Below are positions 1 through 64,000 of a stretch of 64,000 nucleotides of DNA, one piece after another; position 1 is the first letter of the stretch; the number at the start of each line of letters is the position of its first letter. The notes beneath the pieces were generated by a model that did no database searches, was not told where the DNA came from, and worked only from the letters and a program-made list of their open reading frames with translations. The stretch is from an uncultured delta proteobacterium (GTDB lineage Bacteria; Desulfobacterota; Binatia; Binatales; Binataceae), in contig CAWCDG010000002.1 of NCBI GenBank assembly GCA_963794325.1, positions 544,001-608,000 of the forward strand, read 5' to 3'. Made by a program: the position numbers and the translations under genes.

Positions 1-754
1 GGCCCGTTGCCGCCATTGTTTGCGGGATCTTTAGCGTCTGCCAGCACATCCAGACCAGTACGATCGTTGCGATTGGGCCGAGGATCAGGCGGACTGCGAG
101 TAGTCCGAGATGCGAGGTGAATAGATCGTGCACGGCGGCGGCTGCGCTGGCGCTGCCGAGAATCGCGGGGAGTCCGATCGCGAGGCCGAGTGCGATCAGG
201 TCCGTGACCAGCACGATTCCCAGTAGTCGGACGAAGGTGCGCAAGTAATCGACCGGCATATCGAGATCGATCAGGTACCAATGGCCGAACAGCATCGCGC
301 CGCTCACCAGCCCCAATACCAGCGACGACGTGATTGCGGTCATCGCGTACGCCAGCGCCGCGACTGCGCCGAAGCCCGGCGGCATCAAGAGCATCACGTT
401 GGCAATCAGGGCGATGAGGCCGAGGACGAGGCCCGCCGCGTACGCTCGCGATCGCAGCAGACCGTTCTCGGTCCATAGCGTGTAGAGATAGACGGCGACG
501 GCGGCGCTCGACAACGTCCACATTGCAGCCGCGGTCCACAACGCGCCCGCGCCCGGCCCTGTGGATGCGCCGCCGCGCAACGCCAGCAGTCCCAATCCGA
601 TCGCAGTCGTCAACGATGCGGCCAAATAGACCGAAGCGCTCGATTTGTAGAAGCCACGCTCGACGTTGAAGAACGGCGGAATCGACAGCGCGAAGAGCCC
701 GCCCCAGGCGAGCTCTCCGAATACCAGGATAAAGCAGGCGGCAAATCTGGTCAC
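1..754 (-). CDS. Multi-pass membrane protein, 3' end outside window
   Basis: Manually translated from GTG at 754 (MTRFAACFILVFGELAWGGLFALSIPPFF...GHWYLID...QTMAATG); open to the window edge; several hydrophobic helices; not in the ORF track. Confidence 0.75.
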   Translation of the reverse strand, partial: MTRFAACFILVFGELAWGGLFALSIPPFFNVERGFYKSSASVYLAASLTTAIGLGLLALRGGASTGPGAGALWTAAAMWTLSSAAVAVYLYTLWTENGLLRSRAYAAGLVLGLIALIANVMLLMPPGFGAVAALAYAMTAITSSLVLGLVSGAMLFGHWYLIDLDMPVDYLRTFVRLLGIVLVTDLIALGLAIGLPAILGSASAAAAVHDLFTSHLGLLAVRLILGPIATIVLVWMCWQTLKIPQTMAATG

Positions 755-858
755 GCGGGAATACTACCGGTCGCGGCGCATCGCGGACACCGTACCGCTT
801 GCCCGGTTGTGCCCTTCGGTGGAATAAAGTGTCAGTTGGGGATGCGACGAGATACGAT

Positions 859-886
859 TAGACATCCGCCGCGGCGCGACTATAAT
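859..886 (+). promoter_or_regulatory. Putative sigma70 promoter
   Basis: TAGACA-N16-TATAAT upstream of the ORF at 922. Confidence 0.4.
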
Positions 887-921
887 TGAACTGAGACAGA
901 CAGGACTTACGGGGATAGAAC

Positions 922-1365
922 ATGCGGTCATCGAAAATTCTGGCATTGTTGGCAATCGGGTTGGCGTTCGCGCTTTCCGCCTGCGGCGCGATGGAAGCAG
1001 CTCGCCAGGAGCAAGTGCAAAAGCAGCAGGTGTTCGAGCATCGCGTCGATATGGCGCATATCTGGGTCACGACCGAAGCACCGGCGGCCGGCAAGCCGTA
1101 CTCGGAGCTTGGCGAACTGACGTACACGGAACCGTTCTCGCCTGACGCGATCGACGAGGCGAAGATCAGCGACAAGCTGAAGGCGATGGCGTTTGCGAAA
1201 TGGCCCGATACCATCGACGCGATCGTCGATGAGAATCAGACCACCTCGGCCGACGGCTCGCAGATCACGGTCACGGCGAAGGCGATCAAATACGACTCGT
1301 CGGTTGACCGCGAAGCCTTGCATCACATGAACGAGGGAATGGTCGCGTCGCCCAACGGCAACTAG
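922..1365 (+). CDS. Hypothetical lipoprotein
   Basis: Signal peptide with lipobox LSAC. Confidence 0.75.
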   Translation: MRSSKILALLAIGLAFALSACGAMEAARQEQVQKQQVFEHRVDMAHIWVTTEAPAAGKPYSELGELTYTEPFSPDAIDEAKISDKLKAMAFAKWPDTIDAIVDENQTTSADGSQITVTAKAIKYDSSVDREALHHMNEGMVASPNGN

Positions 1366-1448
1366 CGGCTCGCGTACAACTGGACCTGAAGCGGGCGCGT
1401 CGCGGAAACAATTCCGCGATGCGCCCTTTTTTTGAAGGAGGGTTGCCG

Positions 1449-1799
1449 ATGATGAAGCGAATGGTGCCGAACATCTTTTACAGCAGGTTGAGCGACGGGC
1501 TCGACCTTTTCGTCACTTGCCTCGGCTTCAAGGTGCTCCACCTGAACGCGACGCTCGCGGTGATCGAACGCGACGGCGCCAAGGCGCATCTGATCGAAAA
1601 TGCGGAGTTTGCTGCGAAGGATCGCCCGCAGATCACTATCGAGACCGATGATATCGACGAGCTGTATCGCGAGATTCAATCACGAGCGCCCGAGATGCTT
1701 CATCCCAATTCGAAAACGGTCGAGAAGAAGCCGTGGGGCGCGCGCGAGTTTGGCGTCCTCGACAAGACCGACGTCTGCGTGGTGTTTCAGCAGTTCTAA
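1449..1799 (+). CDS. VOC/glyoxalase family protein
   Basis: LGF, DDIDELY and KPWGAREFGVLD motifs; GAAGGAGG RBS before ATG 1449. Confidence 0.85.
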   Translation: MMKRMVPNIFYSRLSDGLDLFVTCLGFKVLHLNATLAVIERDGAKAHLIENAEFAAKDRPQITIETDDIDELYREIQSRAPEMLHPNSKTVEKKPWGAREFGVLDKTDVCVVFQQF

Positions 1800-1810
1800 C
1801 TGTTGGAGAT

Positions 1811-2080
1811 TCAGGCGGGCGCCGACTCGGCCAGCAGACCGTCGAGCTTGCCGGCGTCGTTGAGCGCCTTCAATTCATCGAAACCGCCGACAATTTTGCC
1901 GTTGATGAAAATTTCGGGGACCGACCGGCGTCCGCCGGACAGCTCGATCATCTTCGCGCGCAACGCGTCATCATCGGTCACGTCGATTTCGACGAACGGG
2001 ATATTCTTGCTCTTGAGCAGGCTCTTGGCCCGCGTGCAGAACGGGCAGTAGGTGGTGGTATAGACTTCGACTTTCGCCAC
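1811..2080 (-). CDS. grxC: Glutaredoxin 3
   Basis: CPFC active site, SVPEIFI and GGFDEL; GTG start at 2080 with GAGG RBS. Confidence 0.9.
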   Translation of the reverse strand: MAKVEVYTTTYCPFCTRAKSLLKSKNIPFVEIDVTDDDALRAKMIELSGGRRSVPEIFINGKIVGGFDELKALNDAGKLDGLLAESAPA

Positions 2081-2143
2081 GGCGTACCTCGCTGGAATCA
2101 TTGTTATCCGCGCGCGAAAGCCTGTCCAGTATCTTTCGGATTG

Positions 2144-2839
2144 CTAGCGGGTGTCGGAGTATATGCGTTTGAGGCGGGCGGGCGGCACGCCCATCAGGTA
2201 CATCGAGCGAATCAACCACATCCGGACGACGGTGCGTGCGATGCCGTCGCGAGTCCATCGCCGCGCCGACGTGGTCACTCGGCAGCGCAGGCATGCGACG
2301 CGTCCAGCGCGCTTGAGGCGTCGCGAGAACTCGAGGTCCTCGCACAGATCGAACTCAGGAAATCCGCCGAGACGATCGAAGACGCCGCGCCGCACGAAAA
2401 TAGCCTGATCGCCGGTGGCAGTGCGGCTGATTCGTGAGCGTAGGCTGATCATCGTACCAATGATTCGATAGGGCAGGGCATTCGCATCGAGCTTCACGTC
2501 AAAGCGCCCGCCGACCACCGAGGGATCGGATAGCGCCGACGCGATGTCAGCGACGAATGTCATCGGCACGATCGTATCTGCATGTACGAACACCAATGCG
2601 TCGCCGTGCGATGCGCGCGCGCCCGCGTTCATCTGAAGCGCCCGGCCGCGCGATCCTGCTAGCAGCACATCGCACATCGGCCGTGCGATGTCGACGCTCG
2701 CGTCGGCGCTGCCGCCATCAACGACTACAATTTCCGCTTCGCGAGCGCCGCGGCGAATTGCTTGCAGCGTGCGCGCGATAGTCGCCGCCTCGTTGAGCAT
2801 CGGCACGATTACCGAAAGCGTTTTCAATTTCCGAATCAA
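2144..2839 (-). CDS. GT2 glycosyltransferase, TIGR04283-like
   Basis: LSVIVPMLNEA, VVDGGS, GRALQMNAGA, FVHADT, TGDQAIFV, EDLEF and TSARRW motifs. Confidence 0.85.
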   Translation of the reverse strand: MIRKLKTLSVIVPMLNEAATIARTLQAIRRGAREAEIVVVDGGSADASVDIARPMCDVLLAGSRGRALQMNAGARASHGDALVFVHADTIVPMTFVADIASALSDPSVVGGRFDVKLDANALPYRIIGTMISLRSRISRTATGDQAIFVRRGVFDRLGGFPEFDLCEDLEFSRRLKRAGRVACLRCRVTTSARRWTRDGIARTVVRMWLIRSMYLMGVPPARLKRIYSDTR

Positions 2840-3504
2840 TCCACCGGAGGATTTACCAATGGCGGAGAATTCGACGTCGAGGAGTCGCCCTTGATGATCA
2901 CGCGGCGCCCCTGAATTTCGAGACGGCCCTGCTGGAACAGAGAGATCGCGTGCGGGAAGATGCGATGCTCCTGCTGCAGGATGCGCGCGGCGAGACGATC
3001 CTCATCGTCGCCCTGCAACACGGGCACCGCAGCTTGCACGATCACCGGCCCGACATCGACGCCGGGAGTGACGAAGAAAACCGTGCATCCAGCGATCTTG
3101 ACGCCGTATTCAAGAGCGTCCTTTGGACCGTGGATTCCGGGAAACGACGGCAGCAGGCTGTTGTGAATATTCATGATGCGGCCGGGGAACGCGTCGAGCA
3201 TCACGGACGACAGCAGGCGCATGAAGCCGGCGAGCGCGACCAGCTCGACGGAACGATCGCGCAGTGCGGCAAGGAGCGCGCGGTCGAAATCTTCGCGCGA
3301 CGGAAACTTGCGATGCTCGATGACGGCGGTCTCGATTCCATGGCGGCGGGCACGCTCGAGTCCCTGCGCGTCCGGACGATTGGAGATGACGAGACGGATT
3401 TCGGCTTTGAGCTCGCCGCGCAGAATCGCATCGATTATCGCTTGCAGGTTGGAGCCGGTACCGGAAATCAGAACGCCGAGTTTGACCGTCGAATTTTCCG
3501 CCAT
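2836..3504 (-). CDS. purN: Phosphoribosylglycinamide formyltransferase
   Basis: LISGTGSNLQA, LAGFMRLL, NIHNSLLPSFPG, EHRIFP. Confidence 0.95.
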   Translation of the reverse strand: MAENSTVKLGVLISGTGSNLQAIIDAILRGELKAEIRLVISNRPDAQGLERARRHGIETAVIEHRKFPSREDFDRALLAALRDRSVELVALAGFMRLLSSVMLDAFPGRIMNIHNSLLPSFPGIHGPKDALEYGVKIAGCTVFFVTPGVDVGPVIVQAAVPVLQGDDEDRLAARILQQEHRIFPHAISLFQQGRLEIQGRRVIIKGDSSTSNSPPLVNPPVD

Positions 3505-3533
3505 CGAATTAGCTTTTGCTGTTGCTCACTGGC

Positions 3534-4568
3534 TCAGCGAATCGACACTCCGCGCTTGCCGCGCGTTACTTCGCCGACAACATAGGCCGCGTATGTTCGC
3601 CGGAGCAGGTGAGCGACCACGCGGTCGGCCTCGCGTGCCGGCACAATCGCGACCATCCCGAGGCCGTTGTTGAAGGTTCGATCCATTTCGGCGCGTGAGA
3701 TTTTGCCGAGGCGCTGGATCAAGCTGAAAATCGGTGGCGTCGGCCAGCTGCCCCGCTCGATTATTGCTCGAGTATCCTTCGGCATCACGCGCGGCAGGTT
3801 TTCGAGCACGCCGCCGCCGGTGATGTTGGCGAGGCCGTTTATTTTGAAGCGCTCGAACAGTTCGCCGACGACTTTCGCGTAGATAAGTGTAGGGCGCAGG
3901 AGTTCTTCGCCGAGCGTGCATCCGAGCTCGTCGATGTGCGACGCGAGCTTGAGTTTCGCGCGCTGCACAACGCGGCGCACCAGTGAAAAGCCGTTGGAGT
4001 GAAGTCCGCTCGAAGCGATTCCGATCAGCACGTCGCCGGCGCGGACGCTCGACGGCTCGGGGATTCGCGCGCGCTCGACGATCCCGACCGCGAAGCCGGC
4101 CAAATCGTACTCGCCGGGCTTGTAGAGTCCGCTGAGTTGCGCGGTCTCGCCGCCGACCAGGCTCATCCCGGCTTGATCGCATCCGCGGGCGACGCCCTTG
4201 ACGATATCGACCGCAGTCTTCTTTTCGAGCTTTCCCGAGCCGATGTAATCGAGAAAGAACATCGGGCGCGCGGCGTGACAGATGATGTCGTTGACGCACA
4301 TCGCGACGCAGTCGATGCCGACGGTGTCGTGACGGCCGGTCGCGAACGCGATCATCAGCTTGGTGCCGACGCTGTCGGTGCCCGCGACCAGCACCGGCGC
4401 GCGCATCTTGCGGGCGCCGTTGAGTCCGATCAGCGCGCCGAAGCCGCCGACGCCGCCGATGACGTGCGCGCCGGAGGTGGTCTTCGCGATCGAGCCGAAC
4501 AGCGGAATCAGGCTCTGTTTCAACGCGATATCGACGCCGGCCTCTTTGTAAGTCATCGCGGTCGCCAT
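3534..4568 (-). CDS. purM: Phosphoribosylformylglycinamidine cyclo-ligase
   Basis: YKEAGVDI, GTDSVGTK, GGETA, SSGLHSNGFSL, ITGGG. Confidence 0.95.
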   Translation of the reverse strand: MATAMTYKEAGVDIALKQSLIPLFGSIAKTTSGAHVIGGVGGFGALIGLNGARKMRAPVLVAGTDSVGTKLMIAFATGRHDTVGIDCVAMCVNDIICHAARPMFFLDYIGSGKLEKKTAVDIVKGVARGCDQAGMSLVGGETAQLSGLYKPGEYDLAGFAVGIVERARIPEPSSVRAGDVLIGIASSGLHSNGFSLVRRVVQRAKLKLASHIDELGCTLGEELLRPTLIYAKVVGELFERFKINGLANITGGGVLENLPRVMPKDTRAIIERGSWPTPPIFSLIQRLGKISRAEMDRTFNNGLGMVAIVPAREADRVVAHLLRRTYAAYVVGEVTRGKRGVSIR

Positions 4569-5145
4569 CAGTTCGATTTCCTCCGCCGCGCGAGTATCGA
4601 CGCACGGAAACTGTGATCGCCGTTCGGGTAGGTTACGCGGCCTTCGCGGTATTCCTCGATATCGAGTCCGGCTGCCAGTGCGCGGAGCTCTCCGTGCGCG
4701 AGCAGAAAACGCGGATCGCGCGGATGGCCGATCGCGGCCTGGTCAATCAAGAAGGTGTCGGCGATAAGAACGCCGCCGGGCCGCAGTGCGCGCTGCAGAA
4801 ATTCGGGAACAGCGCGCGGTCGAGGAAATTTATATTCACGATAGCGTCGAAAGATTCGTCCTTGAGATGGAAGTTATCCAAGTTTGCGACCACGGGCCAG
4901 ATGCCGAGCCGGGCGTCGCGCGCCGTCGCGGCAAGCAGGCGCATCGCTTCGGCAGAATAATCAGCCGCGACGACCGTCATACCCGCTCGCGCGAGCGCGA
5001 ACGAGTTACGCCCGCGTCCGGCGGCAACGTCGAGCGCGACGCCGCGCGGGATTCGCGCGAGCATCTCGACCAGGAACGGCTCCGCGTCGCCAGCCGCTTT
5101 GCCGCGATGCCGCTCGTCCCACTTGGCCTGGCCCGCCTCGCTCAT
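4568..5145 (-). pseudogene. Class I SAM-dependent methyltransferase, frameshifted near 4800
   Basis: The N-terminal half has ALDVAAGRGRN. The C-terminal half (LQRALRPGGVLIADTF...HPRDPRFLL) is in another frame. Total span of 578 nt is not a multiple of 3. Confidence 0.8.
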
Positions 5146-5876
5146 AGCACGCGGGCGAGGGTGAAGACGTCCACGGATGCCGCGCCTGCGGCGATCAGCA
5201 CACGGGCGCATTCGTCGACGGTGGCGCCGGTGGTCATCACGTCGTCAACGATCAGTACGCGGCGATTTTTGATGGGATCGGGATTCGTCACGGCGAACGC
5301 GCGGCGGACGTTCTTGATGCGCTCGTCATGGTGGCGCGAGGTCTGCGGCGTGGTGAAGCGCCGGCGCGTCATCGCGGTGGTGTCGAGCGGGAGATTCAGA
5401 CGATGCGCGACTTCGGCGGCGAGCAGCGCGGCCTGGTTGAATCCGCGCCACCACAAGCGCCGCCAATGAAGCGGCACTGGAATCACCACGTCGTAATCGG
5501 CAGCCAGTACCGGCAGATCGTCGCCCAAATATTCCACCAGCGCGCGCCCGACCGACTGGTCGAGGCCGTACTTGTGACGGCGAATCAGTGCGGGCAGAGT
5601 GCCGGGCTCGTCCTCCGCGGTGGTGCGGTAGCGCGCGATAGTCCGTGCGATTCGGTAGTGCGGCGGATGCGCGAGGCATCGCGCGCAGCGGGTTGCGCCG
5701 CTGCTGGCGGACTCGAGCGGTCCGCCGCAAATTTCGCAGCGCGGATTCGGCACCAGCTCGACTCTCGCGACGCATCGCGCGCAAACCCGGCGTCCCGGCT
5801 CGCCGGCCAGCGGCGTCCCGCACGCGGCGCATCGGGGCGGGTAGAGAAAGTCCAGAACCTGGGCGAGCGCGGGCAT
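5142..5876 (-). CDS. comF: ComF family protein (double zinc ribbon plus PRTase)
   Basis: CxxC pairs, PVPLH, RGFNQA, VDDVMTTGAT. Confidence 0.9.
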   Translation of the reverse strand: MPALAQVLDFLYPPRCAACGTPLAGEPGRRVCARCVARVELVPNPRCEICGGPLESASSGATRCARCLAHPPHYRIARTIARYRTTAEDEPGTLPALIRRHKYGLDQSVGRALVEYLGDDLPVLAADYDVVIPVPLHWRRLWWRGFNQAALLAAEVAHRLNLPLDTTAMTRRRFTTPQTSRHHDERIKNVRRAFAVTNPDPIKNRRVLIVDDVMTTGATVDECARVLIAAGAASVDVFTLARVL

Positions 5877-5935
5877 ATATGATTGATCCGTCCGCCAGCG
5901 CCCAAACTCAAGAGGGTTGTGGTATAGAGAAATGC

Positions 5936-7150
5936 ATGAGCGGACCGCTTGACGGAATTCGAATTATCGACTGGACGATCTGGCAGCAGGGGCCGGTCGC
6001 CACGCAGATGCTCGCCGACCTGGGCGCCGAGGTTATCAAGATAGAAGAGCGCGAGCGGGGCGACCCGGGGCGCGGAATAACGGCGGTCGCGGGCAGTGCG
6101 ACCAACAAGGGCGGGCGCAATTATTATTTCGAGGCCAACAACAAGCACAAGAAGAGTATCGCGCTGAATCTCAAGCAGCCCGAGGCGCGCGAGATCGTGC
6201 ATCGACTGGCGCGCCACAGCGACGTCTTCGTGCAGAATTTTCGCAAGGGCGTCGCGCATCGACTCGGACTCGGCTATGCGGACCTCGTGACGATTAACCC
6301 GCGAATCATTTATGCGAGCGCGTCGGGCTACGGCCCCGAGGGACCCGACAGCGGCGAGCCGTCGTTCGATTACCTGGGGCAGGCGCGATCGGGAATCATG
6401 AACGCAGTCGGCAGCGGGAGCACGACGCCGACCTACGTATACGGCGGAATCGCCGATCAGATGGGCGCGATAATGCTCGCATACGGCGTGCTGGCGGCAT
6501 TGTTCGCGCGCGAGCGCACCAACCTCGGGCAGGAAGTTGACGCGTCGCATCTGGGATCGATGATGGCGCTGCAGGGACTCAACGTCGTCGCGCGAACGAT
6601 CATGGGCAAGGAGTTTCCGCGCAACACGCGGGCCAACGCGTACAATCCGCTGTGGAATCACTATCGATGCGCCGACGACAAATGGATTTCATTGGCGATG
6701 CTTCAGCCGGACCGCTACTGGAAAGAGTTCTGCGAAGTTATCGGAAAGCCGGAATTGATCGAGGATCCGCGCTTCGCCGAAGTCAAAACTCGGGGCAAGA
6801 ACTCGGCCGCGGTGGTGGCGATATTCGACGAGGTGTTTGCGACGCGCCCGCGCCACGAGTGGATGGGAATTCTCAAGGGCCGCGGCGACTTCATCTATAC
6901 GATAGTCAATTCGGTGACTGATCTGCCCGACGATCCACAGGTCAGGGCCAACGATTACGTGGTCGATTACGATCATCCCGCGCTCGGAAATCTGACGCTG
7001 CTCGGGATGCCGGTGAAGTTGAGCGCGACGCCGGGCGAGCCGCGCGGGCATGCGCCGGAACTCGGCGAGCATACCGAGCTGCTGCTGACCGAGATGCTTG
7101 GTTACTCGTGGGACGATGTCGCGCGGCTGCGCGAAGCCAACGTGATTTGA
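5936..7150 (+). CDS. CaiB/BaiF family III CoA-transferase
   Basis: GPLDGIRIID, LADLGAEVIKIE, NFRKG, SGYGPEGP, APELGEHT. Confidence 0.92.
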   Translation: MSGPLDGIRIIDWTIWQQGPVATQMLADLGAEVIKIEERERGDPGRGITAVAGSATNKGGRNYYFEANNKHKKSIALNLKQPEAREIVHRLARHSDVFVQNFRKGVAHRLGLGYADLVTINPRIIYASASGYGPEGPDSGEPSFDYLGQARSGIMNAVGSGSTTPTYVYGGIADQMGAIMLAYGVLAALFARERTNLGQEVDASHLGSMMALQGLNVVARTIMGKEFPRNTRANAYNPLWNHYRCADDKWISLAMLQPDRYWKEFCEVIGKPELIEDPRFAEVKTRGKNSAAVVAIFDEVFATRPRHEWMGILKGRGDFIYTIVNSVTDLPDDPQVRANDYVVDYDHPALGNLTLLGMPVKLSATPGEPRGHAPELGEHTELLLTEMLGYSWDDVARLREANVI

Positions 7151-7169
7151 ACCTTGAGGAGCTGACGCA

Positions 7170-7580
7170 ATGGCGATCACAGGATCAATCGAAGACCGCG
7201 AAGAAGTCCGCGTGCTGCATGCGCGCTACTGCCTGATGCTGGACACCGGCCGCTTCGACGAGTGGATCGATTGCTTCACCGAGGACGGCGTGTTCGAGAG
7301 TCCGCGCTTCGGCCGGCACGCTGGACGCGACGGGCTCAAGCGATTCACCGCGATGTACAAGGAGTCGCTCGGCGGCGCGCAGATTCTGCACGTGGTCGCG
7401 AATCCCGCTTTCGATCTCGACGGCCAAAGCGGCAGTGGCATCTCCTACCTGCTGTACTACCACTGCAAGGAAGGCAGGGTGCAGCAATCGACGGTAGGCT
7501 ACTACACCGACCAGTTGCGTAAGATTCCCGCGGGATGGCGCTTTGCGAGCCGCCAGGTTACGATCCTCGGGCACCATTGA
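7170..7580 (+). CDS. SnoaL/NTF2-like protein
   Basis: ARYC..LD, FTEDG, GYYTDQL and GWRFASR pattern. Confidence 0.85.
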   Translation: MAITGSIEDREEVRVLHARYCLMLDTGRFDEWIDCFTEDGVFESPRFGRHAGRDGLKRFTAMYKESLGGAQILHVVANPAFDLDGQSGSGISYLLYYHCKEGRVQQSTVGYYTDQLRKIPAGWRFASRQVTILGHH

Positions 7581-7722
7581 GGCGCAGGCGCGCGACCTGA
7601 ATTTTTCGCTGGACCCACTTTCCCACTCTGATAGCATTTTCATAGTGTCCCGTTTCTTCGGAAGAGGGCATCGGAGCGCAAGCCCGCGCGTGACCTTTCA
7701 AACCGCAGGTTGAGGACAAATT

Positions 7723-8229
7723 ATGGATCAATCGACAGGTGAGCTGATCAGCCGGCTATCACGGCTGGAGTCGCAACAGGCCAGTCTCCAGCGCAGCAAC
7801 AAGCATCTGCGGATGATGACCGGCGCGCTGATGCTGCTATGCGGCGCGCTGTTCACGATGGCGGAGACGAGCTCCACGGTGCCGGACACCCTGGAAGCGC
7901 AACAGTTCCTGCTGCGCGACAGTAGCGGCAAGTTGCGCGGCTCGATGGGCGTCCTGTCCGACGGCGCAGTGGGACTTAATCTTTCCGACCCCAGCGGCCG
8001 CACCCGAGTGACTGTTGATCTCGCTTCGAACGGTACTCCCGGTGTGGACCTCTACGATCAGGACGGCAAGGTCCGCGCAACTATGGCGCTTGGGGATGCC
8101 GGCCAACCCGGAGTCGGTCTCTACGGTCCCGACGGCCATCTGCGAACCGCGCTGGATATCCCGAAGAAGGGCACTCCGGGCTTGTCGTTCTATCACGACG
8201 ACGGCAAGCCGGGGTGGGGAGCTCCCTAA
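7723..8229 (+). CDS. Hypothetical membrane-anchored beta-repeat protein
   Basis: Coiled coil plus TM helix followed by about 22-aa repeats (LxDxxGxxR); GAGG RBS. Confidence 0.75.
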   Translation: MDQSTGELISRLSRLESQQASLQRSNKHLRMMTGALMLLCGALFTMAETSSTVPDTLEAQQFLLRDSSGKLRGSMGVLSDGAVGLNLSDPSGRTRVTVDLASNGTPGVDLYDQDGKVRATMALGDAGQPGVGLYGPDGHLRTALDIPKKGTPGLSFYHDDGKPGWGAP

Positions 8230-8230
8230 C

Positions 8231-8575
8231 ATGTATGCACAGGGAAGATATTTCAGGCCGGGTCGTGTAATTGGAGCGGCCGTATTGCTCGGAGTGATCG
8301 CATTGAGCGGCTGCTATGACGAAGGCGGCTACTACGGCGGCGGTTACCCTTCGTATGGCTATGCGCCGTACTCATATGGTTGGGGCGGGGGTTGGGGAAA
8401 TGGCTGGGGCTATCGTCCTGACTTCGACGAGCACCATTCGTGGGAGGGACATTCCGGCTACGGCGGCCATCATACGGAGTTTTACCACGGCGGCGGTGAG
8501 GTTGGTCATGAGGGCGGCGGAGGCTTTCACGGTGGAGGTGGAGGAGGACACGGCGGTGGTGGCGGCCATCGTTGA
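8231..8575 (+). CDS. Gly/Tyr/His-rich lipoprotein
   Basis: ATG 1 nt after the upstream stop; lipobox LSGC; low-complexity tail. Confidence 0.65.
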   Translation: MYAQGRYFRPGRVIGAAVLLGVIALSGCYDEGGYYGGGYPSYGYAPYSYGWGGGWGNGWGYRPDFDEHHSWEGHSGYGGHHTEFYHGGGEVGHEGGGGFHGGGGGGHGGGGGHR

Positions 8576-8604
8576 ATGACACGCGACCTCTCCCCTAAAC
8601 AGAA

Positions 8605-8652
8605 ACGAAGCGGCGCCGGATCGCGAATACGATCCGGCGCCGCATTCTTTTC
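8605..8652. terminator. Terminator hairpin between convergent genes
   Basis: 14-bp perfect stem GCGGCGCCGGATCG/CGATCCGGCGCCGC followed by TTCTTTT. Confidence 0.75.
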
Positions 8653-8665
8653 AGTGACTACGTCC

Positions 8666-10642
8666 CTAGAAGGCGGCGTACCATGGGACTTCGTGCGGAT
8701 TCTGAACTTCCCAATTTATATTGAACGCCTGTAATAGCGTGCCGTCGGAGTGCTCAAGCGCGAGCTTGGCGTTCTCGAGATCGACCTCGGCCTGCACCTG
8801 GTTGCCCTCGGCGCTCACTTCCTCTTCCTGGAATTGGAGCAGATCGTGGGTGGTCGCCATCCCGACGCGGAATCGGATCTGCTCATCATGCAGCGACTGT
8901 CGAGCATAGAACGTCGCCGACGCGGTCGCGGAAGCGCGCTTATAGTCCGCATACAGGTTAGCGAGCGCGCTCTGCACATTGACCACCGTCTGGGAAAGCG
9001 CTGCTCGATAGAGCACGCGCTGCTGTTCGTATTGCACCCGCGCCTGCGCGAGAGCCGCGCGCGGCACCGCGTTATCCAGCGGCATCTGGAACGTCAGCAC
9101 GGCGGCGTAGTTGTAGTAGGTGAAGCCCCACAGGCGATCGAGCGCGTCGCCGTAGATTCCGCCGAACGGCAGTCTGTTGCCGGGGACGTTCGTAGGGGGC
9201 GGAGTCGGATTCGGAATAAAGCAGTTCGGGTTCGCGACGGTCTTGCTGAAGCTTGCCTGGCACGGCGTGGTTCCAGCTGTCGAAGTCAGGCCGAACTGCG
9301 CGCCGAGGTTGAGCTGCGGCAGCACCTGGTTCTCCGAGAACTTGACCTGCAACAATGCATCGCGAATCGCCTCGCGCATACTGCCGAGTGACGGTACGTA
9401 CTGGACGGCCAGCTCGAGCGCCCGCTCCTCATCGACGCCCACCTGCTCCTGCGGATTCGGCCGCGTGAGCGGCTGGATTTCCTCGGGCAGGAAGGTGCCG
9501 TACGGATTCAGCATCACGTCCTGCCGAAGCTGGGTGCGCGAATTTTTCAGGTTGGCCTCGGCGGTATAGACGTTAGCCTCCGAAGTCGCCGCCGCCGATT
9601 GCGCTTCCTGCAGATCGATCGGCGCCAGCGTGCCTACCTTAACGCTGATTGCGTTCTGCCGGACGAGGTCAAGATTGAAGCGCAGCGCGGCGCGTGCGAC
9701 CTGGAGATTTTCTTCGGACAGCACGACGTTCCAGTAATCGCCGCCGATTTTCTGCACGAAATCCTGCAGCGCCTGCCCATAATTCCATTGCGCCTGCTTC
9801 TGACCCGACTCTGCTATCCGCACGTTGATTGTCGCGAACTGCCAGCCGAAGTTCTGCAGCAATGGCTGTGAGAGCGAGAGTGCCAAGTTCGGCGCGTACG
9901 AAGGATTCACTCCTGCAAAAGTCGAATTCGAGAGCGCGCGATCGTTGTTGAACGTCACGCCCCAGGTCCCGTTGGTGACCGAGGAGACTTTGTTGAGGCC
10001 GAAGTTCCAATCGTAAAATTTCTGCACGAACGCGGTGCTGCCACCGGTCTGCAAGGCGGAAGTGACCGGCACGACGCTCTTCTCGATATCTCCCTGCGCG
10101 GTGAGATTGGGATCGAAAGTCCCGTTCGCCTCGCGCACCGTTTCCATCGAGGCGACCGGGTCAAGTTCGGAGGCCTTCAGCGACGGATTATTCTGCATCG
10201 CGATGTAGATGGCTTCCTTGAGTGTCAGACCGCGCGCGGAGGAATCTTCCGAGTGCAGGTAGCGCTCGCTGATCACGTCGTCGGGCGCGATTTGTTTGGT
10301 CAGCGACCACTGATGCGCGAAGATGCGCGGCAGATTCAACAAGTCGTCGTGATGCTCGAACTGGTTGGACGCGCTCGGCGGCACACTGGCATGCGGCGGC
10401 GTCTGCGGCCCATTCCACGGCACCGACTGCATCTGGATCGGTCCGTTGAGATCCGGCGGCGGCAATGGCGTGGTCGGCAGCGATCCCCTGACTGCGAGTG
10501 GATTCGGACTCGGATTAGCACTTGGGACCTGCGCGTGCCCCGGCGAGGCACCGATCGTGAGCACCGAAACGATCAACATTGCAAGAGAGATGAATTTACT
10601 TCTCGACATTCTAACGGACCTCCTTGTACCTGTTGCCATCAC
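8666..10642 (-). CDS. TolC-family outer membrane efflux protein
   Basis: LTLKEAIYIAMQNNP, YWNVV, VGTLAPIDL, LPQLNL, FRVGMATTHDLL; exact start uncertain. Confidence 0.85.
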   Translation of the reverse strand: MMATGTRRSVRMSRSKFISLAMLIVSVLTIGASPGHAQVPSANPSPNPLAVRGSLPTTPLPPPDLNGPIQMQSVPWNGPQTPPHASVPPSASNQFEHHDDLLNLPRIFAHQWSLTKQIAPDDVISERYLHSEDSSARGLTLKEAIYIAMQNNPSLKASELDPVASMETVREANGTFDPNLTAQGDIEKSVVPVTSALQTGGSTAFVQKFYDWNFGLNKVSSVTNGTWGVTFNNDRALSNSTFAGVNPSYAPNLALSLSQPLLQNFGWQFATINVRIAESGQKQAQWNYGQALQDFVQKIGGDYWNVVLSEENLQVARAALRFNLDLVRQNAISVKVGTLAPIDLQEAQSAAATSEANVYTAEANLKNSRTQLRQDVMLNPYGTFLPEEIQPLTRPNPQEQVGVDEERALELAVQYVPSLGSMREAIRDALLQVKFSENQVLPQLNLGAQFGLTSTAGTTPCQASFSKTVANPNCFIPNPTPPPTNVPGNRLPFGGIYGDALDRLWGFTYYNYAAVLTFQMPLDNAVPRAALAQARVQYEQQRVLYRAALSQTVVNVQSALANLYADYKRASATASATFYARQSLHDEQIRFRVGMATTHDLLQFQEEEVSAEGNQVQAEVDLENAKLALEHSDGTLLQAFNINWEVQNPHEVPWYAAF

Positions 10643-10826
10643 CGGCGATGGCCCGCCACTTTCCGCACACGCCGATTACGCGGTTGGACTCCGCAGTTGC
10701 GATCGAACTGCCGGCACCGAATCGAAGCGAAGCGCTTGCGCGGCGCCAATCAGGTCGCGATTATAGCCAAGGCGGTCAGCCTTGTCTTGCGGTATTGAGC
10801 CGAGCCGAGCCGCATCTGGAGATGGC

Positions 10827-11387
10827 ATGCGCGGATTCAGATTTCTCGTCGTAGTACTCATCCTGTCGCCGATCATTATGCTCGCGCTGGGCGAGCCGAA
10901 ACTCGCGCGGCAACCCTTCGCGCAAGTTACCGCGGCGCCCGGACCCGCGCCACTGACTGCACCGGTGGCTCCGGGTCAGCCGCAGCCATTCTCGACGATC
11001 GGAGCGCTGCCCTCTCTAGCAGCGGCACCGGGGTTCACTCCGGCGGCCGTCGCGAGCATAGCCGCGACGCCGCGCGCGTTTCGATGTACTTGCGGGGCGC
11101 CGGGAACCTGGACCGAGTGGGCCGGTATCGTGTCGTCGTCCAGCTATGTCCTCGCGAGTCAGTCCGCGCGCGGGCAGTGCGCCAACTATCTGCTGAACGC
11201 GAACGCGCCGTCGCCGTACATCAATCAAAACGGATCTACGCTGAACCAGCAAAGGCCGACGATCTACAACGGCACCGCGTTCACGCAGCGCGCGCAGGTA
11301 AACACCTCGGTGGGCCAATCCTTCCTGCAGCAACGCTCTACGACCACGTCGTTGACGAGCGAATGCTCGCGATGCGCCTGCAACTAA
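10827..11387 (+). CDS. Secreted Cys-containing hypothetical protein
   Basis: GGAG RBS, signal peptide, CTC...C...CSRCAC. Confidence 0.65.
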   Translation: MRGFRFLVVVLILSPIIMLALGEPKLARQPFAQVTAAPGPAPLTAPVAPGQPQPFSTIGALPSLAAAPGFTPAAVASIAATPRAFRCTCGAPGTWTEWAGIVSSSSYVLASQSARGQCANYLLNANAPSPYINQNGSTLNQQRPTIYNGTAFTQRAQVNTSVGQSFLQQRSTTTSLTSECSRCACN

Positions 11388-11388
11388 C

Positions 11389-12285
11389 TTAGTCGATTAA
11401 TTTTTTCAGATCTTCGGGAAGCGGCGCAGTCACCTTGGCGTGACCGACTGCCGGCGAGTCGAAAGCGATGTCGCAAAGATGCAGCCAGAAGCGTCCGTGC
11501 GCGAGCGATTCGCTCGCCGGACCGCCGTACAGAGTGTCGCCAACAATAGGCAGCCCGATGCTCGCGAGATGCACGCGGATCTGATGGCGGCTGCCGGTCT
11601 TCGGCGCAATTGATAGCAGGGTGAACGCTCCGACGCGGCGAATTGGATCGACGACAGTGCTCGCGGGACGGCCGGCGCGTTTCGGATTCGCGCTCGACGG
11701 ATCGCCGACGATCATCTTGCGCGCGTTCTTCGCATGATGCGCGATCGGCGCGTCAATCTCCGTCTTGCTTTCGAGCACGCCGGCGACCAGCGCCTCATAG
11801 CGGCGCGCGATTTTTCCCGCACGAATTGCATCGCGCAGTTTGTCGAACGTGCCGCGATTGCGCGCAATCAGCAGCGCGCCCGAAGTGCCGTTGTCCAGCC
11901 GATGCACCAATCCGCCTTCGAGCGGCTTCTCGCCAACCGTCGCAATTTCGGGAAACCGCGCGACGACCGCATTCATGACGGTGTCGCGCTCGTCAGCATT
12001 CAGCGGATGGCACGGCATGCCGCCGGCTTTATTCACGACGATCACGCTCGCATCTTCATGGACAACTTCGAGCGGTAGATCGGCGTTAGGCTCGATCACG
12101 GCGCGTCGATTGGTCGAAGCAACTTCGATGCGATCGTCGGCGCCGACGATTTCACTCTTCTTCGAGCGCCGCCCGTTGATCCGCACCAACCCGCGCTCGA
12201 CCAGCTCTTGCGCAACCCGCCGCGACGACGCGAACCCAGTGCGCACCAGGTAATGATCGAGCCGTTCTTTTGCTATGTCGGGCAA
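11389..12285 (-). CDS. RluA/RluD-family pseudouridine synthase with S4 domain
   Basis: RLDHYL, NKAGGMPCHP, VHRLDNGTSG, HQIRVHL, PIVGDTLYG. Confidence 0.92.
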   Translation of the reverse strand: MPDIAKERLDHYLVRTGFASSRRVAQELVERGLVRINGRRSKKSEIVGADDRIEVASTNRRAVIEPNADLPLEVVHEDASVIVVNKAGGMPCHPLNADERDTVMNAVVARFPEIATVGEKPLEGGLVHRLDNGTSGALLIARNRGTFDKLRDAIRAGKIARRYEALVAGVLESKTEIDAPIAHHAKNARKMIVGDPSSANPKRAGRPASTVVDPIRRVGAFTLLSIAPKTGSRHQIRVHLASIGLPIVGDTLYGGPASESLAHGRFWLHLCDIAFDSPAVGHAKVTAPLPEDLKKLID

Positions 12286-12290
12286 ACTAC

Positions 12291-12458
12291 TTAGTGGCTC
12301 GCGGCGGCGCTTGTGGGAGTTGCTGCTGGCGGACGGTTGTACACCGAAAATTGTATGGTCGCAGCGTAGAGCAGAATGCCGAGCAGGATTGCTACGGTGA
12401 GAATATCCACGAAGCCGAGTTGGGTTGCGCCGCGCGCATGACGATTGAATCGCCGCAT
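12291..12458 (-). CDS. Small single-TM protein (55 aa)
   Basis: AAGGAG RBS; MRRFNRHARGATQLGFVDILTVAILLGILLYAATIQF...; fills the uvrA-rlu gap. Confidence 0.6.
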   Translation of the reverse strand: MRRFNRHARGATQLGFVDILTVAILLGILLYAATIQFSVYNRPPAATPTSAAASH

Positions 12459-12481
12459 TCGTTCTCCTTACCGATGCACCA

Positions 12482-15421
12482 CTATACTCCCGCCGCTGTG
12501 CGCAATGCCGAACGGACTTGACGGCCTCGCTCAGGCAATCCGAACAATCGCCGCAACTCGCGACCGGTCTCCGATTTCTCGCACGCCGCGATATCGAGCG
12601 GGGAACCAGTCGCGACGACGCGCCCGCCGTCGCCGCCGCCGCCGGGTCCGAGATCGATCACATAGTCGGCGTTCGCGATGAACTCGAGGTTGTGCTCGAT
12701 CACCACCAGCGTGTTGCCTTCGGTGACCAGCCGATTGAGCACTTTGATCAGGCGCTTGATGTCGGTCGAGCTGAGCCCGGTGGTCGGCTCGTCGAGGATG
12801 AACATCCGCGGCAAGTGCTTCCCGTCCTCGCCCGCAGGAGCCGGTTCGAGGTCGGCCAGCAGGAAGCGCGCGAGCTTGAGCCGCTGCGCCTCGCCGCCGG
12901 ACAGCGTCGAGGTGGTCTGGCCGAGCCGGATGTACCCGAGGCCGACCGCGATTAGCGCGTCGAGCCGCTTGACGATCGCCGGGTGATGGATGAAAAACGC
13001 GCGCGCGTCTTCGACAGTCAGATCGAGCACCTGGTTGATGCTGTAGTTGCGCAGCTTGATCGCGAGAATATGGCTCTGGAAGCGGCGGCCGTCGCACGCG
13101 TCGCATTTCACTTCGAGGTCCGCCATGAAATGCATCTCGATCGTGACGGTGCCCGTGCCGCTGCATTTTTCGCATCGCCCGCCGGTGACGTTGAACGAAA
13201 AATGCCGCGCTTGCACGCCCAGCCGGCGCGCCTCGGGACTGGCGGCGAACAGCTTGCGGATGTCGTCGTAGATTTTCAGATAGGTCGCGGGATTCGATCG
13301 CATCGATCGCGTCGGCAATTCCTGCCCCATATGCACCATCTCGCCGATCAGCTCGAGGCCGTCGATACGCTCACATTCACCAGCCTCTGCCGACGTATTG
13401 CCGGAGTGGCGCAAATAATTGTTGTAGAGAACGTCCTCGACCAGCGTCGATTTTCCTGATCCGGAAACGCCTGTCACGCAAATCATCCGGCCGGCCGGGA
13501 GCGCGACGTCTATACCGGCAAGATTGTGCTCGCGCGCTCCGACGATTCGAATCGCGGGATCGCGCTTTGAAAATTTGCGCTGCTTGGCCAGCGCGCGCAT
13601 CAGCAGCACGCGCCCCGGCGACGACGCCATGCTGTCGAGCGTCGCCTTGGCCGGCACTCCCGAATACGTGAGCTCGCCGCCTTCGCTGCCACCGCCGGGG
13701 CCAAGCTCGACGACGTGATCTGCGCCCGCGATCATCGCAGGATCGTGCTCGACGACGACGACGGTGTTGCCGAAGTCGCGCAGGCTGTACAGCACCGCGA
13801 GCAGCCGCCGCGCGTCTGCCGCATGAAGGCCGACGGTAGGCTCGTCGAGCGCGTAGAGCGTCCCGACCAGCACGCTGCCGAGTGCGCTCGCGAGATGTAT
13901 CCGCTGCGCCTCGCCGCCCGACAGCGTGCGCGCCTGCCGCTCGACCGTCAGGTAGCCGAGCCCGACTTCGAGCAGGTAGTTGACGCGATTGCGCAGCTCG
14001 CGCATCACGACCGCGGCGCGCGTCGCGACTTCAGGTATCGTTCCGATTTTGTCGAGCCATTCGACGAGGTCGCGAATCGAGAGCCGCCCGGCGTCGGCGA
14101 TCGATTTGCCGTCCACCAGCACGTTCAGCGCCTCGGCCTTGAGCTTGGCGCCGCCGCATGCGGGGCAGGTGACGAAGCGCCGATACTTCGCGAGCAGAAT
14201 CCGCACGTGAGTCTTGTAGCGGCGTCCTTCGAGCCACTTGAAGAAGCCGTGCACGCCCGGCCACTTGTCTTCGTCCCACTTCGCACGAGGACCTTCATCG
14301 CCGTCGAGCAGCCACGTGCGCTCCTCGTCGGTCATCTCGCGGAACGGCGCCGACGTGCGAATTTTTCTGCGGCGCGCCAGCTTGAGCATCCAGTCGTTCA
14401 TCTCGCGATACGCCGGCGTGCGCCACGGCGCGACCAGCCCGTTGCGCATCGAGCGACTGTGATCCGGAAGCACCTTGTCGAGATCGAGTTCGACGGTGCG
14501 GCCGAAGCCTTCGCATTCGGGACACGCTCCGATTGGGCTATTCGACGAAAACAGCGCCGTGGTCGGCTCGGCGAACGCCGTCGCGCATCGCGAGCAATTG
14601 AAGCGCCGATCGAAATCGATCGCGTCGATGCTATGCGTATTGCCGTTATCCCGCTCGACGCGTACCGCCCGCGCACGTCCACTGCCTAGATAGAAGGCTT
14701 TCTCTAGCGCCTCGCGCACGCGCTCGATCTCGCCCTCACCATTCACCGAAATACGATCGACGACGACCATCATCGTGTTGTCGATCGGCGGCTGCGGCGT
14801 CGGCGCAGTACCGTTCAGCGCCTCAGCCGCGATTGCGCGCGCCGCAAACTCCGCCGTCTCGGTGATCGCGTCGTTAGCGTACAGTCGATGGTACCCGTTC
14901 TGAATCAGATAGCCGGCCGCGTCGGGAATCGATCGCGATCCCGCCTCGAACGGCGCCAGGATGACGTACAGCCCCACTGTCTCGAGGATTCGCGCGCCCG
15001 CACTCTCGACACTGTCGCGGCTAACCTCGCCGCCACATTTCGGACAAATGGTATGCCCGACCGTCGCGAACAGCAGACGCAGGTAGTCGCTGATTTCCGT
15101 GACGGTGCCGACCGTCGAGCGCGCATTCTTGATCGTGTTTTTCTGGCGCAGCGCAAGCGCCGGCGGAATCTCCGAGATCGCATCGACATCCGGCCGTTCC
15201 ATCCGCTCGAGGAACAAGCGCGCGTAGGTCGACAGACTCTGCACGTAGCGCCGCTGCCCCTCGGCATAAACGGTATCGAAGACCAGGCTCGATTTGCCCG
15301 AGCCCGAGACTCCGGTGACGACGGTCAGCTTCTCGCGGGGAATTTCGAGCGAGATATTGGCCAGGTTGTGAGTGCGCGCGCCCCGGATACTGATTGAGCG
15401 ATCCAAGCTTCTCCCAGCCAC
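12482..15421 (-). CDS. uvrA: Excinuclease ABC subunit A (divergent)
   Basis: Two GVSGSGKS Walker A motifs, GARTHNL/GAREHNL, two LSGGEAQR, Zn fingers. Confidence 0.93.
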
Positions 15422-15643
15422 TTACCGAGGGTCTGCGATGGGTCGCGCTTTCTTTTTGCGCTCGCCCGGATATTCGTCGGCGACTTTTGCGTATAACTCG
15501 GCGAGCTGGACGTCGAATTTCGCCTGGAGGCGGCGGGTTTCGGCCTCGCGTTCGGCGACCGGCATCGGAGCGATCCGGGCCAGTTCCTCTTCGAGCCGCT
15601 GCATCAGGCGATTTCGCGCCACCAGGTATTCGTAGCCATTCAT
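15422..15643 (-). CDS. Small helical hypothetical protein
   Basis: 73 aa, charged and helical; stop abuts the uvrA start. Confidence 0.7.
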   Translation of the reverse strand: MNGYEYLVARNRLMQRLEEELARIAPMPVAEREAETRRLQAKFDVQLAELYAKVADEYPGERKKKARPIADPR

Positions 15644-15726
15644 AGGCGCTAAAACCTCAAATTCCAAAGATCAGAATTATAGGTTATCCTGCGACGAGCG
15701 AATAGCCCGCGACCTCGTCGAGCACC

Positions 15727-16524
15727 TTGCCTGTGGAAACTCATACTGAATCGTCACGCAAATCCGCCAACCTGGAAATCGTGCGCGCGTGGCCCGATAC
15801 TGCGATCTGCCACGGATTCATCGGGCGCGCGGGTGGCGTCAGCAAGGGCGCGTTCGCGTCGATGAATCTTTCTTATTGGGTCGGCGACGACGAGCGCGCG
15901 GTCGATACCAACTGGAAGCGTCTCCGTCGCGAGGTGCCGGAGCTCGAAATGGTCGCGCGGCTGAACCAGGTCCATGGCAACGTCGTTCACGCCGCGACTC
16001 GCGACACTGAGGGGTTGCGGCCGGCGGGCGACGGGATCGTCACTGCCGAGCCCGGCGTGATGCTGGGGATATTCACCGCCGACTGCGTGCCGATCCTGAT
16101 GGTCGATTCGAAACACAAAATAGCCGGCGCATTGCACGCGGGATGGCGCGGCGTTATCTCGGATATCGCCGATGCGGGCATGCGCGCGATGGTCCATCTC
16201 GGCGCCGTCGCGTCCGACATTAGCGCTGCGATGGGGCCATCGATTGGCCAGTGCTGTTTCGAAGTGGACGCCGATCTTGGCGATCGCTTTGGCCGTGAGA
16301 TCGCCGGCGCATCAAATCACACGAGGGCAGGGCGTCCGGGCAAGGCCTTCATCGATTTGCGCGGCGTCGTGAGCGACCAGCTCGAACGCGCAGGACTCGC
16401 GCCCACAAACATCACAAGTGTTGGCCCATGCACTCGATGCTCATCTGATCGTTTCTTCTCGCGTCGTGCGGCCGGCGGAACAGTCACCGGCCTTCAGATG
16501 AGCTTCGTCGGCTTTGCCGCGTAG
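15727..16524 (+). CDS. pgeF: PgeF/YfiH laccase-domain protein
   Basis: GGVS, QVHG, TADCVPIL, HAGWRG, GPSIGQCCFEV, FFSRR. Confidence 0.92.
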   Translation: MPVETHTESSRKSANLEIVRAWPDTAICHGFIGRAGGVSKGAFASMNLSYWVGDDERAVDTNWKRLRREVPELEMVARLNQVHGNVVHAATRDTEGLRPAGDGIVTAEPGVMLGIFTADCVPILMVDSKHKIAGALHAGWRGVISDIADAGMRAMVHLGAVASDISAAMGPSIGQCCFEVDADLGDRFGREIAGASNHTRAGRPGKAFIDLRGVVSDQLERAGLAPTNITSVGPCTRCSSDRFFSRRAAGGTVTGLQMSFVGFAA

Positions 16525-16528
16525 CAAC

Positions 16529-16687
16529 ATGCCTCAACGCAAGCCAAAGAAACTTCGCCCGGGCGATTTGATCGCGAAAATTCGCAAGCCGATGGCGCCG
16601 CCGTCGAAAACCATTGAGGATCCGACCAAGTACAAGCGCGAGCGCGAGCTGGAAAGACTCCGCCGCGAGCGAGATTTGAATGAGTAA
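16529..16687 (+). CDS. Small basic protein (52 aa)
   Basis: MPQRKPKKLRPGDLIAKIRKPMAPPSKTIEDPTKYKRERELERLRRERDLNE; starts 4 nt after the pgeF stop. Confidence 0.55.
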   Translation: MPQRKPKKLRPGDLIAKIRKPMAPPSKTIEDPTKYKRERELERLRRERDLNE

Positions 16688-16741
16688 CGTGCGCGTTGGG
16701 ACGGAGGCAGAATCTTGAATCGCGCAGGGCGCTGTATTCGG

Positions 16742-16778
16742 ACCCTCACCTTAATCCTCTCCCTTACAGGGAGAGGAG
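16742..16778. repeat. REP-like hairpin, reverse-orientation relative of the CCCCTTCCC/GGGAAGGGG family
   Basis: ACCCTCACCTTAATCCTCTCCC-TTACA-GGGAGAGGA. Confidence 0.6.
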
Positions 16779-16788
16779 ACAGACACTG

Positions 16789-17889
16789 ATGCCGACTCCT
16801 ATCACTGGACAGATTCGCGTCGGGATCATCGGCGCCGGCCTCATCGGCCAGTTGCATTCGATGATGCTCCGATACGTCGCCGATCGCACCGAGCAAAGCG
16901 TGCGCGTGGTCTCCGTCGCCGACCTGTCGCATGCAGCGGCTGAGAGTCTGGCCGCGAGATGGCAGGGCGCCCGCGCGTTCGAGTCGGCTGAGGAGATAAT
17001 CGCCGATCCGTCGATCGACGCGGTATGGATCTGCACGCCGACTTCGATGCATCGCAAGGTCTGCATTGCCGCCGCTGAAGCGGGCAAGCATATCTTCTGC
17101 GAGAAGCCGCTCGCGATGACCGCGGCGGAAGCATCCGCGATGGCGGCTGCTATCAAAGCGTCTGGCGTGATTAGCCAGGTCGGACTCGTGCTGCGATTTT
17201 CGCCGGTGTACAACGTGATCAAGACGATGTTCGAAGCGCCGGATGTCGGCGGATTGCTCAGCGTCACGATGCGCGACGATCAGGATTTTCCGACGCGCGG
17301 TGCGCATGCGAGCGCATGGCGTAACGATCCGTCGCTGACCGCGGGCGGCACTCTTATCGAGCACAGCGTCCACGACTTCGATCTGCTGACGTGGATGTTC
17401 GGTCCCGTCACCAGCCTCTATTGCCGCACCCGCAACCTGAACGGCGCCGACGGCGTCGAAGACTTCGGCGCGACCTCGATGGAATTTGCCGGCGGCTGGC
17501 ACGGACAGCTCACTTCGATCTGGCATCGGATGATTGCGCGCGCCAGCAATCGACGACTTGAAGTGTTCGCCGAGAACTTGTTTGTTGGCTGCGACGCCGA
17601 TACGCTCGGTCCGATCGTTTTTCAGCGCGGATCCGGCGCCCAGGAAGAGACGATCACTGCCGACGAAGTGATGGCGAGATTCACCGACCAAATATTGCGC
17701 GAGCGGCCGTACCTCGCGCCGATTAAGGATCGCCTGATGATCCCGTACGCCGCCGAGGATGCGACATTTGTCGCCGCGCTCAAGGGCGCGTGTGAGCCCG
17801 ATCCCGAATTTGCCGCCGGGGTATCGGCGCAGCGCATGGTCGAAGCGGCCTATGAATCCGCGCGCACCGGCGCTACGGTGAAACTCTAA
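16789..17889 (+). CDS. Gfo/Idh/MocA oxidoreductase
   Basis: GIIGAGLIG, CTPT, HIFCEKPLA, GGTLIEHSVHDFD. Confidence 0.92.
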   Translation: MPTPITGQIRVGIIGAGLIGQLHSMMLRYVADRTEQSVRVVSVADLSHAAAESLAARWQGARAFESAEEIIADPSIDAVWICTPTSMHRKVCIAAAEAGKHIFCEKPLAMTAAEASAMAAAIKASGVISQVGLVLRFSPVYNVIKTMFEAPDVGGLLSVTMRDDQDFPTRGAHASAWRNDPSLTAGGTLIEHSVHDFDLLTWMFGPVTSLYCRTRNLNGADGVEDFGATSMEFAGGWHGQLTSIWHRMIARASNRRLEVFAENLFVGCDADTLGPIVFQRGSGAQEETITADEVMARFTDQILRERPYLAPIKDRLMIPYAAEDATFVAALKGACEPDPEFAAGVSAQRMVEAAYESARTGATVKL

Positions 17890-17931
17890 ACTTAAAGCGT
17901 TACTTTAATCCAAAGGGATGCCTCCTCACTT

Positions 17932-19041
17932 ATGATCGATTTTGAACTCAGCGAAGAACAACAGATGATCCGCGACAGCGTCGGTGCATTCGCGCGCGAG
18001 GAGATTCGTCCCGCGGCGCGGCCCGCCGACGAAAGCGGTACGATTCCCGCCGCACTGGTCACCAAGGCGTGGCAATTCGGATTCGTCAGCGGCAGTATCC
18101 CCGAGAAGTTCGGCGGCGGTGGCGATGCGCGCTCGGCAGTGACCGGCGCAATCGTCGCGGAGGAGCTCGGCTTCGGCGACATCTCGATCGGACTGCACAT
18201 CCTCGCGCCGCGCCTGTTCGCATTTCCGATCGTCGAAATGGGTACCGACGACCAACGCGCCAAGTACTTGAAAAAATTCGCCGGCGCGGACTTCGCCGCA
18301 GCAACCGCGGCCGTGATGGAGCCGCGCTTCGATTTCGACTTGTCGGCGCAGCAGATGACGGCCAAACGCGACGGTGCTGGATACGTCCTGAATGGCGGCA
18401 AGTGCTACGTGCCGCTCGCAGCCGAATCCGATTCGATTCTGATCTATGCGACGACCGACGCGTCGAAGGGTTATGCAGGCGTCGACGGTTTCATCGTTCA
18501 GCGCAATTCGGCAGGGGTCACGATTTCCGAACGCGAGAAGAACATGGGGCTCAAGCCGCTCGCGACTTATGAACTCACGCTGAAAGATTGCCGCGTCGGC
18601 GCCGACGCGCGACTGGGCGGCGACAAGGGTATCGACTTTTCGCGTTTGATGAGCGAGTCGCGAGTAGCGTTTGCCGCGATGGGCGTTGGCGTGATGAATG
18701 GCGCGTTCGAATACGCCCGCGATTACGCCAAGGAACGCAAGGCGTTCGGGGTGCCAATCGCGACCAAGCAGGCGATCGCGTTTATCCTCGCCGACATGGC
18801 GATTGAAATCGACGCGGCGCGCCTGCTGGTGTGGGAAGCGGCGTACGAACTCGACAAGGGCCGGGACGCGCTGAAGGCAAGTTACCTCGCGAAAAATTAC
18901 GTCGCTCAGAGCGCGCTCAAAGTGACTGACAACGGCGTGCAGGTGCTCGGCGGCCACGGTTACATCCGCGAGCATCCGGTCGAGATGTGGCTGCGCAACG
19001 CGCGTGGGTTTTCCGCAATCGAAGGAATCGCAACGGTCTGA
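17932..19041 (+). CDS. Acyl-CoA dehydrogenase (FadE24-like)
   Basis: LNGGK, R.AFGVPIATKQAI, VQVLGGHGYIREHPVE. Confidence 0.9.
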   Translation: MIDFELSEEQQMIRDSVGAFAREEIRPAARPADESGTIPAALVTKAWQFGFVSGSIPEKFGGGGDARSAVTGAIVAEELGFGDISIGLHILAPRLFAFPIVEMGTDDQRAKYLKKFAGADFAAATAAVMEPRFDFDLSAQQMTAKRDGAGYVLNGGKCYVPLAAESDSILIYATTDASKGYAGVDGFIVQRNSAGVTISEREKNMGLKPLATYELTLKDCRVGADARLGGDKGIDFSRLMSESRVAFAAMGVGVMNGAFEYARDYAKERKAFGVPIATKQAIAFILADMAIEIDAARLLVWEAAYELDKGRDALKASYLAKNYVAQSALKVTDNGVQVLGGHGYIREHPVEMWLRNARGFSAIEGIATV

Positions 19042-19063
19042 CGGGCCGCGACGGAGATAAATC

Positions 19064-20293
19064 ATGATCGATTTTGAACTCGAACCACAAATTCTCAGCC
19101 GGCTGCAGATGTACCACGCCGTCTCGGAGCACATGATGCGGCCGATCTCGCGCGACTGCGACGAGCATGAGCACACCAAGCCCACGCAGTTTTACGATTC
19201 GATGTGGTCGGCATCAGCCGCCGCCGATATCCAGGTCGGCAACGACAAGAGCAAGAAGCCCGATGCCGCCGGAGCGCCACCGCGACGCGCCAACCTGTTG
19301 TCCGTCCTCAGCACCGAGGAACTGTGCTGGGGCGACGCCGGGCTGTACCTCTCGACCCCCAACTCGGGACTCGGCGGCGCAGCCGTCATGGCAGCGGGAA
19401 CGCCGGAACAGAAAGAGCGGTTTCTCAAGCGCTTCAAGGAAGGCAAGCCGAAGTGGGGCGCGATGGCGATCACCGAGCCGGGCTTCGGTTCCGATTCGTC
19501 GCAAGTCACGACCACCGCCGCGCGCGACGGCGACCATTGGGTGATCAACGGCACCAAGATTTTCTGCACCGCCGGCGAGATGGCGGCCCAGAAGTCCGAC
19601 GGCTTCGTCGTCGTGTGGGCGACGGTCGATAAGAGCGCGGGACGCCCCGGCATCAAGCCGTTCGTCGTCGAGCACAACACGCCCGGCATGACGGTGGCGC
19701 GAGTCGAGAACAAGCTCGGCATCCGCGCGTCAGATACGGCCGCGCTCATCTTCGACAACTGCCGGATTCCGCTGGACGCCCTGCTGGGCAGCGCCGAGGT
19801 TCGCAAGGAAGGCGGCTTCAAGGACGTGATGGCGACGTTCGACGCGACCCGTCCGATCGTCGCGGCGATGGCAATCGGAGTAGGGCGCGCCGCGCTCGAT
19901 TTCGTCCGCGACTTCCTCAAGGAACAGAACGTGCCGGTTCGCTACGGTATCTCGCCGCGGCGTCTGACCGCCATCGAGCGCGATTTCATGGAGATGGAAG
20001 TGCAACTGCAGGCCGCGCGATTGCTCACGTGGCGCGCCGCATGGATGCTCGATACCGGCAAGCGCAACAGCCTCGAAGCCTCGATGGCGAAGGCGAAAGC
20101 GGGCCTCGCGGTCACGCTGATCACGCAGAAAGCGGTCGAGCTACTCGGACCGCTGGGCTACTCGCGCAAAATCCTGGTCGAGAAATGGATGCGCGACGCG
20201 AAGATCAACGACATCTTCGAGGGCACCCAGCAGATCAACATGATAATTATCGCGCGTAGGATCCTGAACTACAGCAGCAAGGAACTGAATTGA
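19064..20293 (+). CDS. Acyl-CoA dehydrogenase (FadE23-like)
   Basis: AMAITEPGFGSD, INGTKIF, KLGIRASDT, RDAKINDIFEGTQQI. Confidence 0.92.
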   Translation: MIDFELEPQILSRLQMYHAVSEHMMRPISRDCDEHEHTKPTQFYDSMWSASAAADIQVGNDKSKKPDAAGAPPRRANLLSVLSTEELCWGDAGLYLSTPNSGLGGAAVMAAGTPEQKERFLKRFKEGKPKWGAMAITEPGFGSDSSQVTTTAARDGDHWVINGTKIFCTAGEMAAQKSDGFVVVWATVDKSAGRPGIKPFVVEHNTPGMTVARVENKLGIRASDTAALIFDNCRIPLDALLGSAEVRKEGGFKDVMATFDATRPIVAAMAIGVGRAALDFVRDFLKEQNVPVRYGISPRRLTAIERDFMEMEVQLQAARLLTWRAAWMLDTGKRNSLEASMAKAKAGLAVTLITQKAVELLGPLGYSRKILVEKWMRDAKINDIFEGTQQINMIIIARRILNYSSKELN

Positions 20294-20331
20294 AATGCGG
20301 GGCGCGCAGCCCCGCGCTTAATTCGCGCTGC

Positions 20332-20916
20332 TTAGTAGAACCACTTGCCGTTGTCCCATCGGAAGATCTCCGTGGTGTGGGTATCGCTGACGGTCTTGCG
20401 CTCCGAGCGCCGAGCCTCGTCCTGTGACTTGCCCGCGATGTAGTACTCGAATTCCTCGTAGGTAATCTTGCCGATCGAGTAGCCGTCCTTCGATTGATGC
20501 GATTCGCAGGCCGCGATCTTGCCGTAGCCGGTGTAGGTCGCGGTCTCGTAGCCTTCCTTGGGAACGAATTTCAAGTTCGACAGATTGTTCGTCTCGCGGT
20601 CGTGCAGATCCTGCTCCCAGTGTTTGCAAAAATCCGGGAACAGCGCCGATGCTTTCCTGAATTCGATATCGCGCTTAATGCGGTCGGGTGTGAGGTCCGC
20701 GACCAGCGCTTTGACCTTCTGACCCAGCGTCTTCTTGTTCGCCGGTGATATGGCTGCGGCGGTAAGCGCCGTGCTATCGGGCGGCGATGCGGACGTCGTC
20801 GATGTGGCCTCGTTTGGAGGCCCCGATTGCGCGTACACCGGCGATGTTCCCATCAGCACGGCGAATGCGATTACACTGACAGCAGCCCCCGCCACTACAG
20901 TCCGTACAAAGTTCAT
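20332..20916 (-). CDS. Secreted hypothetical protein
   Basis: Signal peptide ending VYA; C-terminal TEIFRWDNGKWFY; likely ATG at 20916. Confidence 0.7.
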   Translation of the reverse strand: MNFVRTVVAGAAVSVIAFAVLMGTSPVYAQSGPPNEATSTTSASPPDSTALTAAAISPANKKTLGQKVKALVADLTPDRIKRDIEFRKASALFPDFCKHWEQDLHDRETNNLSNLKFVPKEGYETATYTGYGKIAACESHQSKDGYSIGKITYEEFEYYIAGKSQDEARRSERKTVSDTHTTEIFRWDNGKWFY

Positions 20917-20976
20917 AGCGATGGTTTCTATAGCAGAAATGCATCCTGCCGTCAGCACCTCGAGAGGCGGATGTGG

Positions 20977-21013
20977 AAAAAAGCGGCCGCAGCCCGGTGA
21001 GGGACTGCGGCCG
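20977..21013 (-). terminator. Rho-independent terminator of OmpA copy 1
   Basis: CGGCCGCAG stem with a T-run on the minus strand; homologous to 21847 and 22729. Confidence 0.75.
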
Positions 21014-21040
21014 GTTAAGGACCCCTAGCTCTGGCTCGAC

Positions 21041-21718
21041 TTAATCGTTAGGCACCAGCTCGACGCGCCGGTTCTGAGCGCGACCCTCAGCCGTGTCGTT
21101 GGGGGCGACGAAGTCGGTCTTGCCGTAACCGTGCGGAATCAACTGGCTCGACGGGATTCCCGCCTTGGCCAGGTAATCCACGACCGCATCGGAACGCCGA
21201 TCGGACAGCTTGAGGTTGTACTCTTCGCCGCCGATAGCGTCGCAGTATCCGTTGACGTTGATCGTCACGTTCGGATTGGCCTTCAGAGTAGTCGCGGCCT
21301 CATCTAGAACTGCGGCGTCACCCGGACGGATCTTCGACTTGTTGAAATCGAAATGCACGCCACGCAGCACCAGCTTCTGCCTGACCGGAGGCGGCGGAGG
21401 CGGTGGCGGTGGGGGCGGCGGAGGAGGCGGTGGCGGAGGAGGCGGCGGTAGGGGCTTCGGCGCCAGCAGGTAGCCGGCGATTCCGCCGACGACCGCGCCA
21501 GTCAGCACTCCTATTCCGCATCCAAGACCAACCGTCTGTGCGTCATCCTCGTCACTTTCAAGACCGATTGCGCAGCCCGCGCCTCCGCCGATGAGCGCGC
21601 CGCCGGTGGCTCCGATTGCGGTGTACTCCTTCTGCTCAGGCGTCCATGACGAGCACGACGAGACCGTCAAAAGCACGACGGTCGCAAACACGCCTATCCA
21701 ACTTTTCCACTTATGCAC
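21041..21718 (-). CDS. OmpA-family lipoprotein (glycine zipper, poly-Pro, OmpA_C), copy 1
   Basis: Lipobox SSC; VHFDFNKS, GYCD, LSDRR, GRAQNRRVE. Confidence 0.92.
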   Translation of the reverse strand: MHKWKSWIGVFATVVLLTVSSCSSWTPEQKEYTAIGATGGALIGGGAGCAIGLESDEDDAQTVGLGCGIGVLTGAVVGGIAGYLLAPKPLPPPPPPPPPPPPPPPPPPPPPVRQKLVLRGVHFDFNKSKIRPGDAAVLDEAATTLKANPNVTINVNGYCDAIGGEEYNLKLSDRRSDAVVDYLAKAGIPSSQLIPHGYGKTDFVAPNDTAEGRAQNRRVELVPND

Positions 21719-21846
21719 TAGGTAACCCTCCCTGGGTTTCTGATCCTGCCGCTAACGAACTTCGTGAATTCTGCCATTTTCCGCGAGTCAGGTCCATTCG
21801 GGATGAGAATCCGCCCAATAGCGTGAATTCCGTAATGGTTCGTTTA

Positions 21847-21890
21847 CAAAAGAACGGGCCGCAGCCCGTTTGAGGGACTGCGGCCCCGTT
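21847..21890 (-). terminator. Rho-independent terminator of OmpA copy 2
   Basis: GGGCCGCAG stem plus T-run on the minus strand. Confidence 0.7.
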
Positions 21891-21918
21891 GCCAAACGTT
21901 TCAGTCTCGGCCGGGCCT

Positions 21919-22587
21919 CTAGTCGTTAGGCACCAGCTCAACCCGCCGGTTCTGAGCGCGACCCTCAGCCGTGTCGTTGGGGGCGACGAAGTCGGTCTTG
22001 CCGTAACCGTGCGGAATCAACTGGCTCGACGGGATTCCCGCCTTGGCCAGGTAATCCACGACCGCATCGGAACGCCGATCGGACAGCTTGAGGTTGTACT
22101 CTTCGCCGCCGATAGCGTCGCAGTATCCGTTGACGTTGATCGTCACGTTCGGATTGGCCTTCAGAGTGGTTGCGGCCTCATCCAGAACTGCTGCGTCACC
22201 CGGACGAATCTTCGACTTGTTGAAATCGAAATGCACGCCACGCAGCACCAGCTTCTGCCTGACCGGTGGGGGCGGTGGTGGAGGCGGCGGCGGTGGAGGA
22301 GGAGGTGGCGGCGGAGGCGGTGCCGGTTTCGGCGCCAGCAAGTAGCCGTTAACTGCGCCGATCAGAGCGCCGACGACGACGCCAGTCGGGCATCCGATTT
22401 CATAGCTCTCCTTCGAGCCGCTTACGCCCGCGGCGATTCCACATCCCAGGCCACCGCCAATCAGCGCTCCAGCGGCGGCTCCCCCTGCGGTATATTCCCT
22501 TTGCGCGGGCGTCCATGACGCGCATGACGATACCGTCAGTAGTACGACGGTCGCTCCCGCGCCAATCCAAGTTTTCCAGCTAGTCAC
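21919..22587 (-). CDS. OmpA-family lipoprotein, copy 2
   Basis: Same architecture; OmpA_C protein sequence identical to copy 1. Confidence 0.92.
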   Translation of the reverse strand: MTSWKTWIGAGATVVLLTVSSCASWTPAQREYTAGGAAAGALIGGGLGCGIAAGVSGSKESYEIGCPTGVVVGALIGAVNGYLLAPKPAPPPPPPPPPPPPPPPPPPPVRQKLVLRGVHFDFNKSKIRPGDAAVLDEAATTLKANPNVTINVNGYCDAIGGEEYNLKLSDRRSDAVVDYLAKAGIPSSQLIPHGYGKTDFVAPNDTAEGRAQNRRVELVPND

Positions 22588-22728
22588 TAGTACCCCTCCA
22601 TAAAGTTTGAGCTATTCCGGAATCAAGTCTCAGCAATTCTGCCTTTTTTTGGAAGCTGGGTCTATTGGAAGTCGAATGCATCCTGAACAGCAGGATTCGT
22701 AACAGTTCCGCAACAAGAGAATCGATAC

Positions 22729-22768
22729 AAAAAGGCGGCCGCAGCCCGTTTAAGGGGCTGCGGCCGCC
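22729..22768 (-). terminator. Rho-independent terminator of OmpA copy 3
   Basis: GGCGGCCGCAGCCC/GGGCTGCGGCCGCC stem plus T-run. Confidence 0.75.
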
Positions 22769-22795
22769 GGCGGACAATCTCAGTCGCGGTCCGAT

Positions 22796-23530
22796 CTACT
22801 CATTCGGTACCAGTTCGACGCGGCGGTTCTGAGCGCGACCCTCAGCCGTGTCGTTGGTGGCAACGAAGTCGGTCTTGCCGTAGCCGTGCGGAATCAACTG
22901 ACTCGACGGAATACCCGCCTTCACCAGGTAATCCACGACGGCGTCCGAACGCCGATCGGACAGCTTGAGGTTGTACTCCTCGCCACCGATCGCGTCGCAA
23001 TAGCCGTTGACGTTGATCGTCACGTTCGGATTGGCCTTCAGAGTCGTCGCGGCCTCATCCAGAACTGCGGCGTCACCCGGACGGATCTTCGACTTGTTGA
23101 AATCGAAATGCACCCCGCGTAGCACCAGCTTCTCCTTGACCGGCGGCGGCGGAGGAGGCGGTGGAGGCGGCGGCGGTGGAGGTGGCGGAGCCGGCGGAGG
23201 CGGCGGCGGAATCACCTCATCACATAGGTAATGGCCAGCCAACGTGCCGACCAGGGCACCGGCAGCTGCTCCACCCAGACCGCCCCAAGCTCGGGCGTCA
23301 TGGTTACTGGATCTGTTATCGCTGGTGGCGTTGTCGACGATGACAATGCCAGAGGCTGCACCGATGCCTGCGCCTAGCAACCCTCCGATGAGCGCGCAGG
23401 ATCCCCAATGGCGCGGCTGCTGCAAATATGCGCAACCGCTCACGCCGGATGCGAGCAATGCTAAACCCGCGATGCCGGCTACTGCATTTAGAAGCCTGGA
23501 TTTCAGTCTCATGAACTCCTCCTCACCCAA
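22796..23530 (-). CDS. OmpA-family lipoprotein, copy 3
   Basis: Lipobox SGC; OmpA_C nearly identical to copies 1 and 2; true start may be MRLKS. Confidence 0.92.
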   Translation of the reverse strand: MGEEEFMRLKSRLLNAVAGIAGLALLASGVSGCAYLQQPRHWGSCALIGGLLGAGIGAASGIVIVDNATSDNRSSNHDARAWGGLGGAAAGALVGTLAGHYLCDEVIPPPPPPAPPPPPPPPPPPPPPPPVKEKLVLRGVHFDFNKSKIRPGDAAVLDEAATTLKANPNVTINVNGYCDAIGGEEYNLKLSDRRSDAVVDYLVKAGIPSSQLIPHGYGKTDFVATNDTAEGRAQNRRVELVPNE

Positions 23531-23827
23531 GTGCGTCTATGCGCGAGGCGTACTCCTCACTTGGCCCCCGAGCCTAGATCATGTCCAAACGCCTGCTACC
23601 CACCCAATTGACGGGGAAATATAGTTATATTTGTAACAAGAATGCAACACGTCCCGGCTGAAATCGGTGAGATTTTTTGCGGGTTCATCGGGGGTTCCTC
23701 CGCCGAATCCCGGCCTAACCTGTGGATAACTGTCGGTTAATTGCCCCGGTTATGCGGTCAGGCACGACTAATAAAGACGCGCCGGACTTGCATGGAGGCA
23801 CAGTCCGGCGCGGTCCTGAGAGTCGAT

Positions 23828-24418
23828 TTAGTGGTGGTCGTGGCCCGGTCCGCCGGATCCGTGGTGCTCCTTCTCCACTTCGTGCTTTTCCACTTCGTGC
23901 TTGTGCTCTTCGGCAGCGATCGGATGCTCGTACGGATGCTTGTACCAATCCGGATGATGCGCATTTACCCAATCGGGGTGATGATCGTTCCACCAGCTGC
24001 GATCGTGCCATTCGTGATGTTCGTCGAAGTCGCCGTCGGCATCACGTTTCCAATCAGGATGAGCCTCGGCCCATTCGGGATGGTTCTTGTACATCCAACC
24101 GGGATCGTTCTGATGCCACCAGTCAGACTCGTGCCACGCATGGTCGGGTCCGTACGCGCCATATCGGTTGCTGCCCTCGAGCTTTCCCCAGGTGTTGGGG
24201 TGTTGCTGCATGAACGATTCGAGGTCAGGATGCCGTTCCCGCCATGCCTTGTTGTAAATCAGGTTGGGATTGTGCTGGAGCTGGTTCCTCAAGTCGGGAC
24301 GTGAATCAATAAAGTGGTCCAGGCGCTCTTCGTGGTAGAACTGGGCCGCCGAAATCGACGGCATCGCCATCGCGAAGATAACGACAGCGAGGGCCAGCGT
24401 GCTTCTGAGATGCTTCAT
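23828..24418 (-). CDS. Secreted His/Trp/Asp-rich repeat protein
   Basis: AGGAG RBS, signal peptide, repeated HPDW/HPEW and WHxxxWW units, His-rich tail. Confidence 0.8.
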   Translation of the reverse strand: MKHLRSTLALAVVIFAMAMPSISAAQFYHEERLDHFIDSRPDLRNQLQHNPNLIYNKAWRERHPDLESFMQQHPNTWGKLEGSNRYGAYGPDHAWHESDWWHQNDPGWMYKNHPEWAEAHPDWKRDADGDFDEHHEWHDRSWWNDHHPDWVNAHHPDWYKHPYEHPIAAEEHKHEVEKHEVEKEHHGSGGPGHDHH

Positions 24419-24457
24419 ATGTGATTTCTCCTGAGATTCGAACAGTTGGTATCGGGG

Positions 24458-24473
24458 AGCAATCGATATGCCA
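24458..24473 (-). promoter_or_regulatory. Sigma-54 (-24/-12) promoter
   Basis: TGGCAT-ATCGA-TTGCT, 40 nt upstream of ATG 24418. Confidence 0.65.
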
Positions 24474-24673
24474 CGTTTCACTAGCGGCGAATCCTAGCAA
24501 ATCTGCGGGATGCATACCTATCCTCTCCCGCGTCAGGGTTCGCGTCTCCCGAAAAGGTGCATGAGCCGCCAGATTTCGGTTAAGAGGCGGTGTCAGCGGT
24601 TGTCCTGAGCGACCGCAAGGCGCGGCGGCCAATTCCGCGAAAAGCGGAACCCTGCTACACTGGATTTTTCATC

Positions 24674-26854
24674 ATGCTTTCATTGGCGCGCGGTAAAGAG
24701 GGAAGTTTCAAGCTGGTCTCGGGCTACAAGCCTGAGGGCGACCAGCCGGCTGCGATCGAATCGATCGTCGCCAATCTCAACGACAAAGTGCCGCATCAGG
24801 TGCTGCTCGGCGTCACCGGCTCGGGCAAGACGTTCACGATGGCCAACGTGATCGCGCGCGTGAATCGGCCGACGCTCGTAATGGCGCCGAACAAGACGCT
24901 CGCCGCGCAGCTTTACAACGAGTTCAAGAGCCTGTTCCCGGAAAACGCGGTCCGTTACTTCGTCTCGTACTACGACTACTACCAGCCCGAAGCATACGTG
25001 CCTTCGACCGACACGTTTATCGAGAAAGACGCGAGCATCAACGACGAGATCGACAAGCTGCGCCATTCCGCGACCAAGGCGCTGCTCGAGCGCAACGACG
25101 TGCTGATAGTGGCGTCGGTCTCGTGCATCTACGGCCTGGGCGAGCCCGAAGTGTACTTCGAGATGCTGGTGTTCCTCGAAGAGGGGCAGACTATCGACCG
25201 CGACAAGATGCTGCGCAAGCTGGTCGATATCCAGTATCAGCGGAACGATTACGATTTTCATCGCGGGACGTTTCGGGTGCGCGGCGACACCGTCGAGATT
25301 TTCCCGGCGTACGAAGAGCAGCGTGCGGTGCGGGTCGAGTTTTTCGGCGACCAGGTCGAGGCGATGTACGAAATCGACGCGCTGCGCGGCAAGGTCATTC
25401 GCAAGCTGCAGAGCATCGCGATCTATCCGGCGTCGCATTACGTGACCACCTCCGATCGGATGGAAATCGCGGTGCGCAATATCCGCACCGAGCTGAAGGA
25501 GCGCCTCGAGTTTTTTCGCACCGAGAATCGGCTGCTGGAAGCGCAGCGCCTCGAGCAGCGCACGATGTACGACCTCGAGCTGCTGGCCGAGATGGGCTTC
25601 TGCCCCGGAATCGAGAACTACTCGCGTCATCTGACGGGCCGGCTCCCCGGACAGGCGCCGCCGACCCTGCTCGATTACTTCCCGAACAATTCGCTGTTCT
25701 TCATCGACGAGAGCCACGTGACGATTCCACAAATCGGCGGGATGTATCGAGGCGACCGCTCGCGCAAATCAGTGCTGGTCGATTTCGGATTCCGGCTGCC
25801 GTCCGCACTCGACAATCGGCCCTTGAATTTCGAGGAATGGGAATCGCATGTCGTGCAGGCGGTTTACGTTTCAGCGACACCCAGCGACTACGAGCAGCAG
25901 AAATCGTCGGGGCTTATCGTCGAGCAGTTGATTCGGCCGACCGGACTTATCGATCCACAGATCGAAGTGCGCAAGGCGGGCACGCAGGTCGACGACCTGC
26001 TCGAGGAGATTCACAAACGCGTCGCAGTGAACGAGCGCGTGCTGGTCACCTGTCTCACCAAGAAAATGGCTGAGGACTTGACCGACTACTACCACGACCT
26101 CGGCATCCGCGTGCGCTACCTGCATTCGGACATCGAGACAATCGAGCGCGTCGAGATTATCCGCAGCCTGCGCAAGGGGGACTTCGACGTGCTGGTCGGA
26201 ATCAACCTGCTGCGCGAAGGCCTTGACCTGCCCGAAGTGTCGCTGGTCGCGATTCTCGATGCTGATAAGGAAGGCTTCCTGCGTTCAGCGCGCTCGCTGA
26301 TCCAGACGACGGGCCGAGCCGCGCGCCATATCAACGGCCGCGTCATCATGTATGCGGACACGATCACCAAATCGATGGAACAGGCGATCGGCGAGACCAA
26401 CCGCAGGCGTGCAAAACAGGTCGCCTACAACGAGCAGCACGGCATCACGCCCACCTCGATCATAAAGGCGATCGACGCATCGCTGGTCGAGATGTACTCG
26501 CCGGAATGGGCGGTGGTGCCGGAAATCGGCGACGACAAGCACGAGGAAGAGTTCATTCCGGCGCACGAGCTGCCCGATCGAATCACCGCACTTCGCCATC
26601 AGATGATGGAGGCCGCAGAGAAACTCGACTACGAACGCGCCGCCGACCTGCGCGATCAGATCAAGAAGTTGGAGCGTCACGCATTCGGAATGGATCAGCC
26701 ACGCCATCCAGTGCAGCCGTCACAACCACCCGGCTCAGCGCATCAGCCGCGGTACGAAGGCCAAAGAAAGATACCGCCGAGAAAGGTATCCCGACGAAAA
26801 CCCGCGGCCGCCGCGGCGCAGGCGCAGCAACGGGCGCCGCAGCCGGCGCGATAG
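24674..26854 (+). CDS. uvrB: Excinuclease ABC subunit B (tail may extend to 26904 via a frameshift)
   Basis: [34 protein letters not shown] domain. Confidence 0.96.
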
Positions 26855-26924
26855 GTCCAACCAAACAAACCAAGCTCAAGCTGATCCCGGACGCGCCGAA
26901 GTAAGGGAAGGGAACACTTGATTG

Positions 26925-27036
26925 AATGTGAAACCCTCCGCGGGTTTCACGCTTCCGCGGCAGGGGTGACCCCTGCACCCAATATTTATAAATCCGGTTC
27001 CCCTTCCCGCTCGGGAAGGGGTTAGGGGTTAGGTTC
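26925..27036. repeat. Composite REP-like element, copy A
   Basis: GTGAAACCC/GGGTTTCAC hairpin + GCAGGGGTGACCCCTGC hairpin + CCCCTTCCC..GGGAAGGGGTTAGGGGTTAGG; homologous to 48727-48937. Confidence 0.8.
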
Positions 27037-27100
27037 TTCGCGCGTGCGCACGCCTCCGGTTCCGCGACTCAAGATGCAAGCGAGCAACGTCGCGCTCGAT

Positions 27101-28192
27101 TTATTTGATCGCCGGGCCGAACCTGATCGGACCGGGAATGAACAAGTTCGTCTTCCTGCCATTCTGGCCGATGATCACTGCCGGATCGAGATTTCCACCC
27201 ATGGTTAATTGGGTCTCGCTGAATTCGACGAGTTGGTCTCCCACCTTACCGGAGCCACAGTCGTCGGTTCCTACCGATACCCAGAGATCACCCGAATGGT
27301 CGAAATCGATTCCACCGATGCAATCGTACGAGGAACCGAATGCAGCCGATGTAATGATAACAGCCGCCTGAGGAGAGATTTGTCCCGAACCGCTGAGATC
27401 GCTCGCTGCGATCATCTCGATCTCATCGCTGTTGGAGGCTGTGCCTGCTAACCACATATTCCCTGCATCATCGAAGGCGAAATCAACAGGGTCCAGCATT
27501 TCGGGCAGATTCACGGTCAGACTCGGATTCGGTGCGCTAACTGCACGATCGCTTGGGGTGAACCGCCAGATCATCGGACGCGAGGGATCGAAAGGCAGCG
27601 GGAACTCGACCACCCAGAGGTTGTCGGATCTGTCGAAACGCAACTTCGTGGGGCTGGCGACTTGCGAGGCGATAGATACGGCGGTGCTTTGTGTGCTGGT
27701 CTTTTTTAGCTGATCGGCAAGAAGCTCAACGACTCGCCTTCCATCGTCGACGACCCAAAGATTTCCCTTCGGGTCAAAGTCTATACTCACGGGTATTACG
27801 AACTGATCGGTCTGACCTCCACTGATCGTGATGAGCTTAGCCTTTGCGCGCCCACGGCTTGCGAGCGCGGCGAGATCGCCCTTAGTGATATCGAGCGCTG
27901 GTGGGGGGAGATTATTGTTGATGCTATAGAATACGGCCCAGAGGTCCCCGTGCCGATCGAAGGCGATTGAAAATGGTCCGTTGTAAACTTGGCTCCCGAA
28001 GGCAACGCGGGCCTTAGGTGTGCCGCTTTTCAAAAGCGCGTTTCCCTGGAATTCCGAGAAGTATTTGTATCCGCCAACCCACAATCCCTGCGCGTCCGAT
28101 GGAGGTTTGGCCGCCGCGATTTGAATCGTGCAGGCAATTGACCAGATCGCAGCGAGGACTAACGAGCCAATCGTGGTGCGCTTTTGTAGAAT
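27101..28192 (-). CDS. Secreted NHL/beta-propeller repeat protein
   Basis: Repeated FDxxG(N/D)LWV units. The frame stays open 36 codons upstream of TTG 28084 and encodes a signal peptide from ATT 28192. Confidence 0.75.
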   Translation of the reverse strand: MLQKRTTIGSLVLAAIWSIACTIQIAAAKPPSDAQGLWVGGYKYFSEFQGNALLKSGTPKARVAFGSQVYNGPFSIAFDRHGDLWAVFYSINNNLPPPALDITKGDLAALASRGRAKAKLITISGGQTDQFVIPVSIDFDPKGNLWVVDDGRRVVELLADQLKKTSTQSTAVSIASQVASPTKLRFDRSDNLWVVEFPLPFDPSRPMIWRFTPSDRAVSAPNPSLTVNLPEMLDPVDFAFDDAGNMWLAGTASNSDEIEMIAASDLSGSGQISPQAAVIITSAAFGSSYDCIGGIDFDHSGDLWVSVGTDDCGSGKVGDQLVEFSETQLTMGGNLDPAVIIGQNGRKTNLFIPGPIRFGPAIK

Positions 28193-28375
28193 GTTCCCGA
28201 CCCCCCTAAATGACCGCTGCGTTGGATGCTAGTTCATACGCGCGGCCAACTGCCAGTCCAGCGAAGGAAGGCGCGAAGGTTTCTCACCATTTGCCAAGGT
28301 AATTGTTTCCGAGAACACAACCAGCCTTCGCGAAAAACCTTAATCGAGGAGCGAAAAACCCTGATATTCATTGGA

Positions 28376-28391
28376 TGGAACAGTTATTGCT
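28376..28391 (+). promoter_or_regulatory. Sigma-54 (-24/-12) promoter
   Basis: TGGAAC-AGTTA-TTGCT, 30 nt upstream of ATG 28422. Confidence 0.55.
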
Positions 28392-28421
28392 GCTCCCTTG
28401 GTAGAGCCAAGGAGGCTGCAT

Positions 28422-28808
28422 ATGAAAATTTTAAACGGAAAAATTGTTGTTGGCGCGGCGCTGGCGATTTCTCTTGGCGCTTTTACTATTCCAGCGGGCG
28501 CGTCGGTGCCACCGATGAATACTGGCAACACCGTGATCAGACCGGTCGCCGGTATCCAGATCGCGCAGGTCGCGCGAGATATCGATCAGAAAACCGACGA
28601 GGTTCGCGATGGCACTGAAGGCGCAGTGAACGCCGTCGACGCCGCGCATCGCCGGCACGAGGCCACCGAGTACCGGCATCGCACGATCGGCAGCAAGATC
28701 GACAGCAAGGTGCACGAGATGAAGAGCGAGGCCCGAGGCGCTGGAAACGCGGTCGAGCGCGCGCATGAGCGGCATGAAGCGGTCGAGCAGTCGGAAGGTC
28801 GCGACTAG
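28422..28808 (+). CDS. Secreted hypothetical protein with internal duplication
   Basis: AAGGAGG RBS, signal peptide, two repeats of IDxK..E...G...AV..AHxRHEA. Confidence 0.75.
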   Translation: MKILNGKIVVGAALAISLGAFTIPAGASVPPMNTGNTVIRPVAGIQIAQVARDIDQKTDEVRDGTEGAVNAVDAAHRRHEATEYRHRTIGSKIDSKVHEMKSEARGAGNAVERAHERHEAVEQSEGRD

Positions 28809-28831
28809 TCAGATCGATCGACGACAGTTCG

Positions 28832-28872
28832 AAAAATAAAGAGGGCCGCCAAAATCTGGCGGCCCTTTTTTG
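28832..28872. terminator. Bidirectional terminator
   Basis: AGGGCCGCCA/TGGCGGCCCT stem flanked by an A-run and a T-run between convergent genes. Confidence 0.8.
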
Positions 28873-28895
28873 TGTCTCGCCTTTCGCGATCAGGG

Positions 28896-29357
28896 CTAGA
28901 AGGGGATGTCCTCGTCGTCCATCGGCGCGACGTCGTCGCCTCCACCGCCGCCGCCCGCGGGTGCGCGACGCGCACCGCCGCCGCCGAAACCACCGGCATC
29001 GTCGCCGGCGGGAGCGCCGCCGCGCGAGCTCAGGAACTGTACCCGCATCGCGACAATATCCGTGGCCTTGCGCTTCCCGCTGCCGTCCTTGGCTTCATAC
29101 TCGCGGTAAGTAATTCGTCCTTCGATATAAGCCGAGCTGCCCTTCTTCAGGTATTGAGCGCAGGCCTCGCCTTGCTTGCCCCATACAGTGATGTTGTGCC
29201 ACTCGGTGCGTTCCTGCCGCGTGCCACTCTTGTCGGCGAACGACTCTGTGGTCGCGATTGAAAAACTCGTGACCGACGAGCCCGAGTTGGTGAAGCGAGT
29301 TTCAGGATCGCGCCCGAGATTTCCGATGAGAATTACCTTATTTACCGACGCCGACAT
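28896..29357 (-). CDS. ssb: Single-stranded DNA-binding protein
   Basis: SVNKVILIGNLGRDPE, TEWH, C-terminal DDEDIPF. Confidence 0.96.
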   Translation of the reverse strand: MSASVNKVILIGNLGRDPETRFTNSGSSVTSFSIATTESFADKSGTRQERTEWHNITVWGKQGEACAQYLKKGSSAYIEGRITYREYEAKDGSGKRKATDIVAMRVQFLSSRGGAPAGDDAGGFGGGGARRAPAGGGGGGDDVAPMDDEDIPF

Positions 29358-29514
29358 CTTCGCCACCTCGTGATCGAAAAGTAGTCCCGCCCCGTTCGCA
29401 AGGCAAACCCCCACGCGGACGGCCCTGTGGATAGCTTTCTCACGGCGAGGATTGGCTTTCGCATCCAAACTGTGACCGATATAATCCGCCTCGGTGCGGA
29501 GGCAGGGATAGGCG

Positions 29515-31188
29515 ATGGCGGCAAGCACTTCCACGACCGCGCCGGTCAGAATCGTAGCCCTCGGCGGGCTCGGCGAGATCGGCCTCAATCTGATGGCGAT
29601 CGAATGCGCCGGGCGCGCGATCGTGATCGATTGCGGCGTTATGTTCCCCGACGAGCCCGGGCTCGGATTGGGGACTTACATCCCCGAGATGGCGTGGTTC
29701 GACCGCAGCCACGTCGCAGTCGAGGCGGTGGTACTCACCCACGCCCACGAGGATCATATCGGCGCGCTTGCGCATCTGCTGTGCCGCTTCAACGTTCCCG
29801 TTTATGGCACCGACGTTACGCTCGCGTTCACTCGACGGCGTCTCGCCGATGAGGAGTTCGACGATCCCGTCGACTTGCGGACAATCGAGCCGCGCAAGGC
29901 GTTCGCGGCGGGGCCGTTCACGGTCGAGCCGATTCGCGTCACGCACTCGACGCCTAACTCGACCGCGCTCGCGATTCGCACTCCGGCGGGAATCATCATT
30001 CATAGCGGCGACTTCAAGATCGATGACGCCCCGGTCGACGGCCAGATGTTCGATCGCGAGCGCTTTGCCGAACTCGGCGCCGAGGGCGTCGCGCTGTTGC
30101 TCTCGGACTCAACCAACGTCGAACGTCCCGGCCGCTCGGGATCGGAGAGCTCGCTCAAGCCGGTGTTGCGCGAGTTGACCTCGCGTGCGCGTGGCAGATT
30201 CTTCCTGTCGGCCTTTTCGTCGCATCTGCATCGGATTCGCCAGGTGGTCGAGGTCTCGCACGAGTTCGGACGCCGCGTGGTTCCGCTCGGCCGCGCGATG
30301 GCTGAAAGCGTCCGGCTCGGACTCGAGACTGGTCAGCTTCCATTCAAGCAGGCGATGTTCGTCGATCCCGGTGAGGCCGAGTTTCTCGACGGCAACCGGC
30401 TGAGCTACCTGACCAGCGGGAGCCAGGGCGAGCCGCTCTCCGCGCTGGCGAAGATCGCTGGCGACGCGCATCCGCGCGTGCGTATCGAGCATGGCGACGT
30501 GGTGGTGCTGTCGTCGCGCTTCATCCCGGGCAACGAGCGCACCATCAACACGCTGGTCAACCGTCTCTACAAGCAGGGCGCGGATGTCGTTTACGACGCG
30601 GTCGCTCCGGTGCACGTTTCAGGGCATGCCAGCCAGGACGAGCTCACGGAGATGATCACGCTGACGCGGCCGCGGCACTTCGTCCCGATTCATGGCGAGT
30701 ATCGTCATCTGAGCCGTCACGTCGCACTGGCAATCGCGGCGGGAATTCCCGAGCACAACTGCTTTCTGCTCGAAGACGGCGACTCGCTGATTCTGAGCGC
30801 CAGTGGTGAGGCGCGTCGCGGCTCGACGGTCGAGGCGGGTCGCGTCGCGCTCGACGTTATGGACGGCGGCGATCCCGAGGTGATCGGCGAGCGGCGGGTG
30901 CTCGCGCGCGACGGCACCGTGACGGCGATCATCGTGTTGTCGTCGAAGACCGGACGGATCATTGCGGGTCCGGATCTCCTGTCGCGAGGCCTCGTCAGCG
31001 GCGATGGAACTTCCGCGCATATGCGGCGCGCGAAAGAAGAATTAACCCGGCGCATCAATGCGCTCGGCGGCCCGCTGCATGCCAACGATTCGCGCCTGAA
31101 GGAAGAAATCGTGCGCGCGATTCGGCGCTACTTCAGCGACGAGCTCGGCAAGCGGCCGCTGGTAGTTCCGTACGTGACGGAGGTGTGA
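29515..31188 (+). CDS. rnj: Ribonuclease J
   Basis: LGGLGEIG, THAHEDHIG, GDFK, DSTN, GSQGEP, HVSGHA, PIHGEYRH. Confidence 0.95.
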   Translation: MAASTSTTAPVRIVALGGLGEIGLNLMAIECAGRAIVIDCGVMFPDEPGLGLGTYIPEMAWFDRSHVAVEAVVLTHAHEDHIGALAHLLCRFNVPVYGTDVTLAFTRRRLADEEFDDPVDLRTIEPRKAFAAGPFTVEPIRVTHSTPNSTALAIRTPAGIIIHSGDFKIDDAPVDGQMFDRERFAELGAEGVALLLSDSTNVERPGRSGSESSLKPVLRELTSRARGRFFLSAFSSHLHRIRQVVEVSHEFGRRVVPLGRAMAESVRLGLETGQLPFKQAMFVDPGEAEFLDGNRLSYLTSGSQGEPLSALAKIAGDAHPRVRIEHGDVVVLSSRFIPGNERTINTLVNRLYKQGADVVYDAVAPVHVSGHASQDELTEMITLTRPRHFVPIHGEYRHLSRHVALAIAAGIPEHNCFLLEDGDSLILSASGEARRGSTVEAGRVALDVMDGGDPEVIGERRVLARDGTVTAIIVLSSKTGRIIAGPDLLSRGLVSGDGTSAHMRRAKEELTRRINALGGPLHANDSRLKEEIVRAIRRYFSDELGKRPLVVPYVTEV

Positions 31189-33428
31189 AACCCATCGCGC
31201 GCAAGGAGAAAACGGTTATCGAATTGCCTCCACCGGCGGTGGTCGAGGAGGTTTCGATTGCGCCGTCGGCGAGCAGCCGGATCGCGCGCGAGCTTTTTTC
31301 ACTGGCGCTGCTGGCGTTCGCTGCGTTCGGCACGGTGAGCCTGATTAGCGTCGATATCGGACGTAGTCCCAACCTCGGCGGCCCGGTCGGCGCGGCGATC
31401 GCGGCGATGCTCGGCGGCCTGGTCGGATACCAATCGTACACTGCGATGATACTGGTCGGGTGGCTGGCGCAGCGCGTATGGACCGGCGCGAGAGTCGTCA
31501 CCATCGCGCGCGAGATTGGCGGCGGCGCGCTTTTGATTCTCGCGCTCGCGACCGCCAGTGCATTGTGGGATCTGCACGATGCCGCTATGGGCGGTGAAGT
31601 CGGCGCGAGTATCGCGACTTTGCTCAATGACTCGATCAACGTCGCAGGAGGCTTGATCGCCGTCGCGCTGGGATTCATCTGCGGGCTTGCGCTGATGCTT
31701 AAGAGGGCGCCGACCGAATTACTCGCGGGAATCGCCGGTAAGATTCGCCCACGCTCACGCCGCGACGCGTTCGAACCCGGCGACAGATCGCGAATCCCTT
31801 TTTCACTTAGCGAAGGCGACGAAGTCGAGATGGATTCGGAAAACATCAACGGCAAACCGTCACCGCTGAAAGTCAGGTTGCTCGACATTCGCGAGAAGCG
31901 CGATAAGGTGGCGGCGGCGAAGCCTCGGCAAAAGGGCGCATTCAAGCTTCCTCCGCAGTCGCTGCTGGATTTGCCGCCCGCCGAGCATGCGCAAGTGGAC
32001 GAGGGCCAGCTCGAGCGCAGCGCGCGAGTGCTCGAGCAGAAACTCGCGGACTTTGGAGTCGAGGGTCGCGTGGTCGAGGTGCAGCCGGGCCCCGTCGTCA
32101 CGATGTACAAGTTCGAGCCCGGCTCCGGAATAAAGGTGAGCCAGATCGTCAATCTCGCGGACGATCTCTCGATGGCTCTCAGAGCGGCCGCCGTACGAAT
32201 CCAGGCGCCGGTGCCGGGAGAGGCCGTAGTCGGAATCGAGGTGCCGAACAAGAAGCGCGAGCGCGTTTTCCTGCGCGAGATTCTCGAAGCCGACGAATTC
32301 TCCGCCGCGCAAAGTCAGCTCACCATCGCGCTCGGCAAGGATATCGCCGGACGTCCGGTGGCGGCCGACCTCGCCAAGATGCCTCATCTGCTGATCGCGG
32401 GCGCGACCGGAACCGGCAAGTCGGTTTCGCTGCATACGATGATCGCGTCGATTCTGTTCAACGCGACCGCCGACGACGTGCGACTGATCCTCGTCGATCC
32501 GAAGATGCTCGAATTGTCGGTCTACGAAAATATTCCGCATCTGCTGGTGCCGGTCGTCGTCGATCCGCAGAAGGCCGCGTCCGCGCTGCTGTGGGCGACG
32601 CAGGAAATGGAAGGCCGTTACCTGCGGATGCGCGAGCTGGGCGTCCGCAATATCGACGGCTACAACCATGCGCTGGCGTCGGGTGCGTCCCTCGCGCAGC
32701 TCAAGATGGCGGGACAAAGTGCGCCGGCGTCGGACGATCCGAATCAGCCGGCGGTCGGGATGATCGAGCATCGCAAGCTGCCCAAGATCGTGATCGTTAT
32801 CGACGAGCTCGCCGACCTGCTGCTGAGCGAGGGCAAGACCGTCGAGCGCGATATCACGCGGCTTGCGCAAAAGGCGCGCGCCGCGGGAATCCATCTGATC
32901 CTCGCGACGCAGCGGCCGTCGGTCGACGTGATCACCGGCCTTATCAAGGCCAACCTGCCGGCGCGAATCTCGCTGCAGGTGACATCGCGGGTCGATTCGC
33001 GCACGATCCTCGATTCGATCGGCGCCGAACGCCTGCTCGGCGCCGGCGACATGCTCTTCATGCCGCCCGGCAGCGCGAAACTTCGCCGCTTGCACGGACC
33101 GTTCGTCGGCGAGCACGAGATTCGCAAACTCACCGATTTTCTGCGCGAGCAGGGCGCGCCCGAGTACCGGATGGAAATCCTCGACACCAAGCCGCCCGGC
33201 GAGGACGGCGGCGACGGTCTCGGTGGCGAGGTGCAGGACGAGATGTATGATGAGGCTGTGCGGATCGTGATGGAGACCAACCAGGCGTCGATTTCGATGA
33301 TCCAGCGGCGGCTTCGAATCGGTTACAATCGCGCGGCCCGGATGGTCGAGCAGATGGAACGCGAAGGAATCGTGATGCCCGCCGACGGCGCCAAGCCACG
33401 AGAAGTCCGGTTGCACAACGCTCGATGA
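31185..33428 (+). CDS. ftsK: DNA translocase FtsK
   Basis: N-terminal TMs, PHLLIAGATGTGKS, DELAD, ATQRPSVD, gamma domain RIGYNRAAR. Confidence 0.96.
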   Translation: MKPIARKEKTVIELPPPAVVEEVSIAPSASSRIARELFSLALLAFAAFGTVSLISVDIGRSPNLGGPVGAAIAAMLGGLVGYQSYTAMILVGWLAQRVWTGARVVTIAREIGGGALLILALATASALWDLHDAAMGGEVGASIATLLNDSINVAGGLIAVALGFICGLALMLKRAPTELLAGIAGKIRPRSRRDAFEPGDRSRIPFSLSEGDEVEMDSENINGKPSPLKVRLLDIREKRDKVAAAKPRQKGAFKLPPQSLLDLPPAEHAQVDEGQLERSARVLEQKLADFGVEGRVVEVQPGPVVTMYKFEPGSGIKVSQIVNLADDLSMALRAAAVRIQAPVPGEAVVGIEVPNKKRERVFLREILEADEFSAAQSQLTIALGKDIAGRPVAADLAKMPHLLIAGATGTGKSVSLHTMIASILFNATADDVRLILVDPKMLELSVYENIPHLLVPVVVDPQKAASALLWATQEMEGRYLRMRELGVRNIDGYNHALASGASLAQLKMAGQSAPASDDPNQPAVGMIEHRKLPKIVIVIDELADLLLSEGKTVERDITRLAQKARAAGIHLILATQRPSVDVITGLIKANLPARISLQVTSRVDSRTILDSIGAERLLGAGDMLFMPPGSAKLRRLHGPFVGEHEIRKLTDFLREQGAPEYRMEILDTKPPGEDGGDGLGGEVQDEMYDEAVRIVMETNQASISMIQRRLRIGYNRAARMVEQMEREGIVMPADGAKPREVRLHNAR

Positions 33429-34129
33429 TGCTCCGCGATCTTTTTAGAAAATTGTGGCCGGCATTTTTTGCGGTGACTGCGGTGGTTCTCGTCGCGGCGC
33501 CGCTGCATTCCGAGACGATGGTGCCGAGCGGCCCGCCCCTCAGCAAAGATTTGAAGAAGGTGCTCGATCGCCTGCAGCGCCATTACCGGGACACGAAATC
33601 GTTCTCGGCGAAATTCAACGAGGAGATCGCGGCGGTCGGCGCGCCGAAGCGACAACGTCAGGGCACGGTCTCATTTCGCAAGCCCGGGCGCATGCGATGG
33701 GACTTCGAGACACCGGAAAAACAAACGATCGTCAGCGACGGCGAGACGCTTTATTCCTACGACTCGGATCTCAACCAGGTCGTCGAGACTCCGCTGAAGC
33801 AGGCGATCAAGTCGAGCAGCGCGACGTCGTTCCTGCTCGGAATCGGAAATATCAACCGCGACTTCAAAGCCGCATTTGCGAATCCGCCGGCGCCTGACGG
33901 GCCGGTGAATCTGATCCTCGACGCCCGGACTGGCGGCTACAAAATCGAAGTTGGGCTTGATCCGAAAACCTACAATCTCATGAAGCTGACGCTCACCGAC
34001 CAGCTAGGCGACGTGACGAAGATCGATTTCAGCGACATTCATGATAATGTGGAGCTGCCCGATTCGACTTTCGCTTTCAACGCGCCGGCCGGCGCGGACA
34101 TTGTGACCGCACCTGCCTCGCCGCAATGA
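33425..34129 (+). CDS. lolA: Outer membrane lipoprotein carrier protein
   Basis: KPGRMRW, QTIVSDG; follows ftsK. Confidence 0.88.
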   Translation: MMLRDLFRKLWPAFFAVTAVVLVAAPLHSETMVPSGPPLSKDLKKVLDRLQRHYRDTKSFSAKFNEEIAAVGAPKRQRQGTVSFRKPGRMRWDFETPEKQTIVSDGETLYSYDSDLNQVVETPLKQAIKSSSATSFLLGIGNINRDFKAAFANPPAPDGPVNLILDARTGGYKIEVGLDPKTYNLMKLTLTDQLGDVTKIDFSDIHDNVELPDSTFAFNAPAGADIVTAPASPQ

Positions 34130-34235
34130 TCTGATACACTGAATACTGATCAAACGCCGAAACTCGGGTGCGCGATTGCCTCGTCGTTAGGCGACGGGTA
34201 TTTTTAAAAGCCCCTTAAGTTTCCCGGTCCCGTAA

Positions 34236-35576
34236 ATGGAAAAAGTTCACCTACTCACGCTTGGATGCCCCAAGAATCTCGCCGACAGCGAGTTGATGCT
34301 CGGCGCGCTGACCTCGGCCGGGTTCGAGATCACGCTCGACCCCGAAGAGGCGCAAGTGCTGCTGGTGAACACCTGCGCGTTTATCGAGGCGGCGAAGAAA
34401 GAATCGATCGACGCGATCCTCGAGGCGGCCGAGGTCAAGAAGCGCGGCTTCGGCAAGCGGCTGGTGGTTGCGGGATGTCTGTCGCAGCGCTACGCGACCG
34501 AGCTCGCCGCGACGATGCCCGAGGTTGACGTGTTCGTCGGTACCGGGAACTTCCTCGATCTTCCCGAGTTGCTGCGGCGCACCGAAGCGCCCGAATCGCG
34601 GCCGATTCCATATGCCGGCGCGGCGCATCTGCTGCCGACCTCGGCAATCCCGCGAATCAAGACCGGAGATTTCTTCACGTCTTACTTGAAGATTTCAGAA
34701 GGCTGCAATCACAAGTGCGCCTTCTGCATCATTCCAAAAATTCGCGGCCTGCATGAGAGCCGCCCGACTGCCGATCTGGTCGCCGAAGCGCGCAATCTGG
34801 TCGCCGGCGGCGTGCGCGAGATCAATTTGATCGCGCAGGATTTGACCGCATACGGCCGCGATCTTAAGGAGCAGTCATCTCTGGCACAACTGCTGCGCGA
34901 ACTCTCGACCATCGACGAGTTGCGCTGGATACGATTGCTCTACTGCTATCCGAATTTCGTGAGCGCCGAGCTGCTCGACGCAATCGCGGAGCTGCCCAAG
35001 GTCGTCAAGTACATCGACATGCCGTTGCAACATGCCGACGACGCGATGCTGCGCGCGATGCGCCGCGAGCGCTCAGGGTCGGCGCTCGTCAAGCTGCTCG
35101 AGCGCGTGCGCGAACGTATTCCCGGCGTCGTGCTGCGAACCTCGTTCATTGTCGGGTTCCCGGGCGAGACCGACGCCGCCTTCGAGCGTCTGGTGGATTT
35201 TGTTCGTGCTGAGCAGTTCGATCGGGTGGGAGTGTTCACGTATTCGCGCGAGGAGAATACAGCCGCGTACGATATGCCGGACCAGGTGCCCGAGCGCGTC
35301 AAGCGCGCGCGGCGCGCAAGCCTGATGGCGACGCAGTCGGAGATTTCGCTCGCGAAAAATCGCGGGATGGTCGGACGCGAAGTCGAAGTGCTGGTTGAGG
35401 GGCCGATGCCGGGACGCTCGACGCGGCTGCGCGCGCGCACCTCGGGCCAGGCGCCCGAAATCGACGGCGGCGTGTTCCTTGCGGGCGACGCCGAGCCGGG
35501 CGAGTTCGTCCGCGCCCGAATCGACAAGGCGCTCAGTTACGATCTGCATGCAACGGTCGCCGGTGCGGCCGCTTAA
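34236..35576 (+). CDS. rimO: Ribosomal protein S12 methylthiotransferase
   Basis: LGCPKNLADSE, NTCAFI, CxxxCxxC (CNHKCAFC), APEIDG. Confidence 0.95.
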   Translation: MEKVHLLTLGCPKNLADSELMLGALTSAGFEITLDPEEAQVLLVNTCAFIEAAKKESIDAILEAAEVKKRGFGKRLVVAGCLSQRYATELAATMPEVDVFVGTGNFLDLPELLRRTEAPESRPIPYAGAAHLLPTSAIPRIKTGDFFTSYLKISEGCNHKCAFCIIPKIRGLHESRPTADLVAEARNLVAGGVREINLIAQDLTAYGRDLKEQSSLAQLLRELSTIDELRWIRLLYCYPNFVSAELLDAIAELPKVVKYIDMPLQHADDAMLRAMRRERSGSALVKLLERVRERIPGVVLRTSFIVGFPGETDAAFERLVDFVRAEQFDRVGVFTYSREENTAAYDMPDQVPERVKRARRASLMATQSEISLAKNRGMVGREVEVLVEGPMPGRSTRLRARTSGQAPEIDGGVFLAGDAEPGEFVRARIDKALSYDLHATVAGAAA

Positions 35577-35599
35577 ATATAAATCGGAGTCGGGATTCA

Positions 35600-36052
35600 A
35601 TGACCAAGAATACAGTTGGCGCGGACCGAAAAAAGTTCCTGGCCAAAATGCGCGAACAACTGCTCGATACCAAGGCCAAACTGCTCGGCGAGATCGATTC
35701 GGAGATGCGCGCTGAACGCGAAGGTAACAAGGACGAAGGGATGGACGCCTACGACCTGGCGTCGGAAGAGCGCGATCGCGAGATCAACTTCATCCTGTCG
35801 GACCGCGAACGCGTCAAGCTGAAGCAGATTGATGACGCGCTCGAGCGGCTCGACGACGGCAGCTACGGCGTCTGCGAGTCGTGCGGACTGGAGATCGCCG
35901 AGGAACGCCTCGCAGCGATGCCGTTCACGCGTCTCTGCCGTGATTGTCAGCAGGATGAGGAGCGCGAGGCGAAATCGCAGCGGCGACCCGATGATGAGCC
36001 CAATGCTTATCGCAAAGTCGGTTCGACCGACGCCGACGACGATAACGCCTAG
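35600..36052 (+). CDS. dksA: DksA/TraR C4 zinc-finger protein
   Basis: D..D.A..E coiled-coil tip, YGVCESCG, RLCRDC. Confidence 0.85.
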   Translation: MTKNTVGADRKKFLAKMREQLLDTKAKLLGEIDSEMRAEREGNKDEGMDAYDLASEERDREINFILSDRERVKLKQIDDALERLDDGSYGVCESCGLEIAEERLAAMPFTRLCRDCQQDEEREAKSQRRPDDEPNAYRKVGSTDADDDNA

Positions 36053-36141
36053 ATACAGCGAAAAAGAATAACGACAAGAAAAAGGAAATTCCGGCTAAAG
36101 CGCCTTCAACCCTCGAGATAGAAATAGCAATAGGAATAACG

Positions 36142-36777
36142 ATGCGGATGAAATCCTCTGCTTTTGGGCGTTGGATCGGCGCGTTGGTCCTTTGCGGCAT
36201 CGTGGTGGCCTTATGCGTTCAGTTCGTCGACCGACCGGTAGCACTGTTCGCGAACGCCCATTTGGCACCGAAGAATTCGCTCGCCACTTCGCTAGACCTG
36301 GTGCTGCTATTCGTTCCGCTCGGCGCGCTGACTATCTTGGGCTGCGGCTGCACCGTGTTGGCAGGGCGCAGCTTGCCACGATTGGCAGAGGCAACGATGC
36401 TCGCGGGTTTCAGCCTGATGTGGGGATTGGCGAGCACTGCCTATCTGTTGAAGCCGGCGTTTGGGCGCATCGAGATAGCGACCTATCTTGCGCACCCCAA
36501 TCTCTATGGCTTCAAGCCGTTTCATGGCAATTCGAACTCGGGGTTTCCCTCCGGTCATGTGGCTATCGCATCGTCTTTCCTGCTGGTGTTCTGGGTTTTC
36601 TACCCGCGCGCTAGAATTTTCATTGGCGCCGTCATCGGCGCGGTGATGATCGGCTTGGTTCTGGCGACATGGCATTTCGTGTCGGATGTTGTCGGTGGCC
36701 TTTTCGTCGGCGCGACGGCCGCAGAAATGACGATCGCGCTCTTCCGGGCAGATCGCCACGACACAACCGTGACCTGA
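36142..36777 (+). CDS. PAP2-family membrane phosphatase
   Basis: KPAFGR, FPSGH, HFVSDV. Confidence 0.85.
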   Translation: MRMKSSAFGRWIGALVLCGIVVALCVQFVDRPVALFANAHLAPKNSLATSLDLVLLFVPLGALTILGCGCTVLAGRSLPRLAEATMLAGFSLMWGLASTAYLLKPAFGRIEIATYLAHPNLYGFKPFHGNSNSGFPSGHVAIASSFLLVFWVFYPRARIFIGAVIGAVMIGLVLATWHFVSDVVGGLFVGATAAEMTIALFRADRHDTTVT

Positions 36778-36970
36778 AGCCGCTTTGGTCGCCCACGACT
36801 CAGTGTTTTTTCGTGACGTGTCGCGGCTTGCGCCTGTAATTAGGCCAGTACCCCGCGGTGGCGTTGTTTACCGCGCCGTCCAAACCAGTCATTCTAGATA
36901 GACAACTCGCGCGCATCAGCGGTCCTCAACCACAACCAGCATCACCGCATCAGACTTTATAAACCAATTA

Positions 36971-37912
36971 ATGAGAATATTTTCGGACATTGAGACCGGC
37001 CTATCCGACGGTTCGTCCGTCGAACATGCCGACACTCGAGAGCGAATTCGCACCAATCTTGCCGGCGTCGGCGCGACCATCGTCCTTGCCAGCGCACGCG
37101 GCGGAGTCGGCAAGAGCATGCTCGCGGTGAATATCGCCGCGGCGTGGACGATGAAGGGCCGCAAGGTCGCGATCATCGATGCGGACCTGAATTCGCCCAG
37201 CATCGCGGCGATGCTCGGAATGAAAGCGCAGCGGCGCTACCCGACGATCAGCGGAATCGAGTTTGTGGCCGGGCCGCATGGCTTGCGCCTGGTCTCGAGC
37301 GATCAACTCCCGGGCGGCGAGCCGCCACCTATCAGCTTTATCCAGGATTACGATCAGGCCGACGGGAACGGGAGCGAGCCGGCCGCACCTGCGCCCACGG
37401 GTCCCGCGGAACTCGGCTATCGCGCGGCGCTCGGTCGAATGCTGGCGGAGTCGCAGTTTGGGAACGTGGATTTGCTGCTGATCGATCTGGCTAGCGGACT
37501 CGATCGATTGCATGCGCTCGCGCCTATGATGACGCTCGACGGCGTGCTGCTGCTGACACATCCGTCGGCACAGGACACGAGCGCCGCGCGTCACGCGATA
37601 AAGATTGGACGCGCAATCGGTGCGCCAGTCTCCGGCATTGTCGAGAATATGGCCGGCTTCAACTGCGACGGATGCCGCAGCGTGCGACCCTTATGGCCGG
37701 AAGGTGATCTCAACGGAGTCGCGCGCGAGAGTGGGGTGCCGATTCTGGGGCGGCTTGCGTTTGAACCGCGCCTCGCGGACAGCACCGATCGCGGCGTGCT
37801 GTTCGTCCGCGAGTACGCATCGACGCCGACGGGCAAAGTGCTCGTCGAAATCGCGAATCAGGTCGAAGCAATCGTCGGCGCGCGCAGTCGCGGTCTGAAT
37901 ACGCCCGCGTAG
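36971..37912 (+). CDS. Mrp/NBP35 (ApbC)-like P-loop protein, degenerate
   Basis: SARGGVGKS, DADLNSPS, GIVENMAGFNCDGC. Confidence 0.8.
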   Translation: MRIFSDIETGLSDGSSVEHADTRERIRTNLAGVGATIVLASARGGVGKSMLAVNIAAAWTMKGRKVAIIDADLNSPSIAAMLGMKAQRRYPTISGIEFVAGPHGLRLVSSDQLPGGEPPPISFIQDYDQADGNGSEPAAPAPTGPAELGYRAALGRMLAESQFGNVDLLLIDLASGLDRLHALAPMMTLDGVLLLTHPSAQDTSAARHAIKIGRAIGAPVSGIVENMAGFNCDGCRSVRPLWPEGDLNGVARESGVPILGRLAFEPRLADSTDRGVLFVREYASTPTGKVLVEIANQVEAIVGARSRGLNTPA

Positions 37913-37998
37913 ATGCCGCGCGCGACAGAAAGGAAATTTCCCTCAAGGTACCCAGCACCAAGCTGATTCACTGAAAAAAGACCCCCGCTGCCTGATTC

Positions 37999-39795
37999 TC
38001 AATCGCTATCGGTATCTTCGTTCTCGTTTTCGTTGGCCGCGGTCAGCACCGAGTCGGCGACCCGCGAATATTCAAACATCCCGGCGCCGCGATGTGCGCC
38101 CGCGTGGAAGCTCGCGAATCCGAGTGACGTGTAGATGCGCGACTGCTCCGGCCCCGGCCGCGACAGCGGAATGAAGCATTCGACGCTGCCTTCGAGTTCG
38201 CACGACGATCCGTCCGGGCGCGTCAACGATGCGAAAATACGATGCGGCGGCTCTTCGACCGACGCTGTTTCAATCGTGAGATCGAGCAGATCGCACGGCG
38301 CCCATCCACTGGGGCCGAGAATCCGTGCGCTTCGATTTGGCGCTGCGTCTGCCGTCGTGACAGAGCGCGCTTCGATCGCACGCGGCGCATCACTGTCCTC
38401 GAAGCGTGCCCAAATCATTCGGCGTGCGGTGAATTTCTGCGGGCCCAGTCCGGTGAACGACATTCCCGCGCGCGCAAATCCATTGACCGTTCGCGATGCG
38501 CCGCCGATGCAAACCTTTCCAACAACGCGACCGAAGGCGACGCTCGACGCCAGCGCATCCGCCCCAGCTCCATCCGCCGATAGAATCCGATCGAAGTCGA
38601 ACTCGCCGCCCGCGCGATCGCTTTCGAAACGCATCTCCACTTCGGTGGCGTCGTCGAGTCGCCCGGAAGCGAGCGCGCGTTCGATGCTCAGATACGCGGT
38701 AGCATCGGGCACGATTACGGCGGGTCCGTGGAACGCCAGGACGATCGATTCGCCTTCGCGACGAAGCGAGAGCGGGCCGTGAGTGACGGCGCTCGCGGAA
38801 CGCGCCGGCCGGCCTTCTGCAGTGAACAATGCCGCGCAGTGGCCATCGAACAACATCATGATTCGCGCGCCCATGCCCGCGCCGCCGACGTCGAAGCTCG
38901 CCATCGCACCGAACCGCGCGTCAGGATCATAGAATTCGATGCCGATACGTCCGGGCGCCGCAACCGTCGCGGCTGCCCCGATTTCGGATTTGGCGACCGC
39001 CGGGCGCGGTGCGCGATTTATCACGATGGGCGATCGCGACACTTGCGGATTGCCGCTTCTTGAAAAAACATCGGCGATTGAGTCCTCGCATCGGGCGCGC
39101 AATTCTCCGGGCATTCGCAGCGCGACCGACAGCTCGAGTTGGGCCGCATCGACCACGCCGCTCATCGCAATTTCGGAAATCGAGCGAAGCGGCGCGTTCG
39201 GACTCTGCCGATGACGCGCGGTGAAAGCCTGCAGCAGGTTCTGCAACCCGCCGCCCGGGTACCGCATCCCGTAGGTCGGTTTGATTCCGTGGCGATGCAG
39301 GCGCTCGGCGAGTCCCGCCAGCGGACCGTTGATAAAATCGTCACACGCAGACACGCAAGCGGACCCGGGTGGCCGCAGTTCGCCTCCCGAGTTTCTCAGA
39401 CCGAGCCCGAAATCGAGGCGCGGCTCGATAATGTTCCATCCGTGGATGAGCAGAACGGTGATGCGGCCATGACGCGCGACGATGGCGTCGACCCGGTCCG
39501 CGATCATTTCGAGCAGCCACGGCGCGCGCTCGATTATTTGCGAGAGGCGATTGCAATCCAGCCGGTTGCGATCCATCGCGACGTTGATCAGCGCCGACGC
39601 GCCCAGCCGCGCCGCCAGTCCGCGCGTGATTTCCGCGGTGTGAAGGTCGTTGACCTTGGGATTCAGCATCGAGCGCGTGCGCGGTTCCGCGTGGCCGCCA
39701 TGCGGCGCAATCAGGAGAAGGGGAGAATCGGAATCGATTACTTCGAGCCATGCCTCGGAGGCCGCGGTTGCGGTATGAACCCCGGATTCAGACAT
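37999..39795 (-). CDS. Two-domain hypothetical protein (N-formylglutamate amidohydrolase-like N-terminus, beta-rich C-terminus)
   Basis: APHGG, DLHT, RLDCNR, LIHG and QLEL pattern in the first ~240 aa; starts 3 nt after the pcs stop. Confidence 0.7.
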   Translation of the reverse strand: MSESGVHTATAASEAWLEVIDSDSPLLLIAPHGGHAEPRTRSMLNPKVNDLHTAEITRGLAARLGASALINVAMDRNRLDCNRLSQIIERAPWLLEMIADRVDAIVARHGRITVLLIHGWNIIEPRLDFGLGLRNSGGELRPPGSACVSACDDFINGPLAGLAERLHRHGIKPTYGMRYPGGGLQNLLQAFTARHRQSPNAPLRSISEIAMSGVVDAAQLELSVALRMPGELRARCEDSIADVFSRSGNPQVSRSPIVINRAPRPAVAKSEIGAAATVAAPGRIGIEFYDPDARFGAMASFDVGGAGMGARIMMLFDGHCAALFTAEGRPARSASAVTHGPLSLRREGESIVLAFHGPAVIVPDATAYLSIERALASGRLDDATEVEMRFESDRAGGEFDFDRILSADGAGADALASSVAFGRVVGKVCIGGASRTVNGFARAGMSFTGLGPQKFTARRMIWARFEDSDAPRAIEARSVTTADAAPNRSARILGPSGWAPCDLLDLTIETASVEEPPHRIFASLTRPDGSSCELEGSVECFIPLSRPGPEQSRIYTSLGFASFHAGAHRGAGMFEYSRVADSVLTAANENENEDTDSD

Positions 39796-39798
39796 TTC

Positions 39799-40566
39799 TC
39801 AGATCGACGCCGCTCGATGGGACTCAAGCACAAATCGCGCGTGGAGAATGAACGACGCGATGAAATAGTAAGCGATGTAACTCAGCCCGGCCCACAGCAT
39901 GATCGGGTTCACCGCCGGCAGCATCAGCAGCGATGCGATGGTCAGAAAGCCCCAGATGATTCCGAGCGTGAGCGTGAGCGGACGCAGCGGCACGGTTCGA
40001 TTTGGATAGATGTACTTGAGCGGCATGAACACCATCACCGCGAGAATCAGCAGCACGGCGACGTTGAATACGGTGCCGATCCCGAGACTGTAAAGATAAA
40101 ACGCGACGAGGTTCCAGTAATTCGGGAAGCCGAGGAAGTAGTGGTCGGGGGTTTTGGCCTCGGTGTGGCAGAATCCGTAAACGCTCGCGAGCATGACGAA
40201 GCAGGCCAGCGCCAGGCCCCATCGCGAGGTCGGGATGATGCCGGCCTCCAGCATCAGGAATACCGGCGCCACGGTGTACGTCAGATAATCGACGATGTTG
40301 TCGAGCAGCGCGCCGTCGAAGGTCGGCACACGTATCTTGACCATCAGCCAGCGCGCGAGCGGGCCGTCACTGCAATCGATAATCGTCGCGGCGCCCATCG
40401 CCAGGAATGACGCGCGGAAGTCACCGCGCGAGGCGAAAAAGATCGCGAGCAGGCCGAGCGCCGCGCCAAGCGCGGTATATAGATGTACGCCCCACGCGCA
40501 CGCCGTGAGAAATTTCTGACTCGGGAATGCCCGCGGCAGACTTCCGGCAGCGCTTGAGGTGCTCAA
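39799..40566 (-). CDS. pcs: Phosphatidylcholine synthase (CDP-alcohol phosphotransferase)
   Basis: AWGVHLYTALG, DCSDGPLAR, FDGALLDNIVDYLTY, DHYFLGFPNYWN. Confidence 0.85.
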   Translation of the reverse strand: MSTSSAAGSLPRAFPSQKFLTACAWGVHLYTALGAALGLLAIFFASRGDFRASFLAMGAATIIDCSDGPLARWLMVKIRVPTFDGALLDNIVDYLTYTVAPVFLMLEAGIIPTSRWGLALACFVMLASVYGFCHTEAKTPDHYFLGFPNYWNLVAFYLYSLGIGTVFNVAVLLILAVMVFMPLKYIYPNRTVPLRPLTLTLGIIWGFLTIASLLMLPAVNPIMLWAGLSYIAYYFIASFILHARFVLESHRAASI

Positions 40567-40567
40567 A

Positions 40568-41104
40568 TCACTTGTCCGGCTTGTAGTCGCGCGGCCCGAA
40601 GTATTCTTCGAGCACCGTCATAAACGGTCCGCATGCGCGATTTTTTTTCACGAGTATCATCGCCTCTTCGAGAGACATTTGCCGATATGCACGCAGAAAC
40701 GCAATCGCCAGCGTCGGCGCGCGATTCATCCCGGCATTACAGTGAAGATAGACGCGCGAGCCCGGCGCGACCAGATCGCGAAGATCGTTAAGCGCAACCT
40801 CGAGCCGTTCCGCCATCGCATCCGCGCTGCCATCCTGGATCGGCGTGCGCACATAATCGATTCCGTGCGCATCGTACTCCGCGCGCAGCTCGCGGTTATC
40901 CAACCCGTTCATCCGCAGATCATCGTCGTCCTGCAGGTTGTGAACGGCGGTAATTCCGTAGGTGTCCTTGAGCCATGCGATATCGGCATGACCGGGATAT
41001 TCGCCAACCAACAATTCATCCGAGATAACGCTGACCGACGGCCGCCGTCCGTTGCGAGTCGGGCGCGGTGCGTGCTCGGCGCGTTTGCTGAACCAATCAA
41101 CCAT
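40568..41104 (-). CDS. Dual-specificity phosphatase family protein
   Basis: HCNAGMNR (CX5R) motif, PIQD acid loop. Confidence 0.88.
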   Translation of the reverse strand: MVDWFSKRAEHAPRPTRNGRRPSVSVISDELLVGEYPGHADIAWLKDTYGITAVHNLQDDDDLRMNGLDNRELRAEYDAHGIDYVRTPIQDGSADAMAERLEVALNDLRDLVAPGSRVYLHCNAGMNRAPTLAIAFLRAYRQMSLEEAMILVKKNRACGPFMTVLEEYFGPRDYKPDK

Positions 41105-41157
41105 GATTCAAATGTAACCATCCAGAGGGTAGATATTCCACCGTCATCCGGGACGCA

Positions 41158-44100
41158 TCACGCCTTGGCGTGTCCTCTAGGCAGTTCGGTCGAGCGATCA
41201 ACTTTAGCGCTCGCTCGTTTGGCGTGCGGAGCCTCATTCGACGCCGCATCATCGGCTTCGCGAGTCAGCTTCAATTTTGGACGCAAACCGGAAAGCGCGA
41301 CGACTGAGGTGCGCATCAGGTCTGCGATTTTGCGATACGCGCCCGCGCCTTCCGAGCTGTTCGCGAGTTCGCGAAGCTCCGCCGCGGTGATCGCGCGACC
41401 GATGCGGACTTCCACCGGATGGCGCCGCGGAATGAGACTGCCCTTGCCCATCACGTCATGCGTGCCGCGAATCAGCACCGGCAGCACGTCGCATCGGCTG
41501 CGCAACGCGAGGAATCCAGCGCCGCTCTTGAACTCGTGGATCTCGCCGTCGCCCGAGCGCGTGCCTTCGGGGAACATCAGAACGCTCCGTCCCTGCGCAA
41601 GCTCGGCGAGCGCGTCTTCAAGCGACTCGAGTTGCGCGCGTTCGCGATCGAACGGCATCATCGAGGTGAAGTTTGCGGCGAGAAAACGTCGCGCCGGGGT
41701 GTTGAAGAAATAATCCTTGGCGGCGAGTACCCGGATGTCGTCGCCAATCGCGCCGAGCGCGTAGCCGACCAGGCTGAAATCGAGATGACTCGAATGATTC
41801 GCGACGACGATAAAGTTGCGATTGGCCGGGATATTCCCGCGCCCGAGAATTTTCGGCTTCAGCCATCCGTCGAAAACCGCGCGCGACGCACCGCGTACTG
41901 CAAAGCGGCCGATCCATTTTAACGGCGCCGGCAGGTACGGAGTGTAAGGCTCGGCGAACTTCGCGTATGAGGGCATGCGCGGACGTCCGTTGCCGCCGGG
42001 CTGAGTCGCGAGCAGTTGCAAGTCCGCGACGGTGCGCAGATCGGCAATTTCCTCCACCGCGATATCGCGACTCGCGCGTTCGCCGATCAGCTCGCCGATT
42101 TCGGCAAGCGCGAGCGAGTCGAGGCCCAGGTCTTCGATCAGCCGCGTCGCCGGCGTGATATTGACCTGCTCCGTTGTGACCGACGCCAGCGCTTCCGCGA
42201 GCCATGTCTCGATCTCGGAGCCGCTGCTGTCGACGTTGGCGTCGCCGGTGCGGACGTCGAGCATTCGCCGCAGCGTCGCGACTACGTCGGCGCGTTTGAT
42301 CTTGCGGGTGCGCGTGCGCGGCAGTTCGGTGTCGGTGAAGCGAAGAATCCTGATTCGTTTGTGCGAGCTGAGTTCGCGCGCGACTTTGTCGAAGTCGCTG
42401 CGCAGCTGGTCCTCGACCGCGCGACGGCTCTCGCCGCGGGAGTAGGCAGGCACGACCAGCGCCGCCACCTGCTCACCGCGGCCCACCTTCAGGCCGACGA
42501 CCGCCATCTCCTTGACGTACTGCGAGCGGCCGTAAATTTCCTCGAGCTCTTCGATGTAGATGTTGTTGCCGCCGGAATCGACGATGACTTCCTTGGCGCG
42601 GCCGACGATGTACAAACGCCCGTCGTCGTCGAAGCTCCCGAGGTCTCCGGTGTGAAGCCATCCGTCGCGCAAGACTTCGGCGGTCGCGGCTTCATTGCGA
42701 TAGTAACCCGCCATCACGTTCGGGCCGCGCGCGACTATCTCGCCTATCGATCCGGTCGCCGGCATCAACTTTATCTCGACGCCGTTCAGCGGCTTTCCAA
42801 CCGCGCCGACTTGCAGCGGTTCATCCGGTCGGGCGACGGCCAGCACGGGCGCCGCTTCGGTCAGACCGTAACCTTCGAGCAGCGGGATTCCGATATCGTT
42901 GAAAAACGCGGCGACGCGATGGGGCAGGGCGGAGCCGCCGCTGACGGCGAGCCGCAGGCGTCCGCCCAGTGCGGAATGAACCTGGCGGAAAACAATCGAG
43001 CCGAAGTTGAGGCCCGAGTTCGTGTCGAGCCGGCGATTCAGATCTCGCAGGTTGTCGAAGGCGGCGTGAAAGAAAGGGCCGCGCGCTTCGACTTCATCGA
43101 CAATCCGCCGATGGACCGCTTCCCACACTGCGGGCACTCCTATCAGCGCGGTCGGGCGAACGTCGGCGAGCGTGCGCGAGAGGGTCTTCGCATCGACCTC
43201 GAGCGGATAGACAATCGTCGCGCCGCTGGCGATCGGCAGCAGCATGCCGCAGGTGAACTCGAACGCGTGATGCAACGGCAGGAGCGACAGTACGACATCG
43301 TCGGCGCCCAGCAAAAACACGCGCGAGAGCATCGCAATCTCGGCGGCGAAGTTCGCATGCGACAGCATCACACCCTTGGGCGCGCCGGTGCTGCCACTGG
43401 TGAACAGGATCGACGCGAGCGCCTTTCGCTCAGGTGGCGGAGGAGTAGTTTTCGCGTCGCCGCGCAGGATGAATGGCCGAGCGAGTTCCGCGAGATCGAT
43501 CTCGATCAGCTTCGGATGATCGTCCTTTAGCGCGGAGCCTAAGCGCTTGTGCGTTGTGCTCGAACGCAGTGCAGCCGCGGGCTCCGCGATTTTGCAGAGG
43601 GGCACGAGCTCCTCGGCGGAAATCAGGTGGTCGAGCGGCACGGCAATCGCGCCCGCACACAAAATCGCGAAATAGCCGAGCACCCAATCAGGCGAGTTCT
43701 CACCGATCAGCAGCACGCGATCGCCGGGCTTGATTCCACGCGTGGCGAGCAGCAACGCAGCGCGATGCGCCCGGTCGCGCAGCTCGCGATATGTCGTCTG
43801 CGTCTGATCGCCCGACGGCCGCCGCGCAATCATCGCGACTCGCGAGCCGTAGCGGTCCGCGGCGCGCTCGAGCATATCGACCAGGCTCCGATGACGCGGC
43901 AGTGACTTGGCTCTGCCGCGCGTGTGCAGATCGAGCTGCGGGAAAATATGGCGCCGCAGGCCGGGCAGGTGAATGTTGATCCAGTAGTCGTGCCAATCGA
44001 TCAGATCGGGACGGAACGGATGATGTTCGGCGTCGGCGGGCTTGAGCGACGCATAAAGCGCGCGAATGTTGCTCGCATGAAAAGTATAAACGAGCTCCTG

Positions 44101-45528
44101 GATATAGGGGCGATAGACTTCGACCAGCTCGCGCGCGAGGTCGGTGTTTTCCTTGAACTTGTCGATCCCGCTCGCGATCTTTTTCGCGCGCTGATTTTCC
44201 TCACCCACCACGCTGCGCGCGAATGCCGCCGCTTGCTTGAGAATCCGCGGAACCGTGTTGCTCGCCAGGTCGTAAGTATTTTGCGAGACGACGACAGCTT
44301 CCAGATGCGGCCCGAGCCAGCGCATCGAGCCACTGTCCTTGCGATGCTCGCGGCGATTGCTTAGCGCAGTCAGCTCTACCAGCCGGCGCATCGGCAGCGG
44401 ATTCCGATCCGACGTGCACAGTTGGTAGATCGGCTTGTGCTTGCGTGACAGCAGCGCGCCAAGAATCGGGATCATCGCGTGCGCCGCGAGGTCGACCGGG
44501 ATCACGTCGAGCACCAGCTCAGCCTTGGCGGGATAAAATCGGTAGCCGCGGCCCGCGAGGTAAGTCAGCGGCGCGCTGGTGTTGACGCCCTGGTTCCATC
44601 CAGGGAACGGATCGCGCAGCGCGCTTTCGATCACCGCCGGGCGCACAACCGTCACCTCGAGCCTCTCACGATTCGCGAGCACCAACTGCTCGCCGAGGCT
44701 CTTGGTGTAGCTGTACGTGTTGGGCCATCCCCAACTCTGCGCGCGCTTGCGCCCGACGTCCTTGAGGCGCTCCTCGACCCATTGCTTGCGCCGGTGCTCG
44801 ACCGCGGACTCGCGCGGATTGCTATCGTTGTCGTTTTCGTTGTCTTCCTCGCGGCGAAACTCCGCATGCCGCAATTGATCGCGGGACTCCGCCTGCACTC
44901 GCTCGATCGCCGCAAGCGCATCGCGTATTTCGCGCTCGAGTCGAAACGACTTGCGCCCATTGGGACACCAGTCGTGCGGGATGTCGTCTTCGTAGCGATG
45001 CCCGTCGGCGCTCCCCGCGACGTAGCACGTCGATATATGCATCATCGCGGCGCCGACGTTGCCACAAAACTCGATCACATTGGCGACGCCGGTCGTGTTG
45101 ACCTCGATCGCTTTCTCCAGCGACGCCTCGAAGTTCACCAGCCCGGCGCTATGCACGACCGCATCGAGGCTGCCCGCCTTGAACCGCTTCGCTTCTTCGG
45201 CGAGCAGGCCTTGGTTGGTGATGTCGCCGGGAACGATGACGATCTTTTCTTCGATGTATCGATCGAAGCTGGCGCCAAGCTGTTCGCGCAGCGGCGCAAA
45301 TACCGGCGAGTCGAGAATCTCGCGGCGGAAGCGGCCGACGCTGCTCCGCCGATCGCCCCGAATCAGCAGATATACGCGTTCGATCTCGGGATGCCATCGC
45401 AACAGGATCGCGAGAAACACCTTGCCGAGAAATCCCGTCGCGCCAGTCAGCAGGATGCGACGGCCTTTGAGCACCTGCTCGAGCCCCGGCGTGGAGGCTC
45501 CGTTGCGCTTGCCGTTGCTACTCGACAT
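41158..45528 (-). CDS. elbD: ElbD-like multifunctional enzyme: fatty acyl reductase, adenylation domain, ACP, acyltransferase
   Basis: TGATGFLG and YSYTK (FAR); FTSGSTGAPKG, GYGLTE and TGDLG (adenylation); LGLDSL (ACP); NHSSHLD and FPEGTRS (PlsC). The domain order matches myxobacterial ElbD as recalled. Confidence 0.88.
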   Translation of the reverse strand: MSSSNGKRNGASTPGLEQVLKGRRILLTGATGFLGKVFLAILLRWHPEIERVYLLIRGDRRSSVGRFRREILDSPVFAPLREQLGASFDRYIEEKIVIVPGDITNQGLLAEEAKRFKAGSLDAVVHSAGLVNFEASLEKAIEVNTTGVANVIEFCGNVGAAMMHISTCYVAGSADGHRYEDDIPHDWCPNGRKSFRLEREIRDALAAIERVQAESRDQLRHAEFRREEDNENDNDSNPRESAVEHRRKQWVEERLKDVGRKRAQSWGWPNTYSYTKSLGEQLVLANRERLEVTVVRPAVIESALRDPFPGWNQGVNTSAPLTYLAGRGYRFYPAKAELVLDVIPVDLAAHAMIPILGALLSRKHKPIYQLCTSDRNPLPMRRLVELTALSNRREHRKDSGSMRWLGPHLEAVVVSQNTYDLASNTVPRILKQAAAFARSVVGEENQRAKKIASGIDKFKENTDLARELVEVYRPYIQELVYTFHASNIRALYASLKPADAEHHPFRPDLIDWHDYWINIHLPGLRRHIFPQLDLHTRGRAKSLPRHRSLVDMLERAADRYGSRVAMIARRPSGDQTQTTYRELRDRAHRAALLLATRGIKPGDRVLLIGENSPDWVLGYFAILCAGAIAVPLDHLISAEELVPLCKIAEPAAALRSSTTHKRLGSALKDDHPKLIEIDLAELARPFILRGDAKTTPPPPERKALASILFTSGSTGAPKGVMLSHANFAAEIAMLSRVFLLGADDVVLSLLPLHHAFEFTCGMLLPIASGATIVYPLEVDAKTLSRTLADVRPTALIGVPAVWEAVHRRIVDEVEARGPFFHAAFDNLRDLNRRLDTNSGLNFGSIVFRQVHSALGGRLRLAVSGGSALPHRVAAFFNDIGIPLLEGYGLTEAAPVLAVARPDEPLQVGAVGKPLNGVEIKLMPATGSIGEIVARGPNVMAGYYRNEAATAEVLRDGWLHTGDLGSFDDDGRLYIVGRAKEVIVDSGGNNIYIEELEEIYGRSQYVKEMAVVGLKVGRGEQVAALVVPAYSRGESRRAVEDQLRSDFDKVARELSSHKRIRILRFTDTELPRTRTRKIKRADVVATLRRMLDVRTGDANVDSSGSEIETWLAEALASVTTEQVNITPATRLIEDLGLDSLALAEIGELIGERASRDIAVEEIADLRTVADLQLLATQPGGNGRPRMPSYAKFAEPYTPYLPAPLKWIGRFAVRGASRAVFDGWLKPKILGRGNIPANRNFIVVANHSSHLDFSLVGYALGAIGDDIRVLAAKDYFFNTPARRFLAANFTSMMPFDRERAQLESLEDALAELAQGRSVLMFPEGTRSGDGEIHEFKSGAGFLALRSRCDVLPVLIRGTHDVMGKGSLIPRRHPVEVRIGRAITAAELRELANSSEGAGAYRKIADLMRTSVVALSGLRPKLKLTREADDAASNEAPHAKRASAKVDRSTELPRGHAKA

Positions 45529-47158
45529 CCGCAATTACCAGTGGCGGCAGGTGCAGGTAAGTTATTTCGGCCGAGCGCCCAAGCTCCGAGGTCGCCATCG
45601 CGATCGCTTCGTCGAGCGTGTCGGCCGCTTCCCATCCGAGGCGTGCTGCAACTTCGGGCTCCTCGCATCCCGCTGCGATCACCCGCCCGACGTGCTGGCG
45701 CGCAGGCTCGCCCCAGTACCACATGTAGAACGGATGCACGCCGTGATACGCGTTGCCGTAGCGGTACATATGGATGTACGTCGGGTTGCGCGCGAACTCG
45801 CGCTCGAAAGTTTTCTCGAGCTCGACGGCGTCGGTCGTCTCGGCGAGGCATCGATGGAAAAACTCGATGTAGCTCGGATGATGCTCGGGATGAAACTCGT
45901 CGCGCAGCGGATGACAGATGATCATCGTGCCGCCTTCACGCACCAGCGGCTTGTTCCGATACATGTTGAACAGGTAGCCAAGGCCGGTGCACTGCACGAG
46001 CACGGGATTCATGATCGAGTTCACATTGTACGGACAGATATACGGCACGCCGACGATCAAAATATCGGCCTGTCCCTTCACCGGCACCGCGTATTGCTGG
46101 AACGCGCGCGCGAGCGCCTTCTGATGCACCGTCTCGGTATCGCCCGCCCACACGCCGATCATTCCGTACGGCGCCGCGTAGTTGTGCAGCACGCTGCGGC
46201 GCATCTCGTTGGACATATTCCGCATCGTCCACTGAAAGCCCTTCAGCCGCGTGCGATCCCAGTCGGTGAACTGGTCCTCGTTCTTATGCAGGAAATCGAG
46301 CATCCCGCCGTACATCCGCGTATTCACCGCGGTCTCGATCTGGAAAATATTGACCGACTCGTGAATCAGCTTGCCCATCCGGTCCGACGAGCGATGCAGC
46401 GCCGAGCGCGTCGGGTCCATGTACGAGTGCGAGTCACGCAGCGTCCCGACGTTGTGGTGATGCCGCAAACTCTGATACGGCGCGAGTCCCACTGCGACCG
46501 ACTTGTGCCCGCCGTCCATCGGCACCAGGTTGATGTTCAAATAAATGAGCAGGTCCGAATCGACCGCGCGCCGCGACAGCCACACTTCCTCGCCGTGATC
46601 CGTCTTGCCGAGCATCGCGAGCTCGGCGCGATTTTCCGCGTCGAAGTTGTACAGCCGGTCCGGCCAGTACTGCTTGAAGGCGCGCTCACCGACGATGCGC
46701 CGAATCTCCGCCTCGGTCATCCGTCGATGCAACGACGTCGCGATCACGAGATGCACGTCGTCAACGCCATAGTCGGCCAGCGTCTGGAGCACTTGGTTGA
46801 GCAGCCGCTCGCGAATGTCGGGCCGACGCATCTGCGGCAGAGGCAGGCTGATGTCGTCGATCGCGATCGTCACGCGCATGTTGGGACTCAACTGCGCGAA
46901 CAGGGGATCCTGGTTCTCGGGATGGAGCAGGGCGTAGCGAATCGCCTGGTCGGCGTCGGCGACCGGGTCCATCGGCGGCGGCGGATAGATCACGCGCGTG
47001 CCGACCGGCAACTTCTCGAACAGAAATTCCTCGCCATACGGAATGATGCGGCGCTCCGAGCGCCGATTCACTTTGACCACCAGATCGCTGCGCGCGCCGA
47101 TTTCATGCCGCAGTTCGGCAGTTTTCAGTTCCTTGAGTTTTGCTTCAGGCCGCGCCAT
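45518..47158 (-). CDS. Lactate racemase (LarA/DUF2088)-domain protein, ElbC-like
   Basis: IAIDDISLP, ATSLHRRMT, DGGHKS, VREGGTMI; overlaps both neighbours. Confidence 0.8.
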   Translation of the reverse strand: MARPEAKLKELKTAELRHEIGARSDLVVKVNRRSERRIIPYGEEFLFEKLPVGTRVIYPPPPMDPVADADQAIRYALLHPENQDPLFAQLSPNMRVTIAIDDISLPLPQMRRPDIRERLLNQVLQTLADYGVDDVHLVIATSLHRRMTEAEIRRIVGERAFKQYWPDRLYNFDAENRAELAMLGKTDHGEEVWLSRRAVDSDLLIYLNINLVPMDGGHKSVAVGLAPYQSLRHHHNVGTLRDSHSYMDPTRSALHRSSDRMGKLIHESVNIFQIETAVNTRMYGGMLDFLHKNEDQFTDWDRTRLKGFQWTMRNMSNEMRRSVLHNYAAPYGMIGVWAGDTETVHQKALARAFQQYAVPVKGQADILIVGVPYICPYNVNSIMNPVLVQCTGLGYLFNMYRNKPLVREGGTMIICHPLRDEFHPEHHPSYIEFFHRCLAETTDAVELEKTFEREFARNPTYIHMYRYGNAYHGVHPFYMWYWGEPARQHVGRVIAAGCEEPEVAARLGWEAADTLDEAIAMATSELGRSAEITYLHLPPLVIADVE

Positions 47159-47966
47159 CCGAGCCTCGCGTCGATCGTTCACTGTCGTTGTTGAAATCAG
47201 GATCGTTGTCGAAATCGTCACGCAGCTTCGAATCCGCTGCCTTCTCGAAATGGATCACCGGCCATTGCCGGCTGAGCGCCGCGGCGCGCAATCTGCGATC
47301 GGGATTGACTGCGACCGGATGCCCGAGTTTCGCGAGAAACGCGGTGTCGTAGTGCGAGTCAGCGTAACCCCAGCAATCCGCCAGGTCCAAATCGTGCGAC
47401 GCAGCGTAGTCGTCGCACCACACCGCCTTTTCATCACCGGCCATCACCGGCTCGGCCAGCCGGCCGGTCGCGCGGCCGCGGCTGAAAACGAATCGGTTCG
47501 CCGCGAATTCCGCGATTCCAAGATGACGCGCGAGCGGCGCGACGATGAAATCCGGCGAACCGGTGACGAGCACCGGCTCGATTCCGGCCTCGCGATTCGC
47601 CTCGATCAACTCCACCGCGCGCGGAAAAAGATGGCCGATGAGGATTCGCTCGCAATATTCCTCGCCCAGCGAAAATAATCGGTCGCGTGAGACGCCTTTG
47701 AACGCCTCGAACAGCACCGTGTTCAAGGTTCGGCGGTCGCGATTCTCGGCGATATACAAGCGCGGGATTCGCGCGGCGAATCCGAGCATGTACGACACGC
47801 GCCCGCTCCATTCGCCGACGTTGGCGAGTGTGAAAATCGCCGCATGCACCAGGTTCAGATCAACCAGCGTCCCGTCGAGATCGTAGAATGCCACGCGGCG
47901 CTTCTGAGGCCTGGAAGCCTTGGGGGCGTGGCCGTTGAATGCTTTCTTGTGATTCGGAACTGACAT
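47145..47966 (-). CDS. HAD-IB family hydrolase, ElbB-like
   Basis: FYDLDGTL, VTGS, EKA, YADSHYD. Confidence 0.88.
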   Translation of the reverse strand: MSVPNHKKAFNGHAPKASRPQKRRVAFYDLDGTLVDLNLVHAAIFTLANVGEWSGRVSYMLGFAARIPRLYIAENRDRRTLNTVLFEAFKGVSRDRLFSLGEEYCERILIGHLFPRAVELIEANREAGIEPVLVTGSPDFIVAPLARHLGIAEFAANRFVFSRGRATGRLAEPVMAGDEKAVWCDDYAASHDLDLADCWGYADSHYDTAFLAKLGHPVAVNPDRRLRAAALSRQWPVIHFEKAADSKLRDDFDNDPDFNNDSERSTRGSDGAA

Positions 47967-47967
47967 G

Positions 47968-48636
47968 TCAGTCTAGTTGAGGCCCAAAAAAAGAGCGATT
48001 GCCCACCGGTCTATCGCCAGCCGCTTCTTCACGCTTAGGTACGAATTTCAACAATTCCGGACGCGCGACTCCGCACAAGCCGAACTGCAGTATTTCCTCG
48101 ACCAACGCCGACGGGTCGACGTCGTTGCCGCGCGAGAGCATCCCGATCAATTCCTTGATTCCGCCCAGGATCGCGTACGACACCGCGCGCGTATCCGAGT
48201 TGCGCACCAGGTTCATCTCGATTCCGAGATCGAGCGATCGTTTAATCAGCGCTGCGATCCGATCGTAAAAATCCTGGATCTTGTCGTCGAGCTCGTGATC
48301 GAATCCGGTCGAATGATTGAGCAGTATGTCGGTAAGCTCCCGCTCCGCCATCGCATAGCTCAGCACCCGGGTCAGATTCGCCCGCAACTGATCGACCGGG
48401 TCCGGCTCCCCGGGTCCCGGGCGCAGCCGCTGAATCCGAAGCGTCAATTCGGTGACCGCCTGCTCGAGCAGCTCCTCGAACAGGTCCTTCTTGTTCTGGA
48501 AATAAAGATAGAACGTGCCACGCGCGATGCGGGCGCGGGCAATGATGTCCGCGACATTAGTCCTATGATATCCCTTGCGGGCAAAGATGCGCTTGGCGTG
48601 ACGCAGCACCTGCGCGCGTCGGGCTTGACGTTCCAT
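47968..48636 (-). CDS. TetR/AcrR family regulator
   Basis: FARKGYHRTNVADI...ARGTFYLYFQNKKDL. Confidence 0.93.
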   Translation of the reverse strand: MERQARRAQVLRHAKRIFARKGYHRTNVADIIARARIARGTFYLYFQNKKDLFEELLEQAVTELTLRIQRLRPGPGEPDPVDQLRANLTRVLSYAMAERELTDILLNHSTGFDHELDDKIQDFYDRIAALIKRSLDLGIEMNLVRNSDTRAVSYAILGGIKELIGMLSRGNDVDPSALVEEILQFGLCGVARPELLKFVPKREEAAGDRPVGNRSFFGPQLD

Positions 48637-48661
48637 CGCGGCTTCTCCGTGGATACTTTTC

Positions 48662-48691
48662 AGCGTAGTTCGAGACGGCGCGCAGTGTCAA
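48662..48691 (-). promoter_or_regulatory. Putative sigma70 promoter of the tetR-elb operon
   Basis: TTGACA-N18-TACGCT upstream of tetR. Confidence 0.55.
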
Positions 48692-48726
48692 ATCAGTAAT
48701 CGGGGGAAGGGTGAATCACTTTATCA

Positions 48727-48937
48727 AATGTGGAACCCGCGGTGGGTTCCACACCTCCTTCGGCAGGGGTGACCCCTGCACCCGGTGTTAAAAAGTTGGA
48801 AGATAGGACCGCGCCGCTTCCCTGCCTCTGTTCCCCCTTTCCGGGTCGGAAAGGGGGTGAGGGGGATGGGACGACGCGATTCCCACGAAACTTCCGGTTC
48901 TCCTTCCCTCGAGGGAAGGGGTTAGGGGTTAGGTTCC
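48727..48937. repeat. Composite REP-like element, copy B
   Basis: GTGGAACCC/GGGTTCCAC + GCAGGGGTGACCCCTGC + two REP units (48830-48870, 48894-48937). Confidence 0.8.
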
Positions 48938-48992
48938 TTGCATCGTTCACCACGCCCCGTGATCGTGCTACGAAAGTGCTTTGGAGGATCAG

Positions 48993-49445
48993 ATGAGCGA
49001 TTCAAAATTTTGGGACAAGGTCCATGCGACCGCCGCGAAGGCGACCTGGGCGTATCTCGCAACGGCCAGCGGGACTCAGCCGAAGGTCCGCGTCGTGCAT
49101 CCCGCGTTCGAAGGCGAGCGGGTCTGGGTCGCGACCGGACGCGCGTCGGCCAAGGCCCGTCATATCGACAAGAACTCGAAGGTCGAGCTGTTCTATCAAA
49201 TCGGCGCCGAGATGGTTCATCTGACGGTCACCGGCAACGCGAAATTCGTCGAAGATATCGCCGAAAAAAAGCGAATCTGGAACAGCAAGGTCTTCGATTA
49301 CGATCTCGCGCAGTTCTGGCCGGGCGGTCCCGAGTCCAAAGACTTCGGCCTGATGCTGATAACACCCGATCGCGTCGAGCTAACCTCCCTGCCCGAAATG
49401 ACAACGGGGATAAAGCCCGAAGTCTGGCACGCCCCGCGCAAATAA
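48993..49445 (+). CDS. Pyridoxamine 5'-phosphate oxidase family (FMN split-barrel) protein
   Basis: LATASGTQPKVR, KARHIDKNSKVEL; GGAGG RBS. Confidence 0.85.
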   Translation: MSDSKFWDKVHATAAKATWAYLATASGTQPKVRVVHPAFEGERVWVATGRASAKARHIDKNSKVELFYQIGAEMVHLTVTGNAKFVEDIAEKKRIWNSKVFDYDLAQFWPGGPESKDFGLMLITPDRVELTSLPEMTTGIKPEVWHAPRK

Positions 49446-49461
49446 GTTCTCGCCTGCGATT

Positions 49462-49500
49462 GTTCCCCTTCCCTCGAGGGAAGGGGTTAGGGGTTAGGTC
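49462..49500. repeat. REP-like unit
   Basis: CCCCTTCCCTCGAGGGAAGGGGTTAGGGGTTAGG. Confidence 0.85.
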
Positions 49501-49504
49501 GGCC

Positions 49505-50005
49505 TCACCCCCGCACGCGCTCGCGCGCGAAAATCGCGCGCTCTTCCGCGGTCATTTTTTCGCGGATGCGCGATCCTTTCCCCAGATGCCGATATTCTCC
49601 GCCTTCTGAAAAATATTCCTCGTATGGCTGCGGCGGGATCTCCTCTGCCGGAGGCGTGTCGGTGATTTTCACGCCGAGCACGTCCTCGACCAGATTGCTT
49701 TCGTACATCCGGACCGCGTCGTAGTCCGTCAGCAGCGCGCATACTTCGACGCAAATGTAGCATCCGATGCATTCCTGAAATCGATCCTGCACCGGCTGCA
49801 CGCCGCGTCCCGGAAGCGTGCCGGCCGCAAGGTAATCGATGCATTGCACGGGGCAGAACTCGGGACATTTGCCGCACGGGAAGCACAGGTTCACGTCCAT
49901 GAACGCGACTTCGCGCGGACGCTTTTTTTTCTGTCCGACTTCCTCGGGAGTCTCGGGTATCCGGTCTTCCTTGAGCCGGCGCTTGATGATGTCGATAGCG
50001 CTCAT
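49505..50005 (-). CDS. 2x[4Fe-4S] ferredoxin-like protein
   Basis: CFPCGKCPEFCP and CIGCYICVEVC. Confidence 0.88.
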   Translation of the reverse strand: MSAIDIIKRRLKEDRIPETPEEVGQKKKRPREVAFMDVNLCFPCGKCPEFCPVQCIDYLAAGTLPGRGVQPVQDRFQECIGCYICVEVCALLTDYDAVRMYESNLVEDVLGVKITDTPPAEEIPPQPYEEYFSEGGEYRHLGKGSRIREKMTAEERAIFARERVRG

Positions 50006-50060
50006 AGCTCTATAGTCACGCTATTTCACAGCGCGCGGTCAAGCGTTCGACTGAATCGGG

Positions 50061-51629
50061 TTATCTGACTGCGAAAATACGGCCGCTCGACGTACCGACG
50101 TACAGCATTCCCGATGCTGACGATGCGGCGGTCGTGATCTTGCCGAAGCTGCGCGACGTCCAGACTTTGCTGCCGTCGCCCATCAGCACCGCGCCCACGT
50201 CTTCAGTCGAAGCATCGAAGGCGCCGTCGTTGCCGAGCACAGTCAGGCCCGCGTCGCCGGGGATCAACGTCGAGTCTTTCCATCGGACCTGGCCGTCGGT
50301 AGTCACGCCATAAATCGTATCGGAGCCGGCGAAGATCGTTCCTGATGGGGCAACCACCGGTCCCGCCGTGACCGGATGCGCGCTGTTGACGTTCCAAATC
50401 GGAGCGCCCGTGCGCGCATCGATCGCATACACGCCGCCACTGGCCGAGCCTGCATAAACGACATCGTCAGCGTAGCCGACCGCGCCCGAAAATCCGCCGT
50501 CCGGCTGGAACGTCCATATCACCGCGCCATCTGACCCGAGAGCCGTGACCGCACCTTGCGACGCTCCCACCACGACTCCGTCCGAAGTCGTTGCGGCACT
50601 GGTGACCCGTCCGAGATTGACGCGCCAATTTAACGAGCCGCCGGTGCTGACCGACACGAGGTCGCCCCCGCTGGATGCGTAAATCGCGTGGTCGGTCGTC
50701 GCGATCGGTCCAACGCTGTCGCCTATTTCGAGATGCCAGAGTATCGCGCCGTCAGGGCTGAAAGCCGCCAGATCCGACTTCGACGACATCGCGATCACGG
50801 TCCCATCGGCCAGGACTGCCGACGACGAGCCGTCCGCAGGGCGACGCATGGTTTCCTTGCCCTTGGAATTCAGGCCGTGCAGCTCGCCATCTAGCGTGAT
50901 GAAGAATATCGAACCGTCGGCGCCGACTGCGATTCGCCCGCGCAGCTCGGCGCCGGGATCGAAGGTCCACATCAGGATGCCCGCACTGCGCGCCGATTGC
51001 GCGGCGGTGCTCGCCGTCTCGGTCTGCGCGGTGCCGGGGATCGGACATACAAACGGGACCGCCGGAGTGCAATTGAGCCCACCTGCCGGATTGTTGACGT
51101 CCTCGTAAACCCCGACGCTGACGAACTGGCTGCTCACCCCGGAGCTGCTCGCGAGAATGCAGACGCATCCGGCAAACCCGGTCGTAAATATGCCGCCCTG
51201 CGCGGCCGTAGAAGGCGACTGGAAAACGGTATTGTCCGTCGAGATCCACATGGTCGAGGTGCCCCTGGTTATATCCACGAGCTTGACCTGGGTTTTTTTG
51301 GTGAAGGTGCCGATCGCGTTGAACGAAACCGTCCCGCCAGTCGGCACGCTGCCCGGCTCGATGGATGTGCTGGTCGCCGACGCGCGCGGCGTCAACGTGG
51401 GCGTCACGGTTTTTTTAGGAGTCGGCGTTTTCGTCGGCGGCGGCGTCATCGACGGCGTGGGCGAGGGCGGAGCGCCGGTCGAGATCACGATTGCTCCGAG
51501 CGCGAAGCCAGGAGTCGGGATTGCAGTAGCGGTTCCGCTGCCGCTGCTACTGCAACTCAACAGAATTGCTCCGAAAACGAACAATACAACTGGCCCCACC
51601 ACCAGCCATCTAAGCCACCGCGACAACAT
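50061..51629 (-). CDS. Lipoprotein with Pro/Thr linker and PQQ-like (BamB-type) beta-propeller
   Basis: Lipobox LLSC; repeated G...W blades; YVGTSSGRIFAV. Confidence 0.82.
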   Translation of the reverse strand: MLSRWLRWLVVGPVVLFVFGAILLSCSSSGSGTATAIPTPGFALGAIVISTGAPPSPTPSMTPPPTKTPTPKKTVTPTLTPRASATSTSIEPGSVPTGGTVSFNAIGTFTKKTQVKLVDITRGTSTMWISTDNTVFQSPSTAAQGGIFTTGFAGCVCILASSSGVSSQFVSVGVYEDVNNPAGGLNCTPAVPFVCPIPGTAQTETASTAAQSARSAGILMWTFDPGAELRGRIAVGADGSIFFITLDGELHGLNSKGKETMRRPADGSSSAVLADGTVIAMSSKSDLAAFSPDGAILWHLEIGDSVGPIATTDHAIYASSGGDLVSVSTGGSLNWRVNLGRVTSAATTSDGVVVGASQGAVTALGSDGAVIWTFQPDGGFSGAVGYADDVVYAGSASGGVYAIDARTGAPIWNVNSAHPVTAGPVVAPSGTIFAGSDTIYGVTTDGQVRWKDSTLIPGDAGLTVLGNDGAFDASTEDVGAVLMGDGSKVWTSRSFGKITTAASSASGMLYVGTSSGRIFAVR

Positions 51630-51747
51630 GAAGGCATCACCTATGACTGAAGCCAGCGTCCGGTGTCAAGTTGATGCGCGATTTCGCTCTTCAGAAGCGC
51701 CCGAAAAGCCGGATGCGACTACCGAGAAATCCGGAGGTGATTGACTG

Positions 51748-51900
51748 AAAACAAAAAAATGGCGGGCATCTGAAGAGGGGGGGGACTCTCCAATGCCCGC
51801 CTGTTCGTAGCGGCCGTCCGCGTACGCTGCGGACGGTAAACCGGTTAGTTGGGAGGAACAAACCAACCGGTCCAGGTGCCAGAGCCGTTCGCACCTGTTT
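51748..51900 (-). ncRNA. Candidate structured sRNA or leader with four hairpins and a terminator
   Basis: Four consecutive stems; two positions pair as G-U only on the minus strand; U-tail; C-rich loops. Confidence 0.6.
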
Positions 51901-52002
51901 ATTGAGACGATTCAATTCTGGGATTATTCAAGTTCGAATAATTTTTCATTTGCAGCCGCCGCACGTCGGACTAGACTCGACGTCGGAGGATACGAAAAAG
52001 CA

Positions 52003-53010
52003 ATGGAATACAGGCGATTAGGTGGAACCGGCCTCAAAGTTTCCGAGCTTTGTCTTGGATGCATGACGTTTGGACGAGAGACAGACGAAAAAACTGCGGG
52101 AAAAATTCTCGACCGGTTTATTGAGGTTGGCGGCAATTTCCTCGATACGGCCAACGTTTATGCAGCCGGCGCGTCGGAAGAAATCCTCGGTCGAATTCTC
52201 GGCGAGCGGCGAAAAGATCTGATCGTAGCAACCAAAGTTCGTTTCAATGCGAATATCTTCATGGGCAAGACAGTCGCGCCGAATCAAATCGGACTCTCGC
52301 GCGGCCATATCATGTCGGAAGTCGAGGCCAGTCTGCGCCGCCTGAAAATGGACTACATCGATCTTTACCAGGTGCATTCATGGGACTTCGAAACGCCGAT
52401 CGAAGAGACAATGCGCGCGCTCGACGACCTCGTGCGTCACGGCAAGGTCAGGTATATCGGCGCGTCGAACTTTACGGCGTGGCAACTGATGAAGAGTCTG
52501 TGGGTCAGCGATAAACATAACTATGCGCGTTTTGATTGTTTGCAGCCGCAATACAGCTTGATATCGCGCGAGATCGAGCGCGAGATTCTGCCGCTATGCC
52601 GCTACGAAGGCGTGGGCGTGATTCCATGGAGTCCGCTCGGCGGCGGATTTCTGACCGGCAAGTATCGTTCGGGTCAGCGTCCGCCCGAGGACAGCCGGCT
52701 GGCGAAGATCGATATGTGGAATCGGCTCGCGGACGAGCGCAATTACTCGACGCTCGAAGCAGTCGAGCACGTCGCGAAAGAACGCGGCCGCGCAATCTCG
52801 CAAGTCGCGCTGGCATGGGTGAATCAGCAGCCCGGCGTCAGCTCGGTGATTTACGGCGCGCGAACCGAAGAGCAAAACGAGCAAAACCTCGGCGCAATCG
52901 GATTCCGCCTCGAAGCCGCTGAGTTGGCCGCACTCAACAAGGCAAGCGCATTGCCCCTGGAGTACCCCGACGCGATGCAATCACGTCTGCCGGGTTATCC
53001 GCGCCAGTAA
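52003..53010 (+). CDS. Aldo/keto reductase
   Basis: LGCMTFG, DTANVY, SLRRLKMDYIDLYQVH, GKVRYIGASN, PWSPLGGGFLTGKY. Confidence 0.94.
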   Translation: MEYRRLGGTGLKVSELCLGCMTFGRETDEKTAGKILDRFIEVGGNFLDTANVYAAGASEEILGRILGERRKDLIVATKVRFNANIFMGKTVAPNQIGLSRGHIMSEVEASLRRLKMDYIDLYQVHSWDFETPIEETMRALDDLVRHGKVRYIGASNFTAWQLMKSLWVSDKHNYARFDCLQPQYSLISREIEREILPLCRYEGVGVIPWSPLGGGFLTGKYRSGQRPPEDSRLAKIDMWNRLADERNYSTLEAVEHVAKERGRAISQVALAWVNQQPGVSSVIYGARTEEQNEQNLGAIGFRLEAAELAALNKASALPLEYPDAMQSRLPGYPRQ

Positions 53011-53014
53011 ACTG

Positions 53015-53045
53015 AAGAGGCGCGTCCATTCGGGCGCGCCTCTTT
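53015..53045. terminator. Terminator hairpin
   Basis: AGAGGGCGCGTCC/GGGCGCGCCTCT stem followed by a short T-run, after the AKR gene. Confidence 0.6.
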
Positions 53046-53047
53046 AT

Positions 53048-53098
53048 CCGGTCCCCCTTCCCGCGAGGACCGAAAAAAGGGGTTAGGGGTTAGGTTCC
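53048..53098. repeat. REP-like unit with disrupted loop
   Basis: CCCCCTTCCC...AAGGGGTTAGGGGTTAGG. Confidence 0.75.
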
Positions 53099-53105
53099 TT
53101 CTCTG

Positions 53106-53951
53106 TCATCCCTCGAACGACGGCCCCATGAAGGTACTCGGCGCGATCGGCGACGGTGAACTCTGTCCCGCCGCATTCTGTGAGAACTGGCTGCCTATCG
53201 TGAGGCCGCCATCCACCACCATCGCCTGCCCGGTGACGAATTCCGAATCGTCACTCGCGAGGTACAACGCCATCCCGGCGATATCCTCCGGATGCCCCGC
53301 GCGTGGAATAGGTTGCGACTTCGCCATCCATTGTTCCATCGCTTCTTTCACGCCCGGCTGATTGCGATGGAGTATCGGCGTATTGATTCCCCCGGGGCAG
53401 ATGCAATTGACACGAATTTTGTCCTTGGCGAACTCCAGCGCTGCCGATCGCGTCAGGTTCACGACGCCGGCCTTCGCCGCGCAGTAGGCATGCAGCGACG
53501 CGAAGCCGCGGATGCCGGCGACTGATGCGGTCGAGATTATCGAGCCGCCGCCGGCTTTGCGCATCTCGGGAGCCGCATGCTTCATCCCAAGGAACACGCC
53601 GCGCAGCAACACTGCCTGACTCTTGTCCCAGTCCTCGACCGAAATTTGTTCGAGCGGTCCGATCGCGCCGCCGATTCCGGCGTTGTTGTAAATTATGTCG
53701 AGACGCCCGAACTCCGAAATGGCGCGTGCAATCAGCGCCTTGATTTCAGTTTCGGCGGACACGTCAGTTTTCTGAAAGACCGCGCGCCCCGCATTCTCCT
53801 TGCAATCGCGAACCGCGGATTCGCCGCCCTCGACATTGAGATCCGCGATCACAACCGCCGCGCCTTCGCCCGCAAACTTGATTGCAGTCGCCCGCCCAAT
53901 CCCGCTCGCCGCGCCCGTGATCACAGCTACCTTACCCTTGAGCCTGTCCAT
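53106..53951 (-). CDS. SDR family oxidoreductase
   Basis: TGAASGIG, NNAG, YCAAK. Confidence 0.94.
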   Translation of the reverse strand: MDRLKGKVAVITGAASGIGRATAIKFAGEGAAVVIADLNVEGGESAVRDCKENAGRAVFQKTDVSAETEIKALIARAISEFGRLDIIYNNAGIGGAIGPLEQISVEDWDKSQAVLLRGVFLGMKHAAPEMRKAGGGSIISTASVAGIRGFASLHAYCAAKAGVVNLTRSAALEFAKDKIRVNCICPGGINTPILHRNQPGVKEAMEQWMAKSQPIPRAGHPEDIAGMALYLASDDSEFVTGQAMVVDGGLTIGSQFSQNAAGQSSPSPIAPSTFMGPSFEG

Positions 53952-54059
53952 TTAGAATTTCCTCTGTTTGAAAAATTACGTCGCCATGCAACGCGCGTAA
54001 CGCGCATAGCAGTAATTATCAGACAGCGACTCGAAGCGGATAGCGGCGCAGACTACGTG

Positions 54060-54389
54060 CTAGCGCTTGGCCGGGTGGAGGCGGGTCAGCATCCGGCGTT
54101 CCTCGGCGGCCCGGCTCTCGAAGCTCTCGATCGGTGTGACCCTCCACTTGAGTCTTCCCCACAGTGGGACTTCGCGCAGCATACGATCCAGCGCTTCGTT
54201 GGATGCCGCCTCGGCGATGAAGGCAACCGCCCGGTCGCCGATCTCAACTCCGCCAGCGAGGATCTTTTTGTCCGCCTCGAGCTTTGTGAGCGCATCGAGG
54301 CCGGGAACCACGACGTCCTTCAGAAGCTGAGCGGCTTCGTCGGGGGTAGCCCATCCGGGCCCTTGTGAACCGACCACCAGATATTTCAT
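54060..54389 (-). CDS. Muconolactone delta-isomerase/YciI-like dimeric barrel protein
   Basis: KILAGG, AASNEALDRMLREVPLW, VTPI; GGAGG RBS. Confidence 0.7.
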   Translation of the reverse strand: MKYLVVGSQGPGWATPDEAAQLLKDVVVPGLDALTKLEADKKILAGGVEIGDRAVAFIAEAASNEALDRMLREVPLWGRLKWRVTPIESFESRAAEERRMLTRLHPAKR

Positions 54390-54417
54390 TCAAACCTCCG
54401 TACGATAGCGATGCAAA

Positions 54418-55242
54418 TTACATCTCAAATGACGGCCCCGAAAATCCGCTGCCCGGCAGCCCCGCCAAACGAAAGCGCGCGTTGCCGGTATTGATTCCGC
54501 CGTCAACGACCATCGCGGTCCCACTGATCCAGTTCGCCTCGTCGCTCGCGAGGAACAGCGCCATCGACGCGATGTCGTCAGGCTTTCCCGCGCGCGGTAT
54601 CGGCTGCATCCGCGCCATCGATTTCTCCGATTGTTCCTCGGCGCCAGGACGCCCGCGATGGATCAGCGGAGTATTGACGCCTCCGGGGCAGATACAGTTG
54701 ACCCGAATCTTGTCGTGCCCGACTTCGATCGCGACCGCCTGCGTCAGGTTCACGACCGCCGCCTTCGCCGCGCTGTATGCGGCCAGATAGCCGACCCCGC
54801 GCAGTCCCGCAACCGACGCGGTCGAGATGATCGATCCGCCGCCCGCTTTGCGCATCTCGGGAATCGAGTACTTCATGCCGAGATACGCCGCGCGCAGCAG
54901 CACCGCGATAGTGCGGTCCCAGTCTGTCGATTCGACTTTCTCGATCGGCCCGACCGCCCCGGCAACGCCCGCGTTGTTGAACATGATATCGAGCCGCCCG
55001 AATTCCTTGACCGCGCGCGCGACCGCGGCCTTGATATCCGGCTCGCTGGTCACGTCGGTGCGCTGAAACACGGCGCGCCCGCCCGCCGCCGCGCATTCCG
55101 CGACCGCGGTCTCTCCGCCCTGCGCATTCAAGTCGGTAAGCACCACACTCGCGCCTTCCTTCGCGAAGCGGAGCGCGGTCGCGCGTCCCATCCCACTCGC
55201 GGCCCCGGTGATCACTGCAACCTTTCCATCGATTCTGCCCAT
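54418..55242 (-). CDS. SDR family oxidoreductase, paralog of 53106-53951
   Basis: TGAASGMG, NNAG, YSAAK. Confidence 0.94.
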   Translation of the reverse strand: MGRIDGKVAVITGAASGMGRATALRFAKEGASVVLTDLNAQGGETAVAECAAAGGRAVFQRTDVTSEPDIKAAVARAVKEFGRLDIMFNNAGVAGAVGPIEKVESTDWDRTIAVLLRAAYLGMKYSIPEMRKAGGGSIISTASVAGLRGVGYLAAYSAAKAAVVNLTQAVAIEVGHDKIRVNCICPGGVNTPLIHRGRPGAEEQSEKSMARMQPIPRAGKPDDIASMALFLASDEANWISGTAMVVDGGINTGNARFRLAGLPGSGFSGPSFEM

Positions 55243-55386
55243 TGCCAATTCTCCTGCGCGCATCGAGTCGCGCGTCGCCTTTGATGTGAATCTCAAAATC
55301 TCAATAGCAATGATTCACCCGAGTCGGGTAGCCGTCACAAAACCACTCCACATGGGACAAATTGCAGCGCCCTCCTTCTGCGCGAT

Positions 55387-55426
55387 GGTTCCCCTTCCCT
55401 CGAGGGAAGGGGTTAGGGGTTAGGTT
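55387..55426. repeat. REP-like unit
   Basis: CCCCTTCCCTCGAGGGAAGGGGTTAGGGGTTAGG. Confidence 0.85.
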
Positions 55427-55430
55427 GCCG

Positions 55431-55439
55431 TGATACAAT
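55431..55439 (+). promoter_or_regulatory. Extended -10 element for uvrC
   Basis: TG-A-TACAAT 10 nt before ATG 55450, implying a near-leaderless mRNA. Confidence 0.45.
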
Positions 55440-55449
55440 AGCCGCGACC

Positions 55450-57549
55450 ATGGTGCCCGAAGAGGAAAAGGAAAAACGCGCCGCGAACGAAGCTTCGGCA
55501 GATCGGACCGGCCCTGATTACGGCTCGCTGATCGATTATCCCAAGGATGCGCCCGCCCAAAGCGGCGAGGCCCTCTTCCTCGAGGACGAATCAGCGCGTA
55601 TCGATCAGAAGTTGGCCGCGACTGCCACCGAACCCGGCATCTACCTGCTGCGCGACCGCGCGGGCAAGGTGCTTTACGTCGGTAAGGCGAAGTCGTTGCG
55701 CTCGCGGGTGCGCGCCTACTTTCGCGACGGCGGTGACGGCCGCTTCCAGGTGCGCTTCCTGATGAAGCGGGTGCGTGACTTCGACACGATCGTCACGGCC
55801 AGCGAGAAGGAAGCGCTGATTCTCGAGAACAACCTGATTAAGCAGTACAAACCCCGGTACAACATCCGCCTCAAAGACGACAAATCGTACCTGAGCGCCA
55901 AGATTACCAATAGTCCGTGGCCGCGAATCACGGTCACCCGCAAGATCGTCAAGGACGGCGGTCGCTACTTCGGTCCCTTCGGCTCGGCCGACGGTCTGCG
56001 CGAGACGATCGACGTCATCCGCAAAGTATTTCCGCTTCGCACTTGCACCGACGCGGTCTTCCGCAATCGCTCGCGTCCGTGTCTCGAATATCAAATCAAA
56101 CGATGCCTCGGGCCGTGCTGCCTGCCGGTCGATCGCGAGGAGTACGGCCGCCATCTGCACGCCGCGCAGATGCTGCTGGAAGGGAAAAATCTCGAGCTGC
56201 TCCGCGAGATGCGCGATCTGATGAAGGATCACGCGTCGCGCCTCGAGTTCGAGCAGGCCGCGCGAATTCGCGACCGGGTTCACGCGATCGAAAAAACCGT
56301 CGAGCGCCAGACCGTCCTGCATCACTGGGGAATCGACGAGGACGTGTTCGGAATTTACCGCGAGGGCGGTTACATCGAGGCGATCGTGCTAATCGTGCGC
56401 GGCGGCAAACTGACCAGCACGCAGGGATGGAGCTTCCAGGATCTGGAATTTCCGGTGCACGAAATTCTCTCCGATCTGCTGACCCAGTATTACTCGGGAG
56501 CACGCAATATCCCCGACGAAGTGATCCTGCCAGTCGAGCTCGAGGACGCCGACGTGCGCTCGGAACTGCTCTCAGAGCGGCGCGGAAAGAAATGCGAAGT
56601 CATCGTCCCGCAACGCGGCGAGAAGCTCCGCCTGCTCGAAATGGCGATGGACAACGCGCGCCAGAGCTTCGCCTCGCGCCGCGACAACGAAAAAACCCGC
56701 GAGCAGATGCTCGAGGATCTGCGCGTCAAGCTCGGTCTGCGCAACACGCCGAAGCGGATGGAATGTTACGACATCTCGAATCTGCAGGGCTCGATGGTGG
56801 TCGGCTCGCAGGTCACCTTCGACGAAGGCGAGCCGTGCAAGAATCTCTACCGTCGCTACCGGATTCGCAGCTTCGAAGGCCAGGACGACTTCGCCAGCAT
56901 GTACGAAGTCCTCAAGCGCCGGATCGAGCGCGCGGTGCGTGAAAACGTCTACCCCGATTTGTGGGTGATCGACGGAGGCAAAGGGCAATTGAACGTCGCG
57001 CTCGAAGTACTGCGCGAGTTCAGGCTGCTCGATCAGATCGATTGTGTCTCGTTGGCCAAGCAGCACGTTCTCAACGATCGTCGCGAAAAGGAAGTGACCA
57101 AATCCGAGGAACGCGTCTTCGTTCCTCGCCGCAAAGATCCGATCGTGCTGCCGAAGAACTCGACCGCGCTGTTCCTGCTCGTGAGGATTCGCGACGAGGC
57201 CCATCGATTCGCGATCACCTACAACCGCGAACTGCGGCGCCGGGCGCGCCTGCGCTCGGTCCTCGACGATATCGACGGCGTCGGTCCGGTAAGGCGCCGC
57301 GCGTTGCTCCGCCACTTCGGCAGTCTCAAGCGGATTCGCGACGCGACCGTCGATGAGATCGCGGAGGTCAAGGGACTCAACCGCGATCTCGCCGCCGAGA
57401 TCCGCCGCCATCTCGACGAAATGACTGCGCTGCTCGACGTCGAAGAATCTGCCGACCCCGCGGATCAGCCGGGTCTTCCATTGGAACCGCCCGCGACTCC
57501 CGCCGGGGATAACGGCGCTCGAGTCAACGATTCGCCCACGCGAGATTGA
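55450..57549 (+). CDS. uvrC: Excinuclease ABC subunit C
   Basis: GIY..YVGKAKSLRSRV, CYDISN, IDGGKGQL, RDEAHRFA, HhH. Confidence 0.96.
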   Translation: MVPEEEKEKRAANEASADRTGPDYGSLIDYPKDAPAQSGEALFLEDESARIDQKLAATATEPGIYLLRDRAGKVLYVGKAKSLRSRVRAYFRDGGDGRFQVRFLMKRVRDFDTIVTASEKEALILENNLIKQYKPRYNIRLKDDKSYLSAKITNSPWPRITVTRKIVKDGGRYFGPFGSADGLRETIDVIRKVFPLRTCTDAVFRNRSRPCLEYQIKRCLGPCCLPVDREEYGRHLHAAQMLLEGKNLELLREMRDLMKDHASRLEFEQAARIRDRVHAIEKTVERQTVLHHWGIDEDVFGIYREGGYIEAIVLIVRGGKLTSTQGWSFQDLEFPVHEILSDLLTQYYSGARNIPDEVILPVELEDADVRSELLSERRGKKCEVIVPQRGEKLRLLEMAMDNARQSFASRRDNEKTREQMLEDLRVKLGLRNTPKRMECYDISNLQGSMVVGSQVTFDEGEPCKNLYRRYRIRSFEGQDDFASMYEVLKRRIERAVRENVYPDLWVIDGGKGQLNVALEVLREFRLLDQIDCVSLAKQHVLNDRREKEVTKSEERVFVPRRKDPIVLPKNSTALFLLVRIRDEAHRFAITYNRELRRRARLRSVLDDIDGVGPVRRRALLRHFGSLKRIRDATVDEIAEVKGLNRDLAAEIRRHLDEMTALLDVEESADPADQPGLPLEPPATPAGDNGARVNDSPTRD

Positions 57550-57595
57550 TCCGAAAGTTCTTTCGAGCACAAATCTCAATCGCGCTATCTGTATG

Positions 57596-57622
57596 TGTTG
57601 ACCTATAATCTATCAGTCAACA
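57596..57622. promoter_or_regulatory. Inverted repeat upstream of comEC
   Basis: TGTTGAC-N13-GTCAACA enclosing TATAAT. Confidence 0.5.
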
Positions 57623-57715
57623 TCATCCGCACGCCGTCCGTGATGAGCAAAGGAGTGCGTACTTATCGCTGCGGGAGCACTTTCCGTAAGACGCGCAGTC
57701 GCGCGACCTGGCGGC

Positions 57716-60346
57716 TTGGAGCAGGTTCGCTCTCTCGAACTACTGCCTCCGATTCCCGCAGTCAGCGCGGTCGAACGAGTCGCGCCGATCTATTTGGTTG
57801 CGATCTCGATCGTAACCGGTGACGCGCTTGGCAACTTTCATTTCGCGATTGCGCCGTGGGTCGCGTGGACGTTCGCTGTCGTAGCACTCGGCGCGTTTCT
57901 TAGTTCCCGAACTGCTCTCGGTCTTCTGGCAACGTATCTGGCGATCGTGCTCGCCGCGAATGTCGCGGTCACGAATCTGCTCGCTCCGACGCGCAAGCCG
58001 CATAGCATCGCAACGACGGTGGAAGGGTCGCACGTCACGATCGAAGGTCGGGTGTACCGCGAAACCGAGCACGAACCTTACGGGGATCGAATCTACCTCA
58101 AGGTCCAACGCGCCGCGGAGCAGGGTGGTTTGATGTCCGAGTCTCGCGGCAATGTTCGAATCGCGGTTCTCGGCGGCGGATCTTTCAAGTTGGGTGACGA
58201 GATTCGGCTGAGCGCGCGAATCCATTTCCCGCGCAACTACGGGGATCCGGGAGAGTTCGACTACGTGGGACTCATGGCGCGCGACGGCATCGACGCGACC
58301 ATGACCGCACCGAAGAACTCGCTCGGCTCGGCGAAGTTTCAAATCACCGGGCATCGTTCGATCTTTCCGTCAAGCCAGATCGAATCGATTAGAACTCAGA
58401 TCGGCGAGTTTTTCGATCGCAACCTCAGTTATCCCGAAAACGCCGAGATGCGCGCGCTCGTGATCGGCGATCAAGGCGAGATCGGCGATCCGCTTCGGCA
58501 GACATTCGCGCGCACCGGCATGGCGCATCTGTTGGTTATCTCCGGCTTGCATTTAAGCATCGTCGCGGCCGCGATGTTCGCCGCGGTGCGCCTTGCGATG
58601 ATGCTGTTACCCGATTTGGCGAACCGCGGTTATGCGAACAAGTTTGCCGCGCTCGCCGCGATGCTCGCAGTCTGCGCGTATGCGTCGATCGCGGGGCATC
58701 ACGTGTCGACGGTGCGTGCGCTGACGATGGTGCTCGCGTACATGCTCGCCGTAGCGATCGATCGTTCTCGCGAGGCGATGGCGTCGTTGGCGCTGGCGGC
58801 AATCGTGATTTGCGTCGCGCTCCCCGGCTCTACCGCCGACATCGGCTTCCAGCTCTCTTTCGCGTCAGTGATTGCGATCGTGCTCGGCATGCGCCGATTT
58901 GCCGCGTGGTTCGCGCGTCGCAAACGCCTCGGGATGCTGCGCGGCGAACCGTCGTTACCGCGATGGCGATATCTTCAAGCAGGCGGCGGCTATCTCGCGG
59001 TATCGTTCTGGGCGATGGTCGGGACGGCCCCGCTCACCGCGTATCACTTCAACCAGTTCGCGATAATCGGAATCGTCGCAAACGCCGTGGTGGTGCCGAT
59101 TATGGCATTCGGAGCAACCATCAGCGGACTCATCGCGGCCGCATTGAGTTTCGTCTCGGAGCCGGCCGCTCGTCCGATCCTCTTATTCGGCGCGGGCGCG
59201 CTCGCGATGGGCAACGGACTGGCTGCATGGTTCGTCGATTTGCCGCTCGCGTGGTTCCGCATCTTCACGCCGACAATTCTCGAACTCACAATCGCATACG
59301 CATTGTTGATGATTTGGCTACTCGCCCCGCTTGCTGCCGCGATAACCGGAAGAAGCTCGCGTGATGCTCACGACGAAATTGCGAGCGCCTCGCGATTCGG
59401 TTGGCCTGTTATATCGGCGATTGTCCTGGCAGTCGTGTTGACGATTGACGCGGGATACTGGACCTACGATCGTTTCTTCAATCCCGATTTGCGCGTGACG
59501 TTTTTGTCAGTAGGCGAGGGCGACGGCGCGGTGATTCGATTTCCCGGCTCGCGCGTGATGCTGATCGATGGCGGTGGCTCCTACGGCGGCTTTGACGCGG
59601 GCGAACGAATCGTCGCGCCGTACTTGTGGTCGCAGAAAATCATGCACGTCGATTACCTCGCGCTGAGCCATCCCGACCTCGACCATTTCGGCGGCCTGGA
59701 TTTCATCGCGATGAACTTTGCGCCGCGCGCGTTCTGGACCACCGGCGTGTCGAGCCTCGACCTCAGCTACGCCCGCTTCATGAACGACCTCGAGCGCTCG
59801 AAAATTCCTATCGTGCAGGTCCTCAAGGCCGCTCCCCTCGCTGCCATCGGCGGAGTTGAGATCGAGTCGCTCAACGGCGACGCCGCCGTCACGAGATCGC
59901 ACAACAACAGCTCGATGGTCTTGCGATTCAGCTTCGGCACCACGTCGATTCTGTTCACCGGCGATATCGAATCGGCCGGCGAGCGCGCGATGATCGAGAA
60001 CCGTGCTGAACTTCGCTCGACGATCCTGAAGGTGCCGCATCACGGCAGCGCGAGTTCCTCGACGGCAGCATTCATTGCCGCGGTGCATCCGGAGGCCGCG
60101 GTAATCTCGGACGGTTATTTGAACAACTTTCACTTCCCCGCGGACGCGGTTGTTCAACGTTACCTCGAAGCCGGCGTCATCCTGATGCGCACCGACCTCG
60201 CCGGCGCCGTGATGGTCGATGCCACGCCTGACCAGATGACCGTGCGAACCTTCCGTGCACGCAGCGGCGCTCCAATCCTTATCGTCCCGCCAGCGCCGCT
60301 GCGAGGCATTACTGAAACGGTACGTCACGCGTCAAACGCGGATTGA
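57716..60346 (+). CDS. comEC: DNA internalization competence protein ComEC/Rec2
   Basis: HLLVISGLH, GFQLSF, SHPDLDHFGG, LFTGDIE, KVPHHGS. Confidence 0.94.
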   Translation: MEQVRSLELLPPIPAVSAVERVAPIYLVAISIVTGDALGNFHFAIAPWVAWTFAVVALGAFLSSRTALGLLATYLAIVLAANVAVTNLLAPTRKPHSIATTVEGSHVTIEGRVYRETEHEPYGDRIYLKVQRAAEQGGLMSESRGNVRIAVLGGGSFKLGDEIRLSARIHFPRNYGDPGEFDYVGLMARDGIDATMTAPKNSLGSAKFQITGHRSIFPSSQIESIRTQIGEFFDRNLSYPENAEMRALVIGDQGEIGDPLRQTFARTGMAHLLVISGLHLSIVAAAMFAAVRLAMMLLPDLANRGYANKFAALAAMLAVCAYASIAGHHVSTVRALTMVLAYMLAVAIDRSREAMASLALAAIVICVALPGSTADIGFQLSFASVIAIVLGMRRFAAWFARRKRLGMLRGEPSLPRWRYLQAGGGYLAVSFWAMVGTAPLTAYHFNQFAIIGIVANAVVVPIMAFGATISGLIAAALSFVSEPAARPILLFGAGALAMGNGLAAWFVDLPLAWFRIFTPTILELTIAYALLMIWLLAPLAAAITGRSSRDAHDEIASASRFGWPVISAIVLAVVLTIDAGYWTYDRFFNPDLRVTFLSVGEGDGAVIRFPGSRVMLIDGGGSYGGFDAGERIVAPYLWSQKIMHVDYLALSHPDLDHFGGLDFIAMNFAPRAFWTTGVSSLDLSYARFMNDLERSKIPIVQVLKAAPLAAIGGVEIESLNGDAAVTRSHNNSSMVLRFSFGTTSILFTGDIESAGERAMIENRAELRSTILKVPHHGSASSSTAAFIAAVHPEAAVISDGYLNNFHFPADAVVQRYLEAGVILMRTDLAGAVMVDATPDQMTVRTFRARSGAPILIVPPAPLRGITETVRHASNAD

Positions 60347-60351
60347 CCCTG

Positions 60352-60369
60352 AGTACCAAAAATGGTACT
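60352..60369. promoter_or_regulatory. Toxin-antitoxin operator palindrome
   Basis: AGTACCA-AAAA-TGGTACT between TTGACC and the toxin ATG. Confidence 0.65.
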
Positions 60370-60375
60370 AGAAAT

Positions 60376-60726
60376 ATGAATCGAGTTCTCAAGCGCTTGC
60401 CCGCATCGTTCTACCGTTCCGATAGCGGGCGCGAGCCAGTACGCGAGTGGCTCAAGAGCCTTGAGCCGGAGGACCGGAAAGTGATCGGCGAGGACATCAA
60501 GGACGTTGAGTTTTCATGGCCGATCGGGATGCCGCTCGTTCGTCCGCTTGGCCGCGAATTGTGGGAGGTCCGGAGCAGATTGCCGCGCCGCCGCATTGCG
60601 CGGGTCCTTTTCTGCATCGAGCAGGGGCGCATGGTGCTGCTGCACGGCTTCATCAAGAAGTCCCAGAAGACGTCGCGACACGACATCGACCTGGCACATA
60701 AACGGAGAACAGGAGTAGCCACATGA
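60376..60726 (+). CDS. Type II TA toxin, RelE/ParE (Gp49-like) family
   Basis: SGREPVREWL, WPIGMPLVR, LWEVRS, LLHGFIKKSQKT. Confidence 0.9.
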   Translation: MNRVLKRLPASFYRSDSGREPVREWLKSLEPEDRKVIGEDIKDVEFSWPIGMPLVRPLGRELWEVRSRLPRRRIARVLFCIEQGRMVLLHGFIKKSQKTSRHDIDLAHKRRTGVAT

Positions 60727-61004
60727 AAAAGAAGCACGTTGGCTCATCTTTCGACAGCTGGCTCCGAGAAGAAGGCATCTACGAGGAAGTCACGGCTAAC
60801 GCCATTAAGCGCGTCCTCGCCCGGCAGGTTGAGGCCGCTATGAAGGAGAGACATTTTTCCAAGGCGGAAATGGCGCGCAGGATGTGCACCAGCCGCGCCG
60901 CGCTTGACCGCTTGCTCGATCCCGACTACGACGCGGTGACGTTGAGCACGCTGCGGAAAGCAGCCACCGCTGTCGGTCGTCAACTTCGCCTGGAACTTGT
61001 ATAA
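60723..61004 (+). CDS. Type II TA antitoxin, XRE HTH
   Basis: HVGSSFDSWL, SKAEMARRM.TSR..LDRLLDP; ATGA overlap with the toxin. Confidence 0.9.
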   Translation: MKKKHVGSSFDSWLREEGIYEEVTANAIKRVLARQVEAAMKERHFSKAEMARRMCTSRAALDRLLDPDYDAVTLSTLRKAATAVGRQLRLELV

Positions 61005-61109
61005 ATGATCTTGGAGCGATCAATCAGAGCAAACGTTCAGAGCGAGATGTAAAATCGGCGTGCGATTCTATCGACCCCGCCCATCACTCTAAGCTACAAA
61101 TGAATTGCG

Positions 61110-62256
61110 ATGGATCTCGAACTCACTGAAGCGCAACGCGGCGCGCGCGATGTTGCGCGACGCTTCGCTCGCGAGAAGCTCGGGCCAATCGGCGTCGAGG
61201 CCGATCGCTCGCATCGGTATCCCAGTGAAGCAATCGACGAACTCGCGCGGCTCGGGATGCTGGGCATCTTCCTGCCTGAGCAGTACGGCGGCGCGGGCCT
61301 CGACCACGTCGCGTATTCGCTGGTGCTTGAGGAGCTCGCGGTCGAATGCGCGTCCACCGCGGTCATCATGTCGGCGCATTGCTCGCTGGCGTCGTGGCCG
61401 ATTCTAGGTCTGGGTACAACCCACCAGAAAAATCATTTCCTGCCGAAGATGGCGACCGGGAGCTGGCTCGGATGCTTCGCGCTAACCGAGCCGCAAGCGG
61501 GGTCCGACGCTGCCGGTCAGAAGACGCGCGCGGTGCTCGATGGCGATTCGTACGTAATCAACGGCACCAAGAATTTCATCACCAACGCCCCGCAATCGAA
61601 GGTCGCGATCGTGTTTGCGATGACCCAGCCCGACAAGGGCCATCACGGGATCAGCGCGTTTGCGGTCGAGACGGACACACCGGGATGGGCGGTCACGCGC
61701 GTCGAAGACAAAATGGGGATTCACGGCGCGCACTCGCGCGCAGTTGAGTTTTTCGGATATGCGCGTACCGCGCGAGAACCTGCTGCTCGAAGAAGGGCAG
61801 GGGTTCAAGGTCGCGATGAAGACGCTCGACGGCGGCAGGATCGGGATCGCGTCGCAGGCGCTGGGAATCGCGCGCGCGTCGCTGGAGGCGTCGTTGAAGT
61901 ACGCGCAGGAGCGGCTGACATTTGGCAAGCCGCTCTCTCAATACCAGGCGATTCAGTGGAAGCTCGCCGACATGGCGGTAGAGATCGATGCCGCCCGACT
62001 GCTGACGCATCGCGCGGCGACGCTGAAGGATCGCGGCGAGTCGTGCACCAAGGAATCCGCGATGGCGAAGCTGTTCGCCGCCGAGACCGCGATGAAGTCC
62101 GCGGTCGAGGCGGTGCAGATTCATGGCGGCTACGGTTACACCAAGGAGTTCAAGGTCGAGCGCTTTTTCCGCGACGCCAAGATTACTGAGATATACGAAG
62201 GCACGTCCGAGATTCAGCGGCTCGTGATAGCGAGCAGTGTGCTCGAAAATCGGTGA
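61110..62256 (+). pseudogene. Short/branched-chain acyl-CoA dehydrogenase with a +1 frameshift near 61737
   Basis: FALTEPQAGSD and KMGIHG in one frame; LDGGRIGIA, QIHGGYGY and EIYEGTSEIQR in another; span 1147 nt = 3n+1. Confidence 0.88.
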
Positions 62257-62266
62257 GGATCGGCCT

Positions 62267-63901
62267 GTGAGCAACAAAAAGAAATGGCTCGAGACGACCT
62301 ACCAGCAGGCCAGCGCGCGTCCGGTTCGCTTCTCGACCGTAAGCGACATGGAGCTCGACCCGCTCTACACGCCCGACGATGTGACCGGATCCTACGATGA
62401 CGCGCTCGGCAACCCCGGCGAGTATCCGTACACACGCGGTGTGTACGGCTCGATGTATCGCGGACGCTTGTGGACGATGCGCCAGTTCGCGGGCTTCGGA
62501 CTCGCCGAGGACACCAACGCGCGCTTTCACTTTCTGCTGGGGCAGGGCCAGGACGGGCTTTCGACCGCGTTCGACATGCCGACGCTGATGGGCTACGACG
62601 CCGACCACGAACGCGCGCTCGGCGAAGTTGGACGCGAAGGCGTTTCGGTCTCGACGGTCTACGACATGGCGACGCTGTTCGATCGAATCCCGCTCGACCG
62701 GGTCACGACCTCGATGACCGTGAATTGCTCGGCGTCGATCCTGCTCGCGATGTACCTGGTCGTGGCCGAGCGCAATGGAATTCCGTGGGATCGCGTCGGC
62801 GGCACCATTCAAAACGACATGCTCAAGGAGTACATCGCGCAGAAGGAATGGATTTGCCCGCCGCGCCCGGCGCTTCGAATCGTCACCGACATGATCGAGT
62901 TTTGCGCGCGCAAAGTTCCGCGATGGCACGCTGTGTCGATTTCCGGCTACCACATCCGTGAGGCCGGCTCGACCGCGGTGCAGGAGCTGGCGTTCACGAT
63001 CGCCGACGGCATCTGCTACGTCGATGAGGCCGTCAAGCGCGGGATCCCCGTCGACGACTTCGCGCAGCGCCTGTCGTTCTTCTGGAACCTGCACAACGAT
63101 TTTCTCGAAGAGGTCGCCAAGCTCCGCGCCGCGCGCCGGATGTGGGCGCGAATCATGAAGGATCGTTTCGGTGCGAAGAATCCGAAATCGATGATGCTGC
63201 GGACCCACGCACAGACTGCGGGAGCGTCGCTGACCGCGCAGCAGCCGATCAACAACGTGGTGCGCGTCGCCATCCAGGCGCTGGCCGGAGTGCTCGGCGG
63301 AATCCAGTCGCTGCACACCAATTCGATGGACGAGACGCTCGCGCTGCCCACCGAGCAGGCCGTGATGGTCGCGCTGCGCACGCAACAAGTCATCGCCGAA
63401 GAGACCGGCGTGACCAATACGATCGATCCGTTCGGCGGCAGCTACGCGGTCGAGGCGCTCACGGACCGGATGGAGCGCGAGGCGAACGACTACATTCGAC
63501 GCATCGACGAGATGGGCGGGATGGTCAAGGCAATCGAGACCGGCTATCCGCAGCGCGAGATCGCCGAGGCGGCGTTTCATTTTCAGCGTCAGCTCGAGCA
63601 GGGAATCAAGACGGTGGTCGGCGTCAACAAGTATTCGATCCCGGAAGAGATCCCGATCGCGACGCTCAAGATTGATCCCGAGATCGAAGAGCGTCAGATT
63701 CAGCGCGTGCGCAAGGTCAAGCGCGAACGAAACTCCGTCGCCGTCAAGGAAGCGCTCGCGCGCGTTGCCGAGGCGTGTCGCTCGAGCGAGAACCTGATGG
63801 AACCGATTTGCGAGGCGGTGCGCCGCGACGCGACGGTCGGCGAAGTGTGCGATATCTTTCGTGCGGAGTTTGGCGTGTACACAGACCCAGGCTGGATTTA
63901 G
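62267..63901 (+). CDS. icmA: B12-dependent acyl-CoA mutase large subunit, isobutyryl-CoA mutase type
   Basis: [46 protein letters not shown]. Confidence 0.8.
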
Positions 63902-63904
63902 GCG

Positions 63905-64000
63905 ATGGCGGAAAAGAGACTCAGAATTCTGGTCGCGAAACCCGGGCTCGACGGCCACGATCGCGGCGCGAAAATTATCGCGCGCGCGCTGCGTGACGGC
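63905..64000 (+). CDS. Cobalamin-binding small subunit of acyl-CoA mutase, partial
   Basis: [23 protein letters not shown] (DxHxxG). Confidence 0.9.

Follow-up and report, generated by a model that had tools for sequence, protein, structure and literature searches.

A putative membrane-lipid operon in Candidatus Binatus combining an elb-type ether-lipid core with a phosphatidylcholine synthase module

Seven co-oriented genes in a 64,000-nucleotide stretch of DNA (the window) from the uncultured soil bacterium Candidatus Binatus probably form a composite membrane-lipid operon under a TetR-family regulator, which combines an elb-type ether-lipid core with a module centred on a phosphatidylcholine synthase (Pcs), each of them able to exist apart. 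The genes span positions 37999-48636 of the minus strand and are preceded by a promoter-like site (Table 1). Rather than a new pathway, they bring together known ether-lipid genes, the ordinary Pcs of this bacterium, a phosphatase and a new protein of two domains. A preliminary description of this DNA had read the genes downstream of the core as an ether-lipid-specific extension, forming a candidate undescribed pathway to head-group-modified ether lipids; the observation itself is confirmed here and the interpretation partly supported.

Table 1. Features of the seven-gene locus, in window coordinates
Feature	Position	Strand	Basis
Promoter-like site	48662..48691	-	TTGACA, 18-nt spacer and TACGCT read in the sequence; alignment of relatives
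TetR-family regulator, 222 aa	47968..48636	-	Pfam TetR_N, TetR_C_24
HAD-IB phosphatase, 273 aa (ElbB position)	47145..47966	-	Pfam HAD; NCBIfam TIGR01490
Full-length LarA homologue, longest ORF 567 aa (ElbC position)	45518..47221	-	NCBIfam NF052592
ElbD-like multidomain enzyme, 1458 aa (TTG) or 1456 aa (ATG 45528)	41158..45534	-	Pfam domains, motifs
Dual-specificity (Cys-X5-Arg) phosphatase (DSP), 178 aa	40568..41104	-	Pfam DSPc
Pcs-type CDP-alcohol phosphatidyltransferase, 255 aa	39799..40566	-	Pfam CDP-OH_P_transf; five NCBIfam Pcs models
Two-domain protein, 598 aa	37999..39795	-	AlphaFold model; structural matches

Six of the seven ORFs were assigned to families by Pfam and NCBIfam profile searches, with a Pfam threshold of E ≤ 0.01. 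As had been described, their junctions are tight, measuring +1, -77, -17, +53, +1 and +3 nt in the longest-ORF version. The overlap between the HAD gene and the LarA homologue is reduced to 14 nt if the latter begins at ATG 47158, and that between the LarA homologue and ElbD to 11 nt if ElbD begins at its ATG. The promoter proposed earlier is present in the sequence, with TTGACA at 48691-48686 and TACGCT at 48667-48662, approximately 25 nt 5' of the TetR start codon. A sigma-70 consensus scan of positions 37000-50000 listed no site, and this one escaped it because TACGCT agrees with TATAAT at only three of six positions. When the TetR upstream regions of the window and of 27 relatives are aligned, all 28 share TTGAC, 25 of them have the full TTGACA, and all 28 have TAnnnT at an unchanged distance from it, while the flanking sequence diverges; two of the genomes with this footprint lack the elb core. 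The regulator (TetR_N, E 8.6e-16), whose best NCBIfam match is the fatty-acid regulator FadR at 58 bits, far under the cut-off of 200, is the first gene of the cluster in relatives, including those without the elb core.

The elb core and the Pcs module are linked yet separable. In a synteny survey of 80 loci, DSP, Pcs and the 598-aa gene are contiguous in 73 of the 74 loci with enough flanking sequence, ElbD is linked upstream of them in 64 of the 71 Binataceae loci assessable for it, and the complete set of seven genes occurs in 51/80. The linkage of the three downstream genes to the core in relatives, which the preliminary description had implied, is thus borne out. By contrast, their reading as an ether-lipid-specific extension is not: three genomes keep TetR and DSP-Pcs-598aa, and neither ElbD nor the LarA homologue was found there. 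A gene resembling zinc phospholipase C/S1-P1 nuclease and encoding a signal peptide lies directly 5' of DSP in 30/80 loci, which are spread over the whole depth of the family, and one Binatus genome (G010) carries phospholipase-DSP-Pcs at the same chromosomal spot without TetR, the elb core or the 598-aa gene. Such arrangements, and the persistence of the downstream module after loss of the elb core, would also suit a choline-salvage or lipid-turnover unit unrelated to ether lipids and inserted beside the elb core by chance. In relatives, the secreted phospholipase would free phosphocholine from foreign lipids and DSP would free choline, from which Pcs would rebuild phosphatidylcholine, the two-domain hydrolase working on another lipid. 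We consider this quite unlikely, as the zinc phospholipase gene was not found in the window's genome (tblastn, E ≤ 1e-3), DSP has no signal peptide, no phosphocholine importer was found in the cluster, and the frequent ElbD linkage under one conserved promoter argues for more than chance.

As judged from their sequences, the genes for the HAD-IB phosphatase, the LarA homologue and the ElbD-like enzyme correspond to the known elbB-elbC-elbD core of bacterial alkyl ether-lipid synthesis. The phosphatase matches Pfam HAD (E 1.7e-29) and TIGR01490 (112.8 bits against a cut-off of 98.3), with a DLDGT motif at residue 29. The ElbD-like enzyme consists of a fatty acyl reductase (NAD_binding_4, 29-354; Sterile, 467-531), an acyl-AMP ligase (AMP-binding, 555-945), a carrier domain (PP-binding, 1111-1172) and a PlsC-type acyltransferase (Acyltransferase, 1231-1355). 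All its motifs are intact, as had been claimed (GATGFLG 31, YSYTK 274, TSGSTGAPKG 712, GYGLTE 888, GLDSL 1137, HSSHLD 1247 and FPEGT 1321), and its domain order agrees with that described for Myxococcus xanthus ElbD in PMC9131029. The earlier remark that a downstream reductase gene is absent also holds, since a Pfam domain search of the locus found no elbE-type NAD-dependent epimerase/dehydratase gene in the operon. According to the account in PMC9131029, inactivation of M. xanthus elbE lowered ether lipids and added elbD did not rescue them, while in vitro work on M. xanthus ElbD detected neither acyltransferase activity nor fatty alcohol; the elbE dependence, together with the gene missing here, and the in vitro null results both count against the composite ether-lipid reading. 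Because the elbE-type reductase is missing, the ElbD-like enzyme, whose N-terminal domain is a 'male sterility'-type fatty acyl reductase, might yield free fatty alcohols, aldehydes or wax-ester type neutral lipids instead of glycerol ethers. This seems improbable, however: the reductase still shares a polypeptide with a carrier domain and with a PlsC-type acyltransferase whose HSSHLD is intact, the tight linkage of ElbD to genes of HAD and LarA type is that of ether-lipid clusters, an elbE-like gene may lie elsewhere in the genome, and sponge symbionts commonly have clusters limited to elbD and elbB homologues, according to the text of bioRxiv 10.64898/2026.06.23.733905.

While profile matches upheld the identities previously given to the TetR, HAD-IB, ElbD, DSPc and Pcs-like genes, the supposed 'LarA domain' gene encodes a full-length LarA homologue (NF052592, LarAH14/15/16; 838 bits against a cut-off of 740) that likely starts at ATG 47158 or GTG 47080. 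Among solved structures it is nearest to 9q3j and 9q2u (E 1.5e-27), and it shares a length of about 500 aa with the single-histidine nickel-pincer enzymes LarA-Bw and LarA-Sp (PDB 9q3j, 9q2u, 9q3k; PMC12611868) and with LarAH groups 14/15 (Desguin et al. 2020), as these are described. With residue roles as given in PMC12611868, it retains Asp123, His165, Lys240 and His256, comprising the ribose Asp, the catalytic His, the Lys tether and the nickel His 16 residues after the tether, and, like LarA-Bw and LarA-Sp, it has no second catalytic His. Where the second histidine would stand, it has Val and they have Asn, and at the Lys78 position it has Leu. In a pairwise alignment only, this Leu126 takes the place of the Arg/Lys through which LarA enzymes bind both the phosphate of the cofactor and the carboxylate of the substrate, a replacement that would count against the composite reading. 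LarA-Bw and LarA-Sp are tentatively tied to carbohydrate metabolism in PMC12611868, whereas the homologue here stands in a lipid-synthesis context; for a Frankia LarAH14, inactivity on the tested substrates is reported in PMC7583248. With one catalytic histidine and the residues that hold the nickel-pincer nucleotide cofactor in place, the homologue would probably carry out a hydride-shuttling step on the glycerol or hydroxy-carbonyl intermediate. It is the sole Lar_N protein of its genome, in which LarB, LarC and LarE are also encoded, each above its cut-off. LarC is present in 15/16 other-family genomes, any Lar_N match in only 5 of those 16, and LarC is retained in the three genomes without the LarA homologue; LarC is therefore not specific to this protein, which counts against the composite reading. 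The LarA homologue and ElbD are co-present or co-absent in every genome searched for both, except one contig-truncated case.

The 598-aa protein matched no Pfam or NCBIfam family at E ≤ 0.01, with a weak FGase match at E 0.012. Its AlphaFold model (pLDDT 90.5) suggests a new two-domain protein in which an amidohydrolase-fold domain is joined to an AttH-like lipid-pocket barrel. The N-terminal domain (residues ~15-251) has the fold of the formylglutamate amidohydrolase/poly-gamma-glutamate hydrolase (PghP) family (2q7s, 2odf, 3a9l; Z 14-17), with VIA Z of 16.8 for Atu2144 and 16.6 for FGase 2q7s. The C-terminal domain (residues ~275-581) is an AttH/DUF7064 double beta-barrel with the fold of AttH/CrtC-like enzymes (2ich, 25-phosphosteroid lyase 9g4c, kievitone hydratase 7a0t and Fsa2/CghA; Z 18-21), with VIA Z of 21.2 for AttH 2ich and 20.4 for the lyase. 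Sequence identity to these matches is 9-18%. Among the structural matches listed, none covers both domains, and a comparison of PDB sequences with the family profile gave no match at E ≤ 10. The family is rare, with 298 clusters among 1.84 billion representatives.

The Pcs-type enzyme resembles bacterial Pcs (NF045884-NF045888), a ~250-aa integral membrane protein, over its full length (five models, E 2.4e-53 to 5.7e-37), the next-best family being archaetidylserine synthase at merely 1.2e-8, and its close relatives are annotated as phosphatidylcholine synthase at JGI. It shares with bacterial Pcs the 12-residue spacing in its DxxDGxxAR-x12-G-x3-D-x3-D motif, which we take to be Pcs-specific. 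It nevertheless scores under all five narrow curated cut-offs (127-181 bits against 300-440), which counts against the composite reading, and in Binataceae it is fixed between DSP and the 598-aa protein. It is the sole Pcs type among six CDP-OH transferases of the genome. Each of the 41 class genomes sampled has one Pcs homologue, and 16 of these genomes have no ElbD; Pcs is therefore the general phosphatidylcholine synthase of the lineage and not an ether-lipid-specific accessory. DSP (DSPc, E 3.4e-16; HCNAGMNR present) has no obvious place in the one-step Pcs reaction, which also counts against the composite reading. Its fixed position 1 nt 5' of the transferase, its nearest solved relatives, the plant glucan phosphatases LSF2 (E 2.3e-17) and SEX4, which act on sugars and not proteins, the sub-cut-off Pcs scores, and the His32/Asp50/His118/Glu221 invariant in the amidohydrolase fold across 49 family members would all fit a module building a non-choline head group, and so a new phospholipid, in two or three steps. 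The transferase would couple an alcohol carrying a phosphate or an N-acyl group with a CDP-glycerolipid, DSP would strip the phosphate, like PgsA/Pgp or PIP synthase/PIP phosphatase pairs, and the amidohydrolase domain an N-formyl or N-acyl group. Against this unlikely scheme stand the full-length Pcs resemblance and motif spacing, G010 with DSP-Pcs and no 598-aa gene, and the 42-51%-identity Pcs homologues, which have no phosphatase or 598-aa gene within 8 kb in 9/9 other-family loci.

In the composite operon that we favour, the ElbD-like enzyme, judged by its intact domains and by analogy with M. xanthus ElbD, would activate a long-chain fatty acid, load it onto its own carrier domain and reduce it to an aldehyde or alcohol, and its PlsC-type domain would then acylate a glycerol-phosphate backbone. 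In the Pcs module, which comprises DSP, Pcs and the 598-aa protein and in many relatives also the secreted zinc phospholipase C, Pcs would make phosphatidylcholine from choline and CDP-activated glycerolipids, using diacyl and 1-O-alkyl-2-acyl species alike. If both modules are transcribed jointly, ether-linked phosphatidylcholine is therefore predicted among the products. DSP and the 598-aa protein would most likely serve in supply or turnover of head-group alcohol and in amide or ester hydrolysis on a barrel-held lipid, respectively.

The claim of an undescribed pathway in a non-myxobacterial lineage was overstated, as elb-like clusters with head-group neighbours are already described in bioRxiv 10.64898/2026.06.23.733905. 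Its text reports ElbD homologues from Acidobacteriota and Poribacteria; the sponge-symbiont clusters share with the Binatus operon elbD and elbB outside myxobacteria and variable neighbours including CDP-alcohol phosphatidyltransferases and a phosphatase, but are marine and belong to other phyla. The terms Binat*, phosphatidylcholine, LarA and DUF2088 each occur zero times in its running text. The M. xanthus elbA-elbE operon (Lorenzen et al. 2014, as cited in PMC9131029; MIBiG BGC0000871, as cited in the bioRxiv text) has a HAD-like phosphohydrolase and a gene of unknown function preceding the multidomain elbD (PMC9131029), in the same order and orientation as here, a likeness in the described gene and domain order. 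Unlike that operon, the Binatus operon has no elbA or elbE, carries TetR at its head and the phosphatidylcholine synthase module at its tail, and belongs to an organism of another phylum.

The locus is read as the known elbB-elbC-elbD core, without elbE, placed under a TetR regulator and joined to the lineage's phosphatidylcholine-synthase module in one conserved operon. An ORF map of the window returned seven minus-strand ORFs exactly where the preliminary description had placed them, with gene junctions of +1, -77, -17, +53, +1 and +3 nt when the longest ORFs are taken, and Pfam and NCBIfam profile searches supplied the gene identities listed in the table. The window is C2:544001-608000 in a genome assembly that comprises 4.45 Mb in 10 contigs and is 85% complete. 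Close homologues of the window's proteins go by the names Candidatus Binatus or Binataceae at NCBI; G+C is about 0.60-0.63 over the operon locus, with no compositional break. The operon is bordered on one side by genes for a convergent Mrp/NUBPL ATPase, a PAP2 phosphatase, DksA, MiaB, LolA, FtsK and RNase J, and on the other by a ferredoxin and a PQQ-type propeller. The PAP2-superfamily lipid phosphatase gene lies 1.2 kb past the operon end, beyond the convergent Mrp/NUBPL gene; the convergent Mrp position is kept in 73 of 80 relatives' loci, and the PAP2 gene was looked at in one locus. An Rfam scan of positions 36000-50500 at E ≤ 0.1 gave 0 matches, and therefore no known riboswitch or leader in that interval. 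Among the read runs listed, 20 soil DNA runs and 0 RNA runs contained a match.

Features of the operon and its surroundings (window coordinates)
Feature	Operon gene	Position	Strand	Evidence
TetR regulator	1	47968-48636	-	Pfam/NCBIfam
HAD-IB hydrolase	2	47145-47966	-	TIGR01490 112.8 bits, cut-off 98.3
LarA homologue	3	45518-47221	-	NF052592 'LarAH14/15/16' 838.2 bits, cut-off 740
ElbD-like, 1458 aa	4	41158-45534	-	NAD_binding_4 + Sterile, AMP-binding, PP-binding, Acyltransferase
DSPc phosphatase (DSP)	5	40568-41104	-	DSPc 59.7 bits, cut-off 33.5
CDP-alcohol phosphatidyltransferase (Pcs-like)	6	39799-40566	-	five Pcs models, below their cut-offs
598-aa protein	7	37999-39795	-	without family at E ≤ 0.01
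PAP2-superfamily lipid phosphatase		36142-36777	+
TTGACA-N18-TACGCT promoter-like site		48691-48662
Ferredoxin-TetR gap		48637-49504
ORF in or across the gap		48938-49609		without family
10-bp inverted repeat		48729-48753
22-nt palindrome		27000-27021; 48900-48921; 49465-49486; 55391-55412

Pfam coordinates place the domains of the ElbD-like protein in the order reductase, acyl-activating, carrier and acyltransferase, all its motifs are intact, and the genes for the HAD-IB hydrolase and the LarA homologue lie directly upstream with overlaps. In the part of PMC9131029 that describes the Myxococcus xanthus cluster, elbA and elbE each encode an NAD-dependent epimerase/dehydratase, elbB a HAD-like phosphohydrolase, elbC a protein whose function is unknown, and elbD a protein with FAR1-like, acyl-CoA synthetase, carrier and AGPAT-like acyltransferase domains. 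The window operon likewise contains elbB-elbC-elbD with the same ElbD domain order, whereas it has neither an elbA- nor an elbE-type gene. As had been proposed from the sequence, the NAD-dependent epimerase/reductase is missing from the operon, and Pfam annotation finds no separate elbA/elbE-type gene among the seven operon genes or their neighbours. The elb assignment rests on domain content and gene order, the M. xanthus proteins being likened by their published description. A PF10520 (plasmalogen desaturase) search of the genome gave 0 matches, as did its control, and is therefore uninformative.

The preliminary description had further proposed an undescribed pathway in a non-myxobacterial lineage, and this claim is overstated. 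The main text of bioRxiv 10.64898/2026.06.23.733905 reports elb-like cluster families in Poribacteria and Acidobacteriota, cblaster matches in more than 150 organisms, some families with elbD and elbB homologues only, CDP-alcohol phosphatidylyltransferases and a phosphatase neighbouring elb-like clusters, and alkyl ethers with a phosphocholine head group in Acidobacteriota subdivision 4. Neither the gene kinds nor the notion of head-group genes beside elb clusters is new, and the Pcs gene is the lineage's ordinary one. That main text holds no mention of Binat*, phosphatidylcholine, LarA or DUF2088, while its figures and supplements may show more, and a literature search found no relevant paper tying Binatota, Binatia, Binatus or Binataceae to ether lipids, ElbD or plasmalogen. 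New here are the separability of the elb core and the phosphatidylcholine-synthase module, the class-wide distribution of Pcs and the conserved promoter, together with a model-based fold assignment for the 598-aa protein and a putative cofactor-residue pattern in the ElbC-type protein, the latter subject to a caveat concerning LarC. Binataceae are widespread uncultured soil bacteria that, with their conserved elb core, may be counted as candidate sources of alkyl glycerol ether lipids in soil; the expected products of the operon would be alkyl ether lipids and ether-linked phosphatidylcholine.

The HCX5R loop of the DSP reads HCNAGMNR in translation. Among solved structures the DSP comes closest to LSF2 (E 2.3e-17) and SEX4, plant glucan phosphatases that act on non-protein substrates. 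The Pcs-like protein matches five NCBIfam Pcs models at E 2.4e-53 to 5.7e-37 and falls under all five cut-offs, which belong to narrow, genus-level equivalogs (best 181.2 bits vs 440, NF045886). Its motif is DxxDGxxAR-x12-G-x3-D-x3-D, the translation holding DCSDGPLARWLMVKIRVPTFDGALLDNIVD, and we take the 12-residue AR-to-G spacing to mark Pcs. Of the six CDP-alcohol transferases that the genome encodes it is the sole Pcs-type protein, and the other five resemble PgsA, PssA and inositol-phosphate-type enzymes. Relatives carry the JGI name phosphatidylcholine synthase, and NCBI names them by family only.

The arrangement is conserved among relatives. In 19 same-genus loci the seven genes occur in the same order wherever the contig allows, and two divergent members (G015 and G017) do not have the last three genes directly downstream. 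In G015 (L093:3896-7809), an 8.2-kb stretch between ElbD and DSP contains an opposite-strand lipid-transport set of the PqiA-PqiB(MlaD)-PqiC type. A profile of the 598-aa family, built from a 20-sequence alignment and scanned over a species-level genome collection, recovered 160 relatives, of which the best 80 loci were classified; these come from Binataceae-type MAGs save a few with other labels. DSP, Pcs and the 598-aa gene form an uninterrupted row in 73 of the 74 loci with at least 1.5 kb of upstream flank (six loci have less), the exception, L138, being without Pcs. Of the 80 loci, 64 have ElbD upstream on the same strand; seven lack it despite at least 8 kb of upstream flank, and the flank of three further loci is too short for an ElbD call, which gives linkage to ElbD in 64 of 71 assessable loci. 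All seven genes were detected in 51 of the 80. The downstream three genes are accordingly linked to the elb core in relatives, and the condition that the preliminary description had named as refuting its reading, a lack of linkage in relatives, fails.

Its proposal that these genes form an extension of an ether-lipid pathway holds for this linkage; it does not hold for specificity, since Pcs is the ordinary, class-wide enzyme of the lineage. A Pcs homologue occurs once per genome in 41/41 sampled class genomes (39/39 minus the unpublished ones), and Pcs is therefore a class-wide, single-copy gene. The Pcs-bearing set includes the same-genus genome G010 and 16 genomes from other families, none of which has a full-length ElbD, and no other operon gene was found within 8 kb of Pcs in any of nine other-family loci. 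Within the genus sample (n = 24), 22 genomes have ElbD and 22 have the 598-aa orthologue, and the same two genomes, G010 and G019, lack both; without the unpublished G019 and G024, 21 of 22 genomes carry both and G010 carries neither. The same chromosomal spot in G010 contains the ferredoxin, a phospholipase C-like protein, DSP, Pcs and the convergent Mrp, and is without TetR, the elb core and the 598-aa gene. Moreover, in three of the seven ElbD-less loci (L070, L087 and L090) TetR is directly followed by the downstream genes, and the genomes concerned, MAGs of unknown completeness, gave neither an ElbD match at E ≤ 1e-80 nor a Lar_N hit; in two further genomes of ElbD-less loci the elb core is on other contigs. 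Around Pcs, Binataceae have added the elb core, TetR and the 598-aa gene. The observations of the preliminary description, seven ORFs and a promoter, stand, and its interpretation does so in part only.

An eighth gene is found between ElbD (or TetR) and DSP in 30 of the 80 loci. It encodes a protein of 285-319 aa with a signal peptide, matches Pfam Zn_dep_PLPC and S1-P1_nuclease (for example L040:11371-12228 and L097:7676-8635), and shows 43% to 100% identity to two query copies. No copy of this secreted zinc phospholipase C-like gene occurs in the window's genome. Judged from its spread, the gene probably belonged to the ancestral arrangement and has since disappeared from part of the genus.

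The 598-aa family is rare, with 298 of 1.84 billion representative clusters matching at E ≤ 0.001, and its ESM Atlas matches are Binatota clusters only. The window's protein misses the PF05013 sequence threshold (16.3 bits vs 28.9, E 0.012, residues 24-85 only), and PF23212 (DUF7064), which matches some relatives, gives no match to it at E ≤ 10; a PDB sequence search with the family profile likewise returned nothing at E ≤ 10. In the AlphaFold model, built on 49 sequences (pLDDT 90.5), the N-terminal domain (residues ~15-251) is predicted to share the fold of Atu2144 (2odf, Z 16.8, rmsd 3.5, 200 aligned), N-formylglutamate amidohydrolase (2q7s, Z 16.6, rmsd 3.1, 194 aligned) and poly-gamma-glutamate hydrolases (Z 13.7-14.0). 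The modelled C-terminal domain (~275-581) appears as a double barrel resembling AttH (2ich, Z 21.2, rmsd 3.2, 249 aligned), and also 25-phosphosteroid lyase (Z 20.4), fungal Diels-Alderases (Z 19.4-20.4) and kievitone hydratase (Z 18.1). All 49 sequences keep His32, Asp50, His118 and Glu221, a pattern that would be expected of a metal-dependent amidohydrolase. The protein is read from its model as a putative hydrolase joined to a hydrophobic-ligand pocket, and this rare combination of an amidohydrolase fold with a lipid-pocket barrel offers a concrete handle for study.

Of the 16 other-family genomes, 13 contain distant paralogues of the 598-aa protein, at 31-44% identity and unlinked to Pcs. 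In 80 metagenome loci, none of the distant relatives adjoins Pcs, ElbD, LarA or HAD homologues, and a weak DSP match lies near one. The neighbours annotated, 92 ORFs from 18 of the 80 loci, selected by length, are heterogeneous, including luciferase-like monooxygenases, acyl-CoA dehydrogenases, MaoC, enoyl-CoA hydratases, cytochrome c/EB_dh and type I phosphodiesterases, so that no function for the family follows from them. Luciferase-like monooxygenases adjoin distant members in 4 of the 18 annotated loci; several other members have acyl-CoA dehydrogenase, MaoC or enoyl-CoA hydratase genes as neighbours, or a cytochrome c/EB_dh and CarboxypepD_reg pair, the loci of these members including L146, L150, L157 and L224. 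The 598-aa gene is split or carries single in-frame stops in several MAGs (G003:C17:129932-131722, G015:C72:103081-104865, G012:C1:998925-1000722 and G021:C25), and ElbD is split in G002, G006 and G021; these are likely assembly errors.

The gene at the elbC position encodes a LarA homologue that scores over its curated cut-off and is the genome's sole Lar_N protein; M. xanthus ElbC itself is presumably LarA-like. Among solved structures it comes closest to two single-histidine LarA-like enzymes, 9q3j and 9q2u (E 1.5e-27), and pairwise alignments to them indicate that the ribose-binding Asp123, the catalytic His165, the Lys240 tether and His256 are kept, with residue roles as given in section 2.5 of PMC12611868. 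His256 stands 16 residues after Lys240, the same spacing as Lys183/His199 of LarA-Ip. The second catalytic His is missing, Val233 aligning pairwise with Asn187 of LarA-Bw; this position is Asn in 9q3j and 9q2u and the second His in racemases, and in place of Leu126 the two relatives have Lys and racemases Arg. According to section 2.1 of PMC12611868, LarAH groups 14 and 15 are without the second catalytic His, and a table in PMC7583248 gives no activity for LarAH14 on the substrates tested. The protein fits a cofactor-bearing enzyme that would not be a racemase.

The genome also carries larB, larC and larE on contig C4, each over its cut-off. Their presence is not specific evidence for this assignment, because genomes that have no LarA homologue carry LarC too. 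Of the 16 other-family Binatia genomes (G025-G040), 15 have LarC (PF01969), 5 of the 16 having a Lar_N hit and 11 having none; LarC is also kept in all three Binatus-type genomes (G041-G043) that lost the LarA homologue. On these counts the idea that the nickel cofactor is made only for ElbC is rejected as stated. In LarA-less genomes, either LarC has another role or there is an unrecognised user of the nickel-pincer cofactor.

A joint reading, which we regard as improbable, takes the LarA-type gene product as a nickel-pincer 'hidden redox' enzyme for the ether-forming step, acting with the downstream head-group set. An enzyme always travelling with elbD would then be responsible for forming the ether bond in the AGPS-independent bacterial pathway: by a transient oxidation at the C2 hydroxyl of an acyl-glycerol-phosphate it would let the acyl group be swapped for an ElbD-made fatty alcohol, after which the hydride would be returned, the product in Binataceae being handed to the lineage-specific head-group set. 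If true, the alkyl ether lipids of abundant soil bacteria such as Binataceae would be nickel-dependent, and the amidohydrolase/AttH fusion would be a new kind of lipid-processing enzyme. No paper was found that mentions ElbC together with lactate racemase. A LarA-type enzyme with ElbD as its only conserved partner makes the ElbC step testable.

The TTGACA-N18-TACGCT site that the preliminary description had placed before the operon is present in the sequence. A consensus promoter scan returned 0 promoter-like sites and did not have this site in its output, and terminator-like sites from the consensus scan were uninformative (13 vs 11.2 expected). In an alignment of the regions upstream of TetR from the window and 27 relatives, TTGAC is kept in 28/28 and TAnnnT at the same spacing in 28/28, a conservation of both boxes that lends good comparative support to the site as a real promoter. 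A CGGAG-type ribosome site precedes the TetR ATG in most of the 28 regions, and the sequence farther upstream diverges.

The ferredoxin-TetR gap, 868 nt in the window, has no Pfam-bearing ORF; across the 16 genus loci with both genes its length ranges from ~165 nt to 2.8 kb. The window's gap contains two copies of a 22-nt perfect palindrome, CCCCTTCCCTCGAGGGAAGGGG, which occurs four times in the window at ≤3 mismatches (0 expected by chance) and 58 times in the genome at ≤1 mismatch, and resembles a REP-type intergenic element. A 10-bp inverted repeat, TGTGGAACCC-N5-GGGTTCCACA, stands some 40 nt upstream of the -35 box and may be a mobile hairpin or an operator. Five relatives' loci (L033, L035, L040, L045 and L048) share its 9-bp core, GTGGAACCC/GGGTTCCAC, either unchanged or with 1-2 changes in the arms, and the remaining relatives lack it.
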